Assembly (NCBI GenBank): GCA_964631565.1
Contig: CAZVYJ010000001.1
Coordinates: 12,705 to 76,704, forward strand
Reading direction: 5' to 3'
DNA from: an uncultured Planctomycetaceae bacterium
Lineage (GTDB): Bacteria; Planctomycetota; Phycisphaerae; SM23-33
Length of the DNA: 64,000 nucleotides
The translations under genes and the position numbers were made by a program. Of this stretch, positions 1 through 64,000 are shown piece by piece; position 1 is the first letter of the stretch, and each line of letters opens with the position of its first letter. Below the pieces are notes generated by a model, which was given only the letters and a program-made list of their open reading frames with translations, was not told the origin of the DNA and did no database searches.

Positions 1-270
1 CGCGGTGCGGTCGTCGATTTCGCGTGTGACTACGGCCGATGCGCTGAACGCCGCGATGAGCAGCCCCGACACGAGCAGCGTGCTCAGGCCGAGGCTTATG
101 AGCATCTGCTGGTCGACTTTCGTGAACTCGCCGGAGGTGGACATGGTCCAGCCTGCCAGCGGCACGGAAAGAACCAGCACGCCCAGCGTCACGAGTATGA
201 GCACGCCGACGATCGGCTGGCGTATGGTCTGAACGAAAGTATTTCCGGCTATCGTTATGAAGCGAATCAT
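1..270 (-). CDS. ABC-2 type transporter permease, N-terminal part (gene runs off window start)
   Basis: Reverse translation from rc-ATG at ~268-270 gives MIRFITIAGNTFVQTIRQPIVGVLILVTLGVLVLSVPLAGW..., a hydrophobic polytopic N-terminus. No stop before position 1, so absent from ORF track. Divergent from the 456 operon across an AT-rich spacer. Confidence 0.45.
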   Translation of the reverse strand, partial: MIRFITIAGNTFVQTIRQPIVGVLILVTLGVLVLSVPLAGWTMSTSGEFTKVDQQMLISLGLSTLLVSGLLIAAFSASAVVTREIDDRTA

Positions 271-455
271 AATTGGTCCTGCAAAGATAGTACGTATTAT
301 TATTCAAATACGAAATGTGAAAAACAAAGTCTGAAACAAATTACGGAAATTGCAGAAAATCCGAAAAACCGCGCGGCCGGCCGAATGCACCGACAAGACC
401 GTCGAAAAACGTTCGGCTGCGGGCGGTTGTGCATATTTAACACGAGGTCCATGGC

Positions 456-2756
456 ATGTTGAGTCAAAAACGCGGAAAAAACGTCGCCCTGGCGGGCGGG
501 TTGTTCCAGATGATCTTCACTGCGGTGATGATAGCGGTCTGGCGGTACACCGGGTCGATATCGGCAATGTGCACGGCCTGGCTGCTCGCGGGCGGCGTTC
601 TGCTTTGGCTGATTGTTGCGGTGCTGTTCTACTTCAATGAACTTGCCCGCCGCGAAGAGCTGGAGCTTGAGGAAATCCAGTCCGGGCGGGGCGGGCACGG
701 CCCGACGATTTTCGAGGGCGAAGAAGGCGCCGAGATGCGGCACGCCATCCGCCGGGCCGACTGGATGAACAAGTGGGCCGTCCCGTTCGCCACGCTGCTT
801 CTGGCGTTCTGCCAGGCCGCCATAGCCGTAATCTCCATGCGGTTCCTGTTCACGCAGAGCGCTCCGGTCATTACGGAAATCGGACCGGCATCGCTTTTCC
901 TCGGTCTGACGGCGTTCCTGGCGTTTCTGTTCAGCCGCTACGCCACGGGCATGGGCGGTTCGAGCCAGTGGCGGTTTCTGCGGGCGACCGGCGGATACCT
1001 GCTGGTCTGCGTGATTTTCATCGCCGCCGTCGTGCTGTCGCTGCTGATGGCGGGGCAGGGATACGGCAACGTGGACCTCATCGTCGCATACGCCGTATGC
1101 ATCGTTCAGCTTGTGCTCGCCGTCGAGCTTACGCTTAATTTCGTACTCGACCTCTACCGCCCGCGGATTCCGGGCAAGGAATATCATCCGAGTTTCGAGA
1201 GCCGCGTGTTCAGCATTCTCGCCGAGCCGGACCGCGTCGGGCATTCAATCGCCGACACGCTGAATTACCAGTTCGGCTTCGAGGTTTCGCGAACGTGGTT
1301 TTACAGGCTGGTTTCCAAGGCGTTCGTGCCGCTGCTGATACTGGCCGTCCTGATAATGTTCGCCATGAGCAGCGTTGTGCTGGTCCAGCAGGGCCAGCAA
1401 TGCGTCGTCACCAGCCTGGGCCGTCTCCAGGAGCCGGCGCTGGGGCCCGGCCTGCACTTCAAGCTGCCCTGGCCTTTCGCCACGGAGAAACGATTCAACA
1501 CCGATGAGATTCACGAAATCATACTCGGCGTCGGCGAGGCCCGCGAGCCGACGATAATCAAGGGCCGCGAGCTTTACCTCTGGACCGAGGAGCACGGCAG
1601 CAGGCAGGAGCGTGATTTCCTTGTCGCCATCCAGCCGCCAAAGGACTGGAGCGAGCCTGGCGAAAACGCCAATGCCGACAAGGTGAAAACCCCGCCGGTG
1701 GCCATGATCAAGCTGGTTGTGGTCGTGTATTACAAAATCGCTGATGTGCGGGATTACGGCTACAACTACAAGGATTCACATTCGGTTCTCGAGTCCCTGG
1801 CGTATCGCGAAATGACGCGCTACTACGCCAGCGCCACGCTGATGGACCCTATTCGCGACAAGACGTCCGGCGGCAAGGACAGGCCTGAGGCGATAATGAC
1901 GTTCGGCCGCCAGAAAGCCGCGGACAATCTCCGCAGGCTTATTCAGGCCAGGGCCGATGACATGAAGCTTGGCGTAACCATAACGCACGTCGGGATAATT
2001 TCGTCGCATCCGCCCGCCAAGGCTGCGCCGGCCTTCGAAAATGTCGCCAAGGCCGAGCGCGCCCGCGATTCAAAACGTTACGAAGCCGAGGCCGAGGCGA
2101 GCTACATGCTCGCCGGCGTCGCCGGCGACGTGGGCGAGGCGCTGCGGCTGGCCCAGGAGATAACAAAGCTCGAACAGCTTACCGACCTCTCGCGTGCCGA
2201 CGCAGCCGATGTGGGTGCGCTGGTCGATAAATACATCGCGCAGACGCAGGAGGATATAGGCCTGCTCGACAAGGAAATCGAGCGCGAGCGTATTTTGGGG
2301 CGGACCGCATCAAGCAAGATATGGCAGGACAACCAGGCCCTGCGCAAAAAGTCGGTCGCGTACCTGGATGTCCTGAAGCAGATAAAGGCGAACCCAGCCG
2401 GCTTCAACTTCACAGCCGCCGTCGAGGAGTCACAAAAGCACGCCGAGGACATGCTTGACCGCGCACGCGGTGAGCCGGCGAAACTCATCGCTGAGGCCGA
2501 GGCGGAACGCTGGCAGAAAGAACTCGGCGAGCGGGCACGGGCAGAAACGTTCTCCAGGCACCTGCTGGCGTACCGGGCCAGCCCGGACATGTACATTCTC
2601 GACCGCTGGCTCGATACATGGGACGAAGTGCTCAAAAGAGCCGCCAGCAAGCAGGTCATCGCAGTCGATCCCAACAAGGTCGAGCTCTGGCTGGACTGGA
2701 AATGGAAATCCGACCTGATGCAGGGCGTCACTTTCGAGAAAGAAAAGAAGGAATAA
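456..2756 (+). CDS. SPFH/band-7 (HflK/HflC-like) domain protein fused to an N-terminal ~8-TM domain and a long C-terminal coiled-coil region
   Basis: ATG at 456 after gaggtcc. Residues 1-290 are multi-TM. Central VVTSLGRLQEPALGPGLHFKLPWPFATEK...IHEI is the HflK/HflC SPFH signature. The C-terminus is charged and helix-rich. Confidence 0.7.
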   Translation: MLSQKRGKNVALAGGLFQMIFTAVMIAVWRYTGSISAMCTAWLLAGGVLLWLIVAVLFYFNELARREELELEEIQSGRGGHGPTIFEGEEGAEMRHAIRRADWMNKWAVPFATLLLAFCQAAIAVISMRFLFTQSAPVITEIGPASLFLGLTAFLAFLFSRYATGMGGSSQWRFLRATGGYLLVCVIFIAAVVLSLLMAGQGYGNVDLIVAYAVCIVQLVLAVELTLNFVLDLYRPRIPGKEYHPSFESRVFSILAEPDRVGHSIADTLNYQFGFEVSRTWFYRLVSKAFVPLLILAVLIMFAMSSVVLVQQGQQCVVTSLGRLQEPALGPGLHFKLPWPFATEKRFNTDEIHEIILGVGEAREPTIIKGRELYLWTEEHGSRQERDFLVAIQPPKDWSEPGENANADKVKTPPVAMIKLVVVVYYKIADVRDYGYNYKDSHSVLESLAYREMTRYYASATLMDPIRDKTSGGKDRPEAIMTFGRQKAADNLRRLIQARADDMKLGVTITHVGIISSHPPAKAAPAFENVAKAERARDSKRYEAEAEASYMLAGVAGDVGEALRLAQEITKLEQLTDLSRADAADVGALVDKYIAQTQEDIGLLDKEIERERILGRTASSKIWQDNQALRKKSVAYLDVLKQIKANPAGFNFTAAVEESQKHAEDMLDRARGEPAKLIAEAEAERWQKELGERARAETFSRHLLAYRASPDMYILDRWLDTWDEVLKRAASKQVIAVDPNKVELWLDWKWKSDLMQGVTFEKEKKE

Positions 2757-2814
2757 CTGGTAGAAATTCTCAGACATTGGAATCAACAAGGTCTGAATAC
2801 CGAGGAATACGGAC

Positions 2815-3777
2815 ATGAACAAACATATAGGATTGGTGATACTGGCTTCTCTGGTCATGTTGCTGCTGCTGGCTTATACGGTCACGTTCGTGGTCGATCA
2901 GCCCAGCGACATAATAGTGCTGACTACATTCGGGCAGGCCAGCGCAAGCGATGTATACGAGGGTGCGGAGGGGGCCGGCTGGCACTTGAAGTGGCCGTAC
3001 CCGATACAGCGTGCAGTGCGCCTGGAGAAACGCCGCATTCGCGTTTACGACCCCAACGACGCGGTCTACACGTCGGACGGGCAGGAGCTTGTCGTCAGCG
3101 CGTTCTGCATATGGGAAATAGACAAGCCGGTCGACTTCCTCTCCAACATCAAATCGGAAGCCGCCGCGTCTGAGCGCATCAGCAACCTGCTCCGCAGCAG
3201 CAAGAAGGAAATCTTCTCCAGCCGCAGCATGTCGCAGATCGTCAATACCGATCCGGACATGATGAAGCTTGGCGACATTGAGAACGAGATAGCGACCCGG
3301 CTGAAATCCTTCGTTGATGATGAAAAGTACGGCGTCAGGATCGTGCAGGTCGGAATCGAGAGAATGACGCTCACCACGGCGATAACCGAACAGGTTATCG
3401 AAACCATGAAGAAGGAACGCGAGCAGTTCGCCAAGACCTACGAGACCGAAGGCGATGCTGAGGCGACAGCGATAAAATCCCGCGCCGAGAGCGCCCGCAA
3501 GCGGATAATCGCGTTTGCCGAGCGCCACGCCAGGGACATCCGGGCCGAAGGCGAGCGGGCCGCCGCACGCGAATACAGCAAGTTCGAGGAATTCCCGCAG
3601 TTGAGCATGTTCCTGCGATACATAGACACGCTTAAGGCCGGGCTGAAAGACAACACGACGATTTTCCTGGACGGCTCGAAGATAGAGGCGATCGGCTGGT
3701 TCCGGGAAGGGGCGTCGCTGCCAAAAGGCCCGCCGATAAAGCTCGATGAAAAGGCCGGCGCCGGCGACAAGAAGTAG
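2815..3777 (+). CDS. HflC-like SPFH/band-7 membrane protein
   Basis: N-terminal TM anchor. VVDQPSDIIVLTTFGQ... and FLRYIDTLKAGLKDNTTIFL resemble the HflC C-terminal motif. 58-nt gap to the upstream gene, same strand. Confidence 0.7.
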   Translation: MNKHIGLVILASLVMLLLLAYTVTFVVDQPSDIIVLTTFGQASASDVYEGAEGAGWHLKWPYPIQRAVRLEKRRIRVYDPNDAVYTSDGQELVVSAFCIWEIDKPVDFLSNIKSEAAASERISNLLRSSKKEIFSSRSMSQIVNTDPDMMKLGDIENEIATRLKSFVDDEKYGVRIVQVGIERMTLTTAITEQVIETMKKEREQFAKTYETEGDAEATAIKSRAESARKRIIAFAERHARDIRAEGERAAAREYSKFEEFPQLSMFLRYIDTLKAGLKDNTTIFLDGSKIEAIGWFREGASLPKGPPIKLDEKAGAGDKK

Positions 3778-3804
3778 GACCTGGAATATCCGGAGACAGC
3801 TGAC

Positions 3805-5121
3805 ATGGCTGAAAAAATACATAATCATGACAACTGCCCGCACGGCCGCCATCATCGCGACGATGGGTACGAGCCTGTGATTCAGGACGCCGCCTCGCAA
3901 AGCCTCGCCAAGGCGCTGAAAGCGAGCTTCAGGCTGCTTTCGCTGATAATGATTCTCATTATGGCGGCGTTCCTCGCGACCGGCCTGAAGACCATAAAGC
4001 AGAATCAGCGGGGCATAATCAAGATGTTCGGCCGGGTCGTTGGGGAGGTAGGCCCGGGCCTGGCGCACGCCTGGCCGTTCCCGATAGGCGAGATAGACGT
4101 CGTCGATGTAAGCGTGCAGAAGTTTGAGATGGACGATTTCTGGATTAACGAGACGGCCAAGGATCTCGCCACGCCGTGGGAGCAGAGAACGGCCTACAGG
4201 GGCGGGCTTAAGCCCGGCCTGGACGGCATGCTCATTACCGGCGACAGGGCGATACTGCACATGAAACTGGCATGTTCGTACCAGGTGAGTGAGCCGATAA
4301 AGTTCCGCGAAAGCATGGTCGACCCAGAGGCGACCGTCCGGTCGGTGATATGCTCCGCCGCGATCAAGGCCGTCGCGCATCGAACCGCCAGCGCCATAAT
4401 GACCGGCGAGTCGACCGCGCTTGTGAACGAAATCAAGAAAAACGCGAACGACGCCCTCGGCGAAGGCGGCCTGGACTGCGGAATAGTCCTGACGACGCTC
4501 AGTCTGCCGCAGCACAGCCCGACCTGGCCTCTGGGCGCCAAAGCCGCCTTCGACAAGGCGCAGAACGCGACCAACGTTCGTGAAGGCAAAATCAAGGACG
4601 CCTACGGCGAGGCGAAAACCATACTGCAACAGGCTGCCGGCAATGCGTATAAAGAGCTTGTCGGTTCGTTCGAACCTACGGAGGAGAAACCCACGGGGGT
4701 TCCGCTTATAGTGGCCTACGAGAAGGCCCGCGAAAATGGTAACGACGAGGAAGCCGCCATATACCTTGAGAAAATCAACAATATTCTCCTCAGTGGAGAA
4801 ACTGGCGGTGAGGCCAAGAGCATCATCGAGGACGCGAAGGCGTACAGGACGGGCATCGTCCAGGCCGTCCAGGGCCGCGCCGAAAAATTCGAAAAGCTCC
4901 TACCCGAATTCCGCAAATATCCCGACCTGATGGTGCAGAGGCTCTGGGCCGAGACCGTTGAGGAGATACTCAGCTCGCCCACGGTCGAAAAAATCATCAT
5001 CCGCGTCGGCGACCAGGTGATAAATATCCAGGCGAACCAGCCTCCGGCCGTCGCACGAAAAATGCTGGAAGAGGCGATTAAAAAGAGCAAAGAGCAGAAT
5101 AAAAAGGAAGGCGAGAAATAA
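3805..5121 (+). CDS. HflK-like SPFH/band-7 membrane protein
   Basis: RBS ggagacagctgac before ATG. TM anchor followed by IIKMFGRVVGEVGPGLAHAWPFPIGEIDVVDVSVQ (HflK-type SPFH), then a long charged tail. Confidence 0.7.
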   Translation: MAEKIHNHDNCPHGRHHRDDGYEPVIQDAASQSLAKALKASFRLLSLIMILIMAAFLATGLKTIKQNQRGIIKMFGRVVGEVGPGLAHAWPFPIGEIDVVDVSVQKFEMDDFWINETAKDLATPWEQRTAYRGGLKPGLDGMLITGDRAILHMKLACSYQVSEPIKFRESMVDPEATVRSVICSAAIKAVAHRTASAIMTGESTALVNEIKKNANDALGEGGLDCGIVLTTLSLPQHSPTWPLGAKAAFDKAQNATNVREGKIKDAYGEAKTILQQAAGNAYKELVGSFEPTEEKPTGVPLIVAYEKARENGNDEEAAIYLEKINNILLSGETGGEAKSIIEDAKAYRTGIVQAVQGRAEKFEKLLPEFRKYPDLMVQRLWAETVEEILSSPTVEKIIIRVGDQVINIQANQPPAVARKMLEEAIKKSKEQNKKEGEK

Positions 5122-5158
5122 TTCGAAATAACCGTTCGACTCGCCGGAATTCAACGAT

Positions 5159-6364
5159 ATGGCCGAAAGCTATGACAACGTGGTTGTCGTCAAAAGACTG
5201 ACGAAGGTTTTTCGCGACTTCTGGCTGCGCGAGAAGGTGACTGCCGTCGCCGACCTCGACCTGGAAATCCGCTCGAAGGAAGTGTTCGGCCTGCTGGGGC
5301 CTAACGGCTCCGGCAAGAGCACCACGCTGAAGATGGTCCTCGGCCTGCTGTTTCCGACTCGCGGCGTGATATCGGTGTTCGGCAAGCGCCCGACCGACGT
5401 CGGCACGAAGGCCCGCATCGGCTATCTGCCGGAGGAATCGTATCTTTATCCGTTCCTCAACGCCGTCGAGACGCTGGACTTTTACGGGCGCCTGTTTCAC
5501 CAGTCGCGGCACATCCGCAAGGGCAGAATCGAGATGCTCCTGGACATGGTCGGCCTTGCCGCCGTGGCGTACCGCCGCGTAGGCGAGTATTCCAAGGGCA
5601 TGCAGCGGCGCATCGGTCTGGCACAGGCGCTGATAAACGACCCGGACCTGCTCATACTCGACGAGCCGACTGCCGGAATGGACCCCATCGGCACGCGGCA
5701 GATAAAAGACCTCATCGGCGAGCTGGCGAAGCGCGGCAAGACTGTCATTTTGTCCAGCCACCTGCTCGCCGACGTGGAAGACGTGTGCGACCGCGTGTGC
5801 ATTCTTTACGGCGGCCGGCAGCGGCGGCTTGGAAGCATCGACGAACTGCTCGCCCGCCGCACACAGACGCAGATAACCATCGACGACCTTGACCCAGCGA
5901 CGCTCGCCGAAGTTCGGCAGCTGCTTGAAAAGGCCGGCAAGGAAGCCGAAATCACCACGCCTCGCGACAGGCTCGAGTCGCTCTTCCTGCGGATTGTCCG
6001 CGAGGCGAAAGAGAAAAAACTCGCCACCGGCGGTGCTGTGTCCGGCGGGCAGGTCGCGGAATTTCTCCGGGCCGAACCGGCCGAGGGCAGCCGCGTCATT
6101 ACCGAGCTTATCACCCGCGCCGAGCCGGTCCCGGCCAACCAGCCTGCCGAGGAGCCTCAGCTCCCGCCGGCGGAAGAGCAGCCCGCACGTGACGTGCTCG
6201 ACGAACTTACCGCCGGCAAGGAGCCGCCGGCCCCGGCCGCCGAGCCGCAGCCCGAAACTCCGCCTGCTGCCGCGAAAAACGCGACACGGCAGGACGATGC
6301 CGACAGAGGCTTTATCGACGGGCTTATCGGCGGTGCCGACAAATCCAACTCGGAGGATTCATAA
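5159..6364 (+). CDS. ABC transporter ATP-binding protein with Pro/Ala/Glu-rich C-terminal extension
   Basis: Walker A GPNGSGKST, signature YSKGMQRR, Walker B LLILDEPTAGMD, H-loop SSHLL. The ~130-aa low-complexity tail (PAEEPQLPPAEEQPA...) is unusual. Confidence 0.9.
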   Translation: MAESYDNVVVVKRLTKVFRDFWLREKVTAVADLDLEIRSKEVFGLLGPNGSGKSTTLKMVLGLLFPTRGVISVFGKRPTDVGTKARIGYLPEESYLYPFLNAVETLDFYGRLFHQSRHIRKGRIEMLLDMVGLAAVAYRRVGEYSKGMQRRIGLAQALINDPDLLILDEPTAGMDPIGTRQIKDLIGELAKRGKTVILSSHLLADVEDVCDRVCILYGGRQRRLGSIDELLARRTQTQITIDDLDPATLAEVRQLLEKAGKEAEITTPRDRLESLFLRIVREAKEKKLATGGAVSGGQVAEFLRAEPAEGSRVITELITRAEPVPANQPAEEPQLPPAEEQPARDVLDELTAGKEPPAPAAEPQPETPPAAAKNATRQDDADRGFIDGLIGGADKSNSEDS

Positions 6365-6366
6365 CG

Positions 6367-8049
6367 ATGCGCAGTATATGGGCCGTCGCGAGACAGACGC
6401 TCGCTCAGTGCCTGCGCATGAAGGTGGCCGGCGTGTTCATCGTGCTGCTGGCCGTCGTGGTTACGGCGCTGCCTTTCACCCTAAAGGGCGACGGCACGCT
6501 GGCAGGGCAGATCAGGACATTCCTTTCATACAGCGTTTCAATGACGACTGTGTTGCTCACTATCGTCACCATTTTTCTGTCGGTCGGCGTGGTTTCGTCC
6601 GACGTGCAGGACAAGCAGGTGTTCCTGCTGGCCGTCAAGCCGCTGGGGAGAGGCGAATACGTGCTCGGCCGATGGCTGGGCGTGGTGGTGTTCGACGCGA
6701 TACTGATACTGGCTTCCGGCGCGATAATTTACGGACTGGCGCAGCATCTTCGCGGCGGCAAGGTCATGAACGATAACGACCGCCGCGCCGTCGAAATGGA
6801 AATATTCTCATCGCGGGCCAAAGTCAGGCCGGACTCCATCGAGGGAGATATAGAAAAAAACATCCTCGATCGAATCGGCAGGCTGAAGCAGGAAGGCAGA
6901 TACGATGCTTCGCTTGATGCGTATAAGGAGCGAACCGGCGGCGACCGTCAGGCCGCCGAGGTGATGCTGCTGGATGAAATCCGCCAGCAGGTCACTGAGG
7001 ATCTCCAGTCGGTCAAACCGGGCGAAAGCATGACGCTTGTTTTCAGCGGCATCCGGCCGCAGGGCGGCGAGGTGCACGGCAAGGGAACTGTAGGCCAGGT
7101 CGTCGAAGACAATGCGAACAAGCTCGTCTATTTCGAAATGTCGACGTCGCGGCGATTCCTTGGACAGCTCATCGCCGGCTATCCTCTGCGGATCGCGGAC
7201 CGCGACGCATGGGTCAGCGAGCTTCGCAGGGAAACCTTCGTGGGCGTCATGCATGCCGACGACGCCGAACGCATAACTTTGAAAACCGGCGAGGAAATGC
7301 AGCTCACCGCCGAGCCGGTCATACAGATAAGCTACCAGCTGAAGCCTTCACAGACCCCGCCGAACGAGCGCCAGCTTTACGGCGAATGGGAAGTCGCCGG
7401 CGGCGACATAACCAAAAAAAATGAGAATACCGAAAGCAGCGAAAGGTATCTTCCGCTGCCTCGCCGCGACCCCATCCGCGTCCAGACGACGCTCATAGCG
7501 TCGGCCAGGGTGGTCGGCAAGGACGGCAAAATATCGGTCACGTACACCAACAGGCCCGATCCCCAGACCGGCTTCGTAACCGCCGTTACGCTGGACCGCA
7601 ATGACGCCGCGGTTCTCTACCGCATCGGCTCGTTCGAGATGAACTTTGTTCACGGGCTTATGCTGATTCTGTTCCAGATGATGTTCATGGCGGCCGTCGG
7701 CGTGATGGCCGGCACGTTTCTGTCGTTCGCCGTGGGCTGCATACTTTCGTTCGCCGTTCTGCCGTTCAGCCTCGCCCGGGCGTTTCTTTCCGATGCCGTC
7801 AGGCTGAGCGAGAGCAGGGAAAACGACGTGTGGACCGTCGGCGGGCACTACATATATAAAGTGATGGCCGCCGTTCTGCCCGACCTCGGCAGCATATCGG
7901 TGTCGGACTTCCTTGTGGACGGCGTCGCGATATCATGGTCTCTGGTCGGAACCTCGGCCCTGTGGACAATCGGCGTGCGCACGGCGCTGGTGCTCGTTGT
8001 CGCATGCCTGATATTCTACAGGCGCGAGCTTGCGAGAGTTCAGGTGTAG
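6367..8049 (+). CDS. ABC-2 family permease with large (~270 aa) extracytoplasmic loop
   Basis: ATG 2 nt after the upstream stop. Hydrophobic N-terminal helices, a long soluble insert (res ~130-400), then 4-5 C-terminal TM helices. Confidence 0.65.
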   Translation: MRSIWAVARQTLAQCLRMKVAGVFIVLLAVVVTALPFTLKGDGTLAGQIRTFLSYSVSMTTVLLTIVTIFLSVGVVSSDVQDKQVFLLAVKPLGRGEYVLGRWLGVVVFDAILILASGAIIYGLAQHLRGGKVMNDNDRRAVEMEIFSSRAKVRPDSIEGDIEKNILDRIGRLKQEGRYDASLDAYKERTGGDRQAAEVMLLDEIRQQVTEDLQSVKPGESMTLVFSGIRPQGGEVHGKGTVGQVVEDNANKLVYFEMSTSRRFLGQLIAGYPLRIADRDAWVSELRRETFVGVMHADDAERITLKTGEEMQLTAEPVIQISYQLKPSQTPPNERQLYGEWEVAGGDITKKNENTESSERYLPLPRRDPIRVQTTLIASARVVGKDGKISVTYTNRPDPQTGFVTAVTLDRNDAAVLYRIGSFEMNFVHGLMLILFQMMFMAAVGVMAGTFLSFAVGCILSFAVLPFSLARAFLSDAVRLSESRENDVWTVGGHYIYKVMAAVLPDLGSISVSDFLVDGVAISWSLVGTSALWTIGVRTALVLVVACLIFYRRELARVQV

Positions 8050-8055
8050 GAAAGT

Positions 8056-9963
8056 ATGAGTTTGCAGTCGCAGAAAATACGGTGGGTCTGGCTGGCGATT
8101 GCCGCCGCGGGCATCGCCTCGGCCGGCCTCCTGCACGCGCCGCTCGACGAGCTGAGCGAGAAATACGAACTCGAGCCAATCGACAAGGGAACCATCGAGC
8201 GATACCCGCAGCTGGCGCTTCTCCAGACTGCGCCGGGCGGCCTGCGGGCGATTGCCGTCAACTATCTCTGGATACGCTCGCAGGATTTCAAGGAGCAGGG
8301 GCGTTTCTACGATGCCATGCAGCTGGCCACCACGATATGCTACCTCCAGCCGCGATTTGAAGGCGTATGGGCGTTCAACTCGTGGAATATGGCGTGGAAT
8401 ATTTCCGTAGCCACTCACACGCCCGAGGAGCGATGGCAGTGGGTGTACAACGGCGTGAAGCTTCTGCGCGACGACGGAATACCGATGAACCGCCGCTCGC
8501 TGCTGCTGTACAAGGAGCTGGCGTGGATATTCTTCTTCAAGATGGGCCAGTATACCGACGACATGCACATGGTCTACAAGCAGCGGTGGGGCGGCGAAAT
8601 GCAGGATTTGCTGTCTTCACCGCCGTACGGCGGCACGAAGGATGTAATCGACGCCTTCCGCCCGATAGCTGCCGCCCCGCTGGACAAGGACATCAGAAGG
8701 CAGGGTCTCGAAGAGATTCAGCCGGACATGCGCGACCAACTGCTTTCCGATGCGGAACTGGCCGATTACGCCGGTAAGCTGCAGGCCGTCGGCGTCGGCG
8801 TGGACCGCTCGCTGCTCGACGCCTACAACCGCGTCAGCATGGCTCCCGATGCGTATCTGTATCGCCTGGATGTCCCTAAGCAGGAGACCGATGAGGAAAA
8901 AACGCTGTTTGAACTCATAAACGGCAGCGCCTACGCCGCACAGAGAACGAAGCTGCTTGCCTTCGTCAGGGCGCAGATTCTCTGGAACAAATACAAAATG
9001 GACCCGGCCTGGATGCTGGACCTGATGGTCCGACTGGACGCGCCGCTGGACTGGCGTCATGTCTATTCGCATTCGCTGTACTGGGTCACATACGGCATAC
9101 ACGTGTGCGACAGCCTGGGAATGTCGGACATCATCGCGCTGAATACCGACCGCATCGTTCTGAACTCGCTCAAGGAAATGACCTGGACGGGCAGGCTCAT
9201 ACTTACGCGAAATCCGCGCAACCCCGACATGCCGGACCTGCGCTGGCTGGCCGACTTCAGATTTGTCGAGCCGACACAGACGGAATATATGCGAATCATA
9301 AACGCCATAGCGTCAAGCAAGGCTGCCGACGACGAGAAAAACGATTTCGAAAGCGGGCATATAAACTATCTCGCGACCGCCATCGCGGGACTGTACGCCG
9401 ATTACCAGCGGGACGAGGCGCAGAAGTACTTCGACTGGATAAAGAGCTATTACAGGAAAACCGGCGAAGAGTGGGACATGCCGCTGGGCGATTTTGTTGC
9501 TTACCGCCTGAACAAGGAAGGCAGCCCGATTCGCGACATCGCCGACAGCCAGATAACCGCCGCCCTGAGAACGTGGCTGAGGCTCACCGCGGCCAACCAG
9601 CCGGACGAGGCCCGGCAGAGCCTGCAGTATGCCATGATGGTTTACGACATATACGCCAAAAATGTGACCGCCGACCGCATGAAGCAAGCTGAGTTTCTTT
9701 CCATATTAAGCTCCGTGGCGGCCGAGGTGCTCATCAGGCCGGAAACCCTGGGCTTCCATATACCGCTTGCTGACCGATCCAGGGTGTACAGAATGCTCAA
9801 CGAAAACGTCCAGACGCTGATTTACGACAGCATAGACATTTATCTCCGTCCGCTGTGCGATGAGCAGAATTACGATTTCGACAAGGCGTTCCCGATGCCC
9901 GAAAGTCTGAAAAAGTACCGCGAAAAACTCCATGAGAGGATAAAAGTGGAGAAGAATAAGTAA
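8056..9963 (+). CDS. hypothetical membrane-anchored protein (635 aa), operon partner of the ABC/SPFH genes
   Basis: 6-nt gap after the permease. N-terminal signal/anchor WVWLAIAAAGIASAGLL. No recognisable catalytic motif. Trp/Tyr-rich. Confidence 0.55.
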   Translation: MSLQSQKIRWVWLAIAAAGIASAGLLHAPLDELSEKYELEPIDKGTIERYPQLALLQTAPGGLRAIAVNYLWIRSQDFKEQGRFYDAMQLATTICYLQPRFEGVWAFNSWNMAWNISVATHTPEERWQWVYNGVKLLRDDGIPMNRRSLLLYKELAWIFFFKMGQYTDDMHMVYKQRWGGEMQDLLSSPPYGGTKDVIDAFRPIAAAPLDKDIRRQGLEEIQPDMRDQLLSDAELADYAGKLQAVGVGVDRSLLDAYNRVSMAPDAYLYRLDVPKQETDEEKTLFELINGSAYAAQRTKLLAFVRAQILWNKYKMDPAWMLDLMVRLDAPLDWRHVYSHSLYWVTYGIHVCDSLGMSDIIALNTDRIVLNSLKEMTWTGRLILTRNPRNPDMPDLRWLADFRFVEPTQTEYMRIINAIASSKAADDEKNDFESGHINYLATAIAGLYADYQRDEAQKYFDWIKSYYRKTGEEWDMPLGDFVAYRLNKEGSPIRDIADSQITAALRTWLRLTAANQPDEARQSLQYAMMVYDIYAKNVTADRMKQAEFLSILSSVAAEVLIRPETLGFHIPLADRSRVYRMLNENVQTLIYDSIDIYLRPLCDEQNYDFDKAFPMPESLKKYREKLHERIKVEKNK

Positions 9964-10015
9964 CTCAAATCGATCGCCCCCGAAAGGCCGGTCAGGGAAA
10001 AGATTGATTGGTTGG

Positions 10016-10055
10016 CTGGTTGATTTGTTAACCGTTTAACCGGACAATCAACCAG
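10016..10055. repeat. perfect 10-bp inverted repeat (CTGGTTGATT / AATCAACCAG) flanking a 20-nt spacer containing direct repeat TTAACCG-TTTAACCG
   Basis: Read directly: ctggttgatt tgttaaccgtttaaccggac aatcaaccag. Lies 53 nt after the stop of the 8056 gene, in a 358-nt intergenic region. Confidence 0.6.
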
Positions 10056-10321
10056 TCAGCAAATCAGTCAGTTTGGGTAGGTTGATCATCAAATCCGTCT
10101 GGTTCTTTAGATAATTATTACAGGGTTCCGGAACTTCTTCGGCAGTTGTGCGTCTTATATTCGGCTGAGCCTGATACAGGTTACTTACCGACTATAGTAA
10201 GCGTCAAAAGTCTTTTCGCGTTACCGGCAACGCCCGTCCCTGAGGGGCTGGCAAAAAACCTCACCCGGCGGAAAAAACTATTGGCAGGCATTCTAAAACT
10301 CTTGCGAAAGGAGATAATGCA

Positions 10322-11567
10322 CATGAAACTCCGAAACACCATACTGCTTCTTTTGGCCGCTTCCATTCTGGTTTTGCCGGCGGCTGCGACGGCGCGCGTG
10401 AAACTGGCGGCCCTTCCGCAGCGCGAGCGCGTCGAAATCCAGCTCGATAACGGCATGTATACGCTGGTCGAGGAAGAGCGCATCGTTCCGCTGCTCAAGT
10501 CGACGGCCGAGGCCGGAAACAACAAAATCGATTTCAGCTGGTCGAACACCCAGATCGACAAGGATTCGATCCTGTTCCGCCCGATAGCCGTCAGCGAAGA
10601 CGGCAAGTTCCGCCCGGTGAAGACCGACGGCGACAAGCCGGAGGTGAGCGTGATAAACGTCGCCTACCCGCCGGGCGAGAACGCCCTTGTGTGGGAAGTC
10701 TACGCAGCCGAAGCCTGCGCCGTTAAAGTGCGGGTCAGCTACCTCATCAACAACCTGAGCCGCTCGTTCTCGTACCGCGTGCTGGCAAACAAGGACGAGA
10801 CCGTCCTGACCCTGAAAAACTACATCCAGCTCAGCAACTACTCCGGAGAGGAGTTCGGCACATCCGGCGTATGGGCTGGGTTCGGACCGTCGTTCATGAA
10901 GGAAATCGGCTACCAGGAAGACGTCAAGATGCTCATCAGGAGCTTCAAGGACGTGCCCATCGAGAAGACCTACACCTACGACTGGTACGTCAACGGGCCG
11001 CTCAACCCGGACAAGCCGTTCGCTTCCAAGGTGGTCATGCACTACAAGCTCATCAACGATGAGAAGCACAATCTGGGCGAATTCCCGCTGCAGCCCGGCA
11101 AGGCCAGGATATTCATTCAGGACGGCCGCGGCGGAGAGGCGTTCCTCGGAGAGGACTGGGCTTCGCTTACCCCGCTGGACGGCAAGATGAAGCTTTATCT
11201 CGGCGAGGCCCGCGACGTGGTCTGCACGCGGACGATCCAGGATAACAAGCGACACGAAGTCCGCGGCAACCTGTTCAACCAGGAAATCACCATCAAGTAC
11301 GAAATCGAGAACTTCAAGGACAAGCCGGTCACTCTCGACATCATCGAGCGGATGAACAACATCGCCCAGCAGTACGGCAGCGACCCGCACGGCGACGCGG
11401 AGTGGACGGTCGGCGACAACACCTCCAAGAACATCAAGTTCGACTATGAATACGGCGGCGCGACGCCTACGCTGAAGGTCGAGCTGCCGGCCCGGCCGAA
11501 AAACCCGGATGAAAAAGTCCAGAAACTCACGTTCACGTTCCACTTCACCATAAAGAACCTCTGGTAA
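10322..11567 (+). CDS. secreted hypothetical protein, paralog 1 of tandem triplet
   Basis: aaggag RBS 10 nt before ATG at 10322 (ORF-track start 10146 rejected). Signal peptide MKLRNTILLLLAASILVLPAAATA. Shares architecture and motifs (IDFSWSNTQIDKDSILFRP...) with the next two genes at ~35% identity. Confidence 0.65.
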
Positions 11568-11593
11568 GCGGCAGGGAAGAAAGGAGAAATGTC

Positions 11594-12946
11594 ATGAAAC
11601 GCAATGCGATTATGATGACGCTGCTTCTGGCCGCCCTTGCCGCCACGGCGCCGGCCGAGAACGTGGACCTGGTCACGCTGCCCAGCCGCGACACGGTGCA
11701 GCTGACCATCTACAACTCCGAGGACATCACGCTGGTCAAGGAGACACGCAACGTCACGCTGAAAAAAGGCTCCAACAAGATTCAATTTTCGTGGGCAGGC
11801 ACGCTTATCGATCCCACGAGCGTGGAATTCCGCCCGCTGACGCATGTTGATGAAATTGAATTGTCCGACACCGTATTCCCCGGCCAGAAGCCCCAGCACT
11901 TAATCTGGAATATCGACTCCAAGTTTGAGGGCGAAGTGAAGGTCGAGGTCAGCTACTTCACCAGCGGCCTGACATGGACGATGGACTACGTCGCCACCTG
12001 CGACCCGGCCGAGGAGAAGATGCAGCTTCGCGGCTATGTTCGCGTATTCAATAATTCCGGCGAGGAATACGAGAACGCCGAGGTGCATCTGATTGTCGGC
12101 ACGATAAACCTCGTCGAGAAGATAGCCGACCTCGCCCGCCGCCAGGGCATACAAGTACCACAGCGGGGCACGGCAGAGCATGAAAGGTTGAGAAAACAGG
12201 TCACATTGGAGGCTGCGGACAAGGCTGAAGAGGTTGCATTTGCGGCGCCTGCTGCCTCAATGCCGCCGAAGATAGTCAAGGAAGGCCTGAGCGAGTACTT
12301 CATGTTCTCCATAGAAGGCACGGAGACTATTCCCGACGGCTGGTCGAAACGCATGGAAGCCGTAAAGGCCGACGACGCCAAGTTCGAAATACTTTACCGC
12401 ATGCGGGACTTCCAGTACGGTCCGCGGCCGGTGCGATTCTTCATCTGGCGGAACGACGATGAGCACAAGCTCGGCGAGTCGCCGCTGCCTGACGGCCGCG
12501 TGCGCATCTTCCGCGAAAACGGCAAGGACGGCCTGAGTTTCCTCGGTGAGCAGCAGATCCGCTACGTGCCGATAAAGGCTGAGATTGAAGTCAACCTCGG
12601 CGCTGACGACCTTGTCGTCTACGAGACTCGCAAGATGTCCTCAGAGCGGCTGAACTTCCACTTCCACTGGGTTGATAATCACGAGTACGTGGACGGCTGG
12701 GACGAGAAATGCCAGTGGCTGGACACCGTCCGCAACTACCGCACCAAGCCGATAAAGTTCGAGCTTCGCCGCCGCTGGCTTGGCGATGTCGATTACACGT
12801 CTGAAGTCGCGACGACGCTGTTCGACTTCAACACGATAGAGACGACCATCGACATCGGCGCCCGCGACAAGAAAGACTATCCCTGCACGGTAATCACACA
12901 CTACGGCACCAACAAGAAGCAGGAACAGATAAGGATAGGCAAATGA
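11594..12946 (+). CDS. secreted hypothetical protein, paralog 2
   Basis: aaggagaaatgtc ATG. Signal peptide MKRNAIMMTLLLAALAATAPA. ~93% nt identity to paralog 3 apart from a replaced central cassette. Confidence 0.75.
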   Translation: MKRNAIMMTLLLAALAATAPAENVDLVTLPSRDTVQLTIYNSEDITLVKETRNVTLKKGSNKIQFSWAGTLIDPTSVEFRPLTHVDEIELSDTVFPGQKPQHLIWNIDSKFEGEVKVEVSYFTSGLTWTMDYVATCDPAEEKMQLRGYVRVFNNSGEEYENAEVHLIVGTINLVEKIADLARRQGIQVPQRGTAEHERLRKQVTLEAADKAEEVAFAAPAASMPPKIVKEGLSEYFMFSIEGTETIPDGWSKRMEAVKADDAKFEILYRMRDFQYGPRPVRFFIWRNDDEHKLGESPLPDGRVRIFRENGKDGLSFLGEQQIRYVPIKAEIEVNLGADDLVVYETRKMSSERLNFHFHWVDNHEYVDGWDEKCQWLDTVRNYRTKPIKFELRRRWLGDVDYTSEVATTLFDFNTIETTIDIGARDKKDYPCTVITHYGTNKKQEQIRIGK

Positions 12947-14304
12947 AAACGCAGATATGGATTACATCCGTGCTGCTCCTGACCGCCCTCGCCGCAGCGA
13001 CGCATGCCGCGAACGTGGACCTGGTCACGCTGCCCAGCCGCGACACGGTGCAACTGACCATCTACAACTCCGAGGATATTACGCTGGTCAAGGAGACACG
13101 CAATATCACGCTGAAGAAGGGCATGAATAAAATTCAGTTTTCATGGGCAGGCACGCTTATTGACCCGACGAGTGTGGAGTTCCGCCCGCTGACGCATGTT
13201 GATGAAATTGAATTGGCGGATACCGTATTTCCCGGCCAGAAGCCCCAGCACCTGATATGGAACATCGACTCGAAGTTTGAGGGTGAGGTGAAGGTTGAAG
13301 TGAGCTACTTCACCAGCGGCCTGACATGGACGATGGACTACGTCGCCACCTGCGACCCGGCCGAGGAGAAGATGCAGCTTCGCGGCTATGTTCGCGTGTT
13401 CAACAATTCCGGCGAGGAATACGAGAACGCCGAAGTCCGTCTTATTGTCGGCACGATAAATCTCGTCGAGAAGATAGCCGACCTCGCTCGCCGCAAGGGA
13501 ATACCCGTACCTCTTGAAGACAGTAAAGATTATAACGAAATGAAGAGAGGCGCCATAACAAAGAGCATCACCAGGTCAGAACGGGAATTCGATGGCGACA
13601 TGATTGAGGGAAAAAAGCCGCATGGGATAGTCAAGGAAGGCCTGAGCGAGTACTTCATGTTCTCGATAGAGGGCACGGAGACCATCCCCAACGGCTGGTC
13701 GAAACGCATGCAGGCGGTGAAGGCCGACGACGCGAAGTTCGACATACTTTACCGCATGCGTGACTTCCAGTACGGCCCGCGGCCGGTACGTTTCTTCATC
13801 TGGCGCAACGATGAGGAGCACAAGCTCGGCGAGTCGCCTCTGCCTGACGGCCGCGTACGCATCTTCCGCGAAAACGGCAAGGACGGCCTGAGCTTCCTCG
13901 GCGAGCAGCAGATACGCTACGTGCCGATAAAGGCTGAGATTGAAGTCAACCTCGGCGCTGACGACCTTGTCGTCTACGAGACCCGCAAGATGTCCTCTGA
14001 GCGGCTGAACTTCCACTTCCGATGGTCGGGCAGCAGGGAATGCGTGGACGGCTGGGACGAGAAATGCGCCTGGCTGGACACGGTCCGCAACTACCGCACC
14101 AAGCCGATAAGATTCGAGCTTCGCCGCCGCTGGCTTGGCGATGTCGATTACACGTCCGAAGTGACGACGACGCTGTTCGACTTCAACACGATTCAGACGA
14201 CCATCGACATCGGCGCCCGCGACAAGAAGGATTACCCCTGCACGGTGGTCACTCATTATGGAGTCAACAGCAAGCAGAACAGGATAAATCTCAGGAAAGA
14301 TTGA
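12943..14304 (+). CDS. secreted hypothetical protein, paralog 3
   Basis: ATGA overlap with the stop of paralog 2. Signal peptide [22 protein letters not shown]. Near-identical to paralog 2 outside 13494-13628. Confidence 0.75.
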
Positions 14305-14737
14305 TGGCGTCAGGCAGTGTTTCGACGAATGCGCGTATTTCGTCCCTGACGCGGCGGTAACAATTGAGAATCTCTTCTTCACTGTCGGCGGACTCAGCCA
14401 GCTTTGGGGGGTCGTCGAAGCCGACGTGAATCACGCGAACGCTGCCCGGGAAAACCGGGCAGTGCTCGTTTGCATGTCCGCACAATGTCACCACGCAGTC
14501 GAATTTCACGCCGGCCAGCTCGTCGACGTGCTTGGACCGCTGGGCCGATATGTCCACGCCCGCCTCGGCCATCACCTTCACCGCCCGCCCGTTCATGCCG
14601 TGCGTCTCGATGCCGGCCGAGTACGCCTCCAGGCAGTCGCCCTTGAGCTTCCTCGCCCAGCCCTCGGCCATCTGGCTGCGGCAGGAGTTGCCTGTGCAGA
14701 GAAACAGGATTTTCGTTTTTTTCTTACGTTCATTCAT
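14291..14737 (-). CDS. arsC: arsenate reductase, thioredoxin-coupled LMW-PTP family
   Basis: [27 protein letters not shown] (CX5R P-loop) and [15 protein letters not shown] (second/third Cys). ORF-track start at 14800 overlaps arsM, so the internal ATG is used; ATG at 14755 is an alternative. Confidence 0.85.
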
Positions 14738-14756
14738 CAGTTCACCACGAGTCATG

Positions 14757-15518
14757 CTATCGCAATGCCAGCACGGTAATGGAGGCGGCTGCGCCGGCAT
14801 TCGGGGCGGTTATCGGATCATCACAGGAATTGGACGCCTTGTAGGTATGGTCGCTGAGTATTTCCATTTTATCGAAGCCGGCGTCGCGGATAGCCTGCAG
14901 ATACTCATCCCGCAGCATCGCGCCGGCGATGCAGGCGGCGTAGAGGTCGGCGTCATTGTGGGCCGACTCCGGCAGCGGCCGGTTCAGCACGATGTCGCTG
15001 ACGATCATCCGCCCGCCGGGCTTCAGCACGCGGTAGACCTCACGGAATACCTGCGGTTTGTCCGGCGAGAGGTTGATGACGCAGTTGGAGATCACCACGT
15101 CCACGGAGGCGTCATCCACAGGCAGGTGCTCGATATGTCCTTCCCGGAACTCGACGTTGGCCAGACCAGTTGTCGTGAAGAACCTGACGGCATTTTTGCG
15201 GGCCAGTTCAAGCATCTCCGGTGTCATGTCCACGCCAATCGCCCGGCCTTCGTCGCCGACCTTATGGGCGGCCAGGAATACGTCCTTGCCTGCTCCGCTG
15301 CCGAGGTCCAGCACCACGTCGCCCTTGTTGATGTACCCGAACGCCAGCGGATTGCCGCACGACAGGCCCAGCTCCGACTCGGGCACGGGATGGTCGCTCA
15401 CGGTGTAGGCCTTGTCGTCGCAGCAGCAGGAGCTTTTCGAATCGCAGCATGAGGATTGCTTGCGGGCGACTTCGCCGTAAGCCTTCCGGACCAGTTCATG
15501 CGTTTTGTTTTTGGACAT
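14757..15518 (-). CDS. arsM: arsenite S-adenosylmethionine methyltransferase
   Basis: SAM motif [13 protein letters not shown]. Cys-rich N-terminus [23 protein letters not shown]. Typical ArsM length. Confidence 0.85.
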
Positions 15519-15541
15519 ATACGCTTACCTTCACTTTCGGA

Positions 15542-16750
<1,209 letters not shown>

Positions 16751-16834
16751 ATCGCCAACCTTTCCTCTTCAGTGCGTCGGGAGTCGCCGGTGCGGAGAAA
16801 TCGGGATTTTAAACTTATCGCTCATGGTTTTTCC

Positions 16835-17206
16835 TCAGCAGGTTTTGTAATGCCTGCACAGTTCTTTGCGTGTCATCTTCCGGACGCATTTGAGTTTTTT
16901 GGCGTCTTCGCGAACGCGGCTGTCCTTGGCCAAGCATTCAATCGCCGCCGCCAAGATGGCGCGTACGCAAGGCGGGTCCGGTTTCTCGGTCAGGCTATAG
17001 TAAATCCACCGGCCGTCCTTGCGTGTTTCGACCAGGCCCGCCTGGTGCAGAATGGCCATATGCTTCGAGACAGTCGAGGGGGCCAGCTCCAGCAGCTCGA
17101 TGATCTGGCAGACGCACAGCTCACCGCCCGTAAGGGCCATCAAAGCCCGCACGCGGCCTTCGTCCGACAATGCTTTGGTGACAGTCAGAAACTCTCGCAC
17201 TTTCAT
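16835..17206 (-). CDS. arsR: ArsR/SmtB family metalloregulatory repressor
   Basis: wHTH domain with ELCVCQI metal(loid)-binding motif. RBS cggaga. First gene of arsR-acr3-arsM-arsC. Confidence 0.85.
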   Translation of the reverse strand: MKVREFLTVTKALSDEGRVRALMALTGGELCVCQIIELLELAPSTVSKHMAILHQAGLVETRKDGRWIYYSLTEKPDPPCVRAILAAAIECLAKDSRVREDAKKLKCVRKMTRKELCRHYKTC

Positions 17207-17231
17207 TCTCCGTTACTTCGCCATATAACGA

Positions 17232-17259
17232 ATTATAGACGCCCGCAGCCGGACGTCAA
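17232..17259 (-). promoter_or_regulatory. sigma70-like promoter (TTGACG-16 nt-TATAAT) for the arsR-acr3-arsM-arsC operon
   Basis: Minus-strand reading ttgacgtccggctgcgggcgtctataat ends ~25 nt upstream of the arsR ATG. Confidence 0.55.
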
Positions 17260-17333
17260 CGATAATTCATGATTTTTTCAGGACGGTCGCCGCCCGGTCT
17301 TCCGGATGCGGTCTTTCATTTTTTTTGCGTCCG

Positions 17334-18197
17334 CTATCTCAGAGCCGGGATCAGCAGCACCGGCACGGGCGCATGGCGGGCGACGTTGTGGCTGACGCTG
17401 CCCAGGAACACTTCGCCGAAGAAACCGCGTCCCTGGCTGCCCATGACGACCAGAGAGATATCGCCCCGGCGAGTGCGGCGGAGGATTTCCTCTGCGGGCA
17501 GGCCGTATGGCAGCTCGATCTGAACATCCTGCACACCCGTACCGGCCAGTGCTTCTTTCATCCGCTCCAGCCGCTCGCCGTCAATGGCGTTGAACTCTTC
17601 CAGTCGCTCTTTGAGATGGCGGTCGATCTTCGTGCGATCCTGGACGTGCATCAGGACAACCGACTTTACGCCGCCGACCAGCTTCCGGACGGTCTGGAAT
17701 GCATGCTCGGCGTTTTCCGAGAAATCCGTCGGGAACAGTACGCGGTCCGGGGAGGCCAGCGGACATTCTCGCCGACAATCCTTGTCCTCATGGATGCGTG
17801 CAACCAGCAGCGGCAGTCGGCAGCTGTGCAGCACATCTCCAGCCGCGCCGCCCAGGAACACCTCGCCGGCCAGACTGTGTACTCTCGATCCGATGACAAC
17901 AAGGTCGCAGTCTTTGTCCTTGGCGGCGCGGGTCACTTCCACGCGAGGGTCGCCCAGAAGAACTTCAGCGTCGGCCGTATAGCCCTGCGTTTCGAGTATC
18001 TTTCGGCAGCGGTCGAGATCGCCCTTGAGGATGTTTTCGACATTGGCCCGGACGCCTTGAACCTCGTGGAGGCGAAGGCAAAACGCCAGGACGACATGGT
18101 CGACGCCCAGGCTGCGCAGGCCGACCTTGCACTGGAGGAACTTCTCAGACGGCTCGCTGAGGTCCGACACGATCAACGCCTTCTTGAATATGCTCAT
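17334..18197 (-). CDS. tandem universal stress protein (2x UspA domain)
   Basis: Internal start MSIFKKALIVSDLSE (ORF-track 5-prime extension to 19001 overlaps the neighbouring gene and is rejected). Two Usp repeats; VVMGSQGRGFFGEVFLGSVSHNVARHAPVPVLLI is the classic UspA C-terminus. Confidence 0.8.
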   Translation of the reverse strand: MSIFKKALIVSDLSEPSEKFLQCKVGLRSLGVDHVVLAFCLRLHEVQGVRANVENILKGDLDRCRKILETQGYTADAEVLLGDPRVEVTRAAKDKDCDLVVIGSRVHSLAGEVFLGGAAGDVLHSCRLPLLVARIHEDKDCRRECPLASPDRVLFPTDFSENAEHAFQTVRKLVGGVKSVVLMHVQDRTKIDRHLKERLEEFNAIDGERLERMKEALAGTGVQDVQIELPYGLPAEEILRRTRRGDISLVVMGSQGRGFFGEVFLGSVSHNVARHAPVPVLLIPALR

Positions 18198-18217
18198 GCT
18201 CCGCCTCTCTCTCGGAA

Positions 18218-18928
18218 TCACAGCCTCAATCCATAGATGTGCGTCAGCGTGTAGTAGACGCCTACCGCGACGAAGATAATGCCGGTGATCAACCTGAACC
18301 ACCGTTCGATCATGGTCATGGCGCTGAACGCCTTGCCTACGTACTGGCTGGCGAAGGCGATGACCAGGGCGAAGGCGATAACCGGCACGGCTGTACCGAT
18401 GCCGTAGGCCACCGGCGGCAAAACCGTTGAGCCGTGCTCCAGCGAGATCACCAAGGCGCTGAGGAACAGGGCGATCGACGGCGGGCAGAAGGCCAGGGCG
18501 AACAGGATGCCCAGAGGCAAGGCCCAGATTGCGCCGCCCTTGGCGATGCGTTCCTGGAGCTTCGAGCCGCCAACGCCGATGGAGATGTTCAACTCGATCA
18601 GTCCGAGCAGGATCATTCCGATGAACAGCAGGGCCGGCCCCAAGGCCAGGTTCCCGTAATGCTGAAGGCCTCGGGAGGTCGGGCTGGCGTACTCCTTCAG
18701 GCTTCCCGCACCGCCGGTGGCGGCCTGAAACGCCCAGAGCAGCGCCACTCCCAGCCCCACATAGACCAGCGTGCGGCCGAGCGTGTACAGCGCGGCCGAC
18801 AGCAGCACACGCTTGGAGTTGCCGACGTTGCGGCTGAGAAACGAAATCGCCGCGATGTTCGTCGCCAGCGGACACGGGCTGACCGCCGTCAGCAGCCCGA
18901 ACCAGAAGACGCCCGCAAGGACCGCCAT
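18218..18928 (-). CDS. CcdA/DsbD-family transmembrane thiol-disulfide electron transporter (ArsG-like)
   Basis: Six TM helices with the SPCPL motif. GTG at 18937 would give GTGA overlap with the upstream stop; ATG at 18928 is used here. Confidence 0.75.
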   Translation of the reverse strand: MAVLAGVFWFGLLTAVSPCPLATNIAAISFLSRNVGNSKRVLLSAALYTLGRTLVYVGLGVALLWAFQAATGGAGSLKEYASPTSRGLQHYGNLALGPALLFIGMILLGLIELNISIGVGGSKLQERIAKGGAIWALPLGILFALAFCPPSIALFLSALVISLEHGSTVLPPVAYGIGTAVPVIAFALVIAFASQYVGKAFSAMTMIERWFRLITGIIFVAVGVYYTLTHIYGLRL

Positions 18929-18933
18929 GAAAC

Positions 18934-19404
18934 TCACTTGCCGCCTCCTTCCATGGCGGAGCGAATGCCCGTCCGCAGGTAGTCGGTGAGCCGGTCGGCA
19001 TTCGAGGCCAGTTCCATCACCTCATCCAGTCGCACGCGGGAGACCTCCTTGCCGTCCTCGAACCGCACTGCGATGACCATGTTTTCGCCGACGTTGTACT
19101 TGTCGGCCAGCGCTGCGTTCTCAGGCTCCAGGTAGTTCAGAGAGACGAATTCCATCGTGCCGGCGGCGACCGCTTCGGCGAACTCCTCTCGCACCAGTTT
19201 CTCAGCCGTCGTTTCGATGAAGGTGCAGGTTACGCAGGGAATGCCGTGCATGTAGTAGACCACGACTTTATTCTCGCCCGGCGCAACTGCCGGCTCCGGC
19301 GGGGCGGGAGCGTTGCGTAAGGCAATTTCCTTGCCGACGGCCACGCCGATGCTGACCAGCAGAAACGCCGTCAACAACTTGCCGATGATCTTCTTGAGCT
19401 TCAT
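18934..19404 (-). CDS. small exported CxxC protein (CVTC), paralog of 20414-20872; possible ArsF-family
   Basis: aaggag RBS. Signal anchor MKLKKIIGKLLTAFLLVSIGVAVG. VVVYYMHGIPCVTCTFIE motif shared with the paralog (VIVYYMHRTYRCPACREME). Confidence 0.6.
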   Translation of the reverse strand: MKLKKIIGKLLTAFLLVSIGVAVGKEIALRNAPAPPEPAVAPGENKVVVYYMHGIPCVTCTFIETTAEKLVREEFAEAVAAGTMEFVSLNYLEPENAALADKYNVGENMVIAVRFEDGKEVSRVRLDEVMELASNADRLTDYLRTGIRSAMEGGGK

Positions 19405-19413
19405 AGGGACTCC

Positions 19414-20364
19414 TTACTTCACGCCCATTTCCGCCATCTTCTTCTCCAACTCCTCCTGGGGCCAGAAACCGGTGTGGCGGAAAGCCTCCTTGCCGCTCGC
19501 GTCAAAGAAGATTTGCACCGGGATGGACTGGATTCCGTAGCGAGCGGCTAGTATCTGCTCCTCGCGCACGGACACGAAGATGACGTTCGCCTTGCCATCG
19601 TACTTTTTCTTCAGGGTCTCCAGGATGGGCGCCAGCATGTCGCAAGGCCGGCATCCCTTGGAACCGAAGTCCACCAGCGAGGGCTTGCCACTGGCGCGGG
19701 CCTTGTCCACCGGATTGTCCATCGCCAGTTCGGCCTGATGCTTCAGCCAAGGCGCGGCGACCTCAATAGTGACCCGCTGGCCGAGGGTCTGTATGTGCTT
19801 GTCCACGATCTCCTGTTGTTTCTGCTGCCGCAGAAACTTGGCGATGGCGTCCTTGACATCCGCCAGTTTACGGTCCCCAATCATATCTTTATTCTTCTCG
19901 TAGAACTCGGCCACCTCGGCGTCCGTGACCTTTACATCCGCAGTGAGCTTGTCAAAATACGCCTTGAGTAATTCCTGCTCGGAGAGCCCGGAGGTGTCCT
20001 TGCCTTCCTTGGCCGCGGCTGCCTTGGCTTCCGCAGCCAGCAGTTGCCGCGTGGCCATCTGCTCCAGCAGGAAGAAGGCGTTCTTGCGGAGTTGCTCACG
20101 CACGGTTTCCGGGGCCTTGGCGATCTCGGCATCAACGTCTTTCTGTGTAACCTTCAGATCATCGGCTTGCAGCAGGACGCCGTCTGGCAATTCCATCGGC
20201 CGGGCATGGACCAGAGCGGCGGACGCAAGATTAGGATAAACGTCCGACACGGACTTCGACTTCTCATCCTGTGCGGAACTCGGTTGCGTGGTCGCATCTT
20301 GCGCCAAAGCGCACGAAGCCATGAAGCCTATGGCGACTGCAGATATCATCAAACGAATAATCAT
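19414..20364 (-). CDS. periplasmic thioredoxin (CRPC) fused to an N-terminal SurA/PpiD-like chaperone-type domain
   Basis: Internal start MIIRLMISAVAIGFMASCALA (signal peptide). C-terminal LVDFGSKGCRPCDMLAPI is a thioredoxin fold. The N-terminal ~200 aa are helical, Lys/Glu-rich and SurA_N-like. Confidence 0.65.
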   Translation of the reverse strand: MIIRLMISAVAIGFMASCALAQDATTQPSSAQDEKSKSVSDVYPNLASAALVHARPMELPDGVLLQADDLKVTQKDVDAEIAKAPETVREQLRKNAFFLLEQMATRQLLAAEAKAAAAKEGKDTSGLSEQELLKAYFDKLTADVKVTDAEVAEFYEKNKDMIGDRKLADVKDAIAKFLRQQKQQEIVDKHIQTLGQRVTIEVAAPWLKHQAELAMDNPVDKARASGKPSLVDFGSKGCRPCDMLAPILETLKKKYDGKANVIFVSVREEQILAARYGIQSIPVQIFFDASGKEAFRHTGFWPQEELEKKMAEMGVK

Positions 20365-20413
20365 GGTAAAATACTCCCGCCAGCCGGAGGCTGACTTTAT
20401 TAAACTCGGCACG

Positions 20414-20872
20414 TCAGTTTGCTTTATCCAGGCGATCACGAATCGCCCCTGCGACGTACGCCTCAAATTCATCTGGTTTTTTATATAAATTCCATGTCTC
20501 TTCGAGTACTTCGTGCGATACCTCTTTTCCGTCGCGATATGAAACCAGAACCAATGAACTGGTGTTCAGTTCGTATCGCTCGGCTATATCTTCGTGCTCC
20601 TGGTAATTCAGGACTTGCCACTGCACTTTCCCCGAAGCCAACTCGTTGGCGAACTTGTCCTGGACCACGTAGTGGGCCATTTCTTCCATCTCCCGACACG
20701 CGGGGCAGCGGTATGTCCGGTGCATGTAATAAACAATGACACTGTTGGATGGAGCGGCTGCGCCTGAATCGCCGGCCTTGCCGGAATTCCCGGAATCTGA
20801 TGTCTCCGTCGCACAGCTGGTCAGCATCATGCCGAACAGTCCAAAGATCGCCGCCTTAACCAATACTTTCAT
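20414..20872 (-). CDS. small CxxC lipoprotein (CPAC), paralog of 18934-19404
   Basis: Lipobox MKVLVKAAIFGLFGMMLTSC and YYMHRTYRCPACREMEEMAHYV. Confidence 0.6.
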   Translation of the reverse strand: MKVLVKAAIFGLFGMMLTSCATETSDSGNSGKAGDSGAAAPSNSVIVYYMHRTYRCPACREMEEMAHYVVQDKFANELASGKVQWQVLNYQEHEDIAERYELNTSSLVLVSYRDGKEVSHEVLEETWNLYKKPDEFEAYVAGAIRDRLDKAN

Positions 20873-20916
20873 GGTTTGTCTCTTTCTTGTTTGTTAACAA
20901 AGTGTTTACCTGGCGA

Positions 20917-21525
20917 TTACTCGCTGCCTTCGGGTTCCGCGCCGCCGAAGTCGTAGCCAAGTTCTTTCCACTTGGCGAGGATATCCTCTTTGCTCAGGAA
21001 ATTCTCATGCCGCCAGAGTTCCTTGCCGCCGGCGTCAAAGAATATCTGCGTCGGAATCGTCTCGATGTTGTATTTCCTGGCAAGGTCGGCGTTTTCCCGA
21101 AGCCCGACATCGATGAACTCCACGTCGAACTTGCCGGCGTAGTCTTTTTTCAGTTCCTCCAGTATCGGGGCCATCATCTTGCATGGAATGCAAGTCTTGG
21201 AACCGAGGTCAACCAGCTTGGGCAAGCCGTTTGTCTCGGTTGCGGCCTTGCCGTTTGGATTATCTGCCTCACCGCATCCGATTATCTGGGCGCCGACAAT
21301 CACCCCAGTAATGCCGGCCAGAAGCATCGCAATTAGTCCGATTTTACAGAATTTACGCATTTTATTTGTTCCTTCCGCATTCCATGTCGCCTTTGTCCAC
21401 TTGACCGCCTGCCACAGCCCAAATATCAGGGCGAACAACATCAGCCAGCCGAACTGGCCCATTCCGCCGCCCGAGCCGCCGTCACCGCCACCGCTGCACG
21501 GGCATTGTGCCAACAGGCGGATCAT
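20917..21525 (-). CDS. membrane-anchored thioredoxin-family protein (CIPC)
   Basis: ATGA overlap with the upstream stop supports the start at 21525. Two hydrophobic segments, then LVDLGSKTCIPCKMMAPILEEL...IPTQIFFDAGGKE (thioredoxin fold). Confidence 0.7.
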   Translation of the reverse strand: MIRLLAQCPCSGGGDGGSGGGMGQFGWLMLFALIFGLWQAVKWTKATWNAEGTNKMRKFCKIGLIAMLLAGITGVIVGAQIIGCGEADNPNGKAATETNGLPKLVDLGSKTCIPCKMMAPILEELKKDYAGKFDVEFIDVGLRENADLARKYNIETIPTQIFFDAGGKELWRHENFLSKEDILAKWKELGYDFGGAEPEGSE

Positions 21526-21755
21526 GCCAGCATCGCCTTGATGGCCTCGGCGTCGGGCACCTTGCCTACGACCTTCACCACGCCGTCCACGGCCAGCGCG
21601 GGCGTCATCATCACGCCGAACTTCATGATCTCGTTGATGTCCGTGATCTTCTCGATGGCGTATTCGATGCCCAGCGCCTTGGCGGCGGCTTCGGCATTCT
21701 CCGCGAGTTTTTTACACTTGGGGCACCCGGTGCCCAGTATCTGCAACTTCTTCAT
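21522..21755 (-). CDS. small thioredoxin-like redox-active disulfide protein (77 aa, CPKC)
   Basis: MKKLQILGTGCPKCKKL...MMTPALAVDGVVKVVGKVP is the MTH895/TM0996-type small thioredoxin commonly found next to ArsP-type permeases. Confidence 0.8.
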   Translation of the reverse strand: MKKLQILGTGCPKCKKLAENAEAAAKALGIEYAIEKITDINEIMKFGVMMTPALAVDGVVKVVGKVPDAEAIKAMLA

Positions 21756-21758
21756 CTC

Positions 21759-22190
21759 TTACGCTCCAGTTCGTAAATGGTTTAATATTTCCAAAGCCTT
21801 GACGACGACCTTCTGTGCCTGCTCGCTGGTGCAGCGGACACCCTTGATCTTCTCGATGCCGAGGTCGGTTACTCTGACATGTTTATAATTGTTAATTCCG
21901 TGGCGGTCGAATGTCTTTTTCGCGCAGTCCATGGGGCAGCCGTCGATCACCATGTTCACGTCGGCGTCGCGGGCGGTCTGCACCATGCCTTGTATGTCGC
22001 CGCCCAGCCCGGCCAGGCAGAACATCGCGCCTTCGCCGGCGAAGGCCAGCTCTCTCGCAGCCTTGTCGGCAATTTCACCCACATTCGCACTGCCGGAGCA
22101 GGCGTACAAAAGGACAACCTTGCCCGCGTCGCTCCCGCAGCAGCAGGATGCTTCATTGGTCGGTTTCGGGATTCCACAGCAGTCGCTCAT
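21759..22190 (-). CDS. DGC-domain putative zinc-binding protein
   Basis: Cys-rich N-terminus SDCCGIPKPTNEASCCCGS and the diagnostic VIDGCPMDCAKK motif. Confidence 0.7.
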   Translation of the reverse strand: MSDCCGIPKPTNEASCCCGSDAGKVVLLYACSGSANVGEIADKAARELAFAGEGAMFCLAGLGGDIQGMVQTARDADVNMVIDGCPMDCAKKTFDRHGINNYKHVRVTDLGIEKIKGVRCTSEQAQKVVVKALEILNHLRTGA

Positions 22191-22191
22191 A

Positions 22192-23022
22192 TCATTGCTC
22201 CTGTTCTAGGGGTTCTGGTCGGGCCGAGTTCTTGGATGCCGGGCCATTCGTATCTTGAAGGCAGTTCTTATTGACCACATCGCCGCGCCGGCCTCTGTGT
22301 TCGTACGAATCCGGCGTCCAGTGAAAGTCTTTCAGGATGCTGACCGCAAAGCATTCTTCGGGTGGGGCATTCAGCAGACGCCTGGCATAGTCCCATTCCA
22401 TGCGCTGGCAAAGCCGCATCTCCTCCAGCGTGCACCCACCGGAGCGGATCTTCTCTTCCAGGGCGAGCACCTCAGCCGGAAAGACACCGGCCTTCAGCGA
22501 TACTTTGACGGTCTTGCCCGTCGAGAAACGGTGCAGGATGAACTCGTTGCCCAGCGCCGGGTCGATCTTCTGCGTGCCAAACCGGACTCTCCCGCCTGTC
22601 AGGTATGCGGCCACATCCCCATAGCACGGCGAATTGTTCGTGATGCAGCCAGTATCGGTCCGGTCTATAATGCCATCGGGATACAGAGCATTCAGGCCCA
22701 CGGACATGGCACATGCGGCTGTGACTAGGCCGTCGCACGGATGGCCATGCATCTTGACCAGGTCCTTCAGCGTGATTGTCTTCGTTTCGGAGACGTAGGG
22801 GCCGAGGCTGCTCTCCGTGTCCCTGACGTGGAACACCGGCGCGTACTGGCCCCTGGCCATCCAGTCGAAATAGTACCACGTAGGGCTGTTATCCATCGAC
22901 TCCGTCGTCTTCATTGTGCCGCCGGAGCGGTCCGTACAACCGGCAAGGCAAGCTGCTTCCATTGCGAATGCAAGGGTCGCCACAGCCCCCACAACGACAT
23001 GATGTCTGTTGATACAACTCAT
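22192..23022 (-). CDS. FmdE/FwdE-domain lipoprotein
   Basis: Internal start MSCINRHHVVVGAVATLAFAMEAACLAGC (lipobox), with ATGA overlap to the RND stop. HGHPCDGL motif of the FwdE family. ORF-track extension to 23418 rejected. Confidence 0.55.
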   Translation of the reverse strand: MSCINRHHVVVGAVATLAFAMEAACLAGCTDRSGGTMKTTESMDNSPTWYYFDWMARGQYAPVFHVRDTESSLGPYVSETKTITLKDLVKMHGHPCDGLVTAACAMSVGLNALYPDGIIDRTDTGCITNNSPCYGDVAAYLTGGRVRFGTQKIDPALGNEFILHRFSTGKTVKVSLKAGVFPAEVLALEEKIRSGGCTLEEMRLCQRMEWDYARRLLNAPPEECFAVSILKDFHWTPDSYEHRGRRGDVVNKNCLQDTNGPASKNSARPEPLEQEQ

Positions 23023-26000
23023 TCGGCTGTCTCTTTCTGCGGTTGCGGACGCAAACCAAGCAGCCAGCGACCGGTGGCCGCCGCCTTGACGGTCACGGTG
23101 TCCAAGCTCGAGTACACCACCGGGATGACGATCATGGTCAGGAAGGTGCCGACGGCCAGACCGGTGGCTGCCACGATGCCCAGCGGACTCATACGTTCCA
23201 GGCCAACCGCCATCTGGAAGACCAGCGGCGTCAATCCGACGATCGTCGAGACGGTCGTCATCAGGATCGGGCGAATCCTCAGGCGAACGGACTGGAGGAT
23301 CGCCTCGTCCTTGGTCACTCCGGCCTTGCGGGCGTTGAGGACGAAATCCAGCAGCAGGATGCTGTTGTTGACGATGGTTCCGCCCAGGAAGATCATGCCC
23401 ATCGTCGCCGGTTTGCACATCGGTTTGTCGAACAGCAGCAGGCCCCAGAAGGCTCCGGCGATGGCCAGCGGAATGGCGGCCATGATCGTCACGGGATGCG
23501 CGAACGATTTGAACATGGCCACTAGGAGGATGTACAACAGCACGAAGCCGATCATCAGGGCCTTGCCCATTTCGGCACTGCCGGTTTTCATGTCGGCCGT
23601 TGTGCCGGAAACATCGATGGTGTACCCGGCGGGGGGATGGATGGCCTCCAACCGCTTCGTGGCCATGCCCGCAATCTGGCCGATGGTATAGACGCGGTTG
23701 ACGCCTGTAATGTCGATGGTGTTACACAGCCGCTCGCGGGTAATGAAGGGTTGGTTTCGCTGCGGATTCAGCGTCGCCATCGCTCGCACAGGCAAGGGGC
23801 CAAACCGCGTCGAAACATACGCGTCGGAGAGCTGCGCCGGTTCGCTGATGTTCTCGGAGGCGTACTGCACGGTAATAGGAATGTCCAGATAGCCTTTGAG
23901 GCGCATGGGCGAGGCCGGGATGCCCTTTACGATGCCCTTGAGTTCCCAGGCAAGGTCGGCCGGCGTGGTCTGATAGAGTTTCGCCAGAGCAGGATCGACG
24001 TCCACGTGATATTCGGTCTTGTCGAAGTACCAACTCCGGCGAACGTCCATCAAGCCGGATAGTCCCTTAAGCGCGTTTCGGCACTGGTCGGCCAGTTGGC
24101 TGACTACATGAGAATCAGGCCCGCTGACGATGATGTCCAACGGAGCGCGGGTTGTGGAGACCGGTGTGGCCCCGTACTCGGTGATTCGAAAGCTCCGCAC
24201 GCCCGCAATCTGCCGCAACTGCTCTCGCCACTTATCCTGGATTTGCCAGATCGTTTCTGGCCTGTGCTGGCGATCCACCAGGTGAATGATGATCTTGCCC
24301 GACTGGGCGGTGGCGCCGCCTCCGCCGAAGCTGATCTGCCCGGGCTCCGACCCTACGATAGACGAGATGGTTTCCACGCCGGGCTGTTTATAGACGGCCG
24401 TTTCGATCTGGCTGAGCGTTTTCTCGACCTCGGCCGGAGATGCGTCGGTCGGCGCGTCGAACTCCAGATTGACGATGCCCGTGTCCATCGGCGGCATGAG
24501 TTCTCCGCCGATCAAAGGCTTGACCACCTTCATGGTCACGATGAAGAACGCCGCCGCGAGGATCAGCGTGGCCAACCGCCACCGCAGAGCTCTTCGCAGA
24601 ATACTCAGGAAGAACCGCGACAGCAGGCCGACCCCTTTGTCCGTGTTGGCGAATAGACGCTCCAGGAAGTTCCTGTGTTCATGCGGCCGAGCCAACAGAC
24701 GTGATGCCATCAGAGGCACAACCGTCAACGAGACCAGCAAAGAGGCCACCAAGGTAGCCGAGATCATCATGTTCAACGGCCGCATCGTCTGCTGGGAATA
24801 GCCACCGGTGAACATCACGGGAATCAGCACGATGACCGTCGTGAGCATGCCCGCCGTCACGGCCAGGGCGACTTCACTCGTTCCTTGCTTGGCCGCTAGG
24901 GCTGCGTCGGGATGCTTCATCTCGCGGTAGTGCCGGTAGATGTTCTCCAGAACGACGATGGAGGCGTCCACCACCATTCCCACCGAGATGATCAGACCGG
25001 AGAGCGTCACCATGTTCAGCGTGTACGGGCTGAACCACAGCACGACCAGGCCGGCCAGAAACGCCAGCGGGATGCTCACGGAAACAACTACGGCCGCCCG
25101 CATGTCGGCCAAAAAGAAGAAGATCACGAGTACGGTCAGGACCACCGCCTGCCATAGGGAGCTGCGCATGCCGTTGACGTTCAGGTCGATGAGGGGCTGC
25201 TGGTCGTCGGTGATCTGAAAAGCGATGTCAGGGTATTGGGCCTCAAGCTTGGGCAGGAAACTCTTGATGCTCTGGATGGCGCTGACCGTCGGACCGTTAT
25301 CGGGCCGCATGACATTGACGGCGATGGCCGGCTTTCCGTTGCCGTGATAGACGCTGCGCTGCTCCGCTTCGCCCAGGCTGACGTTGGCTACATCCTCTAG
25401 GCGGAGCCAACCCTGGTCGGAGTGCTTGATCGGCAGTTGACGGATCTGCTCAAGGTCAGCGAACTCACCGATTGTCTTGACCAGGTATTCCCGTCGCTCC
25501 GAATAGATCGTGCCGGCCGGGGCCGATACGTTCTGTTTCGCCAGAGAAGCGACCACCTCATTGATCGACAAGCCGTTAGCAGCAAGGCGATCCCGGTCCA
25601 CCCGCACCTTCACTTCAGGCTGATGGCCGCCGAATACGTCCACGTCGGCGACGCCTGGCAGCGTCAGGATCTGGTCCTCGATCTGGTTCTCGGCCAGGAG
25701 GCGAATCTGCGACAGTGTCTTGGTGCTGCCGGGCTTGGGCGACAGGGCCAGTGTCAACAGCGGCCGTGTCGCATCGGTGATTTTGTAGATACGAGGTTCC
25801 AGGATGTCCTTGGGCAGTTGGGCCCGGATTCGGCCGATGGCGTTCTGCACGTCCAGGACCGCCTCGCCGATCGGTTTGCTGTAATCGAACTCGGCGTTTA
25901 CGGAGGATACCTCGTCGCGGCTGGTGCTGGTGACCTTGGCCAGCCCGCCGAGGGTGTTCAGTTCCTTCTCGACGACTTGGGTGATCTTGTCGGCTACATC

Positions 26001-26150
26001 GCCAGCGTCCGCGCCCGGATATACGGTGATGACGACCACCTGGGGCGGAACCGTGTTGGGGAATAAGTCTGTGGGAATCTTAATGAAGGCGAAAAAACCC
26101 AGCGCAACCACCACCAGCACCAGGGCGATGATCACGAACGGATTCCTCAT
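23019..26150 (-). CDS. RND efflux transporter permease subunit (AcrB/CzcA superfamily)
   Basis: Start MRNPFVIIALVLVVVALGFF 17 nt after the MFP stop. 12-TM topology with two large periplasmic loops. Proton-relay motif VGMVVDASIVVLENIY in TM4. Confidence 0.9.
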   Translation of the reverse strand: MRNPFVIIALVLVVVALGFFAFIKIPTDLFPNTVPPQVVVITVYPGADAGDVADKITQVVEKELNTLGGLAKVTSTSRDEVSSVNAEFDYSKPIGEAVLDVQNAIGRIRAQLPKDILEPRIYKITDATRPLLTLALSPKPGSTKTLSQIRLLAENQIEDQILTLPGVADVDVFGGHQPEVKVRVDRDRLAANGLSINEVVASLAKQNVSAPAGTIYSERREYLVKTIGEFADLEQIRQLPIKHSDQGWLRLEDVANVSLGEAEQRSVYHGNGKPAIAVNVMRPDNGPTVSAIQSIKSFLPKLEAQYPDIAFQITDDQQPLIDLNVNGMRSSLWQAVVLTVLVIFFFLADMRAAVVVSVSIPLAFLAGLVVLWFSPYTLNMVTLSGLIISVGMVVDASIVVLENIYRHYREMKHPDAALAAKQGTSEVALAVTAGMLTTVIVLIPVMFTGGYSQQTMRPLNMMISATLVASLLVSLTVVPLMASRLLARPHEHRNFLERLFANTDKGVGLLSRFFLSILRRALRWRLATLILAAAFFIVTMKVVKPLIGGELMPPMDTGIVNLEFDAPTDASPAEVEKTLSQIETAVYKQPGVETISSIVGSEPGQISFGGGGATAQSGKIIIHLVDRQHRPETIWQIQDKWREQLRQIAGVRSFRITEYGATPVSTTRAPLDIIVSGPDSHVVSQLADQCRNALKGLSGLMDVRRSWYFDKTEYHVDVDPALAKLYQTTPADLAWELKGIVKGIPASPMRLKGYLDIPITVQYASENISEPAQLSDAYVSTRFGPLPVRAMATLNPQRNQPFITRERLCNTIDITGVNRVYTIGQIAGMATKRLEAIHPPAGYTIDVSGTTADMKTGSAEMGKALMIGFVLLYILLVAMFKSFAHPVTIMAAIPLAIAGAFWGLLLFDKPMCKPATMGMIFLGGTIVNNSILLLDFVLNARKAGVTKDEAILQSVRLRIRPILMTTVSTIVGLTPLVFQMAVGLERMSPLGIVAATGLAVGTFLTMIVIPVVYSSLDTVTVKAAATGRWLLGLRPQPQKETAE

Positions 26151-26167
26151 GGAAAAGCCGATGAGAT

Positions 26168-27355
26168 TCACTTCATGGCCTCCACCTTGAGTCCCGCCGA
26201 CAGCTGCACCCAACCCAGGAACGTGCTCAGGACGACTTGGTCGCCTTCTCGCACGCCCTCGACGGCCACGTCGTCACCATCCGCGCCCAGAACGCTCACC
26301 GGTCTGGCGCGCAGATGCTCATCGTTGACAATGAACACAAACGTCTTGCAGTCTGGCGATTCGACCACGCTGGAAGATGGGACCAGCGTGACATTCATTC
26401 TGGAACTCAGCACCACCTTCAGGCTCATATAGGCTCCGCAAGACAGGCCCTCCGCTTCGGGACCGTCGAGGTAGACTTCCGCCCGAAGCATGCGCGCGGT
26501 GCTCAGCGAGGGGAACATGTGCGACAGCACTGCCGTCCGGCCCTTGCTGGCAACGGAGAAGCTTACCGGCAGCCCCTCATGAACCTGCGGCAGATCCTGC
26601 TGGGGTACATCGAAGCAGAGCTTGAACTTGCTGCGGTCCTCGACGGTCATCAGGCTCTTGCCGGGGGTCGCCAGATCGCCGGGGTCCACCATGCGATGCG
26701 ACACCAGGCCGTCAAATGGGCTGCGAATCGTGCAGTAGCCCAGCGTCGTCTCCAACTCGGCCTGCTTGCGTTTCAGGGCCTCGATCTGCCGCTCGATGGC
26801 GGCAGACTTCTGGCGAGCGGCGTCCAGTTTGCCTTGGGCCTCATTGGCTTTGTCGGCCGTGCCCTCAGCTTGCGCCCCGGGGATCGCGCCTTTGTCGGCA
26901 AGCTCCTTGTCTCGTTGTCGCTCCCGCTGCCAGTAAGCACTGGTCTTCGCCAATGATTCCACGGTCGCCTGATTGGAGGCCAGGTCGGCCTGGGCCTGCT
27001 CGACTTGCGCCTTGGCGGCAGCAATGCTGTCCTCAATCTGTCGCCCGTCGAGAATCACAAGGATGTCGCCGGCCTTTACTGCCTCGTTTTCGTCGTGCAG
27101 GACCTTCTCAACCGTAGCCGTCAGACGGGCCGAGACATCCGCCAAGCGGATCGGCTCCACCACGCCCAGATAGTCACGCGTTTGTTGCAGATTGCCCTGG
27201 CGAGCCGTCGCAACGCGAACCGGGACTGGCTGCATGCCGTACTTCGGAGCTGCAGCCAACGCCAGCTTCTTGTGCCGGACCAGCAGGAGGCCGCCAACCA
27301 CGATCAGCCCAACCACCGCCAGTACGATTACGATGCGAATGCTTTTCTTGACCAT
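26168..27355 (-). CDS. RND efflux periplasmic adaptor (membrane fusion protein, HlyD family)
   Basis: Internal start MVKKSIRIVIVLAVVGLIVVGG overlapping the OMF stop by 1 nt. Coiled-coil hairpin, lipoyl and beta-barrel segments. ORF-track 5-prime extension rejected. Confidence 0.85.
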   Translation of the reverse strand: MVKKSIRIVIVLAVVGLIVVGGLLLVRHKKLALAAAPKYGMQPVPVRVATARQGNLQQTRDYLGVVEPIRLADVSARLTATVEKVLHDENEAVKAGDILVILDGRQIEDSIAAAKAQVEQAQADLASNQATVESLAKTSAYWQRERQRDKELADKGAIPGAQAEGTADKANEAQGKLDAARQKSAAIERQIEALKRKQAELETTLGYCTIRSPFDGLVSHRMVDPGDLATPGKSLMTVEDRSKFKLCFDVPQQDLPQVHEGLPVSFSVASKGRTAVLSHMFPSLSTARMLRAEVYLDGPEAEGLSCGAYMSLKVVLSSRMNVTLVPSSSVVESPDCKTFVFIVNDEHLRARPVSVLGADGDDVAVEGVREGDQVVLSTFLGWVQLSAGLKVEAMK

Positions 27356-28761
27356 TACTGCCGCGCTCCTATCGCCAGTTTCAACTGGGCCAGGGCGACG
27401 TTGTAGTCGGCCAGCGCCCGGTAGTAGTTGGTCTGCGAGTCCAGCAGGGCCGACTGCGCGTCCAGAACGTCCACGATCGCGCCCTTGCCCAGGTCGTACT
27501 TCTCGCGCTCGATCCGCAGGCTTTCCTTGGCCTGTTCGATAGCTGTTTCCGTGGCCTTGACTCGCTCCCTGGCCGAGCCGACATTCAGCACGGCCGTCTC
27601 CACGTCGAGCTGAATCTGAAGTTCCAATTGCCGCAATCGCTCTTGAGCGGCCATGAGACGGGCCTTCTCTTGGCGAATTCTCGCCTCGATTCGTCCGCCT
27701 TCGAAAATGGGGATATCCACCACGACGCCTACCCGGCCTACGTCGCCAGAACTGTCCGTCCCGGAAGGCCGATCCGTCGTACCGGCGGCCCAACGGCCAC
27801 CGTATGCGCCCTCCAGCGAAACTGTCGGCCACTGCGCCGCCCGTGCGGCGTCCACGGCCTTGGCCTGAGCCTCCAACTCCGCACGGGCCGCAAGGTAGTC
27901 GGATCTGCCGTTGAAAGCCTGACTCAGGGCTTGAGCGGTTTCGGGGATGGCAGCTTCGGCAATCGCCAGTTCGCCGGCGGGGTCAACCGGCTTGTCCGGC
28001 CGATCCAAACCCAGCAGGTTCGTCAGCACGCGGGCCTGGACGGCAAGCACGTTGCGCTCCCGCACAAGCTGCTGGTCCAGGTTGGCCACGCGGACCTCCG
28101 TGCGTAGCTGGTCCACCTTGGCCGCCTTCTGCGCCGCGATCAGGTCCTCGATGCGTTTGAGGTGCTCCTGGAGCGCCTTCTTTGAAAACTCCAGCGATTC
28201 GATGACCTCCCGTTGGGCCAGGATGCCATAGAACACGCTAGAGACGTTGAAGACCAGTTCCTCCTGCGTCCGGGCGAGGCGGTGCTCCGACGCCTTCTGG
28301 AGCAACTCTGCCGCCTTGATCTCACTGGTGATCCGCCCGCCGGTGAACAGGGGCATGGTCACCACCAGATCGCCGGCGAATATGTCCCGGCTGAATGCGC
28401 CCGATTGGTTATTCTCGCTCGCCGCGATCAATCGCTGGCTGTCCAGGTAGTGATTGTATCCGCCAATGGCGTGCAGGCTGGGCAGGCGCTGTCCTGCGGC
28501 AAAGTCGCGCTGCGCCGTCGCCGCGGCCACGTCATACACTGTGGCGGCAACTTCCGGGTTGTTGGCCAAGGCCACGCGAACGGCCTCATTCAAAGTCAGC
28601 GGACCCTGAACCGGTTGGGTGGCTGCGGAATGGGGGCCGCCGAGATAAGGACGCGGGCCTCGCCCCATGCCCGCGTATGGGTCGGTCGGATTGGTCAGCA
28701 CGCACCCCGGAGCTAGAGCCGCAAGGGCGACCAGCCAGAATGTCTTCATCGGGGTATTCAT
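27355..28761 (-). CDS. TolC/OprM-family outer membrane efflux protein
   Basis: Lipoprotein-like signal LAALAPGC. Two tandem repeats with long coiled coils. C-terminal DVLDAQSALLDSQTNYYRALADYNVALAQL is typical of OMF proteins. Confidence 0.85.
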   Translation of the reverse strand: MNTPMKTFWLVALAALAPGCVLTNPTDPYAGMGRGPRPYLGGPHSAATQPVQGPLTLNEAVRVALANNPEVAATVYDVAAATAQRDFAAGQRLPSLHAIGGYNHYLDSQRLIAASENNQSGAFSRDIFAGDLVVTMPLFTGGRITSEIKAAELLQKASEHRLARTQEELVFNVSSVFYGILAQREVIESLEFSKKALQEHLKRIEDLIAAQKAAKVDQLRTEVRVANLDQQLVRERNVLAVQARVLTNLLGLDRPDKPVDPAGELAIAEAAIPETAQALSQAFNGRSDYLAARAELEAQAKAVDAARAAQWPTVSLEGAYGGRWAAGTTDRPSGTDSSGDVGRVGVVVDIPIFEGGRIEARIRQEKARLMAAQERLRQLELQIQLDVETAVLNVGSARERVKATETAIEQAKESLRIEREKYDLGKGAIVDVLDAQSALLDSQTNYYRALADYNVALAQLKLAIGARQ

Positions 28762-28765
28762 AGGC

Positions 28766-30310
28766 TTACAGGAACGCTCCGAAAATCATGCCGGAGATCG
28801 TGGCCATCACGATCACCAGCGAACAGTACACGATGGTCTTCTGCGTGCCCATGATGCTGCGTATGACCAGCATGTTCGGCAGCGACAGCGCAGGCCCCGC
28901 CAGCAGCAGCGCCAGAGCCGGTCCTTTGCCCATGCCCGCGCCGATCAGGCCCTGGAGGATGGGCACCTCGGTCAGTGTGGCGAAATACATGAATGCGCCG
29001 AAGACGCTGGCGAACAAATTTGTCCATATCGGCCAGACGGAACGCACGACGCTCTCGAAGGCGCCGCCGCCCCAGCCGGTCATCTCCAGCATGCGATTGG
29101 GACTGTCGCCGACGAGCGACTCGACGTATCTGCTCGGAATGAAGCCTTCATGGTCCGGTCGACCCAGCAGGAAACCCGCCACCAGCACTCCGAAGAACAG
29201 CAGCGGGAGTATCTGCTTGGCGAAGGTCCACGTGGCGGCGAACCAGTCGCCTCCCTCGCCCTTGTTGGTGCTGAGAATGACCGACAGGCCGACAATCGCG
29301 GCCGAGAACGGAATAAGCACCCACAAATCCTTGTTTATCGGCAAGACAAAAGCCAGGATAGCCGGCGGAATCGCCGCAAGCACGACCTTCCACCAGTGAA
29401 CCTTGAACCAGAAGATCAGGATCAGGGAGAAGGCCGCGGCGAACCCAGCCGTGACCAGCCATTTGTTCCGCCAGATCGAAGTCCATACGCCGGGAAGCGG
29501 GGTTCTTTCCACAATGTCGGCTGAGTTGAGAGTGATTTCCTCGCCCTCATCCGGTCCTTCCAGCAGCTTCACCCGGTAGGCAGCGCCGGCTGCGGCTGCG
29601 TCTTCCGGGGCCTTGGTGATGGCCGCCCTCATCTCTGTGCCGTCATTGAGCTTGAAATACCAATCGTTGGGCGCTCCCCAGTTGGCGAAGACAAGAATGC
29701 CGATCATGACAAAGAAGAACAGGGCGTTGTGCGTCAGCGGCCGCGTTACTTCAGGTTCCGGCATTCCCAGTTGGCCGTTGGCCTTGGCAATCTCCTCCTT
29801 GCGGTAGATGAAGTGCATGATCAGGCCGATTATCACGCTGAACGATATTGCGCCGACCGCGCGAGCTATTCCCAGTTCCAGTCCGAGGATGCGGGCGGTA
29901 AGGATTATCGCCAGCACGTTGATGGCCGGGCCGGAGTACAGGAACGCCGTCGCCGGGCCAAGCCCGGCGCCCATCCGCCAGATGCCCGCGAACAGAGGCA
30001 GCACGGTGCAGGAGCAGACGGCCAGTATCGAACCCGATACGCTCGCCACGCCATACGCCAGCACCTTGTTGGCCTTGGCCCCGAGGTACTTCATCACCGA
30101 CGCCTGGCTGACAAACACGCCGATGGCCCCGGCGATGAAGAACGCCGGCACCAGGCACAACAGCACATGCTCCCGCGCGTACCACTTGGCCAGGTGCAGT
30201 GCCTCCATGACGCCCCAGTTAAATCGGTCCCAGTTCACGGGCAGCCAAAAGAACACTATGAATACAACAAGCATCAACAACGGGGTTTTTATCGTATTTT
30301 TTACGCTCAT
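28766..30310 (-). CDS. DUF318/ArsP-type permease with ~150-aa soluble insertion
   Basis: ATGA overlap with the arsR stop (ATG at 30310; ORF-track start 30319 is GTG). Polytopic protein with the AVCSCTVLPLFAG Cys motif resembling the ArsP TPFcSCS region. Confidence 0.6.
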   Translation of the reverse strand: MSVKNTIKTPLLMLVVFIVFFWLPVNWDRFNWGVMEALHLAKWYAREHVLLCLVPAFFIAGAIGVFVSQASVMKYLGAKANKVLAYGVASVSGSILAVCSCTVLPLFAGIWRMGAGLGPATAFLYSGPAINVLAIILTARILGLELGIARAVGAISFSVIIGLIMHFIYRKEEIAKANGQLGMPEPEVTRPLTHNALFFFVMIGILVFANWGAPNDWYFKLNDGTEMRAAITKAPEDAAAAGAAYRVKLLEGPDEGEEITLNSADIVERTPLPGVWTSIWRNKWLVTAGFAAAFSLILIFWFKVHWWKVVLAAIPPAILAFVLPINKDLWVLIPFSAAIVGLSVILSTNKGEGGDWFAATWTFAKQILPLLFFGVLVAGFLLGRPDHEGFIPSRYVESLVGDSPNRMLEMTGWGGGAFESVVRSVWPIWTNLFASVFGAFMYFATLTEVPILQGLIGAGMGKGPALALLLAGPALSLPNMLVIRSIMGTQKTIVYCSLVIVMATISGMIFGAFL

Positions 30311-30639
30311 TTGCAGCACTCGCTGAGAATGGCTTTTTCACCGTCTATCCGTTCGCGGAGCACGTCGGTCACGCAGTCGAGGAATCGCAGCAGGCAGGCC
30401 GTCCGCAGCGAGTAGAGCATTTTGAGGCCTTCCTTGCGGTAATCGATTACGCCGGCCTTAAGCAGGACGGCCAGGTGACGCGACACGTTGGACCTCTGAG
30501 CGCCGACGTGCGCCGCGATGTCGCAGACGCACTGCTCGCCGTCGCACAGGAATTCGATTATCGCCAGGCGTATCGGGTGGCCGGCCGCCGCGATTATCTC
30601 CGCCTTCAGCTTCAACAGCTTCTTCGTTGCAGAATCCAT
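30307..30639 (-). CDS. arsR: ArsR/SmtB family transcriptional repressor (second copy)
   Basis: IRLAIIEFLCDGEQCVCDIAAHVGAQRSNVSRHLAVLLKAGV (wHTH) with CVCD metalloid-binding pair and C-terminal ECCK. First gene of the 14-gene operon. Confidence 0.85.
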   Translation of the reverse strand: MDSATKKLLKLKAEIIAAAGHPIRLAIIEFLCDGEQCVCDIAAHVGAQRSNVSRHLAVLLKAGVIDYRKEGLKMLYSLRTACLLRFLDCVTDVLRERIDGEKAILSECCK

Positions 30640-30699
30640 TTCAACACCTCAAACACGTTGAACGAAACGACCAGCAAACCCAAAAACAGGCTCCAATAA

Positions 30700-30770
30700 C
30701 TATGTGAGTATTTAGTAACATAGTAACGCATGACAATGGTGTTTTCAAGTTCGAAGGAGATAAAAAAATG
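30700..30770 (-). promoter_or_regulatory. candidate promoter/ArsR operator of the 14-gene operon (direct repeat TAGTAAC-A-TAGTAAC overlapping a -10-like TACTAT)
   Basis: Minus strand reads ttgaaaacaccattgtcatgcgttactatgttactaaatac (TTGAAA-17 nt-TACTAT). The repeat sits on the -10, as expected for a repressor operator. Placement is approximate. Confidence 0.35.
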
Positions 30771-30813
30771 GGATTTTTGCCTTTGAAAAATATATCTGAT
30801 ATTTCTCTGTGTC

Positions 30814-31335
30814 CTCAGCGACCTCAGCGGCTATTCGGAGGATTTTTCCCGTCAACGAATCTGTCGTCGGCGACGCTGCGCGTGGACGTGGCTTTGTCCA
30901 GCCAGCCGCTGCGGGTTACGTTGAAGTTGTCGAATTTCGCTGCGTACGGCTTGATGTCCAGCAGCGGCGTTCCGTCGAGCATGTCGACGTCGGCGATGCG
31001 GAGAATGTTTTTTTCAATACCTTCGACGCCAAGCAGACGGACCGCGGAAATGCCTATCGGGTTAGGTCGCGACGGCGCCCGCGTGGCGAAAAGCCCGCGA
31101 GGCGTGTCGTCCAGAAACGGCTTGACCGTCAGCTTTGCCGGCCCGGCCCGGTCGAACCAGTAAACCAGCCATATCCGCTCGAATCCGTCGAGGTCTTTAG
31201 TTCCTCAGCGTACTGCGGGAATATCTCGACGCTGCCTTCGGCGCCTTTGGCGAGGGCAGGCTGAATCGGCGTGCCGGCGGCTTCCCTGAACGGCGAGTGA
31301 ATCACGCCTATCGGCTTTAGCTCAAATGGTTTCAT
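30814..31335 (-). pseudogene. tsaA: tRNA-Thr(GGU) m6t6A37 methyltransferase TsaA (YaeB family), interrupted by a -1 frameshift
   Basis: ORF 31129-31335 encodes MKPFELKPIGVIHSPFREAAGTPIQPALAKGAEGSVEIFPQYAEELK. The family continues as DLDGFERIWLVYWFDRAGPAKLTVKPF...GTPLLDIKPY only in the -1 frame after an A-run (aaag instead of aaaag) near 31195-31198. Confidence 0.7.
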
Positions 31336-31345
31336 GTGACCAACC

Positions 31346-32023
31346 CTAACCGGCTCGCAGGCCCAGCAGCGGCATCAGGTTATTCAGAACGAAACCGAAC
31401 AACTGGTCTATCGGATCAAGTTGCGCCAGCTGCGGCGCGACGCCGCCCAGCAGCCGCGGCAGGAATATAAGGGCCAGCAGGACAAAACGGCCGTATTGAA
31501 GCTGCCAATGCATGAAAGCCTGCTGCTTATACCAAGGCAGCAGTTCGCGGACTATGTGATGTCCGTCCAGAGGGTACAGCGGAATCAGGTTGAATGTGAA
31601 CAGCATCAGGTTGATGATTATCGTGAACATGAAAACCATCAGGATCGTGTTTTGCCAGTCGGCATTAAGGCTGTGCAGGTGAGGTATGATAAGATGCAGG
31701 ATCATCGCCATGGCAGCCGCCAGGGCCAGGTTGCTCAGCGGCCCGGCCAGCGAGACCATTATGTCTCCCAGCCTTCTGGGGTTGAGATTGGCGGGGTTTA
31801 CCGGCACGGGCTTGGCCCAGCCGAAATGCACGAGGAACAGCGCGATAGTGCCTATCGGGTCGAGGTGCACCAGCGGGTTGAAGCTGCACCGCCCGAGCAG
31901 CCTGGCGGTCGGGTCTCCGAATGCATAGGCCGTCCGCGCGTGCGCAACTTCATGCACGACCAGGCTCATAAGGAGAAACGGAGCCATGAAAATCATCAAT
32001 CTTATTTCTTCCGGATTGAACAT
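31346..32023 (-). CDS. site-2 protease family (M50) zinc metallopeptidase
   Basis: Start MFNPEEIRLMIF. HEVAHA (HExxH) in TM1 and NLIPLYPLDGHHI (LDG motif) in a later TM. Confidence 0.8.
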   Translation of the reverse strand: MFNPEEIRLMIFMAPFLLMSLVVHEVAHARTAYAFGDPTARLLGRCSFNPLVHLDPIGTIALFLVHFGWAKPVPVNPANLNPRRLGDIMVSLAGPLSNLALAAAMAMILHLIIPHLHSLNADWQNTILMVFMFTIIINLMLFTFNLIPLYPLDGHHIVRELLPWYKQQAFMHWQLQYGRFVLLALIFLPRLLGGVAPQLAQLDPIDQLFGFVLNNLMPLLGLRAG

Positions 32024-32148
32024 ATCGCCAGTGTCCCTTTTACTTGACCGCGGGGTCGCCAGCAAGCATAATGCTTCTTTGCCGGTCGGCTTATCTTCCA
32101 GTTTATCCTTATTTAGAGTTTACCCCGGCCGTGCGCGGAAACGAAGCC

Positions 32149-33165
32149 ATGAAAAAGCCCGGTAACAGGCCCAAAGTCGATATTGAGCTTGTCCGCAACG
32201 CTCTGCTTGCAGAGGGGCGTTCGATATCTGCCCTTGCCGACCATATCGGCGATGCCTTCGCCGACGCCGCCCGCCTGATATACGCCTGCAGGGGCCAGGT
32301 TGTTCTGACCGGTATAGGCAAGGCCGGCATCATCGCCCAGAAGATATCCGCCACGCTGGCCTCCACGGGCACGCGGAGCATCTTTCTGCACCCGGTCGAG
32401 GCCCTCCACGGCGACCTGGGCAGGCTGCAGGAAGGCGACGTGGTGGTGGCTCTTTCGGACAGCGGCCAGACAGAGGAACTCGTCCGCCTGCTGGACCACA
32501 TCAAGAAACGCCGGGCTTCGCTGGTTGCCGTCACGGGCGACGGCGAGTCGCCGCTGGCCGCCCACGCGGACATATGCATAAGTTACGGCCGGGTCGAAGA
32601 GGCCTGCCCGCTGGGGCTGGCCCCGACGGTTTCCACAGCCTGCATGCTGGCGATGGGCGACGCGCTGGCGATAGCAGTGATGCGCATGCGGAATTTCACG
32701 CCGGAGGATTTTGCGGCGTTCCATCCGGCCGGGGCGCTGGGGCGGAAGCTGCTGAAGGTCGAAGAGGCCATGACGTTCAGGCAGGGCGAGCAGCTCAGCA
32801 TCGCCGAAGATTCCCTTACGCTCGGCGACGCCCTTGCCGAGGCAGAAAAAGTCAAACGCAGGCATGGCGCCATGCTGCTTGTGGACAAAAAGGGGCGGCT
32901 GACGGGCATTCTGACCGACGCCGACCTGCGGCGTTCGATTGTATCCGGCGGGGCGGCCGTGCTGTCGCGCCCGGTAAGTGAATTCATGACCGCCAATCCC
33001 AAGCGGGTTCAACTGGGCCAGCTTGCCAGCGAGGCGATGGCGATATTCAACCAATACCGAATCGACGAACTGCCGGTCGTAGACCACGACGGCAAACCGG
33101 TCGGCGTGATAGACGTTCAGGACCTTATAGGCATCAAGACGGTGACAAATGGCCGGGAAGATTGA
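32149..33165 (+). CDS. kdsD: KpsF/GutQ-family arabinose-5-phosphate isomerase (SIS + tandem CBS)
   Basis: Start MKKPGNRPK. SIS domain VVLTGIGKAGIIAQKISATLASTG and SDSGQTEEL. C-terminal CBS pair. Followed by kdsC. Confidence 0.85.
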   Translation: MKKPGNRPKVDIELVRNALLAEGRSISALADHIGDAFADAARLIYACRGQVVLTGIGKAGIIAQKISATLASTGTRSIFLHPVEALHGDLGRLQEGDVVVALSDSGQTEELVRLLDHIKKRRASLVAVTGDGESPLAAHADICISYGRVEEACPLGLAPTVSTACMLAMGDALAIAVMRMRNFTPEDFAAFHPAGALGRKLLKVEEAMTFRQGEQLSIAEDSLTLGDALAEAEKVKRRHGAMLLVDKKGRLTGILTDADLRRSIVSGGAAVLSRPVSEFMTANPKRVQLGQLASEAMAIFNQYRIDELPVVDHDGKPVGVIDVQDLIGIKTVTNGRED

Positions 33166-33685
33166 CTACTCCAGAATCGAGCTTCTTGTCCTGGATGTTG
33201 ACGGCGTGCTGACCGACGGCCGCATAATGCTCACGCCGGCCGGCGACGAAATAAAAGTGTTTCACGTCCGGGACGGGGCCGGCATGAAATACTGGCACAG
33301 GGCGGGCGGCAAGCTTGCGATAATAAGCGGCCGCGGAAGCAAGGCCGTCACCGTCCGGGCGAAGGAACTTTCCGTCGATTTCGTGCGTCTGAATGCAAAG
33401 GACAAGCTGCCCGCATTCAGGGAAGCGCTGGCGGAGCTGTGCGTTGCCTCCGACAGGACGGCCGTTATCGGCGACGACCTGACGGACCTGCCGCTTTTCC
33501 GCAACTGCGCGATGCCGGTTGCCGTCTGCGACGCCCCGCAGGAAGTCCGCGACGCGGCGGCGTATGTAACCGCTCTGCCGGGCGGGGCGGGATGCGTGCG
33601 TGAAGTCATCGAACTGATATTGAAAAAATCCGGCAGGTGGGACGGCATTATGGCCCGCTACAAGGCCGGCAAGGACCCTGAGTGA
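33149..33685 (+). CDS. kdsC: 3-deoxy-D-manno-octulosonate 8-phosphate phosphatase (HAD-IIIA)
   Basis: LVLDVDGVLTDGRI (HAD motif I), GRGSKAV and VIGDDLTDLPL (motif III). Overlaps kdsD by 17 nt. Confidence 0.85.
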   Translation: MAGKIDYSRIELLVLDVDGVLTDGRIMLTPAGDEIKVFHVRDGAGMKYWHRAGGKLAIISGRGSKAVTVRAKELSVDFVRLNAKDKLPAFREALAELCVASDRTAVIGDDLTDLPLFRNCAMPVAVCDAPQEVRDAAAYVTALPGGAGCVREVIELILKKSGRWDGIMARYKAGKDPE

Positions 33686-36600
33686 TGAACAGACGCATTA
33701 TACTGCCCGTTGGCGTGTTTGTGGCGATACTGGTTGTCGTGCTGGTGTACTGGAAGATAGCCGGCTCTTCCGACGACTCCGGGGTCAGGACATCGCTGGA
33801 GCACGTGGAGCCTCCCAAGGCGAGTGATACCGCACCGGAAGGCGATGTTGGCGCCAGCGGCGGACTGGGCCTGAACTATGTGCACCGGGACGAACGAGGC
33901 AACCTCGTCGCCAGATGCCAGGCCAAATCGTGGGACAAGCAGTCCAAGACGGTTTTCCTGCTGGATGAGCCGGTTGTGACGTTCTATACGAAAGACGGTA
34001 GGGCTATCTCCCTTAGCGGCAAAAAGGCTGTCGTTCACGGTGAGGAAATCTCCAAGAGCGTGAAGGTGACGCAGGGAACCATCAGCGGTGATGTGCTGTT
34101 GACTGTCGATATGTCCGAGGAAATAACTGCCGTGCCGCTCGAAGAAAGGCCGGAAGACAAGCTCGAGATATATCTCGAAAGCGCGGAATTCGACAACGAC
34201 CTGCTGCAGATAGAATCGGCCGGCTCCGTCACGGTGCTGTCCAAAGATGTGGACATGTACGGGCGCGGGCTTTCGCTGACCTGGAACCAGTCGCCCAGCG
34301 AGTTGAGACTGCTCAGGATAACCGAGGGCGAGAAGGTCATCGTGCGTTCGATGCCGAACCAGCTCAGCGAAGCTGAACAGCAGAGCGAAAAAGCTGAAGA
34401 GGCGACCGTAACAACCGACGAGAAAATCGAAACGGGCGATTCCGTAACGCCGCCGGCCGGCGGCAACGTCGCTTCGGCTAAATCGGGCGAACTGAAGAAA
34501 TCGGATGAGCTTCCGGATTGGACGGCTCCCGGGCCTGATGAATATGCCGACGACATGCAGCAGAATTCCGCATCGACGCAGCCGGCCGCTACCCAGCCGA
34601 CCACTGCGGCGGCCAATAAGCCGGCGACAAAACCGGCGACCCAACCCGCAACCCAGGGCGACACGGAGACGGTCAAGCCTAAGAGACGGAATGTTCTTCG
34701 GGCGGACTTCATAGATACGGTTCACGGAGTGCATGTAGACCAGGGCCCCAATCATCTTCGCGGCGCCGATAAGCTGTCGATAATTTTCCGCCTGAGCGAG
34801 CAGCAGACCTCGCAGAAGCGGGCGAAACCCAGAACTACTGCAGCACCGACCACCGGTCCGGGCAAAATTCCGACGTCCCAGCCGGCCGCCGCACCCGCGA
34901 CGCAGCCGGAAAAGAGTCCCGATGCCCCCATGATAATCACATGGCAGGGGCCGCTGGAGATTCGTTCAATCGGACACGAGGAAAACCCCGACAGCAAGCA
35001 GGTCGCCATAATCGCCGACGGCGAGGAACTGAAGTTCACCGCCGAGGACACCCTCACCACGTGCAGACGGATGATTTTCCGCAGTCCCGAACAGGTCGGC
35101 CGGCTCATGGGAACCGCCGACAAGCCGGTGCAGATGACATCCGCCAACGGACAGAAAATCATCGCCGAAGACGTCCGGCTCGACAGAAAGCAGAAACTGG
35201 TTTACCTGGACGGCAGTGGTTATATCGAAGATGTTTCCAGGCCGACCACCGCGCCGGAAACCGGCGATAAGGAATCAAAGACGGCCGTCACGGTCAAATG
35301 GAGCAAAGGCGCAATCGCTCGAATCAGGGAATATGAAACCGCACAGCCGGACGGCAGCAGCACAACCCGCATGTCATTCGAAGAGGCGAAAATATGCGGC
35401 AAAGTCGAGCTGACCCAGCCGGAAACAGGCGAAGCCGTTCACTGCGAAAATATGCACCTGTTCATGGCTGAGATGGACGGCCGGGAATATCCCACACGGG
35501 TTATTGCGACCGGCGACGTCGTCGCCACGCAGACTGACAGCGACACCATGGCCGACAAGGTCACAGTCTATTTCGCCAAGCCCATGCCGGATGAAAGGGA
35601 CAAGAAAGACAAAGGATGGATTTCGACTGGAATCGACAGGATGATTGCCGAGGGCAATGTCAGATTCTATTCGAAGCAGGAAGACCAGGCTGCCTCGCTC
35701 GAAAACGGCCAGCGCAGACCGAACATGACAGGCGAAAAGGTCACGGTCTATTTCATCGCGTCTTCTCCTGACGACGCGAAAGACAAAACGGGCCGGCGCT
35801 CGCCGAAGGTCGACAGGATGACAGCCGACGGCAGGGGCAGCCTGTTTTTCAGAACAACCAAACAGGCGAGCGGCGAAAAACTTGAAAAGCCCCGCGATGT
35901 AGCCATCAGCTGGTCTAAAGAGATGGATTACAAGGTGGCGGACCTTGAAGCCGCCTTTGAGGGTGACGTTAAACTCGACAGCGCCGGCGAGCATCTCGAA
36001 GGCCAGGAAATGACGGTGAAATTCGAGAAGGGCGAAATCGCTGCTGCGTCTTCGGATGCCTCGAAAACCGCAACCGCCGATGACGGGAAAAAGAAATCTC
36101 GCGGATTCGACGCAAGCCAGTTTGCGTCGATGCAGTTGATCAATGTCACCACCAGCAGGGACGTGAAGGTCGAATCGACTCTCAAGGACGAACAGGACAA
36201 CCTGCTGCGTCGCGTGAATCTGAAGACGGAAACCGGCACGCTTGCATACGACGTCAAGGCCGGCCAGATGACCGTTACAGGGGCAGGGACCTTCGCCGCC
36301 GAAGACTATCGCGCCCCCAGGCTGAAAACGGACAAAGCGAACGAAACCGATGTGCAGAGGCCCAACCAGACTTATCTCAAGTGGGCCAGGATAATGAGAT
36401 ACACGCGAACCAAGGGCGAAGACGGCACATTTGACGGCGGCGGCGAAGTTATCGCCAAGGAAGACGTCGAAATGGTATTCGCCAGCGGCAAGTATCTCGT
36501 CAAGCAGGACAGGCTCAAGCATGTTGACTGGGGCGACCTGACGGAAGGCCGGGTGACCACGCTGGGCTGCGACGACCTGTGGGTGAAGTTCGACGCAGCG

Positions 36601-36921
36601 GAAGAAATACCCGCAGACACTAATAAGAAACTCGTGCCCGGCTCGGAAGACATCACCCTCGGCAAGCTGAAGGAATTCAAGGCCATGGGCAAGGTGCTCG
36701 CCACCGACGGCGTTGAAATCAAACGCAAGATTACCGCCGACACCCTGCACTATACCAGCGACGACCAGCTGCTGCGCATCCTCGGCACAAAGGAAAAACC
36801 GGCTGCGCTGATAGAGACCAATTCGCTTACCGGCACAGTCAGGCCGATGAAAAGCTCCAGGATTCTCTGGTATCGGGCGAACGATAATTTCGTCGTCGAG
36901 GACACCAAGGCCGGCGGGTAA
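33682..36921 (+). CDS. giant membrane-anchored LptC/LptA (OstA)-like repeat protein with Pro/Thr/Ala-rich linker
   Basis: ATGA overlap with kdsC. N-terminal TM RIILPVGVFVAILVVVLVY. Low-complexity QPAATQPTTAAANKPATKPATQPATQ. Repeated OstA-like units, e.g. DKVTVYFAKP...DRMIAEGNVRFYSK and EKVTVYFIAS...DRMTADGRGSLFF. Occupies the lptC-lptA position after kdsD-kdsC. Confidence 0.5.
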   Translation: MMNRRIILPVGVFVAILVVVLVYWKIAGSSDDSGVRTSLEHVEPPKASDTAPEGDVGASGGLGLNYVHRDERGNLVARCQAKSWDKQSKTVFLLDEPVVTFYTKDGRAISLSGKKAVVHGEEISKSVKVTQGTISGDVLLTVDMSEEITAVPLEERPEDKLEIYLESAEFDNDLLQIESAGSVTVLSKDVDMYGRGLSLTWNQSPSELRLLRITEGEKVIVRSMPNQLSEAEQQSEKAEEATVTTDEKIETGDSVTPPAGGNVASAKSGELKKSDELPDWTAPGPDEYADDMQQNSASTQPAATQPTTAAANKPATKPATQPATQGDTETVKPKRRNVLRADFIDTVHGVHVDQGPNHLRGADKLSIIFRLSEQQTSQKRAKPRTTAAPTTGPGKIPTSQPAAAPATQPEKSPDAPMIITWQGPLEIRSIGHEENPDSKQVAIIADGEELKFTAEDTLTTCRRMIFRSPEQVGRLMGTADKPVQMTSANGQKIIAEDVRLDRKQKLVYLDGSGYIEDVSRPTTAPETGDKESKTAVTVKWSKGAIARIREYETAQPDGSSTTRMSFEEAKICGKVELTQPETGEAVHCENMHLFMAEMDGREYPTRVIATGDVVATQTDSDTMADKVTVYFAKPMPDERDKKDKGWISTGIDRMIAEGNVRFYSKQEDQAASLENGQRRPNMTGEKVTVYFIASSPDDAKDKTGRRSPKVDRMTADGRGSLFFRTTKQASGEKLEKPRDVAISWSKEMDYKVADLEAAFEGDVKLDSAGEHLEGQEMTVKFEKGEIAAASSDASKTATADDGKKKSRGFDASQFASMQLINVTTSRDVKVESTLKDEQDNLLRRVNLKTETGTLAYDVKAGQMTVTGAGTFAAEDYRAPRLKTDKANETDVQRPNQTYLKWARIMRYTRTKGEDGTFDGGGEVIAKEDVEMVFASGKYLVKQDRLKHVDWGDLTEGRVTTLGCDDLWVKFDAAEEIPADTNKKLVPGSEDITLGKLKEFKAMGKVLATDGVEIKRKITADTLHYTSDDQLLRILGTKEKPAALIETNSLTGTVRPMKSSRILWYRANDNFVVEDTKAGG

Positions 36922-36925
36922 TTCG

Positions 36926-37106
36926 TATGAAACAGTACCTGTTTCATATGAATTAGAGCAGGAGAACAGTTGAAAGTAGAGAGTAGAGAGCAGAAAAAGC
37001 AGTAGATGCCTATTTGGTGACTTATTTGTTTGTCACTGCCGCGGGTAGTTCTCCTGCGGCTTGCCCCACGTAGTCCCGCAGGGACGAAGACGGGTCTACT
37101 TTCTCC
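36926..37106 (+). repeat. intergenic repeat element copy A: palindromic hairpin + TTAGAGCAGGAGAACAGTTGAAAGTAGAGAGTAGAG core + distal GTTCTCCTGCGG ... TCTACTTTCT
   Basis: Perfect palindrome tatgaaacag-tac-ctgtttcata 5 nt after the stop, then the core. Downstream segments are reverse complements of GCAGGAGAAC and GAAAGTAGA in interleaved (pseudoknot-type) order. A second copy is at 41127-41265. Confidence 0.6.
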
Positions 37107-37119
37107 TTTCTGGTTTTCT

Positions 37120-37935
37120 TTACAGGGTTTCGTTCAGCGAGCCGCTGCGGAAACCTTCGAGGTCGAGCGTCACGTATGAATAGCCGAGCAGTTTGACGGC
37201 CGCGACGATATCGCCCCGCAGTTCGAAGGCCCGGTCTATCTGGTCAGGCGGAACTTCTATTCTCGCAATCTTCCCGTGGTCGCGAAGGCGGCACTGCTGA
37301 AACCCCATGTCGCGCAGAACGGCTTCCGCCTTTTCGATGCGGGCGAGTTTCTCGGGGGTAATCTCGTCGCCGTAGGGCACTCTGCTGGCCAGGCAGGCCG
37401 ACGACGGTTTGTCGGCTGTCTCCAGGCCCAGCATGCGTGAGGCGGCCCGGATGTCCTCCTTGCCGAGACCTGCTTCCAGAAGCGGCCGGCGAATGCCCAA
37501 TTCCTCTTCGGCCCGCAGGCCGGGGCGGTAGTCGCCCGTATCGTCGGCGTTCGCTCCGCTGACGACGACGGCCAGCCCGCGCTCGTCGGCAATCTGCTTC
37601 ATTTGCCCGAATATCGCCAGTTTGCAGTGATAGCACCTGTCGGGCGGATTGGAGGTGAATGTTCTGTCGCTCATTTCGTCCGTTTCGACTTCGAGAAGCT
37701 CGACCCCCAGCTTTTCGGCGATCCGGCGGGCGGTGCGGCGCTCGTGCTCCGGATGAATGGGCGAAACGCCGGTGACTGCAAGGACGTTGTCCGTTCCAAG
37801 CTCTTCTGCGGCGAGCCTGAGCAGCAGCGTGCTGTCCACGCCGCCGGAAAATCCGACAACCGCACTGCCAAGCTTGCGGATGATTTCGCGGCAGGCGGCG
37901 ATGCGATCATTCGGATTATCTTTTTTGTCGGTCAT
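37120..37935 (-). CDS. larE: ATP-dependent sacrificial sulfur transferase LarE (PP-loop ATPase)
   Basis: PP-loop VVGFSGGVDSTLLL, DYRPGLRA, RCYHCK, and C-terminal YVTLDLEGFRSGSLNE matching the LarE family. Confidence 0.8.
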   Translation of the reverse strand: MTDKKDNPNDRIAACREIIRKLGSAVVGFSGGVDSTLLLRLAAEELGTDNVLAVTGVSPIHPEHERRTARRIAEKLGVELLEVETDEMSDRTFTSNPPDRCYHCKLAIFGQMKQIADERGLAVVVSGANADDTGDYRPGLRAEEELGIRRPLLEAGLGKEDIRAASRMLGLETADKPSSACLASRVPYGDEITPEKLARIEKAEAVLRDMGFQQCRLRDHGKIARIEVPPDQIDRAFELRGDIVAAVKLLGYSYVTLDLEGFRSGSLNETL

Positions 37936-38068
37936 CGCTGAATTGTAGGCCCGACGCCATAAAACAGCAATGTCAACCGCGGAATTTGCTGCCGCTTCAG
38001 GCCGCTGTCGCCAGATTCACATTGCCGCAGCAGGCATGTCCGGTTAAGCTCTTGGGTCTGCATCTTGA

Positions 38069-39211
38069 GTGTGTCAGGCTTATAATATGATACGGAAATC
38101 GACCGTGAAGAAGAAAAGCATTTACAAACGTCGCCGGGAAGTCGCCTTGCGTAAGGCGGCGGCCGGCCGGCTCCAGTGCCTGCTTATTACACGCCCTGAA
38201 GATGTCAGCTATCTGACCGGCTTCGGTGGGGAAGACAGCGCACTGCTGCTGGCACGCGGCAAGGCCTGTTTGCTGACGGACGGACGCTACAGGGAATGGG
38301 CCGAACGCGACTGCGGCGATATAGAAATCGACGCGACCGGCGGCTTCACGCCTCAGACGGTGCTGAAACATCTAAAGGGCGGCATGAGGCGCATCGGCAT
38401 CCAGGCCGGCTATATGACCGTTTCCGGCAGCGACGCACTACTCGACGCTCTCGGCTCCAAATCGCGAAAACTCGTGCCGGCAGACGAAATCATCGGCAAT
38501 CTCAGGCTTATAAAGGACAAAACCGAAATTCGCGCCATCCGCAGGGCGATTGCGATAGCCGAGAAGGCCATGAAGCAGCTTACCGCCCGCGGCGCCGGGT
38601 GGTTCATCGGCAAAACCGAGCGGCAGATTGCCGGTGAGCTGGATTACCTCGTGAGGCTGGCCGGGGCGGACGGCACTCCGTTCGAGACCATCGTGGCAGC
38701 CGGGCCAAACGGCGCCATGCCGCATTACCGTCCCGGCAACCGCAGGGTTCGCAGGGGCGAACCGCTTCTCGTGGACTGGGGCGCGCTGGTCGGCGGCTAC
38801 TGCAGCGACTTGACGCGTGTGTACTTCACCGGTAAAATTCCGCCGAAATTGGCTGAAATTTATGAAGTTGTGCGCCGGGCACAGGATGCGGCGATAAGGG
38901 CCATAGGCCCCGGCAAAACGGGCAAATCGGCCGACAGGGCGGCTAGGTCGCTTATAGCCGCCTCAGGGTACGAAAAGCAGTTTACCCACGGCCTGGGCCA
39001 TGGAATAGGACGCCAGGTGCACGAGGCGCCGGGCGTAAGCGGCAGGACCAAGGTGAGGTTCAGGCCCGGAATGGTTGTCACCGTTGAGCCGGGCATATAT
39101 CTGCCGGGGATCGGCGGAGTAAGAATAGAAGACGACGTGCTTGTGACATCCGACGGGCGGAGGCGATTGAGTTCGCTGCCCAGGAATATCGAGGCTGTGA
39201 TTCTGCGATAG
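38069..39211 (+). CDS. M24 family Xaa-Pro aminopeptidase/dipeptidase
   Basis: Pita-bread metal ligands DWGALVGGYCSDLTR, HGLGHGIGRQVHE and VTVEPGIYLPGIGGVRIEDDVLVT. Start may be the ATG at 38087. Confidence 0.8.
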   Translation: MCQAYNMIRKSTVKKKSIYKRRREVALRKAAAGRLQCLLITRPEDVSYLTGFGGEDSALLLARGKACLLTDGRYREWAERDCGDIEIDATGGFTPQTVLKHLKGGMRRIGIQAGYMTVSGSDALLDALGSKSRKLVPADEIIGNLRLIKDKTEIRAIRRAIAIAEKAMKQLTARGAGWFIGKTERQIAGELDYLVRLAGADGTPFETIVAAGPNGAMPHYRPGNRRVRRGEPLLVDWGALVGGYCSDLTRVYFTGKIPPKLAEIYEVVRRAQDAAIRAIGPGKTGKSADRAARSLIAASGYEKQFTHGLGHGIGRQVHEAPGVSGRTKVRFRPGMVVTVEPGIYLPGIGGVRIEDDVLVTSDGRRRLSSLPRNIEAVILR

Positions 39212-39290
39212 TTTTTCGTGTTCGCAGCATATGCCGCAGAAACGCCACAGAACGTCGCCGTCAGGCGGCGGCATGGAAGGCAGGAAATCG

Positions 39291-39752
39291 ATGGAAATCA
39301 AGGAAATAAAGCATCTGATAAAGCTTATGGTCGATAACGACCTGACCGAGCTTAACGTTGTCGACGGCGACAAGCGAGTTCTGCTGAAGCGAGGCCCAGG
39401 CGACGTGCCTTATGTCGTTTCTCCTGCACCGGTCCAGGCGGCGGTAGCGGCGCCCCAAGTGGCTGCGGCACCCGCAGCCGAAGCGGCCCCGGCTGCCAAG
39501 GCACCGGCCGAAAACCTCCTCGAAATCAAAAGCCCGATGGTGGGCACCTTCTATGCGGCTCCAAGCCCCGACAGCGCCCCGTTTGTCCAGGTTGGATCCA
39601 CCGTTAACAGCGAAACAGTAGTCTGTATCGTCGAAGCGATGAAGGTAATGAATGAGATCAAGGCTGAATGCGCCGGCACGATTGCTGAAATCTGCGTCAA
39701 GAACACCCAGCCGGTCGAATTCGGCCAGGTTCTTTTCCGGGTCAGACCGTAG
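39291..39752 (+). CDS. accB: acetyl-CoA carboxylase biotin carboxyl carrier protein
   Basis: Start MEIKEIKHLIKLM after a ggaagg RBS. Ala/Pro linker, then biotinyl-lysine motif IVEAMKVMNEI. Confidence 0.9.
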   Translation: MEIKEIKHLIKLMVDNDLTELNVVDGDKRVLLKRGPGDVPYVVSPAPVQAAVAAPQVAAAPAAEAAPAAKAPAENLLEIKSPMVGTFYAAPSPDSAPFVQVGSTVNSETVVCIVEAMKVMNEIKAECAGTIAEICVKNTQPVEFGQVLFRVRP

Positions 39753-39779
39753 CCAAGGCCTTCGCCAGGGAGCCAAAGT

Positions 39780-41126
39780 ATGTTTTCACGTATTCTGGTC
39801 GCCAACAGGGGCGAAGTGGCCCTTCGAATCATCCGGGCATGCAAAGAGCTCGGCGTCGAGACCGTCGCGGTGTTTTCCGAGGCGGACCGCGGCGCCAGCT
39901 ATCTGCACCTGGCCGACGACCGCGTCTGCATCGGGCCGGGCGCATCTTCGGAAAGCTATCTGAACATTCCGAGAATCATAGCCGCCGCCGAAATCGCCGA
40001 CGTCGAGGCGATTCATCCCGGCTACGGCTTTCTCGCCGAGAATGCGCATTTTGCGGAAGTCTGCCGCGAATGCAAAATCGAGTTTATCGGCCCCAGCGCC
40101 GAGAGCATGAAGGCCCTCGGCGACAAGATTCAGGCCAAGGCCCTCGCCAAGAGAGCCAACGTTCCGACGGCGCCCGACAGCAACGGCGCGGTCGAGACGG
40201 TGGCCGACGCGGTCCGCATCGCCAACCAGATAGGCTATCCCGTGGCCCTGAAGGCGGCGGCGGGCGGCGGCGGGCGGGGCATTCGTTTCGCCCATAACGA
40301 AGCCACGCTGAAGAGCGTCTTCAAGCAGGCCCAGGCCGAGGCGGAGATAGCGTTCAACGACGGCCGGCTGTACATGGAAAAGTGCATCGAGAACTTTCGC
40401 CACATCGAGGTGCAGATTCTCGGCGACTCGACCGGAAAGGTCGTCCACCTGTTCGAACGTGAATGCTCCGTGCAGCGCCGCCGGCAGAAGGTTATCGAAG
40501 AAACCCCGGCTCCGGGACTTTGCCCTGACCTGCGGAATGAAATCTGCGCGTCGGCTGTCCGCCTGGCGAAGGAAGTCGGCTACCAGAACGCCGGCACCGT
40601 CGAATTCATGCTGGATTCGCACAACAGGTTCTACTTCCTGGAGGTGAACACCAGAATCCAGGTCGAGCACCCGATTACCGAAATGGTCACCGGCATCGAC
40701 CTGGTCAAGTGGCAGATTCGCATCGCATCCGGCGAGACGCTGGACTTCGACCAGCAGGACATAAAGCAGACCGGTTCGAGCATCGAGTGCCGCATCAACG
40801 CCGAAGACCCGGCGCATAATTTCCGTCCTTCGCCGGGCAGGGTTGACGCCTTTGTTGCCCCGGGCGGACCGGGCGTGCGGTGGGACTCGCACGTCTATCA
40901 GGGCTACGAGATTCCGCCGACCTACGACAGCCTCATCGGAAAGCTTATCGTACACCGCGCGACGCGGACTGACGCCATCGCCACCACGAAAAGGGCGCTG
41001 GACGAATTCGTCATATTCCCGACCAAGACCACCATCCCGCTCTGCAAGGAAATTCTCACGCACGACAAATTCATCAGCGGCAAGTGGGACACGATGTATA
41101 TCGAACGGGAGATGCTTGGCAGCTAA
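39780..41126 (+). CDS. accC: acetyl-CoA carboxylase biotin carboxylase subunit
   Basis: [28 protein letters not shown]-grasp [25 protein letters not shown]. Confidence 0.95.
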
Positions 41127-41265
41127 GCTGACAGCAACAGTTTCTGTTGCTGACAGCTTAGAGCAGGAGAGAGTTGAAAGTAGAGAGTAGAAAATACTCC
41201 GGATGCACAATTTGGCGAATTGCTTTGGTTTGGAATACTTCGTTCTCCTGCGGTCTACTTTCTAC
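41127..41265 (+). repeat. intergenic repeat element copy B (same family as 36926-37106)
   Basis: Hairpin gctgacagcaacag-ttt-ctgttgctgacagc directly after the accC stop. Core ttagagcaggagagagttgaaagtagagagtaga, then gttctcctgcgg-tctactttct. Lies in the 5-prime leader of the PFK gene. Confidence 0.6.
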
Positions 41266-41348
41266 TATCTATAATTGCGATGTTGCGTGTATCGAATGTT
41301 GTTGTGAGCAAATTCTTGTTGAGATTTCAGAACTACGTAGAAACGGAG

Positions 41349-42578
41349 ATGCCAGAAATGCCGGATTCAGCAAAAGGCAATGCGGTTATAGGACAGTCAG
41401 GCGGCCCGACGGCGGTCATCAACCAGTCGCTCGTCGGCGTCATTGAAGCCGTTCAGAAGAGCAGCCGGATAGACAGACTTCTGGGCGCTCGCAACGGCGT
41501 GCGAGGAATAGTCGAGGAACGCTTCACCGACCTCAAGGGCCTCGGCGCCGACCTGCTTGAGAAGGTCGCGCAGACGCCAGCGGCGGCGCTTGGCTCCAGC
41601 CGCGACAAGCCGGACGAAGCATACTGCGAGAAAATCCTCAAGGTTTTCGAGAAGAACAACGTCCGTTATTTCTTCTATATCGGCGGCAACGACTCGGCCG
41701 ACACGGCCCGCATCGTGAACGAGATGGCCAACCGGAGCGGCTACGAGCTTCGGACGTTCCACATTCCCAAGACGATCGACAACGACCTGCGCGTTACCGA
41801 CCACTGCCCGGGCTATGGCTCGGCGGCGAAATTCGTCGCGTCGGCGTTCATGGGCGACGACCGCGACTCGGCCTCGCTGCCCGGAATCAAGATTAACATC
41901 GTCATGGGCCGCCACGCAGGCTGGCTCACTGCGGCTGCAACGCTCGGGCGCTGCGACGAAACCGACGGTCCTCATCTGGTTTACGTGCCGGAGAAGCCGT
42001 TTGTGACATCGAAATTCCTTGAAGACGTCAAGGAAGTCTACGGCCGCCTCGGCCGCTGCCAGATTGCCGTCTCCGAAGGCGTCGAGGACGAGACAGGCAT
42101 TTCGGTCGCCGCGTCGCTGGCTGAGCGGCTCGGCCACCGCGTCGAGCGCGACAGCCACGGCAACGTCCAGCTTTCGGGTTCGGGCATGCTGGGCGACTTC
42201 CTGGCCGACTACCTCAAGAAGGAAATGAAGCAGAGCTACAAGTCGCTTCGCGTCCGGGCCGATACGTTCGGCTATCTCCAGAGGAGTTTCGCCGGGTACG
42301 CATCATCGGTTGACCAGGCCGAGGCTCGCCTTGCCGGCCGCACCGCCGTCAAGTACGCCACTTCCGGCGATATCGACGGCTCGGTGGCCTTCAGGCGGAC
42401 GGGCGAGGGCGACAAGTACGGCATCGAGTGTTTCCGGGCAGAACTGAAAGACGTCGCCCGCGAGACCAAGCACCTGCCGGCCGAGTTCATAAACAAGGAT
42501 CACAACGGCATAACCGAGGCGTTCCGCAAATACGCCATGCCGCTGGTCGGCGGCCTGCCGGTTATCGGCAAACTGTAA
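41349..42578 (+). CDS. pfp: 6-phosphofructokinase, PPi-dependent-type signatures (PKTIDND)
   Basis: Start MPEMPDSAKGNAVIGQSGGPTAVIN (ORF-track start 41220 lies inside the repeat element). FYIGGNDSADTA replaces GGDGS. HIPKTIDNDL has the Lys typical of PPi-PFKs. MGRHAGWL. Confidence 0.75.
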   Translation: MPEMPDSAKGNAVIGQSGGPTAVINQSLVGVIEAVQKSSRIDRLLGARNGVRGIVEERFTDLKGLGADLLEKVAQTPAAALGSSRDKPDEAYCEKILKVFEKNNVRYFFYIGGNDSADTARIVNEMANRSGYELRTFHIPKTIDNDLRVTDHCPGYGSAAKFVASAFMGDDRDSASLPGIKINIVMGRHAGWLTAAATLGRCDETDGPHLVYVPEKPFVTSKFLEDVKEVYGRLGRCQIAVSEGVEDETGISVAASLAERLGHRVERDSHGNVQLSGSGMLGDFLADYLKKEMKQSYKSLRVRADTFGYLQRSFAGYASSVDQAEARLAGRTAVKYATSGDIDGSVAFRRTGEGDKYGIECFRAELKDVARETKHLPAEFINKDHNGITEAFRKYAMPLVGGLPVIGKL

Positions 42579-42754
42579 GCCGCACCTGACAAATTGAGAT
42601 TTTGTGAAATAAACGCCAGGCGACGGGTAGTAATGCCGGTCGCCTGGCTGTTTGCATGAAAGGAAGTGATGCACGACAGTACACGAGAATGAAAACGACC
42701 CGGAATCGGTTCCCGGGCGTGATTTATAAATATCTCTTTAATGGAGATTGCAGC

Positions 42755-44737
42755 ATGGGGAAGTTTGCAAAGTACGAAGAACTGCCTATTGTATCCATAA
42801 GCCCCGAGGGCTGGATTCGATGTTACCTTGAGAAGCAGCGTGACGGCTTGACCGGCCATCTCGAAGCCGGCGGGCATCCGTTCAACACTCGCGGGTGGGC
42901 GGCCAGGAGAACCATGCACGTTGACGGCGGCGCATGGTGGCCTTATGAACAGACCGGCTACTGGATTGACGGGATGATCCGATGCGGGCACCTGCTGGGC
43001 GACGAGTTTCTTTTGGCGAGGGCGCGCGAAAGTACGAATTATGTCCTGCGGCACGCCGACCGCGACGGCTACCTCGGGCCGCAGTTCCTCAAGAAGGAAG
43101 TGGACATTCCTCGGGCCAAGCTGCGCTGGGCGCACGCGGTGTTCTTCCGCGCGATGATGGCCGATTACAGCGCAACCGGCGACAGGAAAATTCCGCTGGC
43201 ACTGACAAAACATTATCTCGGCGACAAGTACACCTACAGCGACGAGCGCGACGCCGTCAACATCGAGCCGATGTGCTGGGTGTACTCGGTTACGGGCGAC
43301 AGGAGACTGCTGAAACGGGCCGAGCGGGCATACGAGCTGATGAACGCCCGCTACCCGAACGAGGACTGGTCGGTCAAAACCATGCTCAGCAGTCGGCGCG
43401 GCAGCGAACACGGCGTGACATACCTGGAAATCTGCAAGCTGGGCGTGATTCTCTATCTCGCCGGCGGCAACCGCAAGTATCTGGACGCCGGCGTCAACGC
43501 GTTCCGCAAACTCGATAAATACCACATGCTCATCGACGGCGTGCCTAGCTCCAACGAATTTCTGAGCGGCAGGGATCCGATGGACAGCCACGAGACATGC
43601 GATATCGCCGATTACACATGGTCGGCCGGCTATCTGCTGCTGGCCACCGGCGACGCGACCTGGGCCGACAAAATCGAGCGTGCCTGCTTCAACGCAGCCC
43701 CCGGTGCAGTCAAGAGCGACTTCAAGGCCCTGCAATATTTCTCGTGCCCCAACCAGATTGTCGCGACCGGGACGTCCAACCATAATCCATTCATCCGCGG
43801 CTCGAAGGCCATGAGCTTCCGCCTGCACCACGGCGCGATGTGCTGCCCTGGCGAGGTCAACCGGATAATGCCGAACTATGCCGCCCGCATGTGGCTGAGC
43901 GACGGGGCCGGCGGACTGACAGCCGCCCTCTACGGGCCAAGCCGGATTACCGCGAAGGTCGGTGCCGGCAGGGGCAGGGAAGTAACCATTGTCGAGGAAA
44001 CTTCATATCCGTTCTCGGATCGCATCGATTTCGATATTCGCACGGACAGGCCGGTCAAGTTCCCGCTGTCGCTGCGGATTCCGGCATGGTGCCGCGGCGC
44101 GAAGGTGCTGTTAAACGGCAAGCCGCTGAAAATAAGGACGAAACCGGGCAGCTTCGTAAAAATCGGCCGCACGTTCAACCGCAACGACCGCATAACGCTC
44201 GTGCTGCCGATGAAGCTGAAGCTCAGCCGCTGGCCGGGCGGGGGCGTCGGCATCGAGCGCGGGCCGCTGGTCTACTCGCTAGGCATCGCGGAGGACTGGC
44301 GCGTCGACAAGGCCGACAAGGACTCGACGAAGGATATGCCCGCGTGGGACCTTTTTCCGGCCAGTGAGTGGAACTACGCACTTGCCCTGGACGCCGGAAC
44401 GCTGGACCGCGACGTCGAAGTAATTCATCGCGAATATTCGCCCGATCCTTGGTCACTGGAAGCGGCCCCGATTGTTCTGCGCGTTCCGGCCAGGAAGGTT
44501 CGCGGCTGGAAAATGAAACCGACGAAAACCGTCATGCGGGCCGGTTTCGACCCCGACGGCAAGCCGAACTGGACCAAGGCAACCGCGGAAGGCAACGGTA
44601 TGTTCTATCTCACGCCTCCGCTGCCTGATGAAAAATCGCTGAAGAAGCGGCTTTCGAAAAAAGTGGAAACCATAACGCTCGTGCCTTACGGCTGCACGCA
44701 CCTGCGGATTACCATTTTCCCGCAGTGCGGAAAGTAA
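42755..44737 (+). CDS. glycoside hydrolase family 127 (DUF1680, beta-L-arabinofuranosidase-like)
   Basis: ggag RBS then MGKFAKYEEL. HHGAMCCPGE contains the Cys-Cys/Glu zinc cluster of the HypBA1 family. ~660 aa. Confidence 0.6.
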   Translation: MGKFAKYEELPIVSISPEGWIRCYLEKQRDGLTGHLEAGGHPFNTRGWAARRTMHVDGGAWWPYEQTGYWIDGMIRCGHLLGDEFLLARARESTNYVLRHADRDGYLGPQFLKKEVDIPRAKLRWAHAVFFRAMMADYSATGDRKIPLALTKHYLGDKYTYSDERDAVNIEPMCWVYSVTGDRRLLKRAERAYELMNARYPNEDWSVKTMLSSRRGSEHGVTYLEICKLGVILYLAGGNRKYLDAGVNAFRKLDKYHMLIDGVPSSNEFLSGRDPMDSHETCDIADYTWSAGYLLLATGDATWADKIERACFNAAPGAVKSDFKALQYFSCPNQIVATGTSNHNPFIRGSKAMSFRLHHGAMCCPGEVNRIMPNYAARMWLSDGAGGLTAALYGPSRITAKVGAGRGREVTIVEETSYPFSDRIDFDIRTDRPVKFPLSLRIPAWCRGAKVLLNGKPLKIRTKPGSFVKIGRTFNRNDRITLVLPMKLKLSRWPGGGVGIERGPLVYSLGIAEDWRVDKADKDSTKDMPAWDLFPASEWNYALALDAGTLDRDVEVIHREYSPDPWSLEAAPIVLRVPARKVRGWKMKPTKTVMRAGFDPDGKPNWTKATAEGNGMFYLTPPLPDEKSLKKRLSKKVETITLVPYGCTHLRITIFPQCGK

Positions 44738-44740
44738 AAA

Positions 44741-44771
44741 TAAACGCGGCCGGTACGGACCGCGTTTATTT
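44741..44771. terminator. bidirectional intrinsic terminator between convergent genes
   Basis: aaaataAACGCGGccggtacggaCCGCGTTTatttttg: 8-bp GC stem, A-tract 5-prime, T-tract 3-prime. Loop contains CCGTACGG-like palindrome. Confidence 0.75.
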
Positions 44772-44847
44772 TTGTTTGACGGGTGGCGAGTACGGGTTGC
44801 TTTTCAGCGAACACGGATTGACAAGCAAGCCGTGCCGCCCGATGGTT

Positions 44848-46062
44848 TTACGCGCCGAATTTTTCCAGCTTTTCGGCGTGAGCCATGGCGAGCGGCAGCA
44901 GTTCCTTTGCGGGGATCGTGCCGATCTGGCCGCTGCGGCAGTGCACTTCGTCGAACGGCGCGCCGTCGCCGCCGCGGAGGTGTGGGGCCTTCATCAGCAC
45001 CGGCACCGGGTGCCAGCTGTGCGCCTTCAGGCTCGGCGGGGTCGAATGGTCGCCGGTGACGATAAGTACATCCGGCTTGCCGGCCAGCAGCGTCGGCAGG
45101 GCGGCGTCCATTTCCTCGATGCGTTTGATCTTGCCTGCCAGGTCGCCGTCTTCGCCGGTCTTGTCGGTGTACTTGAAGTGCGCGAAGACGAACGTATGGT
45201 CGGCCATCGCCTTGACAGTCTCCTTGCAGACGTCGGCTGCGGTTGTCGGCTGCGAAACCACCGGCATGCCGAGCAGCCTGGCCACGCCGCGATACATCGG
45301 ATAGCCGGCGACGGCTGCGGGCTTGAGCTTGTAGCGGGCGGCGAACGTCGGCCACTTCGGAAACTCGGCGAACCCGCGGGCGAGAATCATGTTCGCTTTC
45401 GGTTCGTCGGCAAGAATCTTTTTCACCTGCTCGATTATGTTCGCGACCATGGCGGCCGTCTTCGACTTGTCGTGAGGCGGGCGGACGGGCGAAAGCGGCG
45501 GGATGCCGGTTTTCTGCGGGTCGGTGTCGCCGATATTCTCATCAAGTCCGTCGCCGCGTATGACCATTACGGCGCGATGCTCCGCCTCGGTCTCGAAAAA
45601 CACCTCAACGCCGGCGGGAGCTTTTAACTTTTCACGAATCATCTTCAAAATACGCCTGTTGTCTTCGTCGGGAATTCGTCCAGCCCGGCGGTCGGTCACG
45701 TTGCCGGCCTTGTCTATCGTGCAGAAATTCAGCCTGGCTGCAACGTCTCGGGACTCCAGCGGAAACTCGACGCCCAGCGCGCTAAGCACGCCTCGGCCGA
45801 CCTGGTAGATAATCGGATCGTAGCCGAACAGTCCGAGATGCCCCGGTCCGCTGCCCGGAGTGATGGCCGTGGCTACCGGCACTGAGAGGCCCAGTGCGCT
45901 TGTCTTGGCCAGCGCATCGAAGTTGGGTTTCCTGGCCAGATGCAGGGCCGTCCCTTTGCCGTCGTTATCGCAGTCGCCCAGGCCGTCCATCACCAGCAGA
46001 ACGATGCGTTTGTCGTTTGCCGTGGCGAGCGAACTTATGAGATTGCCGTATGTGTCTTCCAT
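44848..46062 (-). CDS. apgM: cofactor-independent phosphoglycerate mutase, archaeal type
   Basis: ~400 aa, RIVLLVMDGLGD metal-binding N-terminus, VIVTGDHSTPP, HSWHPVP: the ApgM family pattern. Confidence 0.8.
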   Translation of the reverse strand: MEDTYGNLISSLATANDKRIVLLVMDGLGDCDNDGKGTALHLARKPNFDALAKTSALGLSVPVATAITPGSGPGHLGLFGYDPIIYQVGRGVLSALGVEFPLESRDVAARLNFCTIDKAGNVTDRRAGRIPDEDNRRILKMIREKLKAPAGVEVFFETEAEHRAVMVIRGDGLDENIGDTDPQKTGIPPLSPVRPPHDKSKTAAMVANIIEQVKKILADEPKANMILARGFAEFPKWPTFAARYKLKPAAVAGYPMYRGVARLLGMPVVSQPTTAADVCKETVKAMADHTFVFAHFKYTDKTGEDGDLAGKIKRIEEMDAALPTLLAGKPDVLIVTGDHSTPPSLKAHSWHPVPVLMKAPHLRGGDGAPFDEVHCRSGQIGTIPAKELLPLAMAHAEKLEKFGA

Positions 46063-46183
46063 CTTGATAAATCCTTCTCAACTGAAATTGCGGATTTTTA
46101 AACACAGAACTCAGAACTCTGAACTCGGAACTATTAAAATAACAGGCGGTAAGTTTATCACCACTGCGGGCGGGCGTCCACGG

Positions 46184-48253
46184 TCATTGCTTCGGCAGGT
46201 GCCGGCTGGGGTTGCTGATATCCATTTCGGCCTCCTGAAGGTGCCTTGCCGCCTCCGTATAGCCGGGATTGATCTCCAGTGCCTTGCTGAATGCGTCGCG
46301 TGCGGCTTTGAAATCCCTGACGTGGCCGGGGTCTTTCACGCAAACCTTGATGATTCCGCGTTTGGCCAGGCAGACACCCAGCATGTTCCACGCCCTGTAC
46401 GATTCGGGGTCTTCCTTGACGGCGGCTTCGAAAACTTCCACGGCGGCCGTCAGCCAGCCAAGGCGGTCCAGCGTAAGCCCGCAGCTGTACAGCGCGTGGG
46501 CCGGCACGGGGTCTGTCGTCCTGAGATGGTCGATAAGCTTGGCGGTCTTGAGATTGGCCTCGGTTATTTCGCACTCGTCGATGAGGCCATCGTTCTGCCC
46601 GCCGCGGCGCAGGAACAGCACGTGCATGCCGTCGATGTAAACGACCGCCCATTTGCTGTCCCGGCTTAGCTCCTCGACGAGCTTTATTGTTCCGCGGCCG
46701 ACGCGAAGTGCGGCTATTTCCAGCGAGTATTTTTTAACGGCTTCGTCAAACGGGCGCACCGCGTAGTCGAAGTCCATCATTTCCTTCATGACGCTCGGCG
46801 GATAGGCCCATATGTTCGTCAGAGCGGGCACGTCCGGCCGGGGCGAGGTGAAGTAATGCACACTGCACGAGGCGTCCCAGTCGGCCCATATCCGGCCTTT
46901 GGGCTTGTGCTCGGTCAGCCACTGCGTCATGTCGAGCGGCAGGTTCAGCCGCGAGAACCCGGTTCCGAAGCGGTAGGGCGATTGCTCTTCGTAATAGAAT
47001 CGCTGGTCGACGACCGACAGCGTGAACCAGCCGCACACTGCGGCCAGCACCAGGCCGGCGGCTGCGATGGCGGCGTTTCGCATACGGAATTGCGTCTGGC
47101 CGATGACCGGGGCCAGGAACTGCCAGCTTGCCGCAAGCGCCAGCGGCGTTATGACTATCGCGGCTACCCCGATGTTACGGCGCATGGAGAGCGAGACAGC
47201 CGTCATGGCTGCGATTATCAACGCGAAGGCGAAACGTTTTTTCAGCAGCGAGAGAACAAATCCCAGCGCCGCCGCCGCGAGCAGTATGCGGTATGCCTGT
47301 GTGGATTTGAACTCCAGGAACGCTCCGGGCGCGAACGGACGGTACATTTCGCCGATGTACGACCACGGGTGCGTCGCCGTAGCCGGGTCGCCCGCGATAT
47401 GGTGCTTCTGCATGAACAGCAGCGTGTCAACCGGCAGCATCGCCAGCCGCCACGTCCATGGATTGATGAAGCATACGACAATCTGCGCGACGAGAACAAA
47501 GGCGAGCATGTTTGCCTGCCGACGATAATCGGGAGCTTCCGCGGCCGGGACATTTTTCTTCGGCCATATCGCCATCACGACGCGGTCGATGAACGCCGCA
47601 CCGGTGAGCACCAGCCCCAGCAGGAAGTAGCTGTGCAGGTTCACCAGCAGCAGCTGCAGCACGACCATCGCCGCTGCGACGCGCCATCGCAATTTCGCCA
47701 CGACAAGCAGGTACAGCTGCGCCGCCAGCACAGTGTATCCGAACATCTCCGGGCGGAGGTTGAAGCGGTCGTAGGCCGTCATCGCGGCCAGCAGAACTCC
47801 CGCCCCGGCCAGCAGCGGGGGAACGCCGAGCTTCAGCATTATCACCGTTATCAGCAGGAACACCGCCAGCACCATCGCCGCCTGCAGCACCGACAGGCCC
47901 ACAGGCCCGAACCAGCGGTGCACGGCGGCCATGATTACCTGGCTGAGCCAGTTGGCGTTCGGAAAACGGTAGTGACCTTCCCTGTCGTACCAGCTGCCGG
48001 GGCTGAGATTCCGCCTGTCGGCCAGCGTCGGGTCAGGCAGCGTGTAGATGAAATCGTTGTGATCCACGATCCTGCCGTGATCGAGAAACTCCTCGCCGTA
48101 CGCCAGGTGATAGCCGATGTCCGGGCTGGATATGGTTCTTACCCCGAGCACAGCAGCCAGCAGCACCGCGACGCACATGGCGAAAATGGCGACCAATCGC
48201 GGCGCCAAAGGCGTGCGGACGGGCGGAGTTGTCGCGGGCAAGTTGTTTTCCAT
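46184..48253 (-). CDS. polytopic membrane protein with C-terminal TPR repeats (GT-C glycosyltransferase-like)
   Basis: ~11 TM helices, then soluble region ending in TPR-like AWNMLGVCLAKRG...INPGYTEAARHLQEAE. Start set to the internal ATG (MENNLPATT) because the ORF-track start at 48328 falls on the 3-prime end of tRNA-Glu. Confidence 0.45.
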   Translation of the reverse strand: MENNLPATTPPVRTPLAPRLVAIFAMCVAVLLAAVLGVRTISSPDIGYHLAYGEEFLDHGRIVDHNDFIYTLPDPTLADRRNLSPGSWYDREGHYRFPNANWLSQVIMAAVHRWFGPVGLSVLQAAMVLAVFLLITVIMLKLGVPPLLAGAGVLLAAMTAYDRFNLRPEMFGYTVLAAQLYLLVVAKLRWRVAAAMVVLQLLLVNLHSYFLLGLVLTGAAFIDRVVMAIWPKKNVPAAEAPDYRRQANMLAFVLVAQIVVCFINPWTWRLAMLPVDTLLFMQKHHIAGDPATATHPWSYIGEMYRPFAPGAFLEFKSTQAYRILLAAAALGFVLSLLKKRFAFALIIAAMTAVSLSMRRNIGVAAIVITPLALAASWQFLAPVIGQTQFRMRNAAIAAAGLVLAAVCGWFTLSVVDQRFYYEEQSPYRFGTGFSRLNLPLDMTQWLTEHKPKGRIWADWDASCSVHYFTSPRPDVPALTNIWAYPPSVMKEMMDFDYAVRPFDEAVKKYSLEIAALRVGRGTIKLVEELSRDSKWAVVYIDGMHVLFLRRGGQNDGLIDECEITEANLKTAKLIDHLRTTDPVPAHALYSCGLTLDRLGWLTAAVEVFEAAVKEDPESYRAWNMLGVCLAKRGIIKVCVKDPGHVRDFKAARDAFSKALEINPGYTEAARHLQEAEMDISNPSRHLPKQ

Positions 48254-48327
48254 GGCAGGGGGATTGTAACTGACTTTCGGCGCAAAAGAAACGGCGGCCT
48301 GCATTCGTTCATGAATACAGGCCGCCA

Positions 48328-48400
48328 TGACCCCAAGGGGAATCGAACCCCTGTTACCGGGATGAAAACCCGATGTCCTAGTCCGCTAGACGATGGGGCC
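48328..48400 (-). tRNA. tRNA-Glu (anticodon UUC)
   Basis: Minus strand reads GGCCCCATCGTCTAGCGGACTAGGACATCGGGTTTTCATCCCGGTAACAGGGGTTCGATTCCCCTTGGGGTCA: 7-bp acceptor stem, D-arm, anticodon loop TTTTCAT, T-arm GGTTCGATTCC. No encoded CCA. Confidence 0.85.
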
Positions 48401-48687
48401 GAACAATTACTGCCGAAAAAGGCCCCAGCCGGAATGCACCGGCTGTCCCGTGAGAATAACCCGACGGGGACGAGTATGTTACAAGATTCTCGGCATTCGT
48501 CAATGCTCGAATTGAGGAAAACAGTGGTTTATTCCTGCCGCAGATATTCGATTTGCCGAAGCATCTGTAATCAGTGCGGCTTGTCGTATAACTGTCCACC
48601 GGGCTGTAAATCACATTGCACTGATGGTATAACGTGGGCACATATGATCGCGGCTTACTCTTTCGCAGGCGCTAAAAGGCATCAAAG

Positions 48688-50106
48688 ATGAAGATAGTTA
48701 TCTTTCAAATGAATTTTCCGGATGCGATTTCCCAGGCGATGCCGATTATCGATACGCTGCACAACGGCGGGGCCAAGGTGGTCTTCGTCAATTACTGGTG
48801 CACGGATTATTATCCGGCAAAGGAGCTCAGTGAGGCGGCCGGGCGGTACAAATATATGACACTGTCCGATGGCGGTTTTGCCGGAATTAAACAACTCACC
48901 CGCCGGAAATACCTCAGGAAATGCGGCGACGATATCGATTTTCCAAGGTGCCTGGCCCAGGTTTATATAACCGCCGACTACCCGACAGACAGGGAGCACG
49001 TGTACTCGGATTCCGGCATGTTCAGGCATTATTACGGATTCGCATGGCGTGCGGAACGGCTGCTGAAGAAACTCAAACCCGATTATGCCATTGTTGCACA
49101 CGGCAGCGAGCCGATTTCGAAAATTCTCTACGCCAAAGCCCGCAAGCTGAATATTCCGACGTGCCTGTGGGAAACGAGCTTCTTCAAGGGCAAGATGCTC
49201 GTCGATGACCGCGGGATGCATTTCTTCAGCGGCTTCAATCGTGTGGATTACAACTGGCCGACCGTCAAATCGCGAAAGTTGACTCCGCAGCAGGCGGGGC
49301 GGCTTGAAGATTTCATCTCCGGATGGAAGGCCGGAATCGAGTCCAAGTATTCGCAATCGACTTCCGAGGAAGAAAGGGCCGCGCTGGATGAATTTATTAA
49401 ACCGGGCGAAAAGATACTGTTTTTCCCGGGTCAGCTTTCGCACGACGCGAATGTAATAACCGGCCTGCACGTATTTGACGACTACGCCCAGATGTTGCCA
49501 TTCATTCGCGAGAATCTTCCAGCCGGCTGGAAACTGGTCCATAAGGTTCATCCCAAGGACGAGACGAGCAATTTGCCGCCCGGTGAACTCGATGAAAAAA
49601 CGTTCATCGTACGAAACTTCAGTATTCATGAACTCATATCGAGGAGCAAAGCGGTTTTTGTGCATTCTTCCAACGTCGGGCTGGAAGCGTTGATGTATGG
49701 CAAGGCCGTGATATGCTCCGGCCGGCCTCACTATTCCGGCAAAGGGCTGACTCTTGATTTGCTGAAGCGTGAAGATTTCCGTTCTCTGCTCCGGCAGGCC
49801 TGCGATTTCTCGCCCGATGGCGGCAAGCTCGCGAGCTATCTTTATCACATTATCTTCGAATATCTCATCGATGAGGGTGATTTTTCAGCCCTGAAAAAGC
49901 GCCTTCAGGACGCTGCATGCAACCAGCCCGCAACGGACATATCCGCTCCGTTCTGCGAGAACTATTCGTGGGTGGTGTGCGAGCATCTGGAATTTGTCAG
50001 GCAGTACAATGCGATTGGAGAAACATCCGACAGCCACGACCAGATACTTGCGAATCTGACGGAATCCGTGGCGAGACTGATGCGGGCGAAAGCCGGCAAT
50101 TCGTAA
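48688..50106 (+). CDS. capsule polysaccharide biosynthesis protein, KpsS/KpsC (beta-Kdo transferase)-like
   Basis: ~470 aa. ILFFPGQLSHDANV, VHKVHPKDE and SSNVGLEALMYGKAVICSG resemble the Capsule_synth (KpsS/KpsC/LipA/LipB) family. Assignment by eye only. Confidence 0.45.
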   Translation: MKIVIFQMNFPDAISQAMPIIDTLHNGGAKVVFVNYWCTDYYPAKELSEAAGRYKYMTLSDGGFAGIKQLTRRKYLRKCGDDIDFPRCLAQVYITADYPTDREHVYSDSGMFRHYYGFAWRAERLLKKLKPDYAIVAHGSEPISKILYAKARKLNIPTCLWETSFFKGKMLVDDRGMHFFSGFNRVDYNWPTVKSRKLTPQQAGRLEDFISGWKAGIESKYSQSTSEEERAALDEFIKPGEKILFFPGQLSHDANVITGLHVFDDYAQMLPFIRENLPAGWKLVHKVHPKDETSNLPPGELDEKTFIVRNFSIHELISRSKAVFVHSSNVGLEALMYGKAVICSGRPHYSGKGLTLDLLKREDFRSLLRQACDFSPDGGKLASYLYHIIFEYLIDEGDFSALKKRLQDAACNQPATDISAPFCENYSWVVCEHLEFVRQYNAIGETSDSHDQILANLTESVARLMRAKAGNS

Positions 50107-50132
50107 ATTGGAATTCGGGAAACCTGTTAATT

Positions 50133-59686: not shown

Positions 59687-61315
59687 ATGGCAAAGAAAAA
59701 GATCGTATTCGATACTGAAGCCCGCGAGGCCATTCGTCGCGGCGTCAAGCAGCTCGCGCGGGCGGTCAAGGTGACTCTCGGCCCGACGGGCCGCGTCGTC
59801 GTGCTCGAAAAATCGTACGGCGCGCCGACCGTCACCAAGGACGGCGTCTCCGTCGCGAAGGAAATCGAACTGGAAGACCCCAATGAGAACATGGGCGCCC
59901 AGATGGTGAAGGAAGTTGCGTCGAAGACATCCAACATTGCCGGCGACGGCACGACCACGGCGACCATTTATGCCGAAGCCATCTTCGAAGAAGGCCTCAA
60001 GAACGTCGCGGCCGGCGCCAAGGCGATGCAGCTGAAGCGGGGCATCGACAAGGCCGTTGAGGCAGTCGTGGCCGAGCTGGCGAAGATGTCCAAGCCCATC
60101 AGGAGTTCCAGGGAAATCGCCCAGGTCGGCACCTGTGCAGCCAACCAGGACGCGACCATCGGCAAGCAGATTGCCGACGCCATGGACAAGGTCGGCAAGG
60201 ACGGCGTAATCACCGTTGAAGAGGGCAAGGGCCTGGAGACGAACGTTGACCTGGTCGAAGGCATGCAGTTCGACAAGGGCTACATTTCGCCTCACTTCAT
60301 CAACAAGATCGAAACGATGGAGGTGGATTTCGAAAAGCCGTTCATCCTCGTTCACGAAAAGAAAATTTCCGCCATCAAGGACCTTGTTCCGCTGCTGGAG
60401 AAGATCGCCCAGTCTGGCCGGCCGCTCGTTATCGTGGCCGAGGACGTCGAAGGCGAAGCGCTGGCGACCCTTGTGGTCAACAAGCTTCGCGGCACGCTGC
60501 AGTGCTGTGCGGTAAAGGCGCCGGGCTTTGGCGACCGCCGCAAGGAAATGATGCGCGACATCGCGGTTCTCACCGGCGGCAAGGCGATCATGGAAGACAT
60601 GGGCCTTTCGCTCGAGAACATCCAGATATCCGACCTCGGCTCGGCCAAGAGAGTCCGCATCGACAAGGAAAACACGACCATTATCGAAGGCGCCGGCAGC
60701 AATGCTGAAATCAAGGCCCGCATCGAGCAGATAAAGACCGAGATCGAAGCCACCACCAGCGATTACGACAAGGAAAAGCTCCAGGAACGCCTGGCGAAAC
60801 TTTCCGGCGGCGTGGCCCAGATTAACGTCGGGGCGGCCACCGAAGTCGAAATGAAGGAAAAGAAGGCCCGCGTCGAGGACGCTCTGCACGCCTGCCGCGC
60901 AGCCGTGGAAGAGGGCATACTGCCGGGCGGCGGTGTGGCTCCGCTGCGTGCATTGAAAGCTCTCGACAAGCTCAAAGGCGCAACAGAAGACGAATCGACC
61001 GGTATCGACATCATCCGCCGGGCGCTGGTCGCGCCTATAAAGCAGATTGCCGAGAACTCCGGTCTGGACGGCAGCATCGTCGCCGCCAAGGTCATGGAAA
61101 GCGACGATGTGAATTTCGGCTACGATGCACTGGCCGCAAAGTATTGCGACATGATCGAGGCCGGCGTAATCGTACCGACAAAAGTCGAACGCACCGCGCT
61201 GCAGAACGCGGCCTCCGTTGCCGGCCTGCTGCTGACCACCGATGCGATGGTCAGCGAGATTCCGGAAAAAAAGCCCGCAGCCCCCGCAGGCGCCGGAATG
61301 GACGACATGTATTAA
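59687..61315 (+). CDS. groEL: chaperonin GroEL
   Basis: [20 protein letters not shown]...[17 protein letters not shown]...C-terminal AGMDDMY. Confidence 0.97.
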
Positions 61316-61497
61316 AAGCAGGGAGTAGGGAATAGGGAGCAGGCAGCAGCATTTGGAGTGTTCCGCTTCTGACTAACCGCAAGCGTGAGCGAGCGGGTAA
61401 ATTACAGGAAGCGGACAGCAGGGCTTGTCACGCCGGCTTGTCTCGCCGTAGCTTCAGCGCAGGCGGAAGTCTTGGCGAAGGCGGGAACAGTAAAAAC

Positions 61498-61525
61498 AAA
61501 GCGGGGTCCGTACGGGCCCCGCTTT
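61498..61525 (+). terminator. intrinsic terminator ~180 nt downstream of groEL
   Basis: aaaGCGGGGtccgtacgggCCCCGCtttgtt: 6-9 bp GC stem, then T-tract. Confidence 0.6.
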
Positions 61526-61683
61526 GTTATGCGCCGGCGATGGGTGGCCCGTACGGGTTCACTCATTCCGTGTATGGACTGCGTTTTTATACGCAAAACG
61601 CAACCGGGCGTTTTTTGATTGTTGCAGCAGGCAGCGGGCTGATATTCTTACAACCGCACTTTCATGAATAAAGGGGCACATGC

Positions 61684-62490
61684 ATGATAGCTGAATGGCA
61701 ATGGCAGAAATGGGCGGTCTTTTCGGTTCCGTTTGTTTTGATCGTACTGGGCGTTCTCTCGTGGCTGCTGCTGCGAAGAACAATCCGTTCGCGGGTGCGT
61801 GTCGAAAGGCAGCTTCGTGACGATCCGGATATCAACGACTGGCTGGTCGTGTTCAACTGGAGCCGCAAGGTGCTTTACGTGCCGACCATCATCGCGTCGA
61901 TTGTCGCCGCAATTATCATGTTCATCCGCCCGACCGGCGACCATGCCGGGATAGTCGGCGGGATATGGCTGGCCATTTTCTTCGTCAACTTCCTAGTCGA
62001 CGAATACGAGATGAGCGTCAAGCTGCTGCTTATCGTGCTGCTGTGCCTGATTGTCCTGTTCCTGTGGCTGTCGTTCATGGACTGGCTGGGCGATTTTCTG
62101 GGCATGTTCAAAAAACTCTCGGTCACCATCAACGGTCTCGGCTACCTGATTATCGCTCTCATATTCCTGCTTGCCATCGGTGTGTCATGGCTGCGGGGAC
62201 TGTTCTACTACGTGGCGATTACGCCGAACTACCTCAACATCCAGACCGGGCCGACCGAGACCGGCGAGCAGATTTCACGCGAGGAATACAGCACGCGGGT
62301 GGACACGGGCGACTTCCTCGAGCGGCTGCTTGGATTCGGACGGATTATCATAACCTTCGACGACCACCGACGCCTGCCTATGATGCTGCTCGTCTGGCGC
62401 ATAGGCAAAAGCGCCGCACGGCTCGAATCCATTCGCGGCAAGATATCCGTCGACTTCCATCAGACAGACCGCGGCGAGACGAACAGTTAG
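61684..62490 (+). CDS. hypothetical integral membrane protein (4-5 TM)
   Basis: ATG after aaaggggcacatgc. Hydrophobic helices FSVPFVLIVLGVLSWLLL, IIASIVAAIIMFI, LLLIVLLCLIVLFLWLSF, LGYLIIALIFLLAIGV. No recognisable family. Confidence 0.5.
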   Translation: MIAEWQWQKWAVFSVPFVLIVLGVLSWLLLRRTIRSRVRVERQLRDDPDINDWLVVFNWSRKVLYVPTIIASIVAAIIMFIRPTGDHAGIVGGIWLAIFFVNFLVDEYEMSVKLLLIVLLCLIVLFLWLSFMDWLGDFLGMFKKLSVTINGLGYLIIALIFLLAIGVSWLRGLFYYVAITPNYLNIQTGPTETGEQISREEYSTRVDTGDFLERLLGFGRIIITFDDHRRLPMMLLVWRIGKSAARLESIRGKISVDFHQTDRGETNS

Positions 62491-62569
62491 TTGGTCGGCG
62501 ATAAGACTTTGCTATCAAAATAGTTATATTCAACTACGGCATTAACCTTATTTTTTTTGTGTAACACAC

Positions 62570-62598
62570 TTGCAGAGAACGATTTCTGTGGGATAATC
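62570..62598 (+). promoter_or_regulatory. sigma70-like promoter (TTGCAG-17 nt-ATAATC) upstream of the PEP-CTERM gene
   Basis: cacTTGCAGagaacgatttctgtgggATAATCtt in an AT-rich 224-nt intergenic region. Followed by a 7-bp-stem leader hairpin ctctcgt...acgagag and a ggagg RBS. Confidence 0.5.
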
Positions 62599-62714
62599 TT
62601 CTGACTGTTTCTCTCGTGCTCGGCTCAACATTCCAACGAAACGAGAGCGATCAAGCGGCAGTGTCCGCGTAAAGAGAGTTTTTAGTAAAATTTTTTTACA
62701 ATGGAGGCAATCTC

Positions 62715-63557
62715 ATGACGAGATGGTTTGTTATTTTTGCTGCGGTTCTGGTATGCGCTGCAGGCTCCGCACAGGCAAAGGTGTTTGATAACTACATCGA
62801 GATGTATGCGGCGAAGTATCTTACTTCGGATGGTATTGGCTATCAGGGCGGCTTCACTGTCAATATAGAGGGCCTCAATAGCTCCGACCTTACCATTGAA
62901 GGTGTCGGCATCATGAATTCCGAATGGGGCGGCCCTGAAGAAATGAACAACGATTCCAGCGGCGAATATTATCTTGATTCCGATGAAGACATGGCATTTG
63001 AGGACCTGACGATAAACGGCACATGGTATATCGACGTAGTCACCAGTGACGGCACAGGAATGTATGACAGTATTTACAGCTGGACAATCAGCGGCGTAAC
63101 GCCTGACACGTGGAACGCCATTCCGTCAATCACCAGCCCGGAAGACATGGACGTGACAACGAATCTGCGGCCGACGTTCACATGGACCGTCGACAGTATA
63201 AATGACGGAGCCAGGCTGTTTGTCAAAATCACTCAGGACGGTGAGGATGACACATTTAAGTACCAGGAAGAACTCGATCCCAACACGCAGCTTGAATGGA
63301 TGCCCGATTTTGATTTGTCGCCCGGGACACTTGACTTCACGGTATTTTACGCAATACCTCTCAGCCTGCAGGTGAGCTACGACGCGGAAGCCAGTGCCTA
63401 TCAGGGCACGCCAGGCGGCGACATCGTAGCATGGGCTGATGCGGAAGCATATTTTGTCGCGGCCGACAGCGTTGAAATCGAAATAGTCCCCGAACCGGCC
63501 ACGATTTCACTGCTTGGCCTCGGCGCACTGGCTATAATTAGAAGGAAAAGGAGTTAA
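62715..63557 (+). CDS. PEP-CTERM sorting domain-containing secreted protein
   Basis: Signal peptide MTRWFVIFAAVLVCAAGSAQA. C-terminus VPEPATISLLGLGALAIIRRKRS (PEP motif + TM + basic tail). Confidence 0.85.
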   Translation: MTRWFVIFAAVLVCAAGSAQAKVFDNYIEMYAAKYLTSDGIGYQGGFTVNIEGLNSSDLTIEGVGIMNSEWGGPEEMNNDSSGEYYLDSDEDMAFEDLTINGTWYIDVVTSDGTGMYDSIYSWTISGVTPDTWNAIPSITSPEDMDVTTNLRPTFTWTVDSINDGARLFVKITQDGEDDTFKYQEELDPNTQLEWMPDFDLSPGTLDFTVFYAIPLSLQVSYDAEASAYQGTPGGDIVAWADAEAYFVAADSVEIEIVPEPATISLLGLGALAIIRRKRS

Positions 63558-63605
63558 TTCTGAGGAGACGTGGTCGTTAGCTCGACGACGTAGAATTAAC
63601 TTTCA

Positions 63606-63645
63606 ACCGGGTCGCTGTTGATTCAGCGGCCCGGTTTCTTTTTAA
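63606..63645 (+). terminator. intrinsic terminator after the PEP-CTERM gene
   Basis: aaCCGGGTCGCTGttgattCAGCGGCCCGGtttctttttaat: 11-bp stem (1 mismatch) plus T-tract. Confidence 0.7.
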
Positions 63646-63646
63646 T

Positions 63647-64000
63647 ATGGTTGTGAACACCGCAACCTCACAATTCGACGTCAAGACGCACCGCCGCGAC
63701 GAAATGATCGACATAACGCCGCAGGTGCAGCATGCGATAGACTCATCCGGCGTGGCCGACGGCGTGGTTACCATTTATGTCCCGCACACGACAGCCGGCG
63801 TGACGATTAACGAAAACGCCGACCCGGACGTCATTCACGATATTCTGGCAGCGCTAGATACGGCCGTTCCGTGGCGGCAGAGTTTTTACCGGCACGGCGA
63901 GGGCAACTCAGCCGCCCACGTCAAAAGCTCCATGGTCGGCTGCTCGGCCCATGTACCGGTTTCAGGCGGGCGAATGACGCTCGGCACGTGGCAGTCGGTG
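63647..64000 (+). CDS. YjbQ/UPF0047 family protein (secondary thiamine-phosphate synthase-like), 3-prime partial
   Basis: ATG at 63647. MVVNTATSQFDVKTHRRDEMIDITPQV...GVVTIYVPHTTAGVTINENADPDV...HGEGNSAAHVKSSMVGCS matches YjbQ. Runs off the window end, so not in the ORF track. Confidence 0.7.
   Translation, partial: MVVNTATSQFDVKTHRRDEMIDITPQVQHAIDSSGVADGVVTIYVPHTTAGVTINENADPDVIHDILAALDTAVPWRQSFYRHGEGNSAAHVKSSMVGCSAHVPVSGGRMTLGTWQSV

Follow-up and report, generated by a model that had tools for sequence, protein, structure and literature searches.

In the 64,000-nucleotide stretch of DNA analyzed here (the window), a gene for an ArsP-type permease is followed directly by the genes of an outer-membrane factor (OMF)-periplasmic adaptor (MFP)-RND pump. 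This arrangement raises the question of whether the two machines act in series, with the permease moving a toxic compound from cytoplasm to periplasm and the pump expelling it from there, as the original prediction proposed. The ArsR-controlled operon that encodes them, in an anaerobic planctomycete-like genome, is real and conserved, and it extends well beyond the pump.

Organization of the operon and its surroundings

The operon (unit 1) comprises 14 genes over ~13.4 kb of the minus strand, from 30748 to 17334, and is enclosed in a 16.4-kb arsenic island. It abuts a second, separately promoted unit, arsR2-acr3-arsM-arsC (17259-14291, minus strand). The features of both units are as follows.

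30720..30748, minus strand: promoter-like site P1, sigma-70-like (TTGAAA-17 nt-TACTAT), upstream of arsR1
30699..30724: imperfect 12-2-12 inverted repeat (arms 30699-30710 and 30713-30724, 83% complementary)
30307..30639, minus strand: arsR1, ArsR/SmtB repressor, 110 aa (NF033788, 79.6 bits, cutoff 55)
28766..30310, minus strand: long-form DUF318/ArsP_1 permease, 514 aa (PF03773, 213.4 bits, gathering threshold 32.3)
27355..28761, minus strand: OMF, TolC/OEP family, 468 aa (PF02321, 227.7 bits)
26168..27355, minus strand: MFP, 395 aa, N-terminal membrane anchor (TIGR01730, 157 bits, cutoff 94.9)
23019..26171, minus strand: RND inner-membrane pump, 1050 aa, GTG start (PF00873, 656 bits)
22192..23022, minus strand: FmdE-family lipoprotein, 276 aa (PF02663, 55 bits, cutoff 22.9)
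21759..22190, minus strand: DGC-domain protein, 143 aa, Cys-rich N-terminus (CC...CCC)
21522..21755, minus strand: Thioredoxin_3 (Trx_3)/MTH895-ArsE family protein, 77 aa, CPKC, cytoplasmic (TIGR00412, 106 bits, cutoff 62)
20917..21525, minus strand: membrane-anchored or lipoprotein thioredoxin, CIPC (alternative start 21360)
20414..20872, minus strand: ArsF-family thioredoxin-like lipoprotein, CPAC (NF040494, 95 bits, cutoff 60)
19414..20364, minus strand: secreted protein, C-terminal thioredoxin domain, CRPC (start probably 20364; the open reading frame reaches 20472)
18934..19404, minus strand: second ArsF-family protein, CVTC, membrane-anchored (71 bits, cutoff 60)
18218..18937, minus strand: ArsG-family/DsbD_2 (CcdA-like) membrane protein, two Pro-Cys motifs (NF040495, 225.6 bits, cutoff 200)
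17334..18197, minus strand: tandem universal stress protein (USP), last gene of unit 1
17232..17259, minus strand: promoter-like site P2 of the second unit (TTGACG-16 nt-TATAAT, 11/12 matches)
16835..17206, minus strand: arsR2, ELCVCQI motif
15542..16750, minus strand: ACR3 arsenite efflux transporter (TIGR00832, 382 bits, cutoff 283)
14757..15518, minus strand: ArsM arsenite methyltransferase (NF008823, 300 bits, cutoff 263)
14291..14755, minus strand: thioredoxin-type arsenate reductase ArsC (start uncertain, 14755 or 14737; 160 bits, short of the 174-bit cutoff)

The segment from arsR1 to the FmdE gene, for which the predicted gene order and coordinates proved accurate, is the promoter-proximal half of unit 1. 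The operon does not stop with it, at 22192; it runs on to 17334 through DGC, Trx_3/ArsE, the membrane thioredoxin, ArsF, a protein whose N-terminus is weakly similar to peptidyl-prolyl isomerase (SurA-N) ahead of its thioredoxin domain, the second ArsF, ArsG (DsbD_2) and the tandem USP. All junctions from arsR1 to the FmdE gene are overlapping or at most 4 nt. The permease start overlaps the arsR1 stop (ATGA), 4 nt separate permease and OMF (TAA GCCT ATG), and the OMF and MFP genes share 1 nt (TAATG), all as predicted; the RND start overlaps the MFP stop (GTGA). The FmdE gene had been described as coupled to the RND start, but its own start overlaps the RND stop codon (ATGA). Gaps remain at most 49 nt down to the USP gene, and the GTG start of the ArsG-family gene overlaps the arsF2 stop.

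Promoter-like sites were found only ahead of arsR1 and arsR2. The 12-2-12 inverted repeat overlaps the -10 box of P1 and is a putative ArsR operator. ArsR1 itself has an HTH_5 domain with a cysteine-based sensing-type site, Cys37-Val-Cys39 (CVC), in helix 3. Of 68 extracted rows, a set that includes some mis-extracted ones, 53-59 have Cys at each of positions 37, 39, 82 and 89.

The permease, the pump and the FmdE lipoprotein

The permease is of the ArsP type, as predicted. Its PF03773 match spans profile positions 5-293 of 294, and a Cys-Ser-Cys motif (C99-S100-C101), situated in a membrane helix, is invariant across 46 aligned homologs. The best-scoring curated NCBIfam families are SO_0444 (97.7 bits, cutoff 300) and SaoE (94.3 bits, cutoff 325); because both scores fall far below the equivalog cutoffs, we rejected membership in either family. 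Retrieved short plasmid genes labeled "permease" are ~29-35% identical to it. The predicted topology consists of ~13 transmembrane (TM) helices and a beta domain. An insertion of ~150 residues had been described as soluble; the region (approximately residues 196-347) is instead predicted to be mostly membrane helices: TM6 comes first and three further TM helices last, with only a 55-70-aa hydrophilic domain of five beta strands between them.

The OMF, the MFP and a 12-TM RND protein, encoded by contiguous overlapping genes, make up a tripartite RND pump. The original prediction asked whether the RND protein belongs to the HME or the HAE class and whether it carries a CusA-like Met cluster; the outcome is neither class and no such cluster. 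Against the HME model TIGR00914 it scores 344.9 bits (cutoff 701), and in the alignment the CusA triad M573/M623/M672 is replaced by E, S and T and the relay pair E939/K984 by N and I; assignment to HME (CusA/CzcA) was rejected on these grounds. An ordinary HAE-1 identity (AcrB/MexB/MdtBC) was rejected likewise, with 376 bits to TIGR00915 (cutoff 940), 600 bits to RND_permease_2 (cutoff 1250), and neither the HAE-1 Asp-Asp pair nor Lys940: TM4 reads VDAS, with a single Asp, TM10 reads NN, and among the relay residues only the Arg971-like one is kept. Of 118 sequences, 117-118 keep each of five other residues, M559, M562, M918, C919 and M924. This RND belongs to a deep-branching lineage, "type A", whose signature is this invariant Met/Cys set.

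The predicted FmdE-like lipoprotein with an HGHPCDG motif is also present, the motif occupying residues 92-98 and the lipobox reading LAGC (Cys29). Its Foldseek matches are solely 2gvi, 3d00 and 2glz (probability 1.0). All 44 sequences compared keep H92, H94, C96 and C133, which occupy the positions of the Zn/Ni ligands in solved FmdE structures (PMC2954224). The lipoprotein, proposed as a substrate-handling partner of the pump, has an intact, solvent-exposed His2Cys2 metal site, but it is found with the permease/thiol-redox module no less often than with an RND, and three of eight FmdE contexts lack an RND.

Farther along the operon, the ArsE/F/G-family thiol-redox proteins place CxxC motifs on both sides of the membrane, and ArsG has two Pro-Cys motifs. 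Such motifs suggest a CcdA-type relay of reductant more than a nitroreductase working with a permease.

Related loci in other genomes

Homologs of each gene from arsR1 to FmdE are numerous in other assemblies, at 55-90% identity. Among 80 species-representative loci with a long permease, sampled from other genomes, the constant core is ArsR-permease-Trx3(-DGC), and the permease's steady partners are ArsR, Trx_3, DGC and periplasmic thioredoxins. After ArsR, the most common neighbor is Trx_3 (65 of 88 loci), which accompanies the permease on plasmids as well. The genes acr3, arsC or arsM lie within 10 kb of the permease at 28 of the 80 loci, and at 12 of the 30 loci whose flanks reach 6 kb or more in each direction; ars genes often sit between permease and Trx3 (L024, L033, L036, L049 and L064). 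Together with the adjacent arsR2-acr3-arsM-arsC unit and the ArsE/F/G-family genes of the operon, these associations give the locus an arsenic flavor far stronger than was visible to the original prediction.

An OMF or RND module stands beside the permease at 14 of the 80 loci (~17%). That ~83% of the permease's relatives have no adjoining RND marks the pump as an optional addition. The 14 loci contain two RND lineages, 25-28% identical to each other, with OMFs that are 48-65% identical; across all loci examined there are three RND lineages (25-42% mutual identity) in several gene orders, which argues that the permease-RND linkage is recurrent and not accidental. Examples are ArsP_1-OEP-MFP-RND-Trx3 in a Kiritimatiellaeota genome (L087), ArsP_1-OEP-MFP-RND-DGC-TrmO_N-Trx3-...-DsbD_2 (L093) and ArsR-OEP-MFP-RND-FmdE-ArsP_1-Trx3-DsbD (L084), the last with the third RND lineage, 42% identical. 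Only one sampled RND-bearing permease locus (L025) has acr3/arsM within 10 kb. The two-step proposal gains from a linkage that recurs across genomes and phyla, and loses from the small share of loci that have an RND at all and from the near absence of acr3/arsM beside those that do.

Also against it, type-A RND genes occur outside any ars or DUF318 context (L085, L088 and L092); L085 has the order MFS-MFP-RND near DsrE/TusA/rhodanese genes. ArsR-family regulators repeatedly adjoin this RND lineage, even where the permease is missing.

Candidate function and relation to known systems

We judge it an even prospect that the operon detoxifies a thiol-reactive trivalent metalloid, presumably (organo)arsenicals such as methylarsenite, by exporting it across both membranes. 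Functional coupling predicts just such a recurrent linkage with different RNDs and gene orders, and a two-step route explains it most simply. Counting against the proposal are the distance of the permease from every curated family, its length and ~13 predicted TM helices, and the Zn/Ni, not arsenic, bound at FmdE sites in crystals. We found no description of a comparable route by which arsenic-like toxins would cross both membranes.

Under such a scheme, binding of the metalloid to the conserved cysteines of ArsR1 would release the repressor from the 12-2-12 repeat that covers the -10 box. As family knowledge suggests, the compound would then be carried from cytoplasm to periplasm by the long-form DUF318/ArsP_1 permease, which has the invariant Cys-Ser-Cys, and the MFP-RND-OMF assembly, in view of the recurrent linkage, would take it up at the periplasmic face and pass it out through the outer membrane. 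Candidate ligands for its entry are the invariant Met/Cys residues of the RND, which lie where TM7 meets PC1 and in the loop between TM9 and TM10, and the FmdE lipoprotein may bind the substrate in the periplasm or pass it on through its His2Cys2 site. Motifs and predicted compartments suggest that Trx_3 in the cytoplasm, the CcdA-like ArsG and the periplasmic ArsF proteins and thioredoxins could relay reducing power across the membrane, keeping envelope thiols reduced or freeing metalloid-thiol adducts, and that the DGC protein, which has a pair of N-terminal cysteines, could serve as a cytoplasmic buffer or chaperone for the compound. The neighboring arsR2-acr3-arsM-arsC unit would handle inorganic arsenic and may produce the methylated compounds for which this export is required.

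A more ambitious claim, that this is the first dedicated whole-envelope arsenical exporter, built from a DUF318 permease, an unclassified Met/Cys-entry RND and an FmdE chaperone, with "ArsEFG" as a CcdA-type reductant relay, we advance tentatively and consider doubtful as a whole. If true, an FmdE-fold lipoprotein would be a periplasmic metalloid chaperone, and the cargo would be trivalent (organo- or thio-)arsenicals.

It is unlikely, in our estimate, that the same two-step architecture instead serves a soft metal, Cu(I), Zn, Cd, Hg or similar, as a DUF318 counterpart of CopA plus CusCFBA or of ZntA/CzcP plus CzcCBA, with FmdE in a CusF-like role. The ArsR/SmtB CVC motif is used by Cd/Pb sensors as well, the MFP also matches CzcB-type barrel-sandwich models, and a near-identical operon (L081) contains a thioredoxin-MerB fusion. 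The FmdE site carries Zn/Ni, not arsenic, in crystals, and metal transporter genes often adjoin FmdE genes (PMC2954224); the permease's nearest curated families are described as Cu/Zn efflux (SO_0444) and "metal efflux" (SaoE; Haft preprint 10.1101/2022.07.06.499078). However, the RND has no CusA-type Met triad, its score is less than half of the HME cutoff, the operon has no P-type ATPase, CDF or metallochaperone gene, the repeated strong association is with acr3, arsC and arsM and not with cop, czc or mer, and the ArsE/F/G-family models are passed.

Quite improbable is an RND that is a general-purpose pump (multidrug, solvent or envelope-stress) inserted into the operon, sharing expression but not the permease's substrate. 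Such a pump would suit the ~83% of related loci without one, as well as the closest solved and curated relatives of the RND (MdtB, 336 bits; RND_permease_2), which are multidrug pumps; the same lineage is found beside TetR, Crp or MFS genes where DUF318 is absent, and 79% identity to a Desulfobacterales protein across phyla suggests a mobile cassette. Yet each of three RND lineages has come to adjoin DUF318, FmdE and Trx3 genes, across several phyla and gene orders, the module is flanked at either end by overlapping start and stop codons, ArsR-family regulators recur by this lineage even without a permease, and the protein has the invariant Met/Cys signature in place of the HAE-1 relay.

We give little credence to a system for persulfide, polysulfide, sulfite or selenide, in which ArsR would sense persulfide through its thiols and the thioredoxin relay would do most of the work. 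The abundance of CxxC proteins on either side of the membrane, along with a CcdA-like protein, would suit it, as would the TauE, rhodanese, DsrE/TusA and Tso genes that adjoin type-A RND/FmdE homologs in Desulfobacterales and other genomes; but the weak match of ArsR1 to BigR (37 bits) is far under the cutoff of 155, no sulfur-oxidation gene (sqr, pdo, rhodanese) lies in or beside the operon within the window, and bona fide ars genes adjoin the permease here and at the 28 loci noted above. Least credible is that the permease imports its substrate, or uses its Cys pair to carry electrons or thiols together with Trx_3, its steadiest neighbor after ArsR, so that no two-step route exists: the export direction of this subfamily is drawn from the wider family and the permease structure model is too poor to judge by, but the operon already has a dedicated CcdA/DsbD_2-type carrier of the ArsG family, characterized family members are exporters (PMC6205960), and export is what would be expected of a gene transcribed together with an efflux pump under a derepressible ArsR.

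The metalloid export route we favor resembles several known systems in part. MdtB, the closest solved structure to the RND (26% identity), and MdtC and other HAE-1 pumps share its full-length ACR_tran architecture; the RND differs in the single TM4 Asp, in Asn-Asn where AcrB has Lys940, and in forming a deep branch of its own, and all its scores to curated models come to about half of the cutoff. The permease has the Cys-Ser-Cys motif in common with SO_0444 and SaoE, but the SAO/selenoprotein context of SaoE is absent at this locus. ArsP is an experimentally established MAs(III) and Rox(III) efflux permease (review PMC6205960). The permease's likeness to ArsP of Campylobacter jejuni rests on the shared Pfam ArsP_1 profile, and both have a vicinal Cys-x-Cys in a membrane helix and a gene after ArsR in an arsenic cluster. 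Classical members have ~300 aa, and a compact ~300-350 aa is the size expected for the family, in contrast to the 514 aa, ~13 predicted helices and beta domain found here. This permease, whose activity is predicted, is moreover co-transcribed with a tripartite RND pump.

The lipoprotein shares its fold and FHGHxC...C metal ligands with the FmdE family (2glz, 2gvi and 3d00) but is exported and lipid-anchored, has ~60 extra N-terminal and ~50 extra C-terminal residues, lacks the zinc ribbon and is encoded within an efflux/thiol-redox operon. ArsEFG of Shewanella putrefaciens, in work attributed to Chen, Zhang and Rosen in 2019, reportedly reduces the nitro group of aromatic arsenicals and exports the products. 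The NCBIfam models for ArsE, ArsF (two proteins) and ArsG are passed here, and to these the present operon adds two periplasmic thioredoxins, DGC, the DUF318 permease and the RND pump.

The closest parallel in logic is two-step metal export by CopA with CusCFBA, or by ZntA, CzcP or CzcD with CzcCBA, in which the RND-MFP-OMF machine and a small periplasmic metal-binding protein clear the periplasm. An inner-membrane exporter followed by an RND machine matches the combination of permease, RND and FmdE lipoprotein. Here, however, the first step would be taken by a DUF318 permease encoded in the same operon and not by a P-type ATPase or CDF protein, the RND is not of the HME class, and the candidate chaperone has an FmdE fold instead of the OB-fold of CusF.

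Gene organization of the operon and the adjoining ars genes

Six minus-strand genes span 30639-22192, and we consider each of them real because its protein has many close homologues in other assemblies. Downstream of the last, eight further minus-strand genes follow with gaps of at most 49 nt. The junction sequences agree with most of the original prediction: the arsR and permease genes share an ATGA overlap, a 4-nt gap separates the permease from the outer-membrane factor (OMF) gene, and the OMF and membrane-fusion protein (MFP) genes overlap by 1 nt (TAATG). Overlaps also join MFP to RND (GTGA) and RND to FmdE (ATGA). The latter corrects the proposed coupling of FmdE to the RND start, since the FmdE start overlaps the RND stop.

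Genes of the window's arsenic island, in order of transcription (all minus strand)
First of the six genes within 30639-22192: arsR (arsR1), 110 aa
Second: PF03773/ArsP_1 permease, 514 aa
Third: OMF, 468 aa
Fourth: MFP, 395 aa
Fifth: RND pump, 1050 aa, GTG start
Sixth: FmdE-family protein, 276 aa
First downstream gene: DGC-domain protein
Second downstream: Thioredoxin_3 (Trx3) protein, passes the MTH895/ArsE model
Third downstream: membrane or lipoprotein thioredoxin
Fourth downstream: ArsF-family lipoprotein
Fifth downstream: secreted protein with C-terminal thioredoxin domain
Sixth downstream: second ArsF-family protein
Seventh downstream: DsbD_2 membrane protein, ArsG equivalog (225.6 bits, cutoff 200)
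Eighth and last downstream: tandem USP
17206-14291: arsR2-acr3-arsM-arsC, classical ars genes, head-to-tail with the first operon

A promoter scan of 14000-31400 returned five promoter-like sites against a shuffled-control mean of 5.1, that is, no excess. Three lie on the minus strand: two, mutually overlapping, precede arsR1 (the better at 30748-30720, with a 12-2-12 inverted repeat at 30699-30724 overlapping the -10 box), and the third (17259-17232; 11/12 matches, called strong) precedes arsR2-acr3-arsM-arsC. The tight gaps and the sites before arsR1 and arsR2 indicate that the six genes make up the leading half of an operon of 14 genes, which together with the arsR2 unit is a 16.4-kb arsenic island. 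Matches in a terminator scan fall inside coding regions and are uninformative on operon ends, and no RNA element was found in an Rfam search of the region. C32 and the C-terminal Cys-Cys of ArsR1 were ruled out as sensor residues, neither being conserved.

The stretch 17334-21755 (minus) holds a full ArsE/ArsF(x2)/ArsG-family set plus two more exported thioredoxins, with CxxC motifs on both membrane sides; the DsbD_2 protein itself has two Pro-Cys motifs. Judged by these motifs, the set looks more like a CcdA-type transmembrane reductant relay than a nitroreductase with an efflux permease. Equating ArsG with the DUF318 (ArsP_1) permease was ruled out, as it is the DsbD_2 protein that matches the ArsG model. 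The DGC protein (21759-22190; MSDCCG...SCCCG) and ArsM (14757-15518) both start with a CC...CCC cysteine cluster, and most of 40 DGC homologues from related loci show a CC or CxC pair at the N terminus.

Two further features flank these genes. Directly upstream of the arsR promoter, a TrmO_N (UPF0066) gene (30830-31335, minus) is interrupted by a frameshift near 31200 that reflects either pseudogenization or faulty assembly; its homologues (57-62% identical) lie within the permease clusters of five comparison loci (L036, L038, L041, L054, L093), mostly directly after the permease, and in L009 one lies on the opposite strand. On the plus strand, three paralogous secreted proteins (about 450-470 aa each) are encoded in tandem at 10146-14304 and give weak DUF4139 matches, one alone above the Pfam cutoff; the copies at 11594-12946 and 12943-14304 overlap by 4 nt and are near-identical by eye.

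Permease, RND pump and FmdE lipoprotein

The best curated matches of the permease are SO_0444 (Cu/Zn efflux) and SaoE, both far under their cutoffs, and its Cys99-Ser-Cys101 is invariant among aligned homologues. Hydropathy suggests about 13 helices, a count that is uncertain. Compared with the Pfam model, the permease gains a region (~196-347) made of one helix, a hydrophilic stretch of 55-70 aa and three helices. The predicted soluble insertion of ~150 aa thus holds for the hydrophilic part, which AlphaFold2 models confidently (75-88) as five beta strands; the remainder is helical. Confidence in the membrane core was poor (pLDDT 53, pTM 0.39), too low for a fold search. Five permeases (L067, L074, L075, L077, L079) lack the hydrophilic stretch alone, and two (L066, L087) lack two of the extra helices. 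The long form is abundant: nearly all of the best 120 of at least 8000 matches measure 490-531 aa, those few among them with a source name are labeled Sedimentisphaerales, Phycisphaerae or Planctomycetota, and a GTDB scan returned 368 coding stretches.

All curated RND models score the pump at about half of their cutoffs: 600 bits for RND_permease_2 (cutoff 1250), 376 for HAE-1 (TIGR00915; 940) and 345 for HME (TIGR00914; 701). MdtB is the closest solved structure (336 bits), and CusA is not among the best 60 solved-structure matches. We aligned the pump with E. coli CusA, AcrB, MdtB and MdtC. The CusA triad M573/M623/M672 is replaced by E, S and T; TM4 reads VDAS, with a single Asp in place of Asp-Asp, Asn-Asn occupies the TM10 position of AcrB Lys940 and CusA Glu939, and an Arg971-like residue is retained. 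The missing triad and the score rule out an HME identity, and the atypical TM4 and TM10 residues and the score likewise rule out an ordinary HAE-1 pump, so the protein falls in neither clade. In a neighbor-joining tree this lineage (type A) and a second one (type B) occupy separate deep branches, each sharing 22-26% full-length identity with the E. coli references. Of 118 type-A sequences, 117-118 retain each of five residues: M559 and M562 (ELMPPMDTG), directly after TM7, and M918, C919 and M924 (FDKPMCKPATMG), in a loop aligning with the periplasm-facing TM9-TM10 loop of AcrB. This Met/Cys signature would be compatible with a soft ligand.

The FmdE protein carries a lipobox (LAGC, Cys29) and, as predicted, the motif HGHPCDG (residues 92-98). 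H92, H94, C96 and C133, present in all of 44 sequences, correspond to His15, His17, Cys19 and Cys55, the tetrahedral Zn/Ni ligands of a solved FmdE protein (PMC2954224). Structural matches to the AlphaFold2 model (pLDDT 82) were three FmdE structures only. Conserved ligands, lipobox and fold make a role as periplasmic metal(loid) binder plausible. Most family members adjoin metal transporters, according to the authors of the structure, who also mention FmdE-UPF0066 fusions (PMC2954224). We observed that several metagenomic proteins (P0126-P0129, P0146, P0152; L097 9001-10113) join an FmdE homologue to DUF1805 (PF08827).

Contexts of FmdE homologues in comparison loci
L081: in the window's gene order
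L035: downstream of a type-B RND
L084: between a third RND lineage (42% identical) and a short ArsP_1 that follows
L072, L097: inside permease/Trx3/DGC/DsbD clusters, no RND
L083: accompanied by TauE and an Acr3-like gene

RND genes are missing from three of eight contexts, which weakens the case for FmdE as a strict RND partner; its tie to the permease/thiol-redox module is therefore no weaker than its tie to the pump.

Recurrence in other genomes

We annotated 80 species-representative permease loci by tblastn with the window's own proteins, so that genes absent from the window are visible only at loci with precomputed Pfam tables. ArsR-permease-Trx3 forms a constant core, frequently joined by DGC, membrane thioredoxin, ArsF, ArsG and a SurA-N/thioredoxin protein. 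Small plasmid-borne relatives share the ArsR-(Trx3)-permease arrangement, one adjoining arsD and arsA. An acr3, arsC or arsM gene lies within 10 kb at 28/80 loci (12/30 where both flanks reach 6 kb or more), often interleaved within the cluster (L024, L033, L036, L049, L064). The permease adjoins an OMF or RND module at 14/80 (8/43 with at least 6 kb downstream). As in the window, the RND is type A in L006 (86%) and L058 (71%); it is type B, 25-28% identical to type A, in L003, L013, L014, L025, L035, L052 and L073. The OMF stays 48-65% identical whichever RND lineage is present, suggesting that the pump was replaced in place and the channel retained. Within L081, whose operon is near-identical to the window's, we noted additional DUF4405 and flavodoxin_2 genes and a product (12887-14170) matching both thioredoxin and MerB (organomercurial lyase) domains.

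Type-A homologues reach 67-89% identity, and named matches include MAGs labeled Desulfobacterales, Kiritimatiellaeota and Alphaproteobacteria and the isolate Desulfosarcina sp. BuS5, suggesting horizontal spread. We sampled nine neighborhoods.

Contexts of type-A RND genes
L087: ArsP_1-OEP-MFP-RND-Trx3
L093: ArsP_1-OEP-MFP-RND-DGC-TrmO_N-Trx3-Trx-...-DsbD_2
L086: ArsR...FmdE-FmdE-TauE-OEP-MFP-RND-DUF1805 (BuS5; free-standing DUF1805 gene at 13157-13537)
L094: ArsR-MFP-RND
JGI contig: ArsR-TetR-OEP-MFP-RND
L085, L088, L092: no ArsR/ArsP_1/FmdE/Trx3-type partners

Viewed from the permease, RND and FmdE sides, the RND-permease linkage recurs, having arisen with three pump lineages or more. The ArsR-OEP-MFP-RND-FmdE-ArsP_1 cluster of L084 (947-kb contig; 5825-6562 and 10958-11934) has a Y1 transposase gene between MFP and RND, and its RND and short permease are each called in two pieces.

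Proposed route, substrate and relation to known efflux systems

The most economical reading is ArsR-gated, two-step export of a thiol-reactive metalloid. The permease would move the compound across the inner membrane and MFP-RND-OMF across the outer membrane, with the FmdE lipoprotein as a putative periplasmic binder. Trx3 (CPKC, cytoplasmic), the CcdA-like ArsG (two Pro-Cys) and four extracytoplasmic CxxC proteins may form a reductant relay, and the DGC protein could act as cytoplasmic buffer. The adjoining acr3-arsM-arsC genes, the interleaved ars genes of related loci and the ArsE/F/G model matches lead us to favor arsenicals as the substrate. Methylarsenite is both the product of ArsM and a demonstrated ArsP substrate (PMC6205960). 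Soft metal cations are a rival substrate, to be read beside the Zn/Ni ligands of FmdE; reactive sulfur species are another, beside the many thiol-redox partners. The RND could also be a general pump hitch-hiking in the operon, a reading to be set between the three partnerless neighborhoods and the recurrent linkage. Lastly, the permease could have a non-export role.

If export of arsenicals in two steps is correct, it offers a first lead on the function of two or three RND lineages that are unclassified, hints at what the enigmatic FmdE fold may do in the periplasm, and calls for ArsEFG to be re-read as a transmembrane thiol-redox relay. This system occurs widely in anoxic-sediment Planctomycetota (Phycisphaerae/Sedimentisphaerales), and components occur in MAGs labeled Kiritimatiellaeota, Desulfobacterales, Lentisphaerae, Acidobacteria and others, a distribution that makes it relevant to arsenic cycling in sulfidic habitats. 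Our literature search found no RND system that is part of an ars operon or paired with a DUF318 permease and, to our knowledge, descriptions of arsenic resistance in diderms stop at export to the periplasm (Acr3, ArsB, ArsP and others). For Cu, Zn and drugs, cooperation of an inner-membrane exporter with an RND pump is well established; a recurrent, ArsR-controlled permease and RND module would add such an outer-membrane step to arsenic efflux.

Follow-up and report, generated by a model that had tools for sequence, protein, structure and literature searches.

Two intergenic regions in a 64,000-nt stretch of DNA from an uncultured planctomycete (the whole stretch is called the window here) carry the same element, in which two distal segments are complementary to a conserved core in crossed order. 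A preliminary description of these regions, copies A and B, read this order as the topology of an H-type pseudoknot and named a small RNA, a riboregulator and a REP/MITE-like repeat as candidates. We asked which of these the element is, and whether its complementarity reflects a folded RNA. To our knowledge, almost no regulatory RNAs or repeat families have been described in Planctomycetota.

Two copies of one modular element

Copies A and B share one architecture (Table 1): a strong stem-loop, a purine-rich box (R-module) with sub-boxes A and B, a variable spacer, and a pyrimidine-rich box (Y-module) in which A' and B' complement A and B. The two are homologous, as had been proposed, and every feature of the preliminary description is present in its place, including the hairpin right after the stop codon in both copies and the near-identical core, in which 34 of 35 positions agree and one 1-nt indel occurs. 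The 19-mer GTTGAAAGTAGAGAGTAGA is found in the 64-kb window in copies A and B only, with 0.01 occurrences expected, and neither pattern nor profile searches of the window found a third copy. The crossed complementarity is real as well: GTTCTCCTGCGG and TCTACTTTCT downstream match GCAGGAGAAC and GAAAGTAGA in the core in the order A-B...A'-B', and when the downstream sequence was shuffled, the R-module met two perfect complements, each 9 nt or longer, in 1 of 20,000 trials, for copy A and for the related locus L029 alike. Chance is excluded as the source of both copies' features.

Two details had to be corrected. Box A' of copy A complements sub-box A perfectly over 10 nt (duplex energy -16.8 kcal/mol), but the A:A' helix of copy B, also given as 10 bp, consists of 8 Watson-Crick pairs and one G-U. 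The spacers are variable, but they are not unrelated: they are weakly similar, with GATGC.C.ATTTGG.GA common to both.

Table 1. Parts of copies A and B and their positions in the window
Feature	Positions	Strand	Remarks
Copy A, whole element	36922-37119	+	
Copy A, upstream stop codon TAA	36919-36921		gene for LptD_N-domain protein, 1079 aa
Copy A, stem-loop	36922..36952	+	directly 3' of stop codon; 14 bp, loop UAC
Copy A, hairpin arms	36926-36935 / 36939-36948		extendable to 14 bp, 36922-36935 : 36939-36952
Copy A, purine-rich R-module	36953..37006	+	
Copy A, conserved core	36953-36987	+	TTAGAGCAGGAGAACAGTTGAAAGTAGAGAGTAGA
Copy A, sub-box A	36958-36967	+	GCAGGAGAAC
Copy A, sub-box B	36972-36980	+	GAAAGTAGA
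Copy A, continuation after core	within 36953..37006	+	GAGCAGAAAAAGCAGTAGA; degenerate, A-like/B-like, part of R-module
Copy A, variable spacer	37007..37047	+	contains local GTGAC/GTCAC hairpin
Copy A, box A' plus GG	37048..37059	+	GTTCTCCTGCGG
Copy A, extra hairpin	37053-37082		CCTGCGG-16 nt-CCGCAGG
Copy A, insert between A'GG and B'	37060..37094	+	about 34 nt, copy A only
Copy A, distal segment	37095-37104	+	TCTACTTTCT
Copy A, box B'	37095-37103	+	TCTACTTTC; duplex energy -9.7 kcal/mol
Copy A, box B' plus pyrimidine-rich tail	37095..37119	+	tail reaches stop codon of convergent gene
Stop codon at end of copy A	37120-37122		convergent NAD-synthase-like gene
Copy B, whole element	41127-41266	+	
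Copy B, upstream stop codon TAA	41124-41126		biotin carboxylase gene accC
Copy B, stem-loop	41127..41157	+	directly 3' of accC stop codon; 14 bp with one mismatch, loop UUU
Copy B, hairpin arms	41127-41140 / 41144-41157		
Copy B, R-module / core	41158..41191	+	
Copy B, sub-box A	41163-41171	+	GCAGGAGAG
Copy B, sub-box B	41176-41184	+	extended form AGTAGAGAGTAGA at 41179-41191
Copy B, variable spacer	41192..41241	+	
Copy B, box A' plus GG	41242-41253	+	GTTCTCCTGCGG
Copy B, distal segment	41254-41263	+	TCTACTTTCT
Copy B, pyrimidine-rich Y-module	41242..41266	+	A' 41242-41251, GG, B' 41254-41262 (extended to 41266)

Copy A lies between convergent genes, for the LptD_N-domain and NAD-synthase-like proteins, as described. 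Its insert carries a small hairpin, GTCCC-GCA-GGGAC, followed by GAAG. The additional CCTGCGG hairpin is also there, and since its 5' arm overlaps A', the two pairings are mutually exclusive. The insert word TAGTCCCnnAGGGACGAAG recurs in the accC-pfk spacer (3231-3245) of L026, a relative at 89% identity whose spacer is otherwise unrelated; this hairpin word may be a second, tiny mobile or recombining module.

Copy B lies 167 nt before the phosphofructokinase start at 41358, a start that agrees with an exact database protein match. Just 3' of its pyrimidine box, 83 nt before the pfk start, a perfect TATAAT hexamer occurs at 41270-41275; no -35 partner was found for it, and a pfk promoter at this position is possible but unsupported.

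The element has no match in Rfam

Rfam 15 at the gathering threshold reported two tRNAs only in the window, and a search of both sites at E up to 10 gave noise only (at most 14.7 bits); neither setting matched a known family. Nine related loci likewise yielded tRNAs only. Viral contigs contained zero matches to the 19-mer and 8 to the Y-box pattern, all of them chance matches in low-GC coding sequence, and a BLAST search of a plasmid collection gave no match. No description of the element was found in Rfam or in a limited literature search (exact sequence, Planctomycetes motifs).

The sole planctomycete motif found in this way was Rhodopirellula-1, an unrelated attC-like hairpin. Integron attC sites have a bulged hairpin whose base carries the core sites RYYYAAC ... 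GTTRRRY. We rejected identity with attC or Rhodopirellula-1, as the published alignment of the latter (Weinberg 2010, supplement PMC2864571) reads AACAA..GAU..GAAC...GUUAUC..GUU and is unlike the R or Y boxes. A promoter was rejected too: no sigma-70-type match was found in or around copies A and B, and no copy offers a -10 partner 16-18 nt away from the TTGAAA of the core, if this is taken as a -35 element. We also rejected a small protein read from AGGAG-N4-5-TTG (frame starting MKVESR), which would have 11, 90, 15 or 22 codons depending on the copy; in diverged copies TTG has become TGG. A boxA/nut-like site (TGCTCTAA plus a hairpin) is present on the antisense strand only and was rejected for its wrong orientation.

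Both copies are absent from the corresponding sites of relatives

The gene string pepP-accB-accC-pfk is conserved in relatives, and its accC-pfk spacer, 231 nt long in the window, measures 58 nt in L025, 75 nt in L059, 38 nt in L060 and 43 nt in L061; the element is absent from all four spacers. At the site of copy A, the convergent spacer is 198 nt in the window, 6 nt in L025 and 8 nt in L059. The PFK of L025 is 89% identical to that of the window; L026, also at 89% identity, has a different accC-pfk spacer of 195 nt. Public contigs match the window PFK at 100%, and its homologues at 72-75% identity belong to named Phycisphaerae or Planctomycetota, which places the window in a planctomycete of the class Phycisphaerae. 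Since the closest relatives have no element at either site, this comparison shows copies A and B to be lineage-specific insertions, gained in this lineage. L059 has a different purine/pyrimidine element between frr and tRNA-Lys, where the equivalent spacer of the window is short and empty. From such presence and absence at single sites, the element is seen to be gained and lost over a short evolutionary scale, and it does not constitute a conserved pfk leader.

Copy B had been placed in the 5' leader of the PPi-PFK gene. Its position before pfk stands, but with four relatives lacking the element there is no conserved leader. Among the three candidates of the preliminary description, the evidence favours the repeat; the element is not a locus-specific riboregulator. 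The readings as a 6S RNA, a riboswitch or a pfk attenuator were rejected because the element is missing from the pfk site in relatives.

With MITEs the element shares presence/absence polymorphism at orthologous sites. It has no terminal inverted repeats: the 3' box reads A'-GG-B' and not B'-A', and the ends are not mirror-inverted. No target-site duplication is visible when the filled sites of the window are set against the empty sites of L025, whose non-coding flanks have diverged from those of the window beyond alignment. Neither a transposase nor an integrase was found near the copies.

A family spread across Planctomycetota

The preliminary description allowed for the outcome that only these two copies exist; the family is, on the contrary, widespread in Planctomycetota. 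An exact scan for the 19-mer through one genome per species returned 23 loci, about 14 of which are in Planctomycetota of several orders (Pirellula, Pirellulaceae, Schlesneria, Phycisphaerales). About 4 chance matches are expected in that collection by our own estimate, a number that the non-planctomycete matches fit. The sequence just 5' of the 19-mer is purine-rich and differs among loci; hence the loci are not one recently transferred DNA segment. In metagenomes, the gapped-core pattern met mostly chance coding matches in low-GC gut or marine contigs, and the true relatives that it recovered were L029 (=L038), L045 and L041. L029/L038 and L045 carry a 33-nt R-module 97% identical to that of the window, and the homologues of their uxaC proteins are from named Phycisphaerae or Sedimentisphaerales, which puts them in the same class as the window.

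A profile search of 320 kb, relatives included, revealed additional copies that have diverged; in Pirellula, an 8-kb locus often holds two. By profile, no copy was detected elsewhere in the window, in same-sample contigs or in close relatives (about 55 kb together), nor was one found in about 5 kb of extra sequence of this genome beyond the window. Copy number looks modest, at 2 per 64 kb in the window.

In Pirellula (L002, L007, L009, L013, L022, L023) the 19-mer is part of a dispersed repeat (about 170 nt); one MAG has four exact copies, and there are diverged second copies, with two per 8 kb in several loci. Several of these copies stand about 150-200 nt 3' of GGTTCGAATCCTACCGCCTC, which resembles a tRNA 3' fragment and in which ARAGORN calls no tRNA; it may be an integration scar. 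In a Pirellulaceae MAG (L003, 4623-4700), the stretch between leuA and a tRNA-Pro that faces it contains the core heptamer GAGTAGA about 10 times in tandem, a microsatellite-like expansion that suggests replication slippage acting on the repeat words. Elsewhere in the window, at 11594-14304, two paralogous genes for proteins of 450 and 453 aa stand in tandem with a period of 1355 nt; their DNA is 88-91% identical, both match DUF4139 weakly, and they look like a recent tandem duplication.

A conserved purine box behind a stem-loop of free sequence

The consensus of the purine box is (T)AGAGCAGGAGA-R-AGTTGAAAGTAGAGAGTAGA(GCAG). It is made of two periodic words, A (GCAGGAGAA) and B (GAAAGTAGA / GAGAGTAGA), and it is almost free of C and without internal inverted repeat. 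In about 10 independent loci (copies A and B, L029, L045, L015a, L015b, L016, L008, L041b and L003) the R-module begins 0-25 nt after a stem-loop with 8-24 bp, and the sequences of these stem-loops are unrelated. At the tRNA-Pro locus, which is orthologous in L029 and L045, the stem has undergone four compensatory pair changes and the purine box is identical.

The R-module also occurs without a Y-module, in L004, L006, L008, L014, L016, L045/L065 and the Pirellula family. L045/L065 contains two hairpin-plus-R units in tandem; set against the orthologous L029/L038, it has kept the tRNA, the hairpin and the R-module and lacks the Y-module, which is thus dispensable. Where it is present, the pyrimidine box always lies 3' of the purine box, so that both strands are purine-rich first. 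Reverse-complementing the purine arm of L012, GTAGAGAGTAGA-CC-GCAGGAGAA, gives a sequence with 96% identity to the Y-module of copy B (TTCTCCTGCGGTCTACTTTCTACT), so that the pyrimidine box is an inverted copy of a circularly permuted R-unit (B-CC-A). A periodic A-B-A-B unit together with an inverted copy half a period out of register gives rise to the crossed complementarity. The crossed arrangement is found in copies A and B, L029, L012 and L015a; L010 and L015b form nested hairpins, and so does L012 as an alternative fold.

In L038/L029, two small genes lie between the purine box and the conserved downstream segment (L038, 5300-6135). By eye, their products look like a four-helix bundle ('23S rRNA intervening-sequence protein'-like) and a pentapeptide-repeat-like protein. 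The L045/L065 allele has a second purine box in their place, in the manner of a cassette-like insertion or deletion.

Crossed helices and the pseudoknot question

The interleaved order of the helices (A, B, A', B') is that of an H-type pseudoknot. In copies A and B and in L029, A:A' spans 9-11 bp and B:B' 9-13 bp; the linkers measure 4 nt from A to B, and 2 nt (copy B) or 0-1 nt (L015a) from A' to B'. Judged from A-form helix geometry, loops of this length do not span the groove of stems of 9-13 bp. Because the linkers are too short for such stems, a classical coaxial H-type pseudoknot would be ruled out, and the options left would be two alternative conformers or a side-by-side arrangement. 

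A:A' contributes -14 to -18 and B:B' -10 to -17 kcal/mol, together -25 to -35 kcal/mol, and nested alternative folds are of comparable energy (-30.1 kcal/mol for the nested minimum-free-energy fold of copy B). The plus strands of both copies fold better than shuffled sequences (z = -4.9 for copy A, -4.3 for copy B), and the better-folding strand is inconsistent among loci: plus in copy A and L012, minus in L029, equal in copy B and L015a.

Few copies are comparable enough to look for covariation. Between copy A (GCAGGAGAAC/GTTCTCCTGC) and L029 (GCAGGAGAAAG/CTTTCTCCTGC) there is one double change in A:A', from C:G to A:T; L029 has gained one further G:C pair, and B:B' is invariant. A single double change is equally expected if the pyrimidine box was copied from the lineage's own unit. 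The loss of the Y box from L045/L065, which keeps the hairpin and the purine box, speaks against an essential role for the pairing. The crossed complementarity is genuine, and a staggered inverted periodic repeat would account for it better than a proven RNA pseudoknot.

tRNA genes, terminators and transcription

Six independent loci are flanked by a tRNA gene: the element lies 3' of tRNA-Pro (in two lineages), tRNA-Val and tRNA-Asp, and 5' of tRNA-Leu and tRNA-Lys. We regard this as a strong enrichment, given our rough estimate that tRNA genes border only a few percent of all intergenic regions. The other contexts are intercistronic or convergent (groEL-dnaJ; a secretion ATPase gene and its partner gene; leuA facing a tRNA). 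On the minus strand of L015 (820-1270), the 3' end of tRNA-Asp (about 25 nt) and the hairpin that follows it are duplicated about 300 nt downstream. This duplication resembles the att sites left by an integrated element, and a second purine/pyrimidine element follows the duplicate.

In L012, a TTGACA-17 nt-TAACAT promoter lies directly upstream of the element and tRNA-Leu directly downstream; hence, reading from this layout, the element is almost certainly transcribed there. Copy B, as comparison with relatives suggests, lies inside one transcription unit. Intrinsic terminators combine a GC-rich stem with a U-tract; the stem-loops of copies A and B have no U-tract, and a terminator scan was blank at both sites. 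Both tRNA genes of the window are followed by a GC-rich hairpin plus T-run (48270-48330 and 55100-55155, minus strand). The genome thus uses canonical intrinsic terminators, unlike the hairpins of the element.

What the element is

On present evidence, the element is best described as a new repeat family rather than as a demonstrated new RNA fold. This novel family is well supported, and it has a signature of its own: the stem-loop varies freely in sequence, the purine box is conserved, and the inverted partner, staggered in register, is optional. With moderate confidence, we favour a modular interspersed intergenic repeat of the REP/BIME or BOX type, probably transcribed with its neighbours and folding as a 3'-end or intercistronic RNA structure. 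The unit would place a stem-loop, free in sequence, where a gene or tRNA ends, with the conserved purine-rich box at once after it. Transcribed together with the neighbouring genes, presumably by read-through, its R and Y boxes would pair on the RNA, as an imperfect nested duplex or as two alternative helices of 9-13 bp, and the stem-loop and the R/Y pairing together would form a structured 3'-end or intercistronic block. Stabilisation of the upstream transcript, processing and insulation are roles proposed for REP/BIME and BOX elements. The block could likewise lend stability to the transcript upstream of it or serve as a site of processing or insulation, and some copying or recombination process would have spread it, leaving its presence patchy. 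Several observations weigh against the repeat as we picture it: the better-folding strand is inconsistent; the hairpins have no U-tracts and do not score as intrinsic terminators; copy number looks modest; and we saw no target duplication, no terminal inverted repeats and no transposase. Moreover, identity over 19-33 nt across orders is unusual for REP-like repeats and may reflect a conserved binding partner instead.

An element that acts purely as DNA, either a selfish mobile or recombining MITE-like repeat or a set of sites for a DNA-binding protein (nucleoid protein, gyrase, recombinase) at the ends of transcription units, seems to us rather unlikely, for all that it would explain. tRNA genes are classic integration sites. 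Such an element fits the enrichment beside them, as well as the varying presence among close relatives, the modules in both orientations or in tandem (L045), the 10-copy GAGTAGA expansion in L003, the small extra module that copy A has in common with L026, and the Pirellula copies inside a dispersed repeat of about 170 nt, two per 8 kb in several loci. It does not fit arms that are permuted and not mirror-inverted, and so form no terminal inverted repeats, nor the lack of a visible target duplication and of a transposase or integrase nearby; the A-B...A'-B' layout is without the two-fold symmetry expected of sites for dimeric DNA-binding proteins, and the compensatory changes between L029 and L045 in the variable hairpin point to selection on a folded single strand. 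We consider unlikely a genuine structured non-coding RNA, small RNA or cis-regulator, in which A:A' and B:B' would coexist, side by side, in a non-classical pseudoknot and selection would act on the crossed topology itself. Perfect crossed complements do recur in copies A and B, L029, L012 and L015a, the last with a different box A (ATTAGAAAGTTG / CAACTTTCTAAT) and the same order and short linkers; the pattern arises by chance in at most 1 of 20,000 shuffles, the summed helices rival the nested fold of copy B in energy, and copy A and L029 differ by the double change and the extra G:C pair. Against these stand linkers of 4 nt and 0-2 nt, which on A-form dimensions would not cross stems of 9-13 bp coaxially, the lack of a Y-module in L045/L065 and many other loci, the nested arrangements of L012, L010 and L015b, and the absence of the element from orthologous sites in relatives. 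If the Y box is the lineage's own R-unit inverted, complementarity is automatic and the double change is not independent evidence.

The position of the element, always at the ends of genes or tRNAs, is also what an unconventional terminator or insulator for busy transcription units would show, possibly bidirectional or factor-dependent, in which the hairpin and the purine/pyrimidine duplex stop RNA polymerase without a U-tract. Either strand is purine-rich and then pyrimidine-rich, the polarity of a bidirectional terminator; copy A, L003 and L045 lie between convergent genes, and other copies lie 3' of groEL (L016), frr (L059), accC (copy B) and tRNAs. We nonetheless hold this to be highly improbable: the window ends both its tRNAs with an ordinary GC-rich hairpin plus T-run that the elements do not resemble, the elements of L012 and L059 stand between a promoter or upstream gene and a tRNA that still needs to be transcribed, and in relatives, spacers of 6-75 nt suffice at these positions. 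A bolder proposal, very unlikely in our judgement, is that the stem-loop and purine-rich box are a phylum-wide RNA signal read by a pyrimidine-rich guide, in cis (the Y box, as a side-by-side double helix) or in trans (a Y-box RNA made at another locus), and that under the direction of this signal mRNAs and tRNA precursors would be processed or given their 3' ends; if true, it would be a bacterial counterpart of the stem-loop plus purine-rich downstream element that is recognised by an antisense RNA. A box of 19-33 nt identical across orders, behind gene-terminal stem-loops and enriched at tRNAs, would imply either a conserved binding partner, protein or RNA, or a new way of copying short DNA modules, and either outcome would aid the annotation of Planctomycetota genomes and the understanding of how transcription units are delimited.

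Comparison with known systems

The order 5'-A, 5'-B, 3'-A', 3'-B' is that of H-type pseudoknots and of HDV-like ribozymes with their nested double pseudoknot, and an optional hairpin between A' and B' is a further likeness to the latter. The element differs from both in linkers too short for its stems and in a partner box that is dispensable in relatives. The HDV-like core (crossed helices P1/P2, P3-L3, P1.1 and J4/2) was not recognised, in keeping with the lack of an Rfam match; B and A' are 50-67 nt apart, and in copy B a mere GG separates A' from B', too little to accommodate a catalytic junction.

REP/BIME elements are enterobacterial repetitive extragenic palindromes arranged in mosaics, with an associated RAYT transposase and hundreds of copies per genome. 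As in these, short extragenic repeats of direct and inverted modules lie here after genes and within operons, in both orientations, their presence varies among relatives, and stabilisation of transcript 3' ends or topological insulation can be proposed. The unit of REP/BIME is an imperfect palindrome (about 35 nt). The R-module is none: it is rich in purines, stands behind a hairpin of free sequence and has no sequence similarity to REP; the arms have a strict purine-then-pyrimidine polarity and a staggered register, and the window shows no RAYT transposase and 2 copies per 64 kb.

The BOX repeats of Streptococcus pneumoniae are modular (boxA-boxB-boxC) and pair in nested order. They resemble the planctomycete element in their intergenic modules, partly complementary 5' and 3' parts, variable middle and predicted folding as RNA. 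Phylum and sequence differ, the planctomycete boxes pair crossed and not nested, and the 5' box often stands alone, tied to the preceding stem-loop and to tRNA flanks. Finally, the STRR heptamers of heterocystous cyanobacteria are, like the 10 tandem copies of GAGTAGA in L003, intergenic heptamer-periodic words, but the copies in the window are not tandem: in each, a hairpin and a complementary partner box accompany a fixed core of 33 nt.
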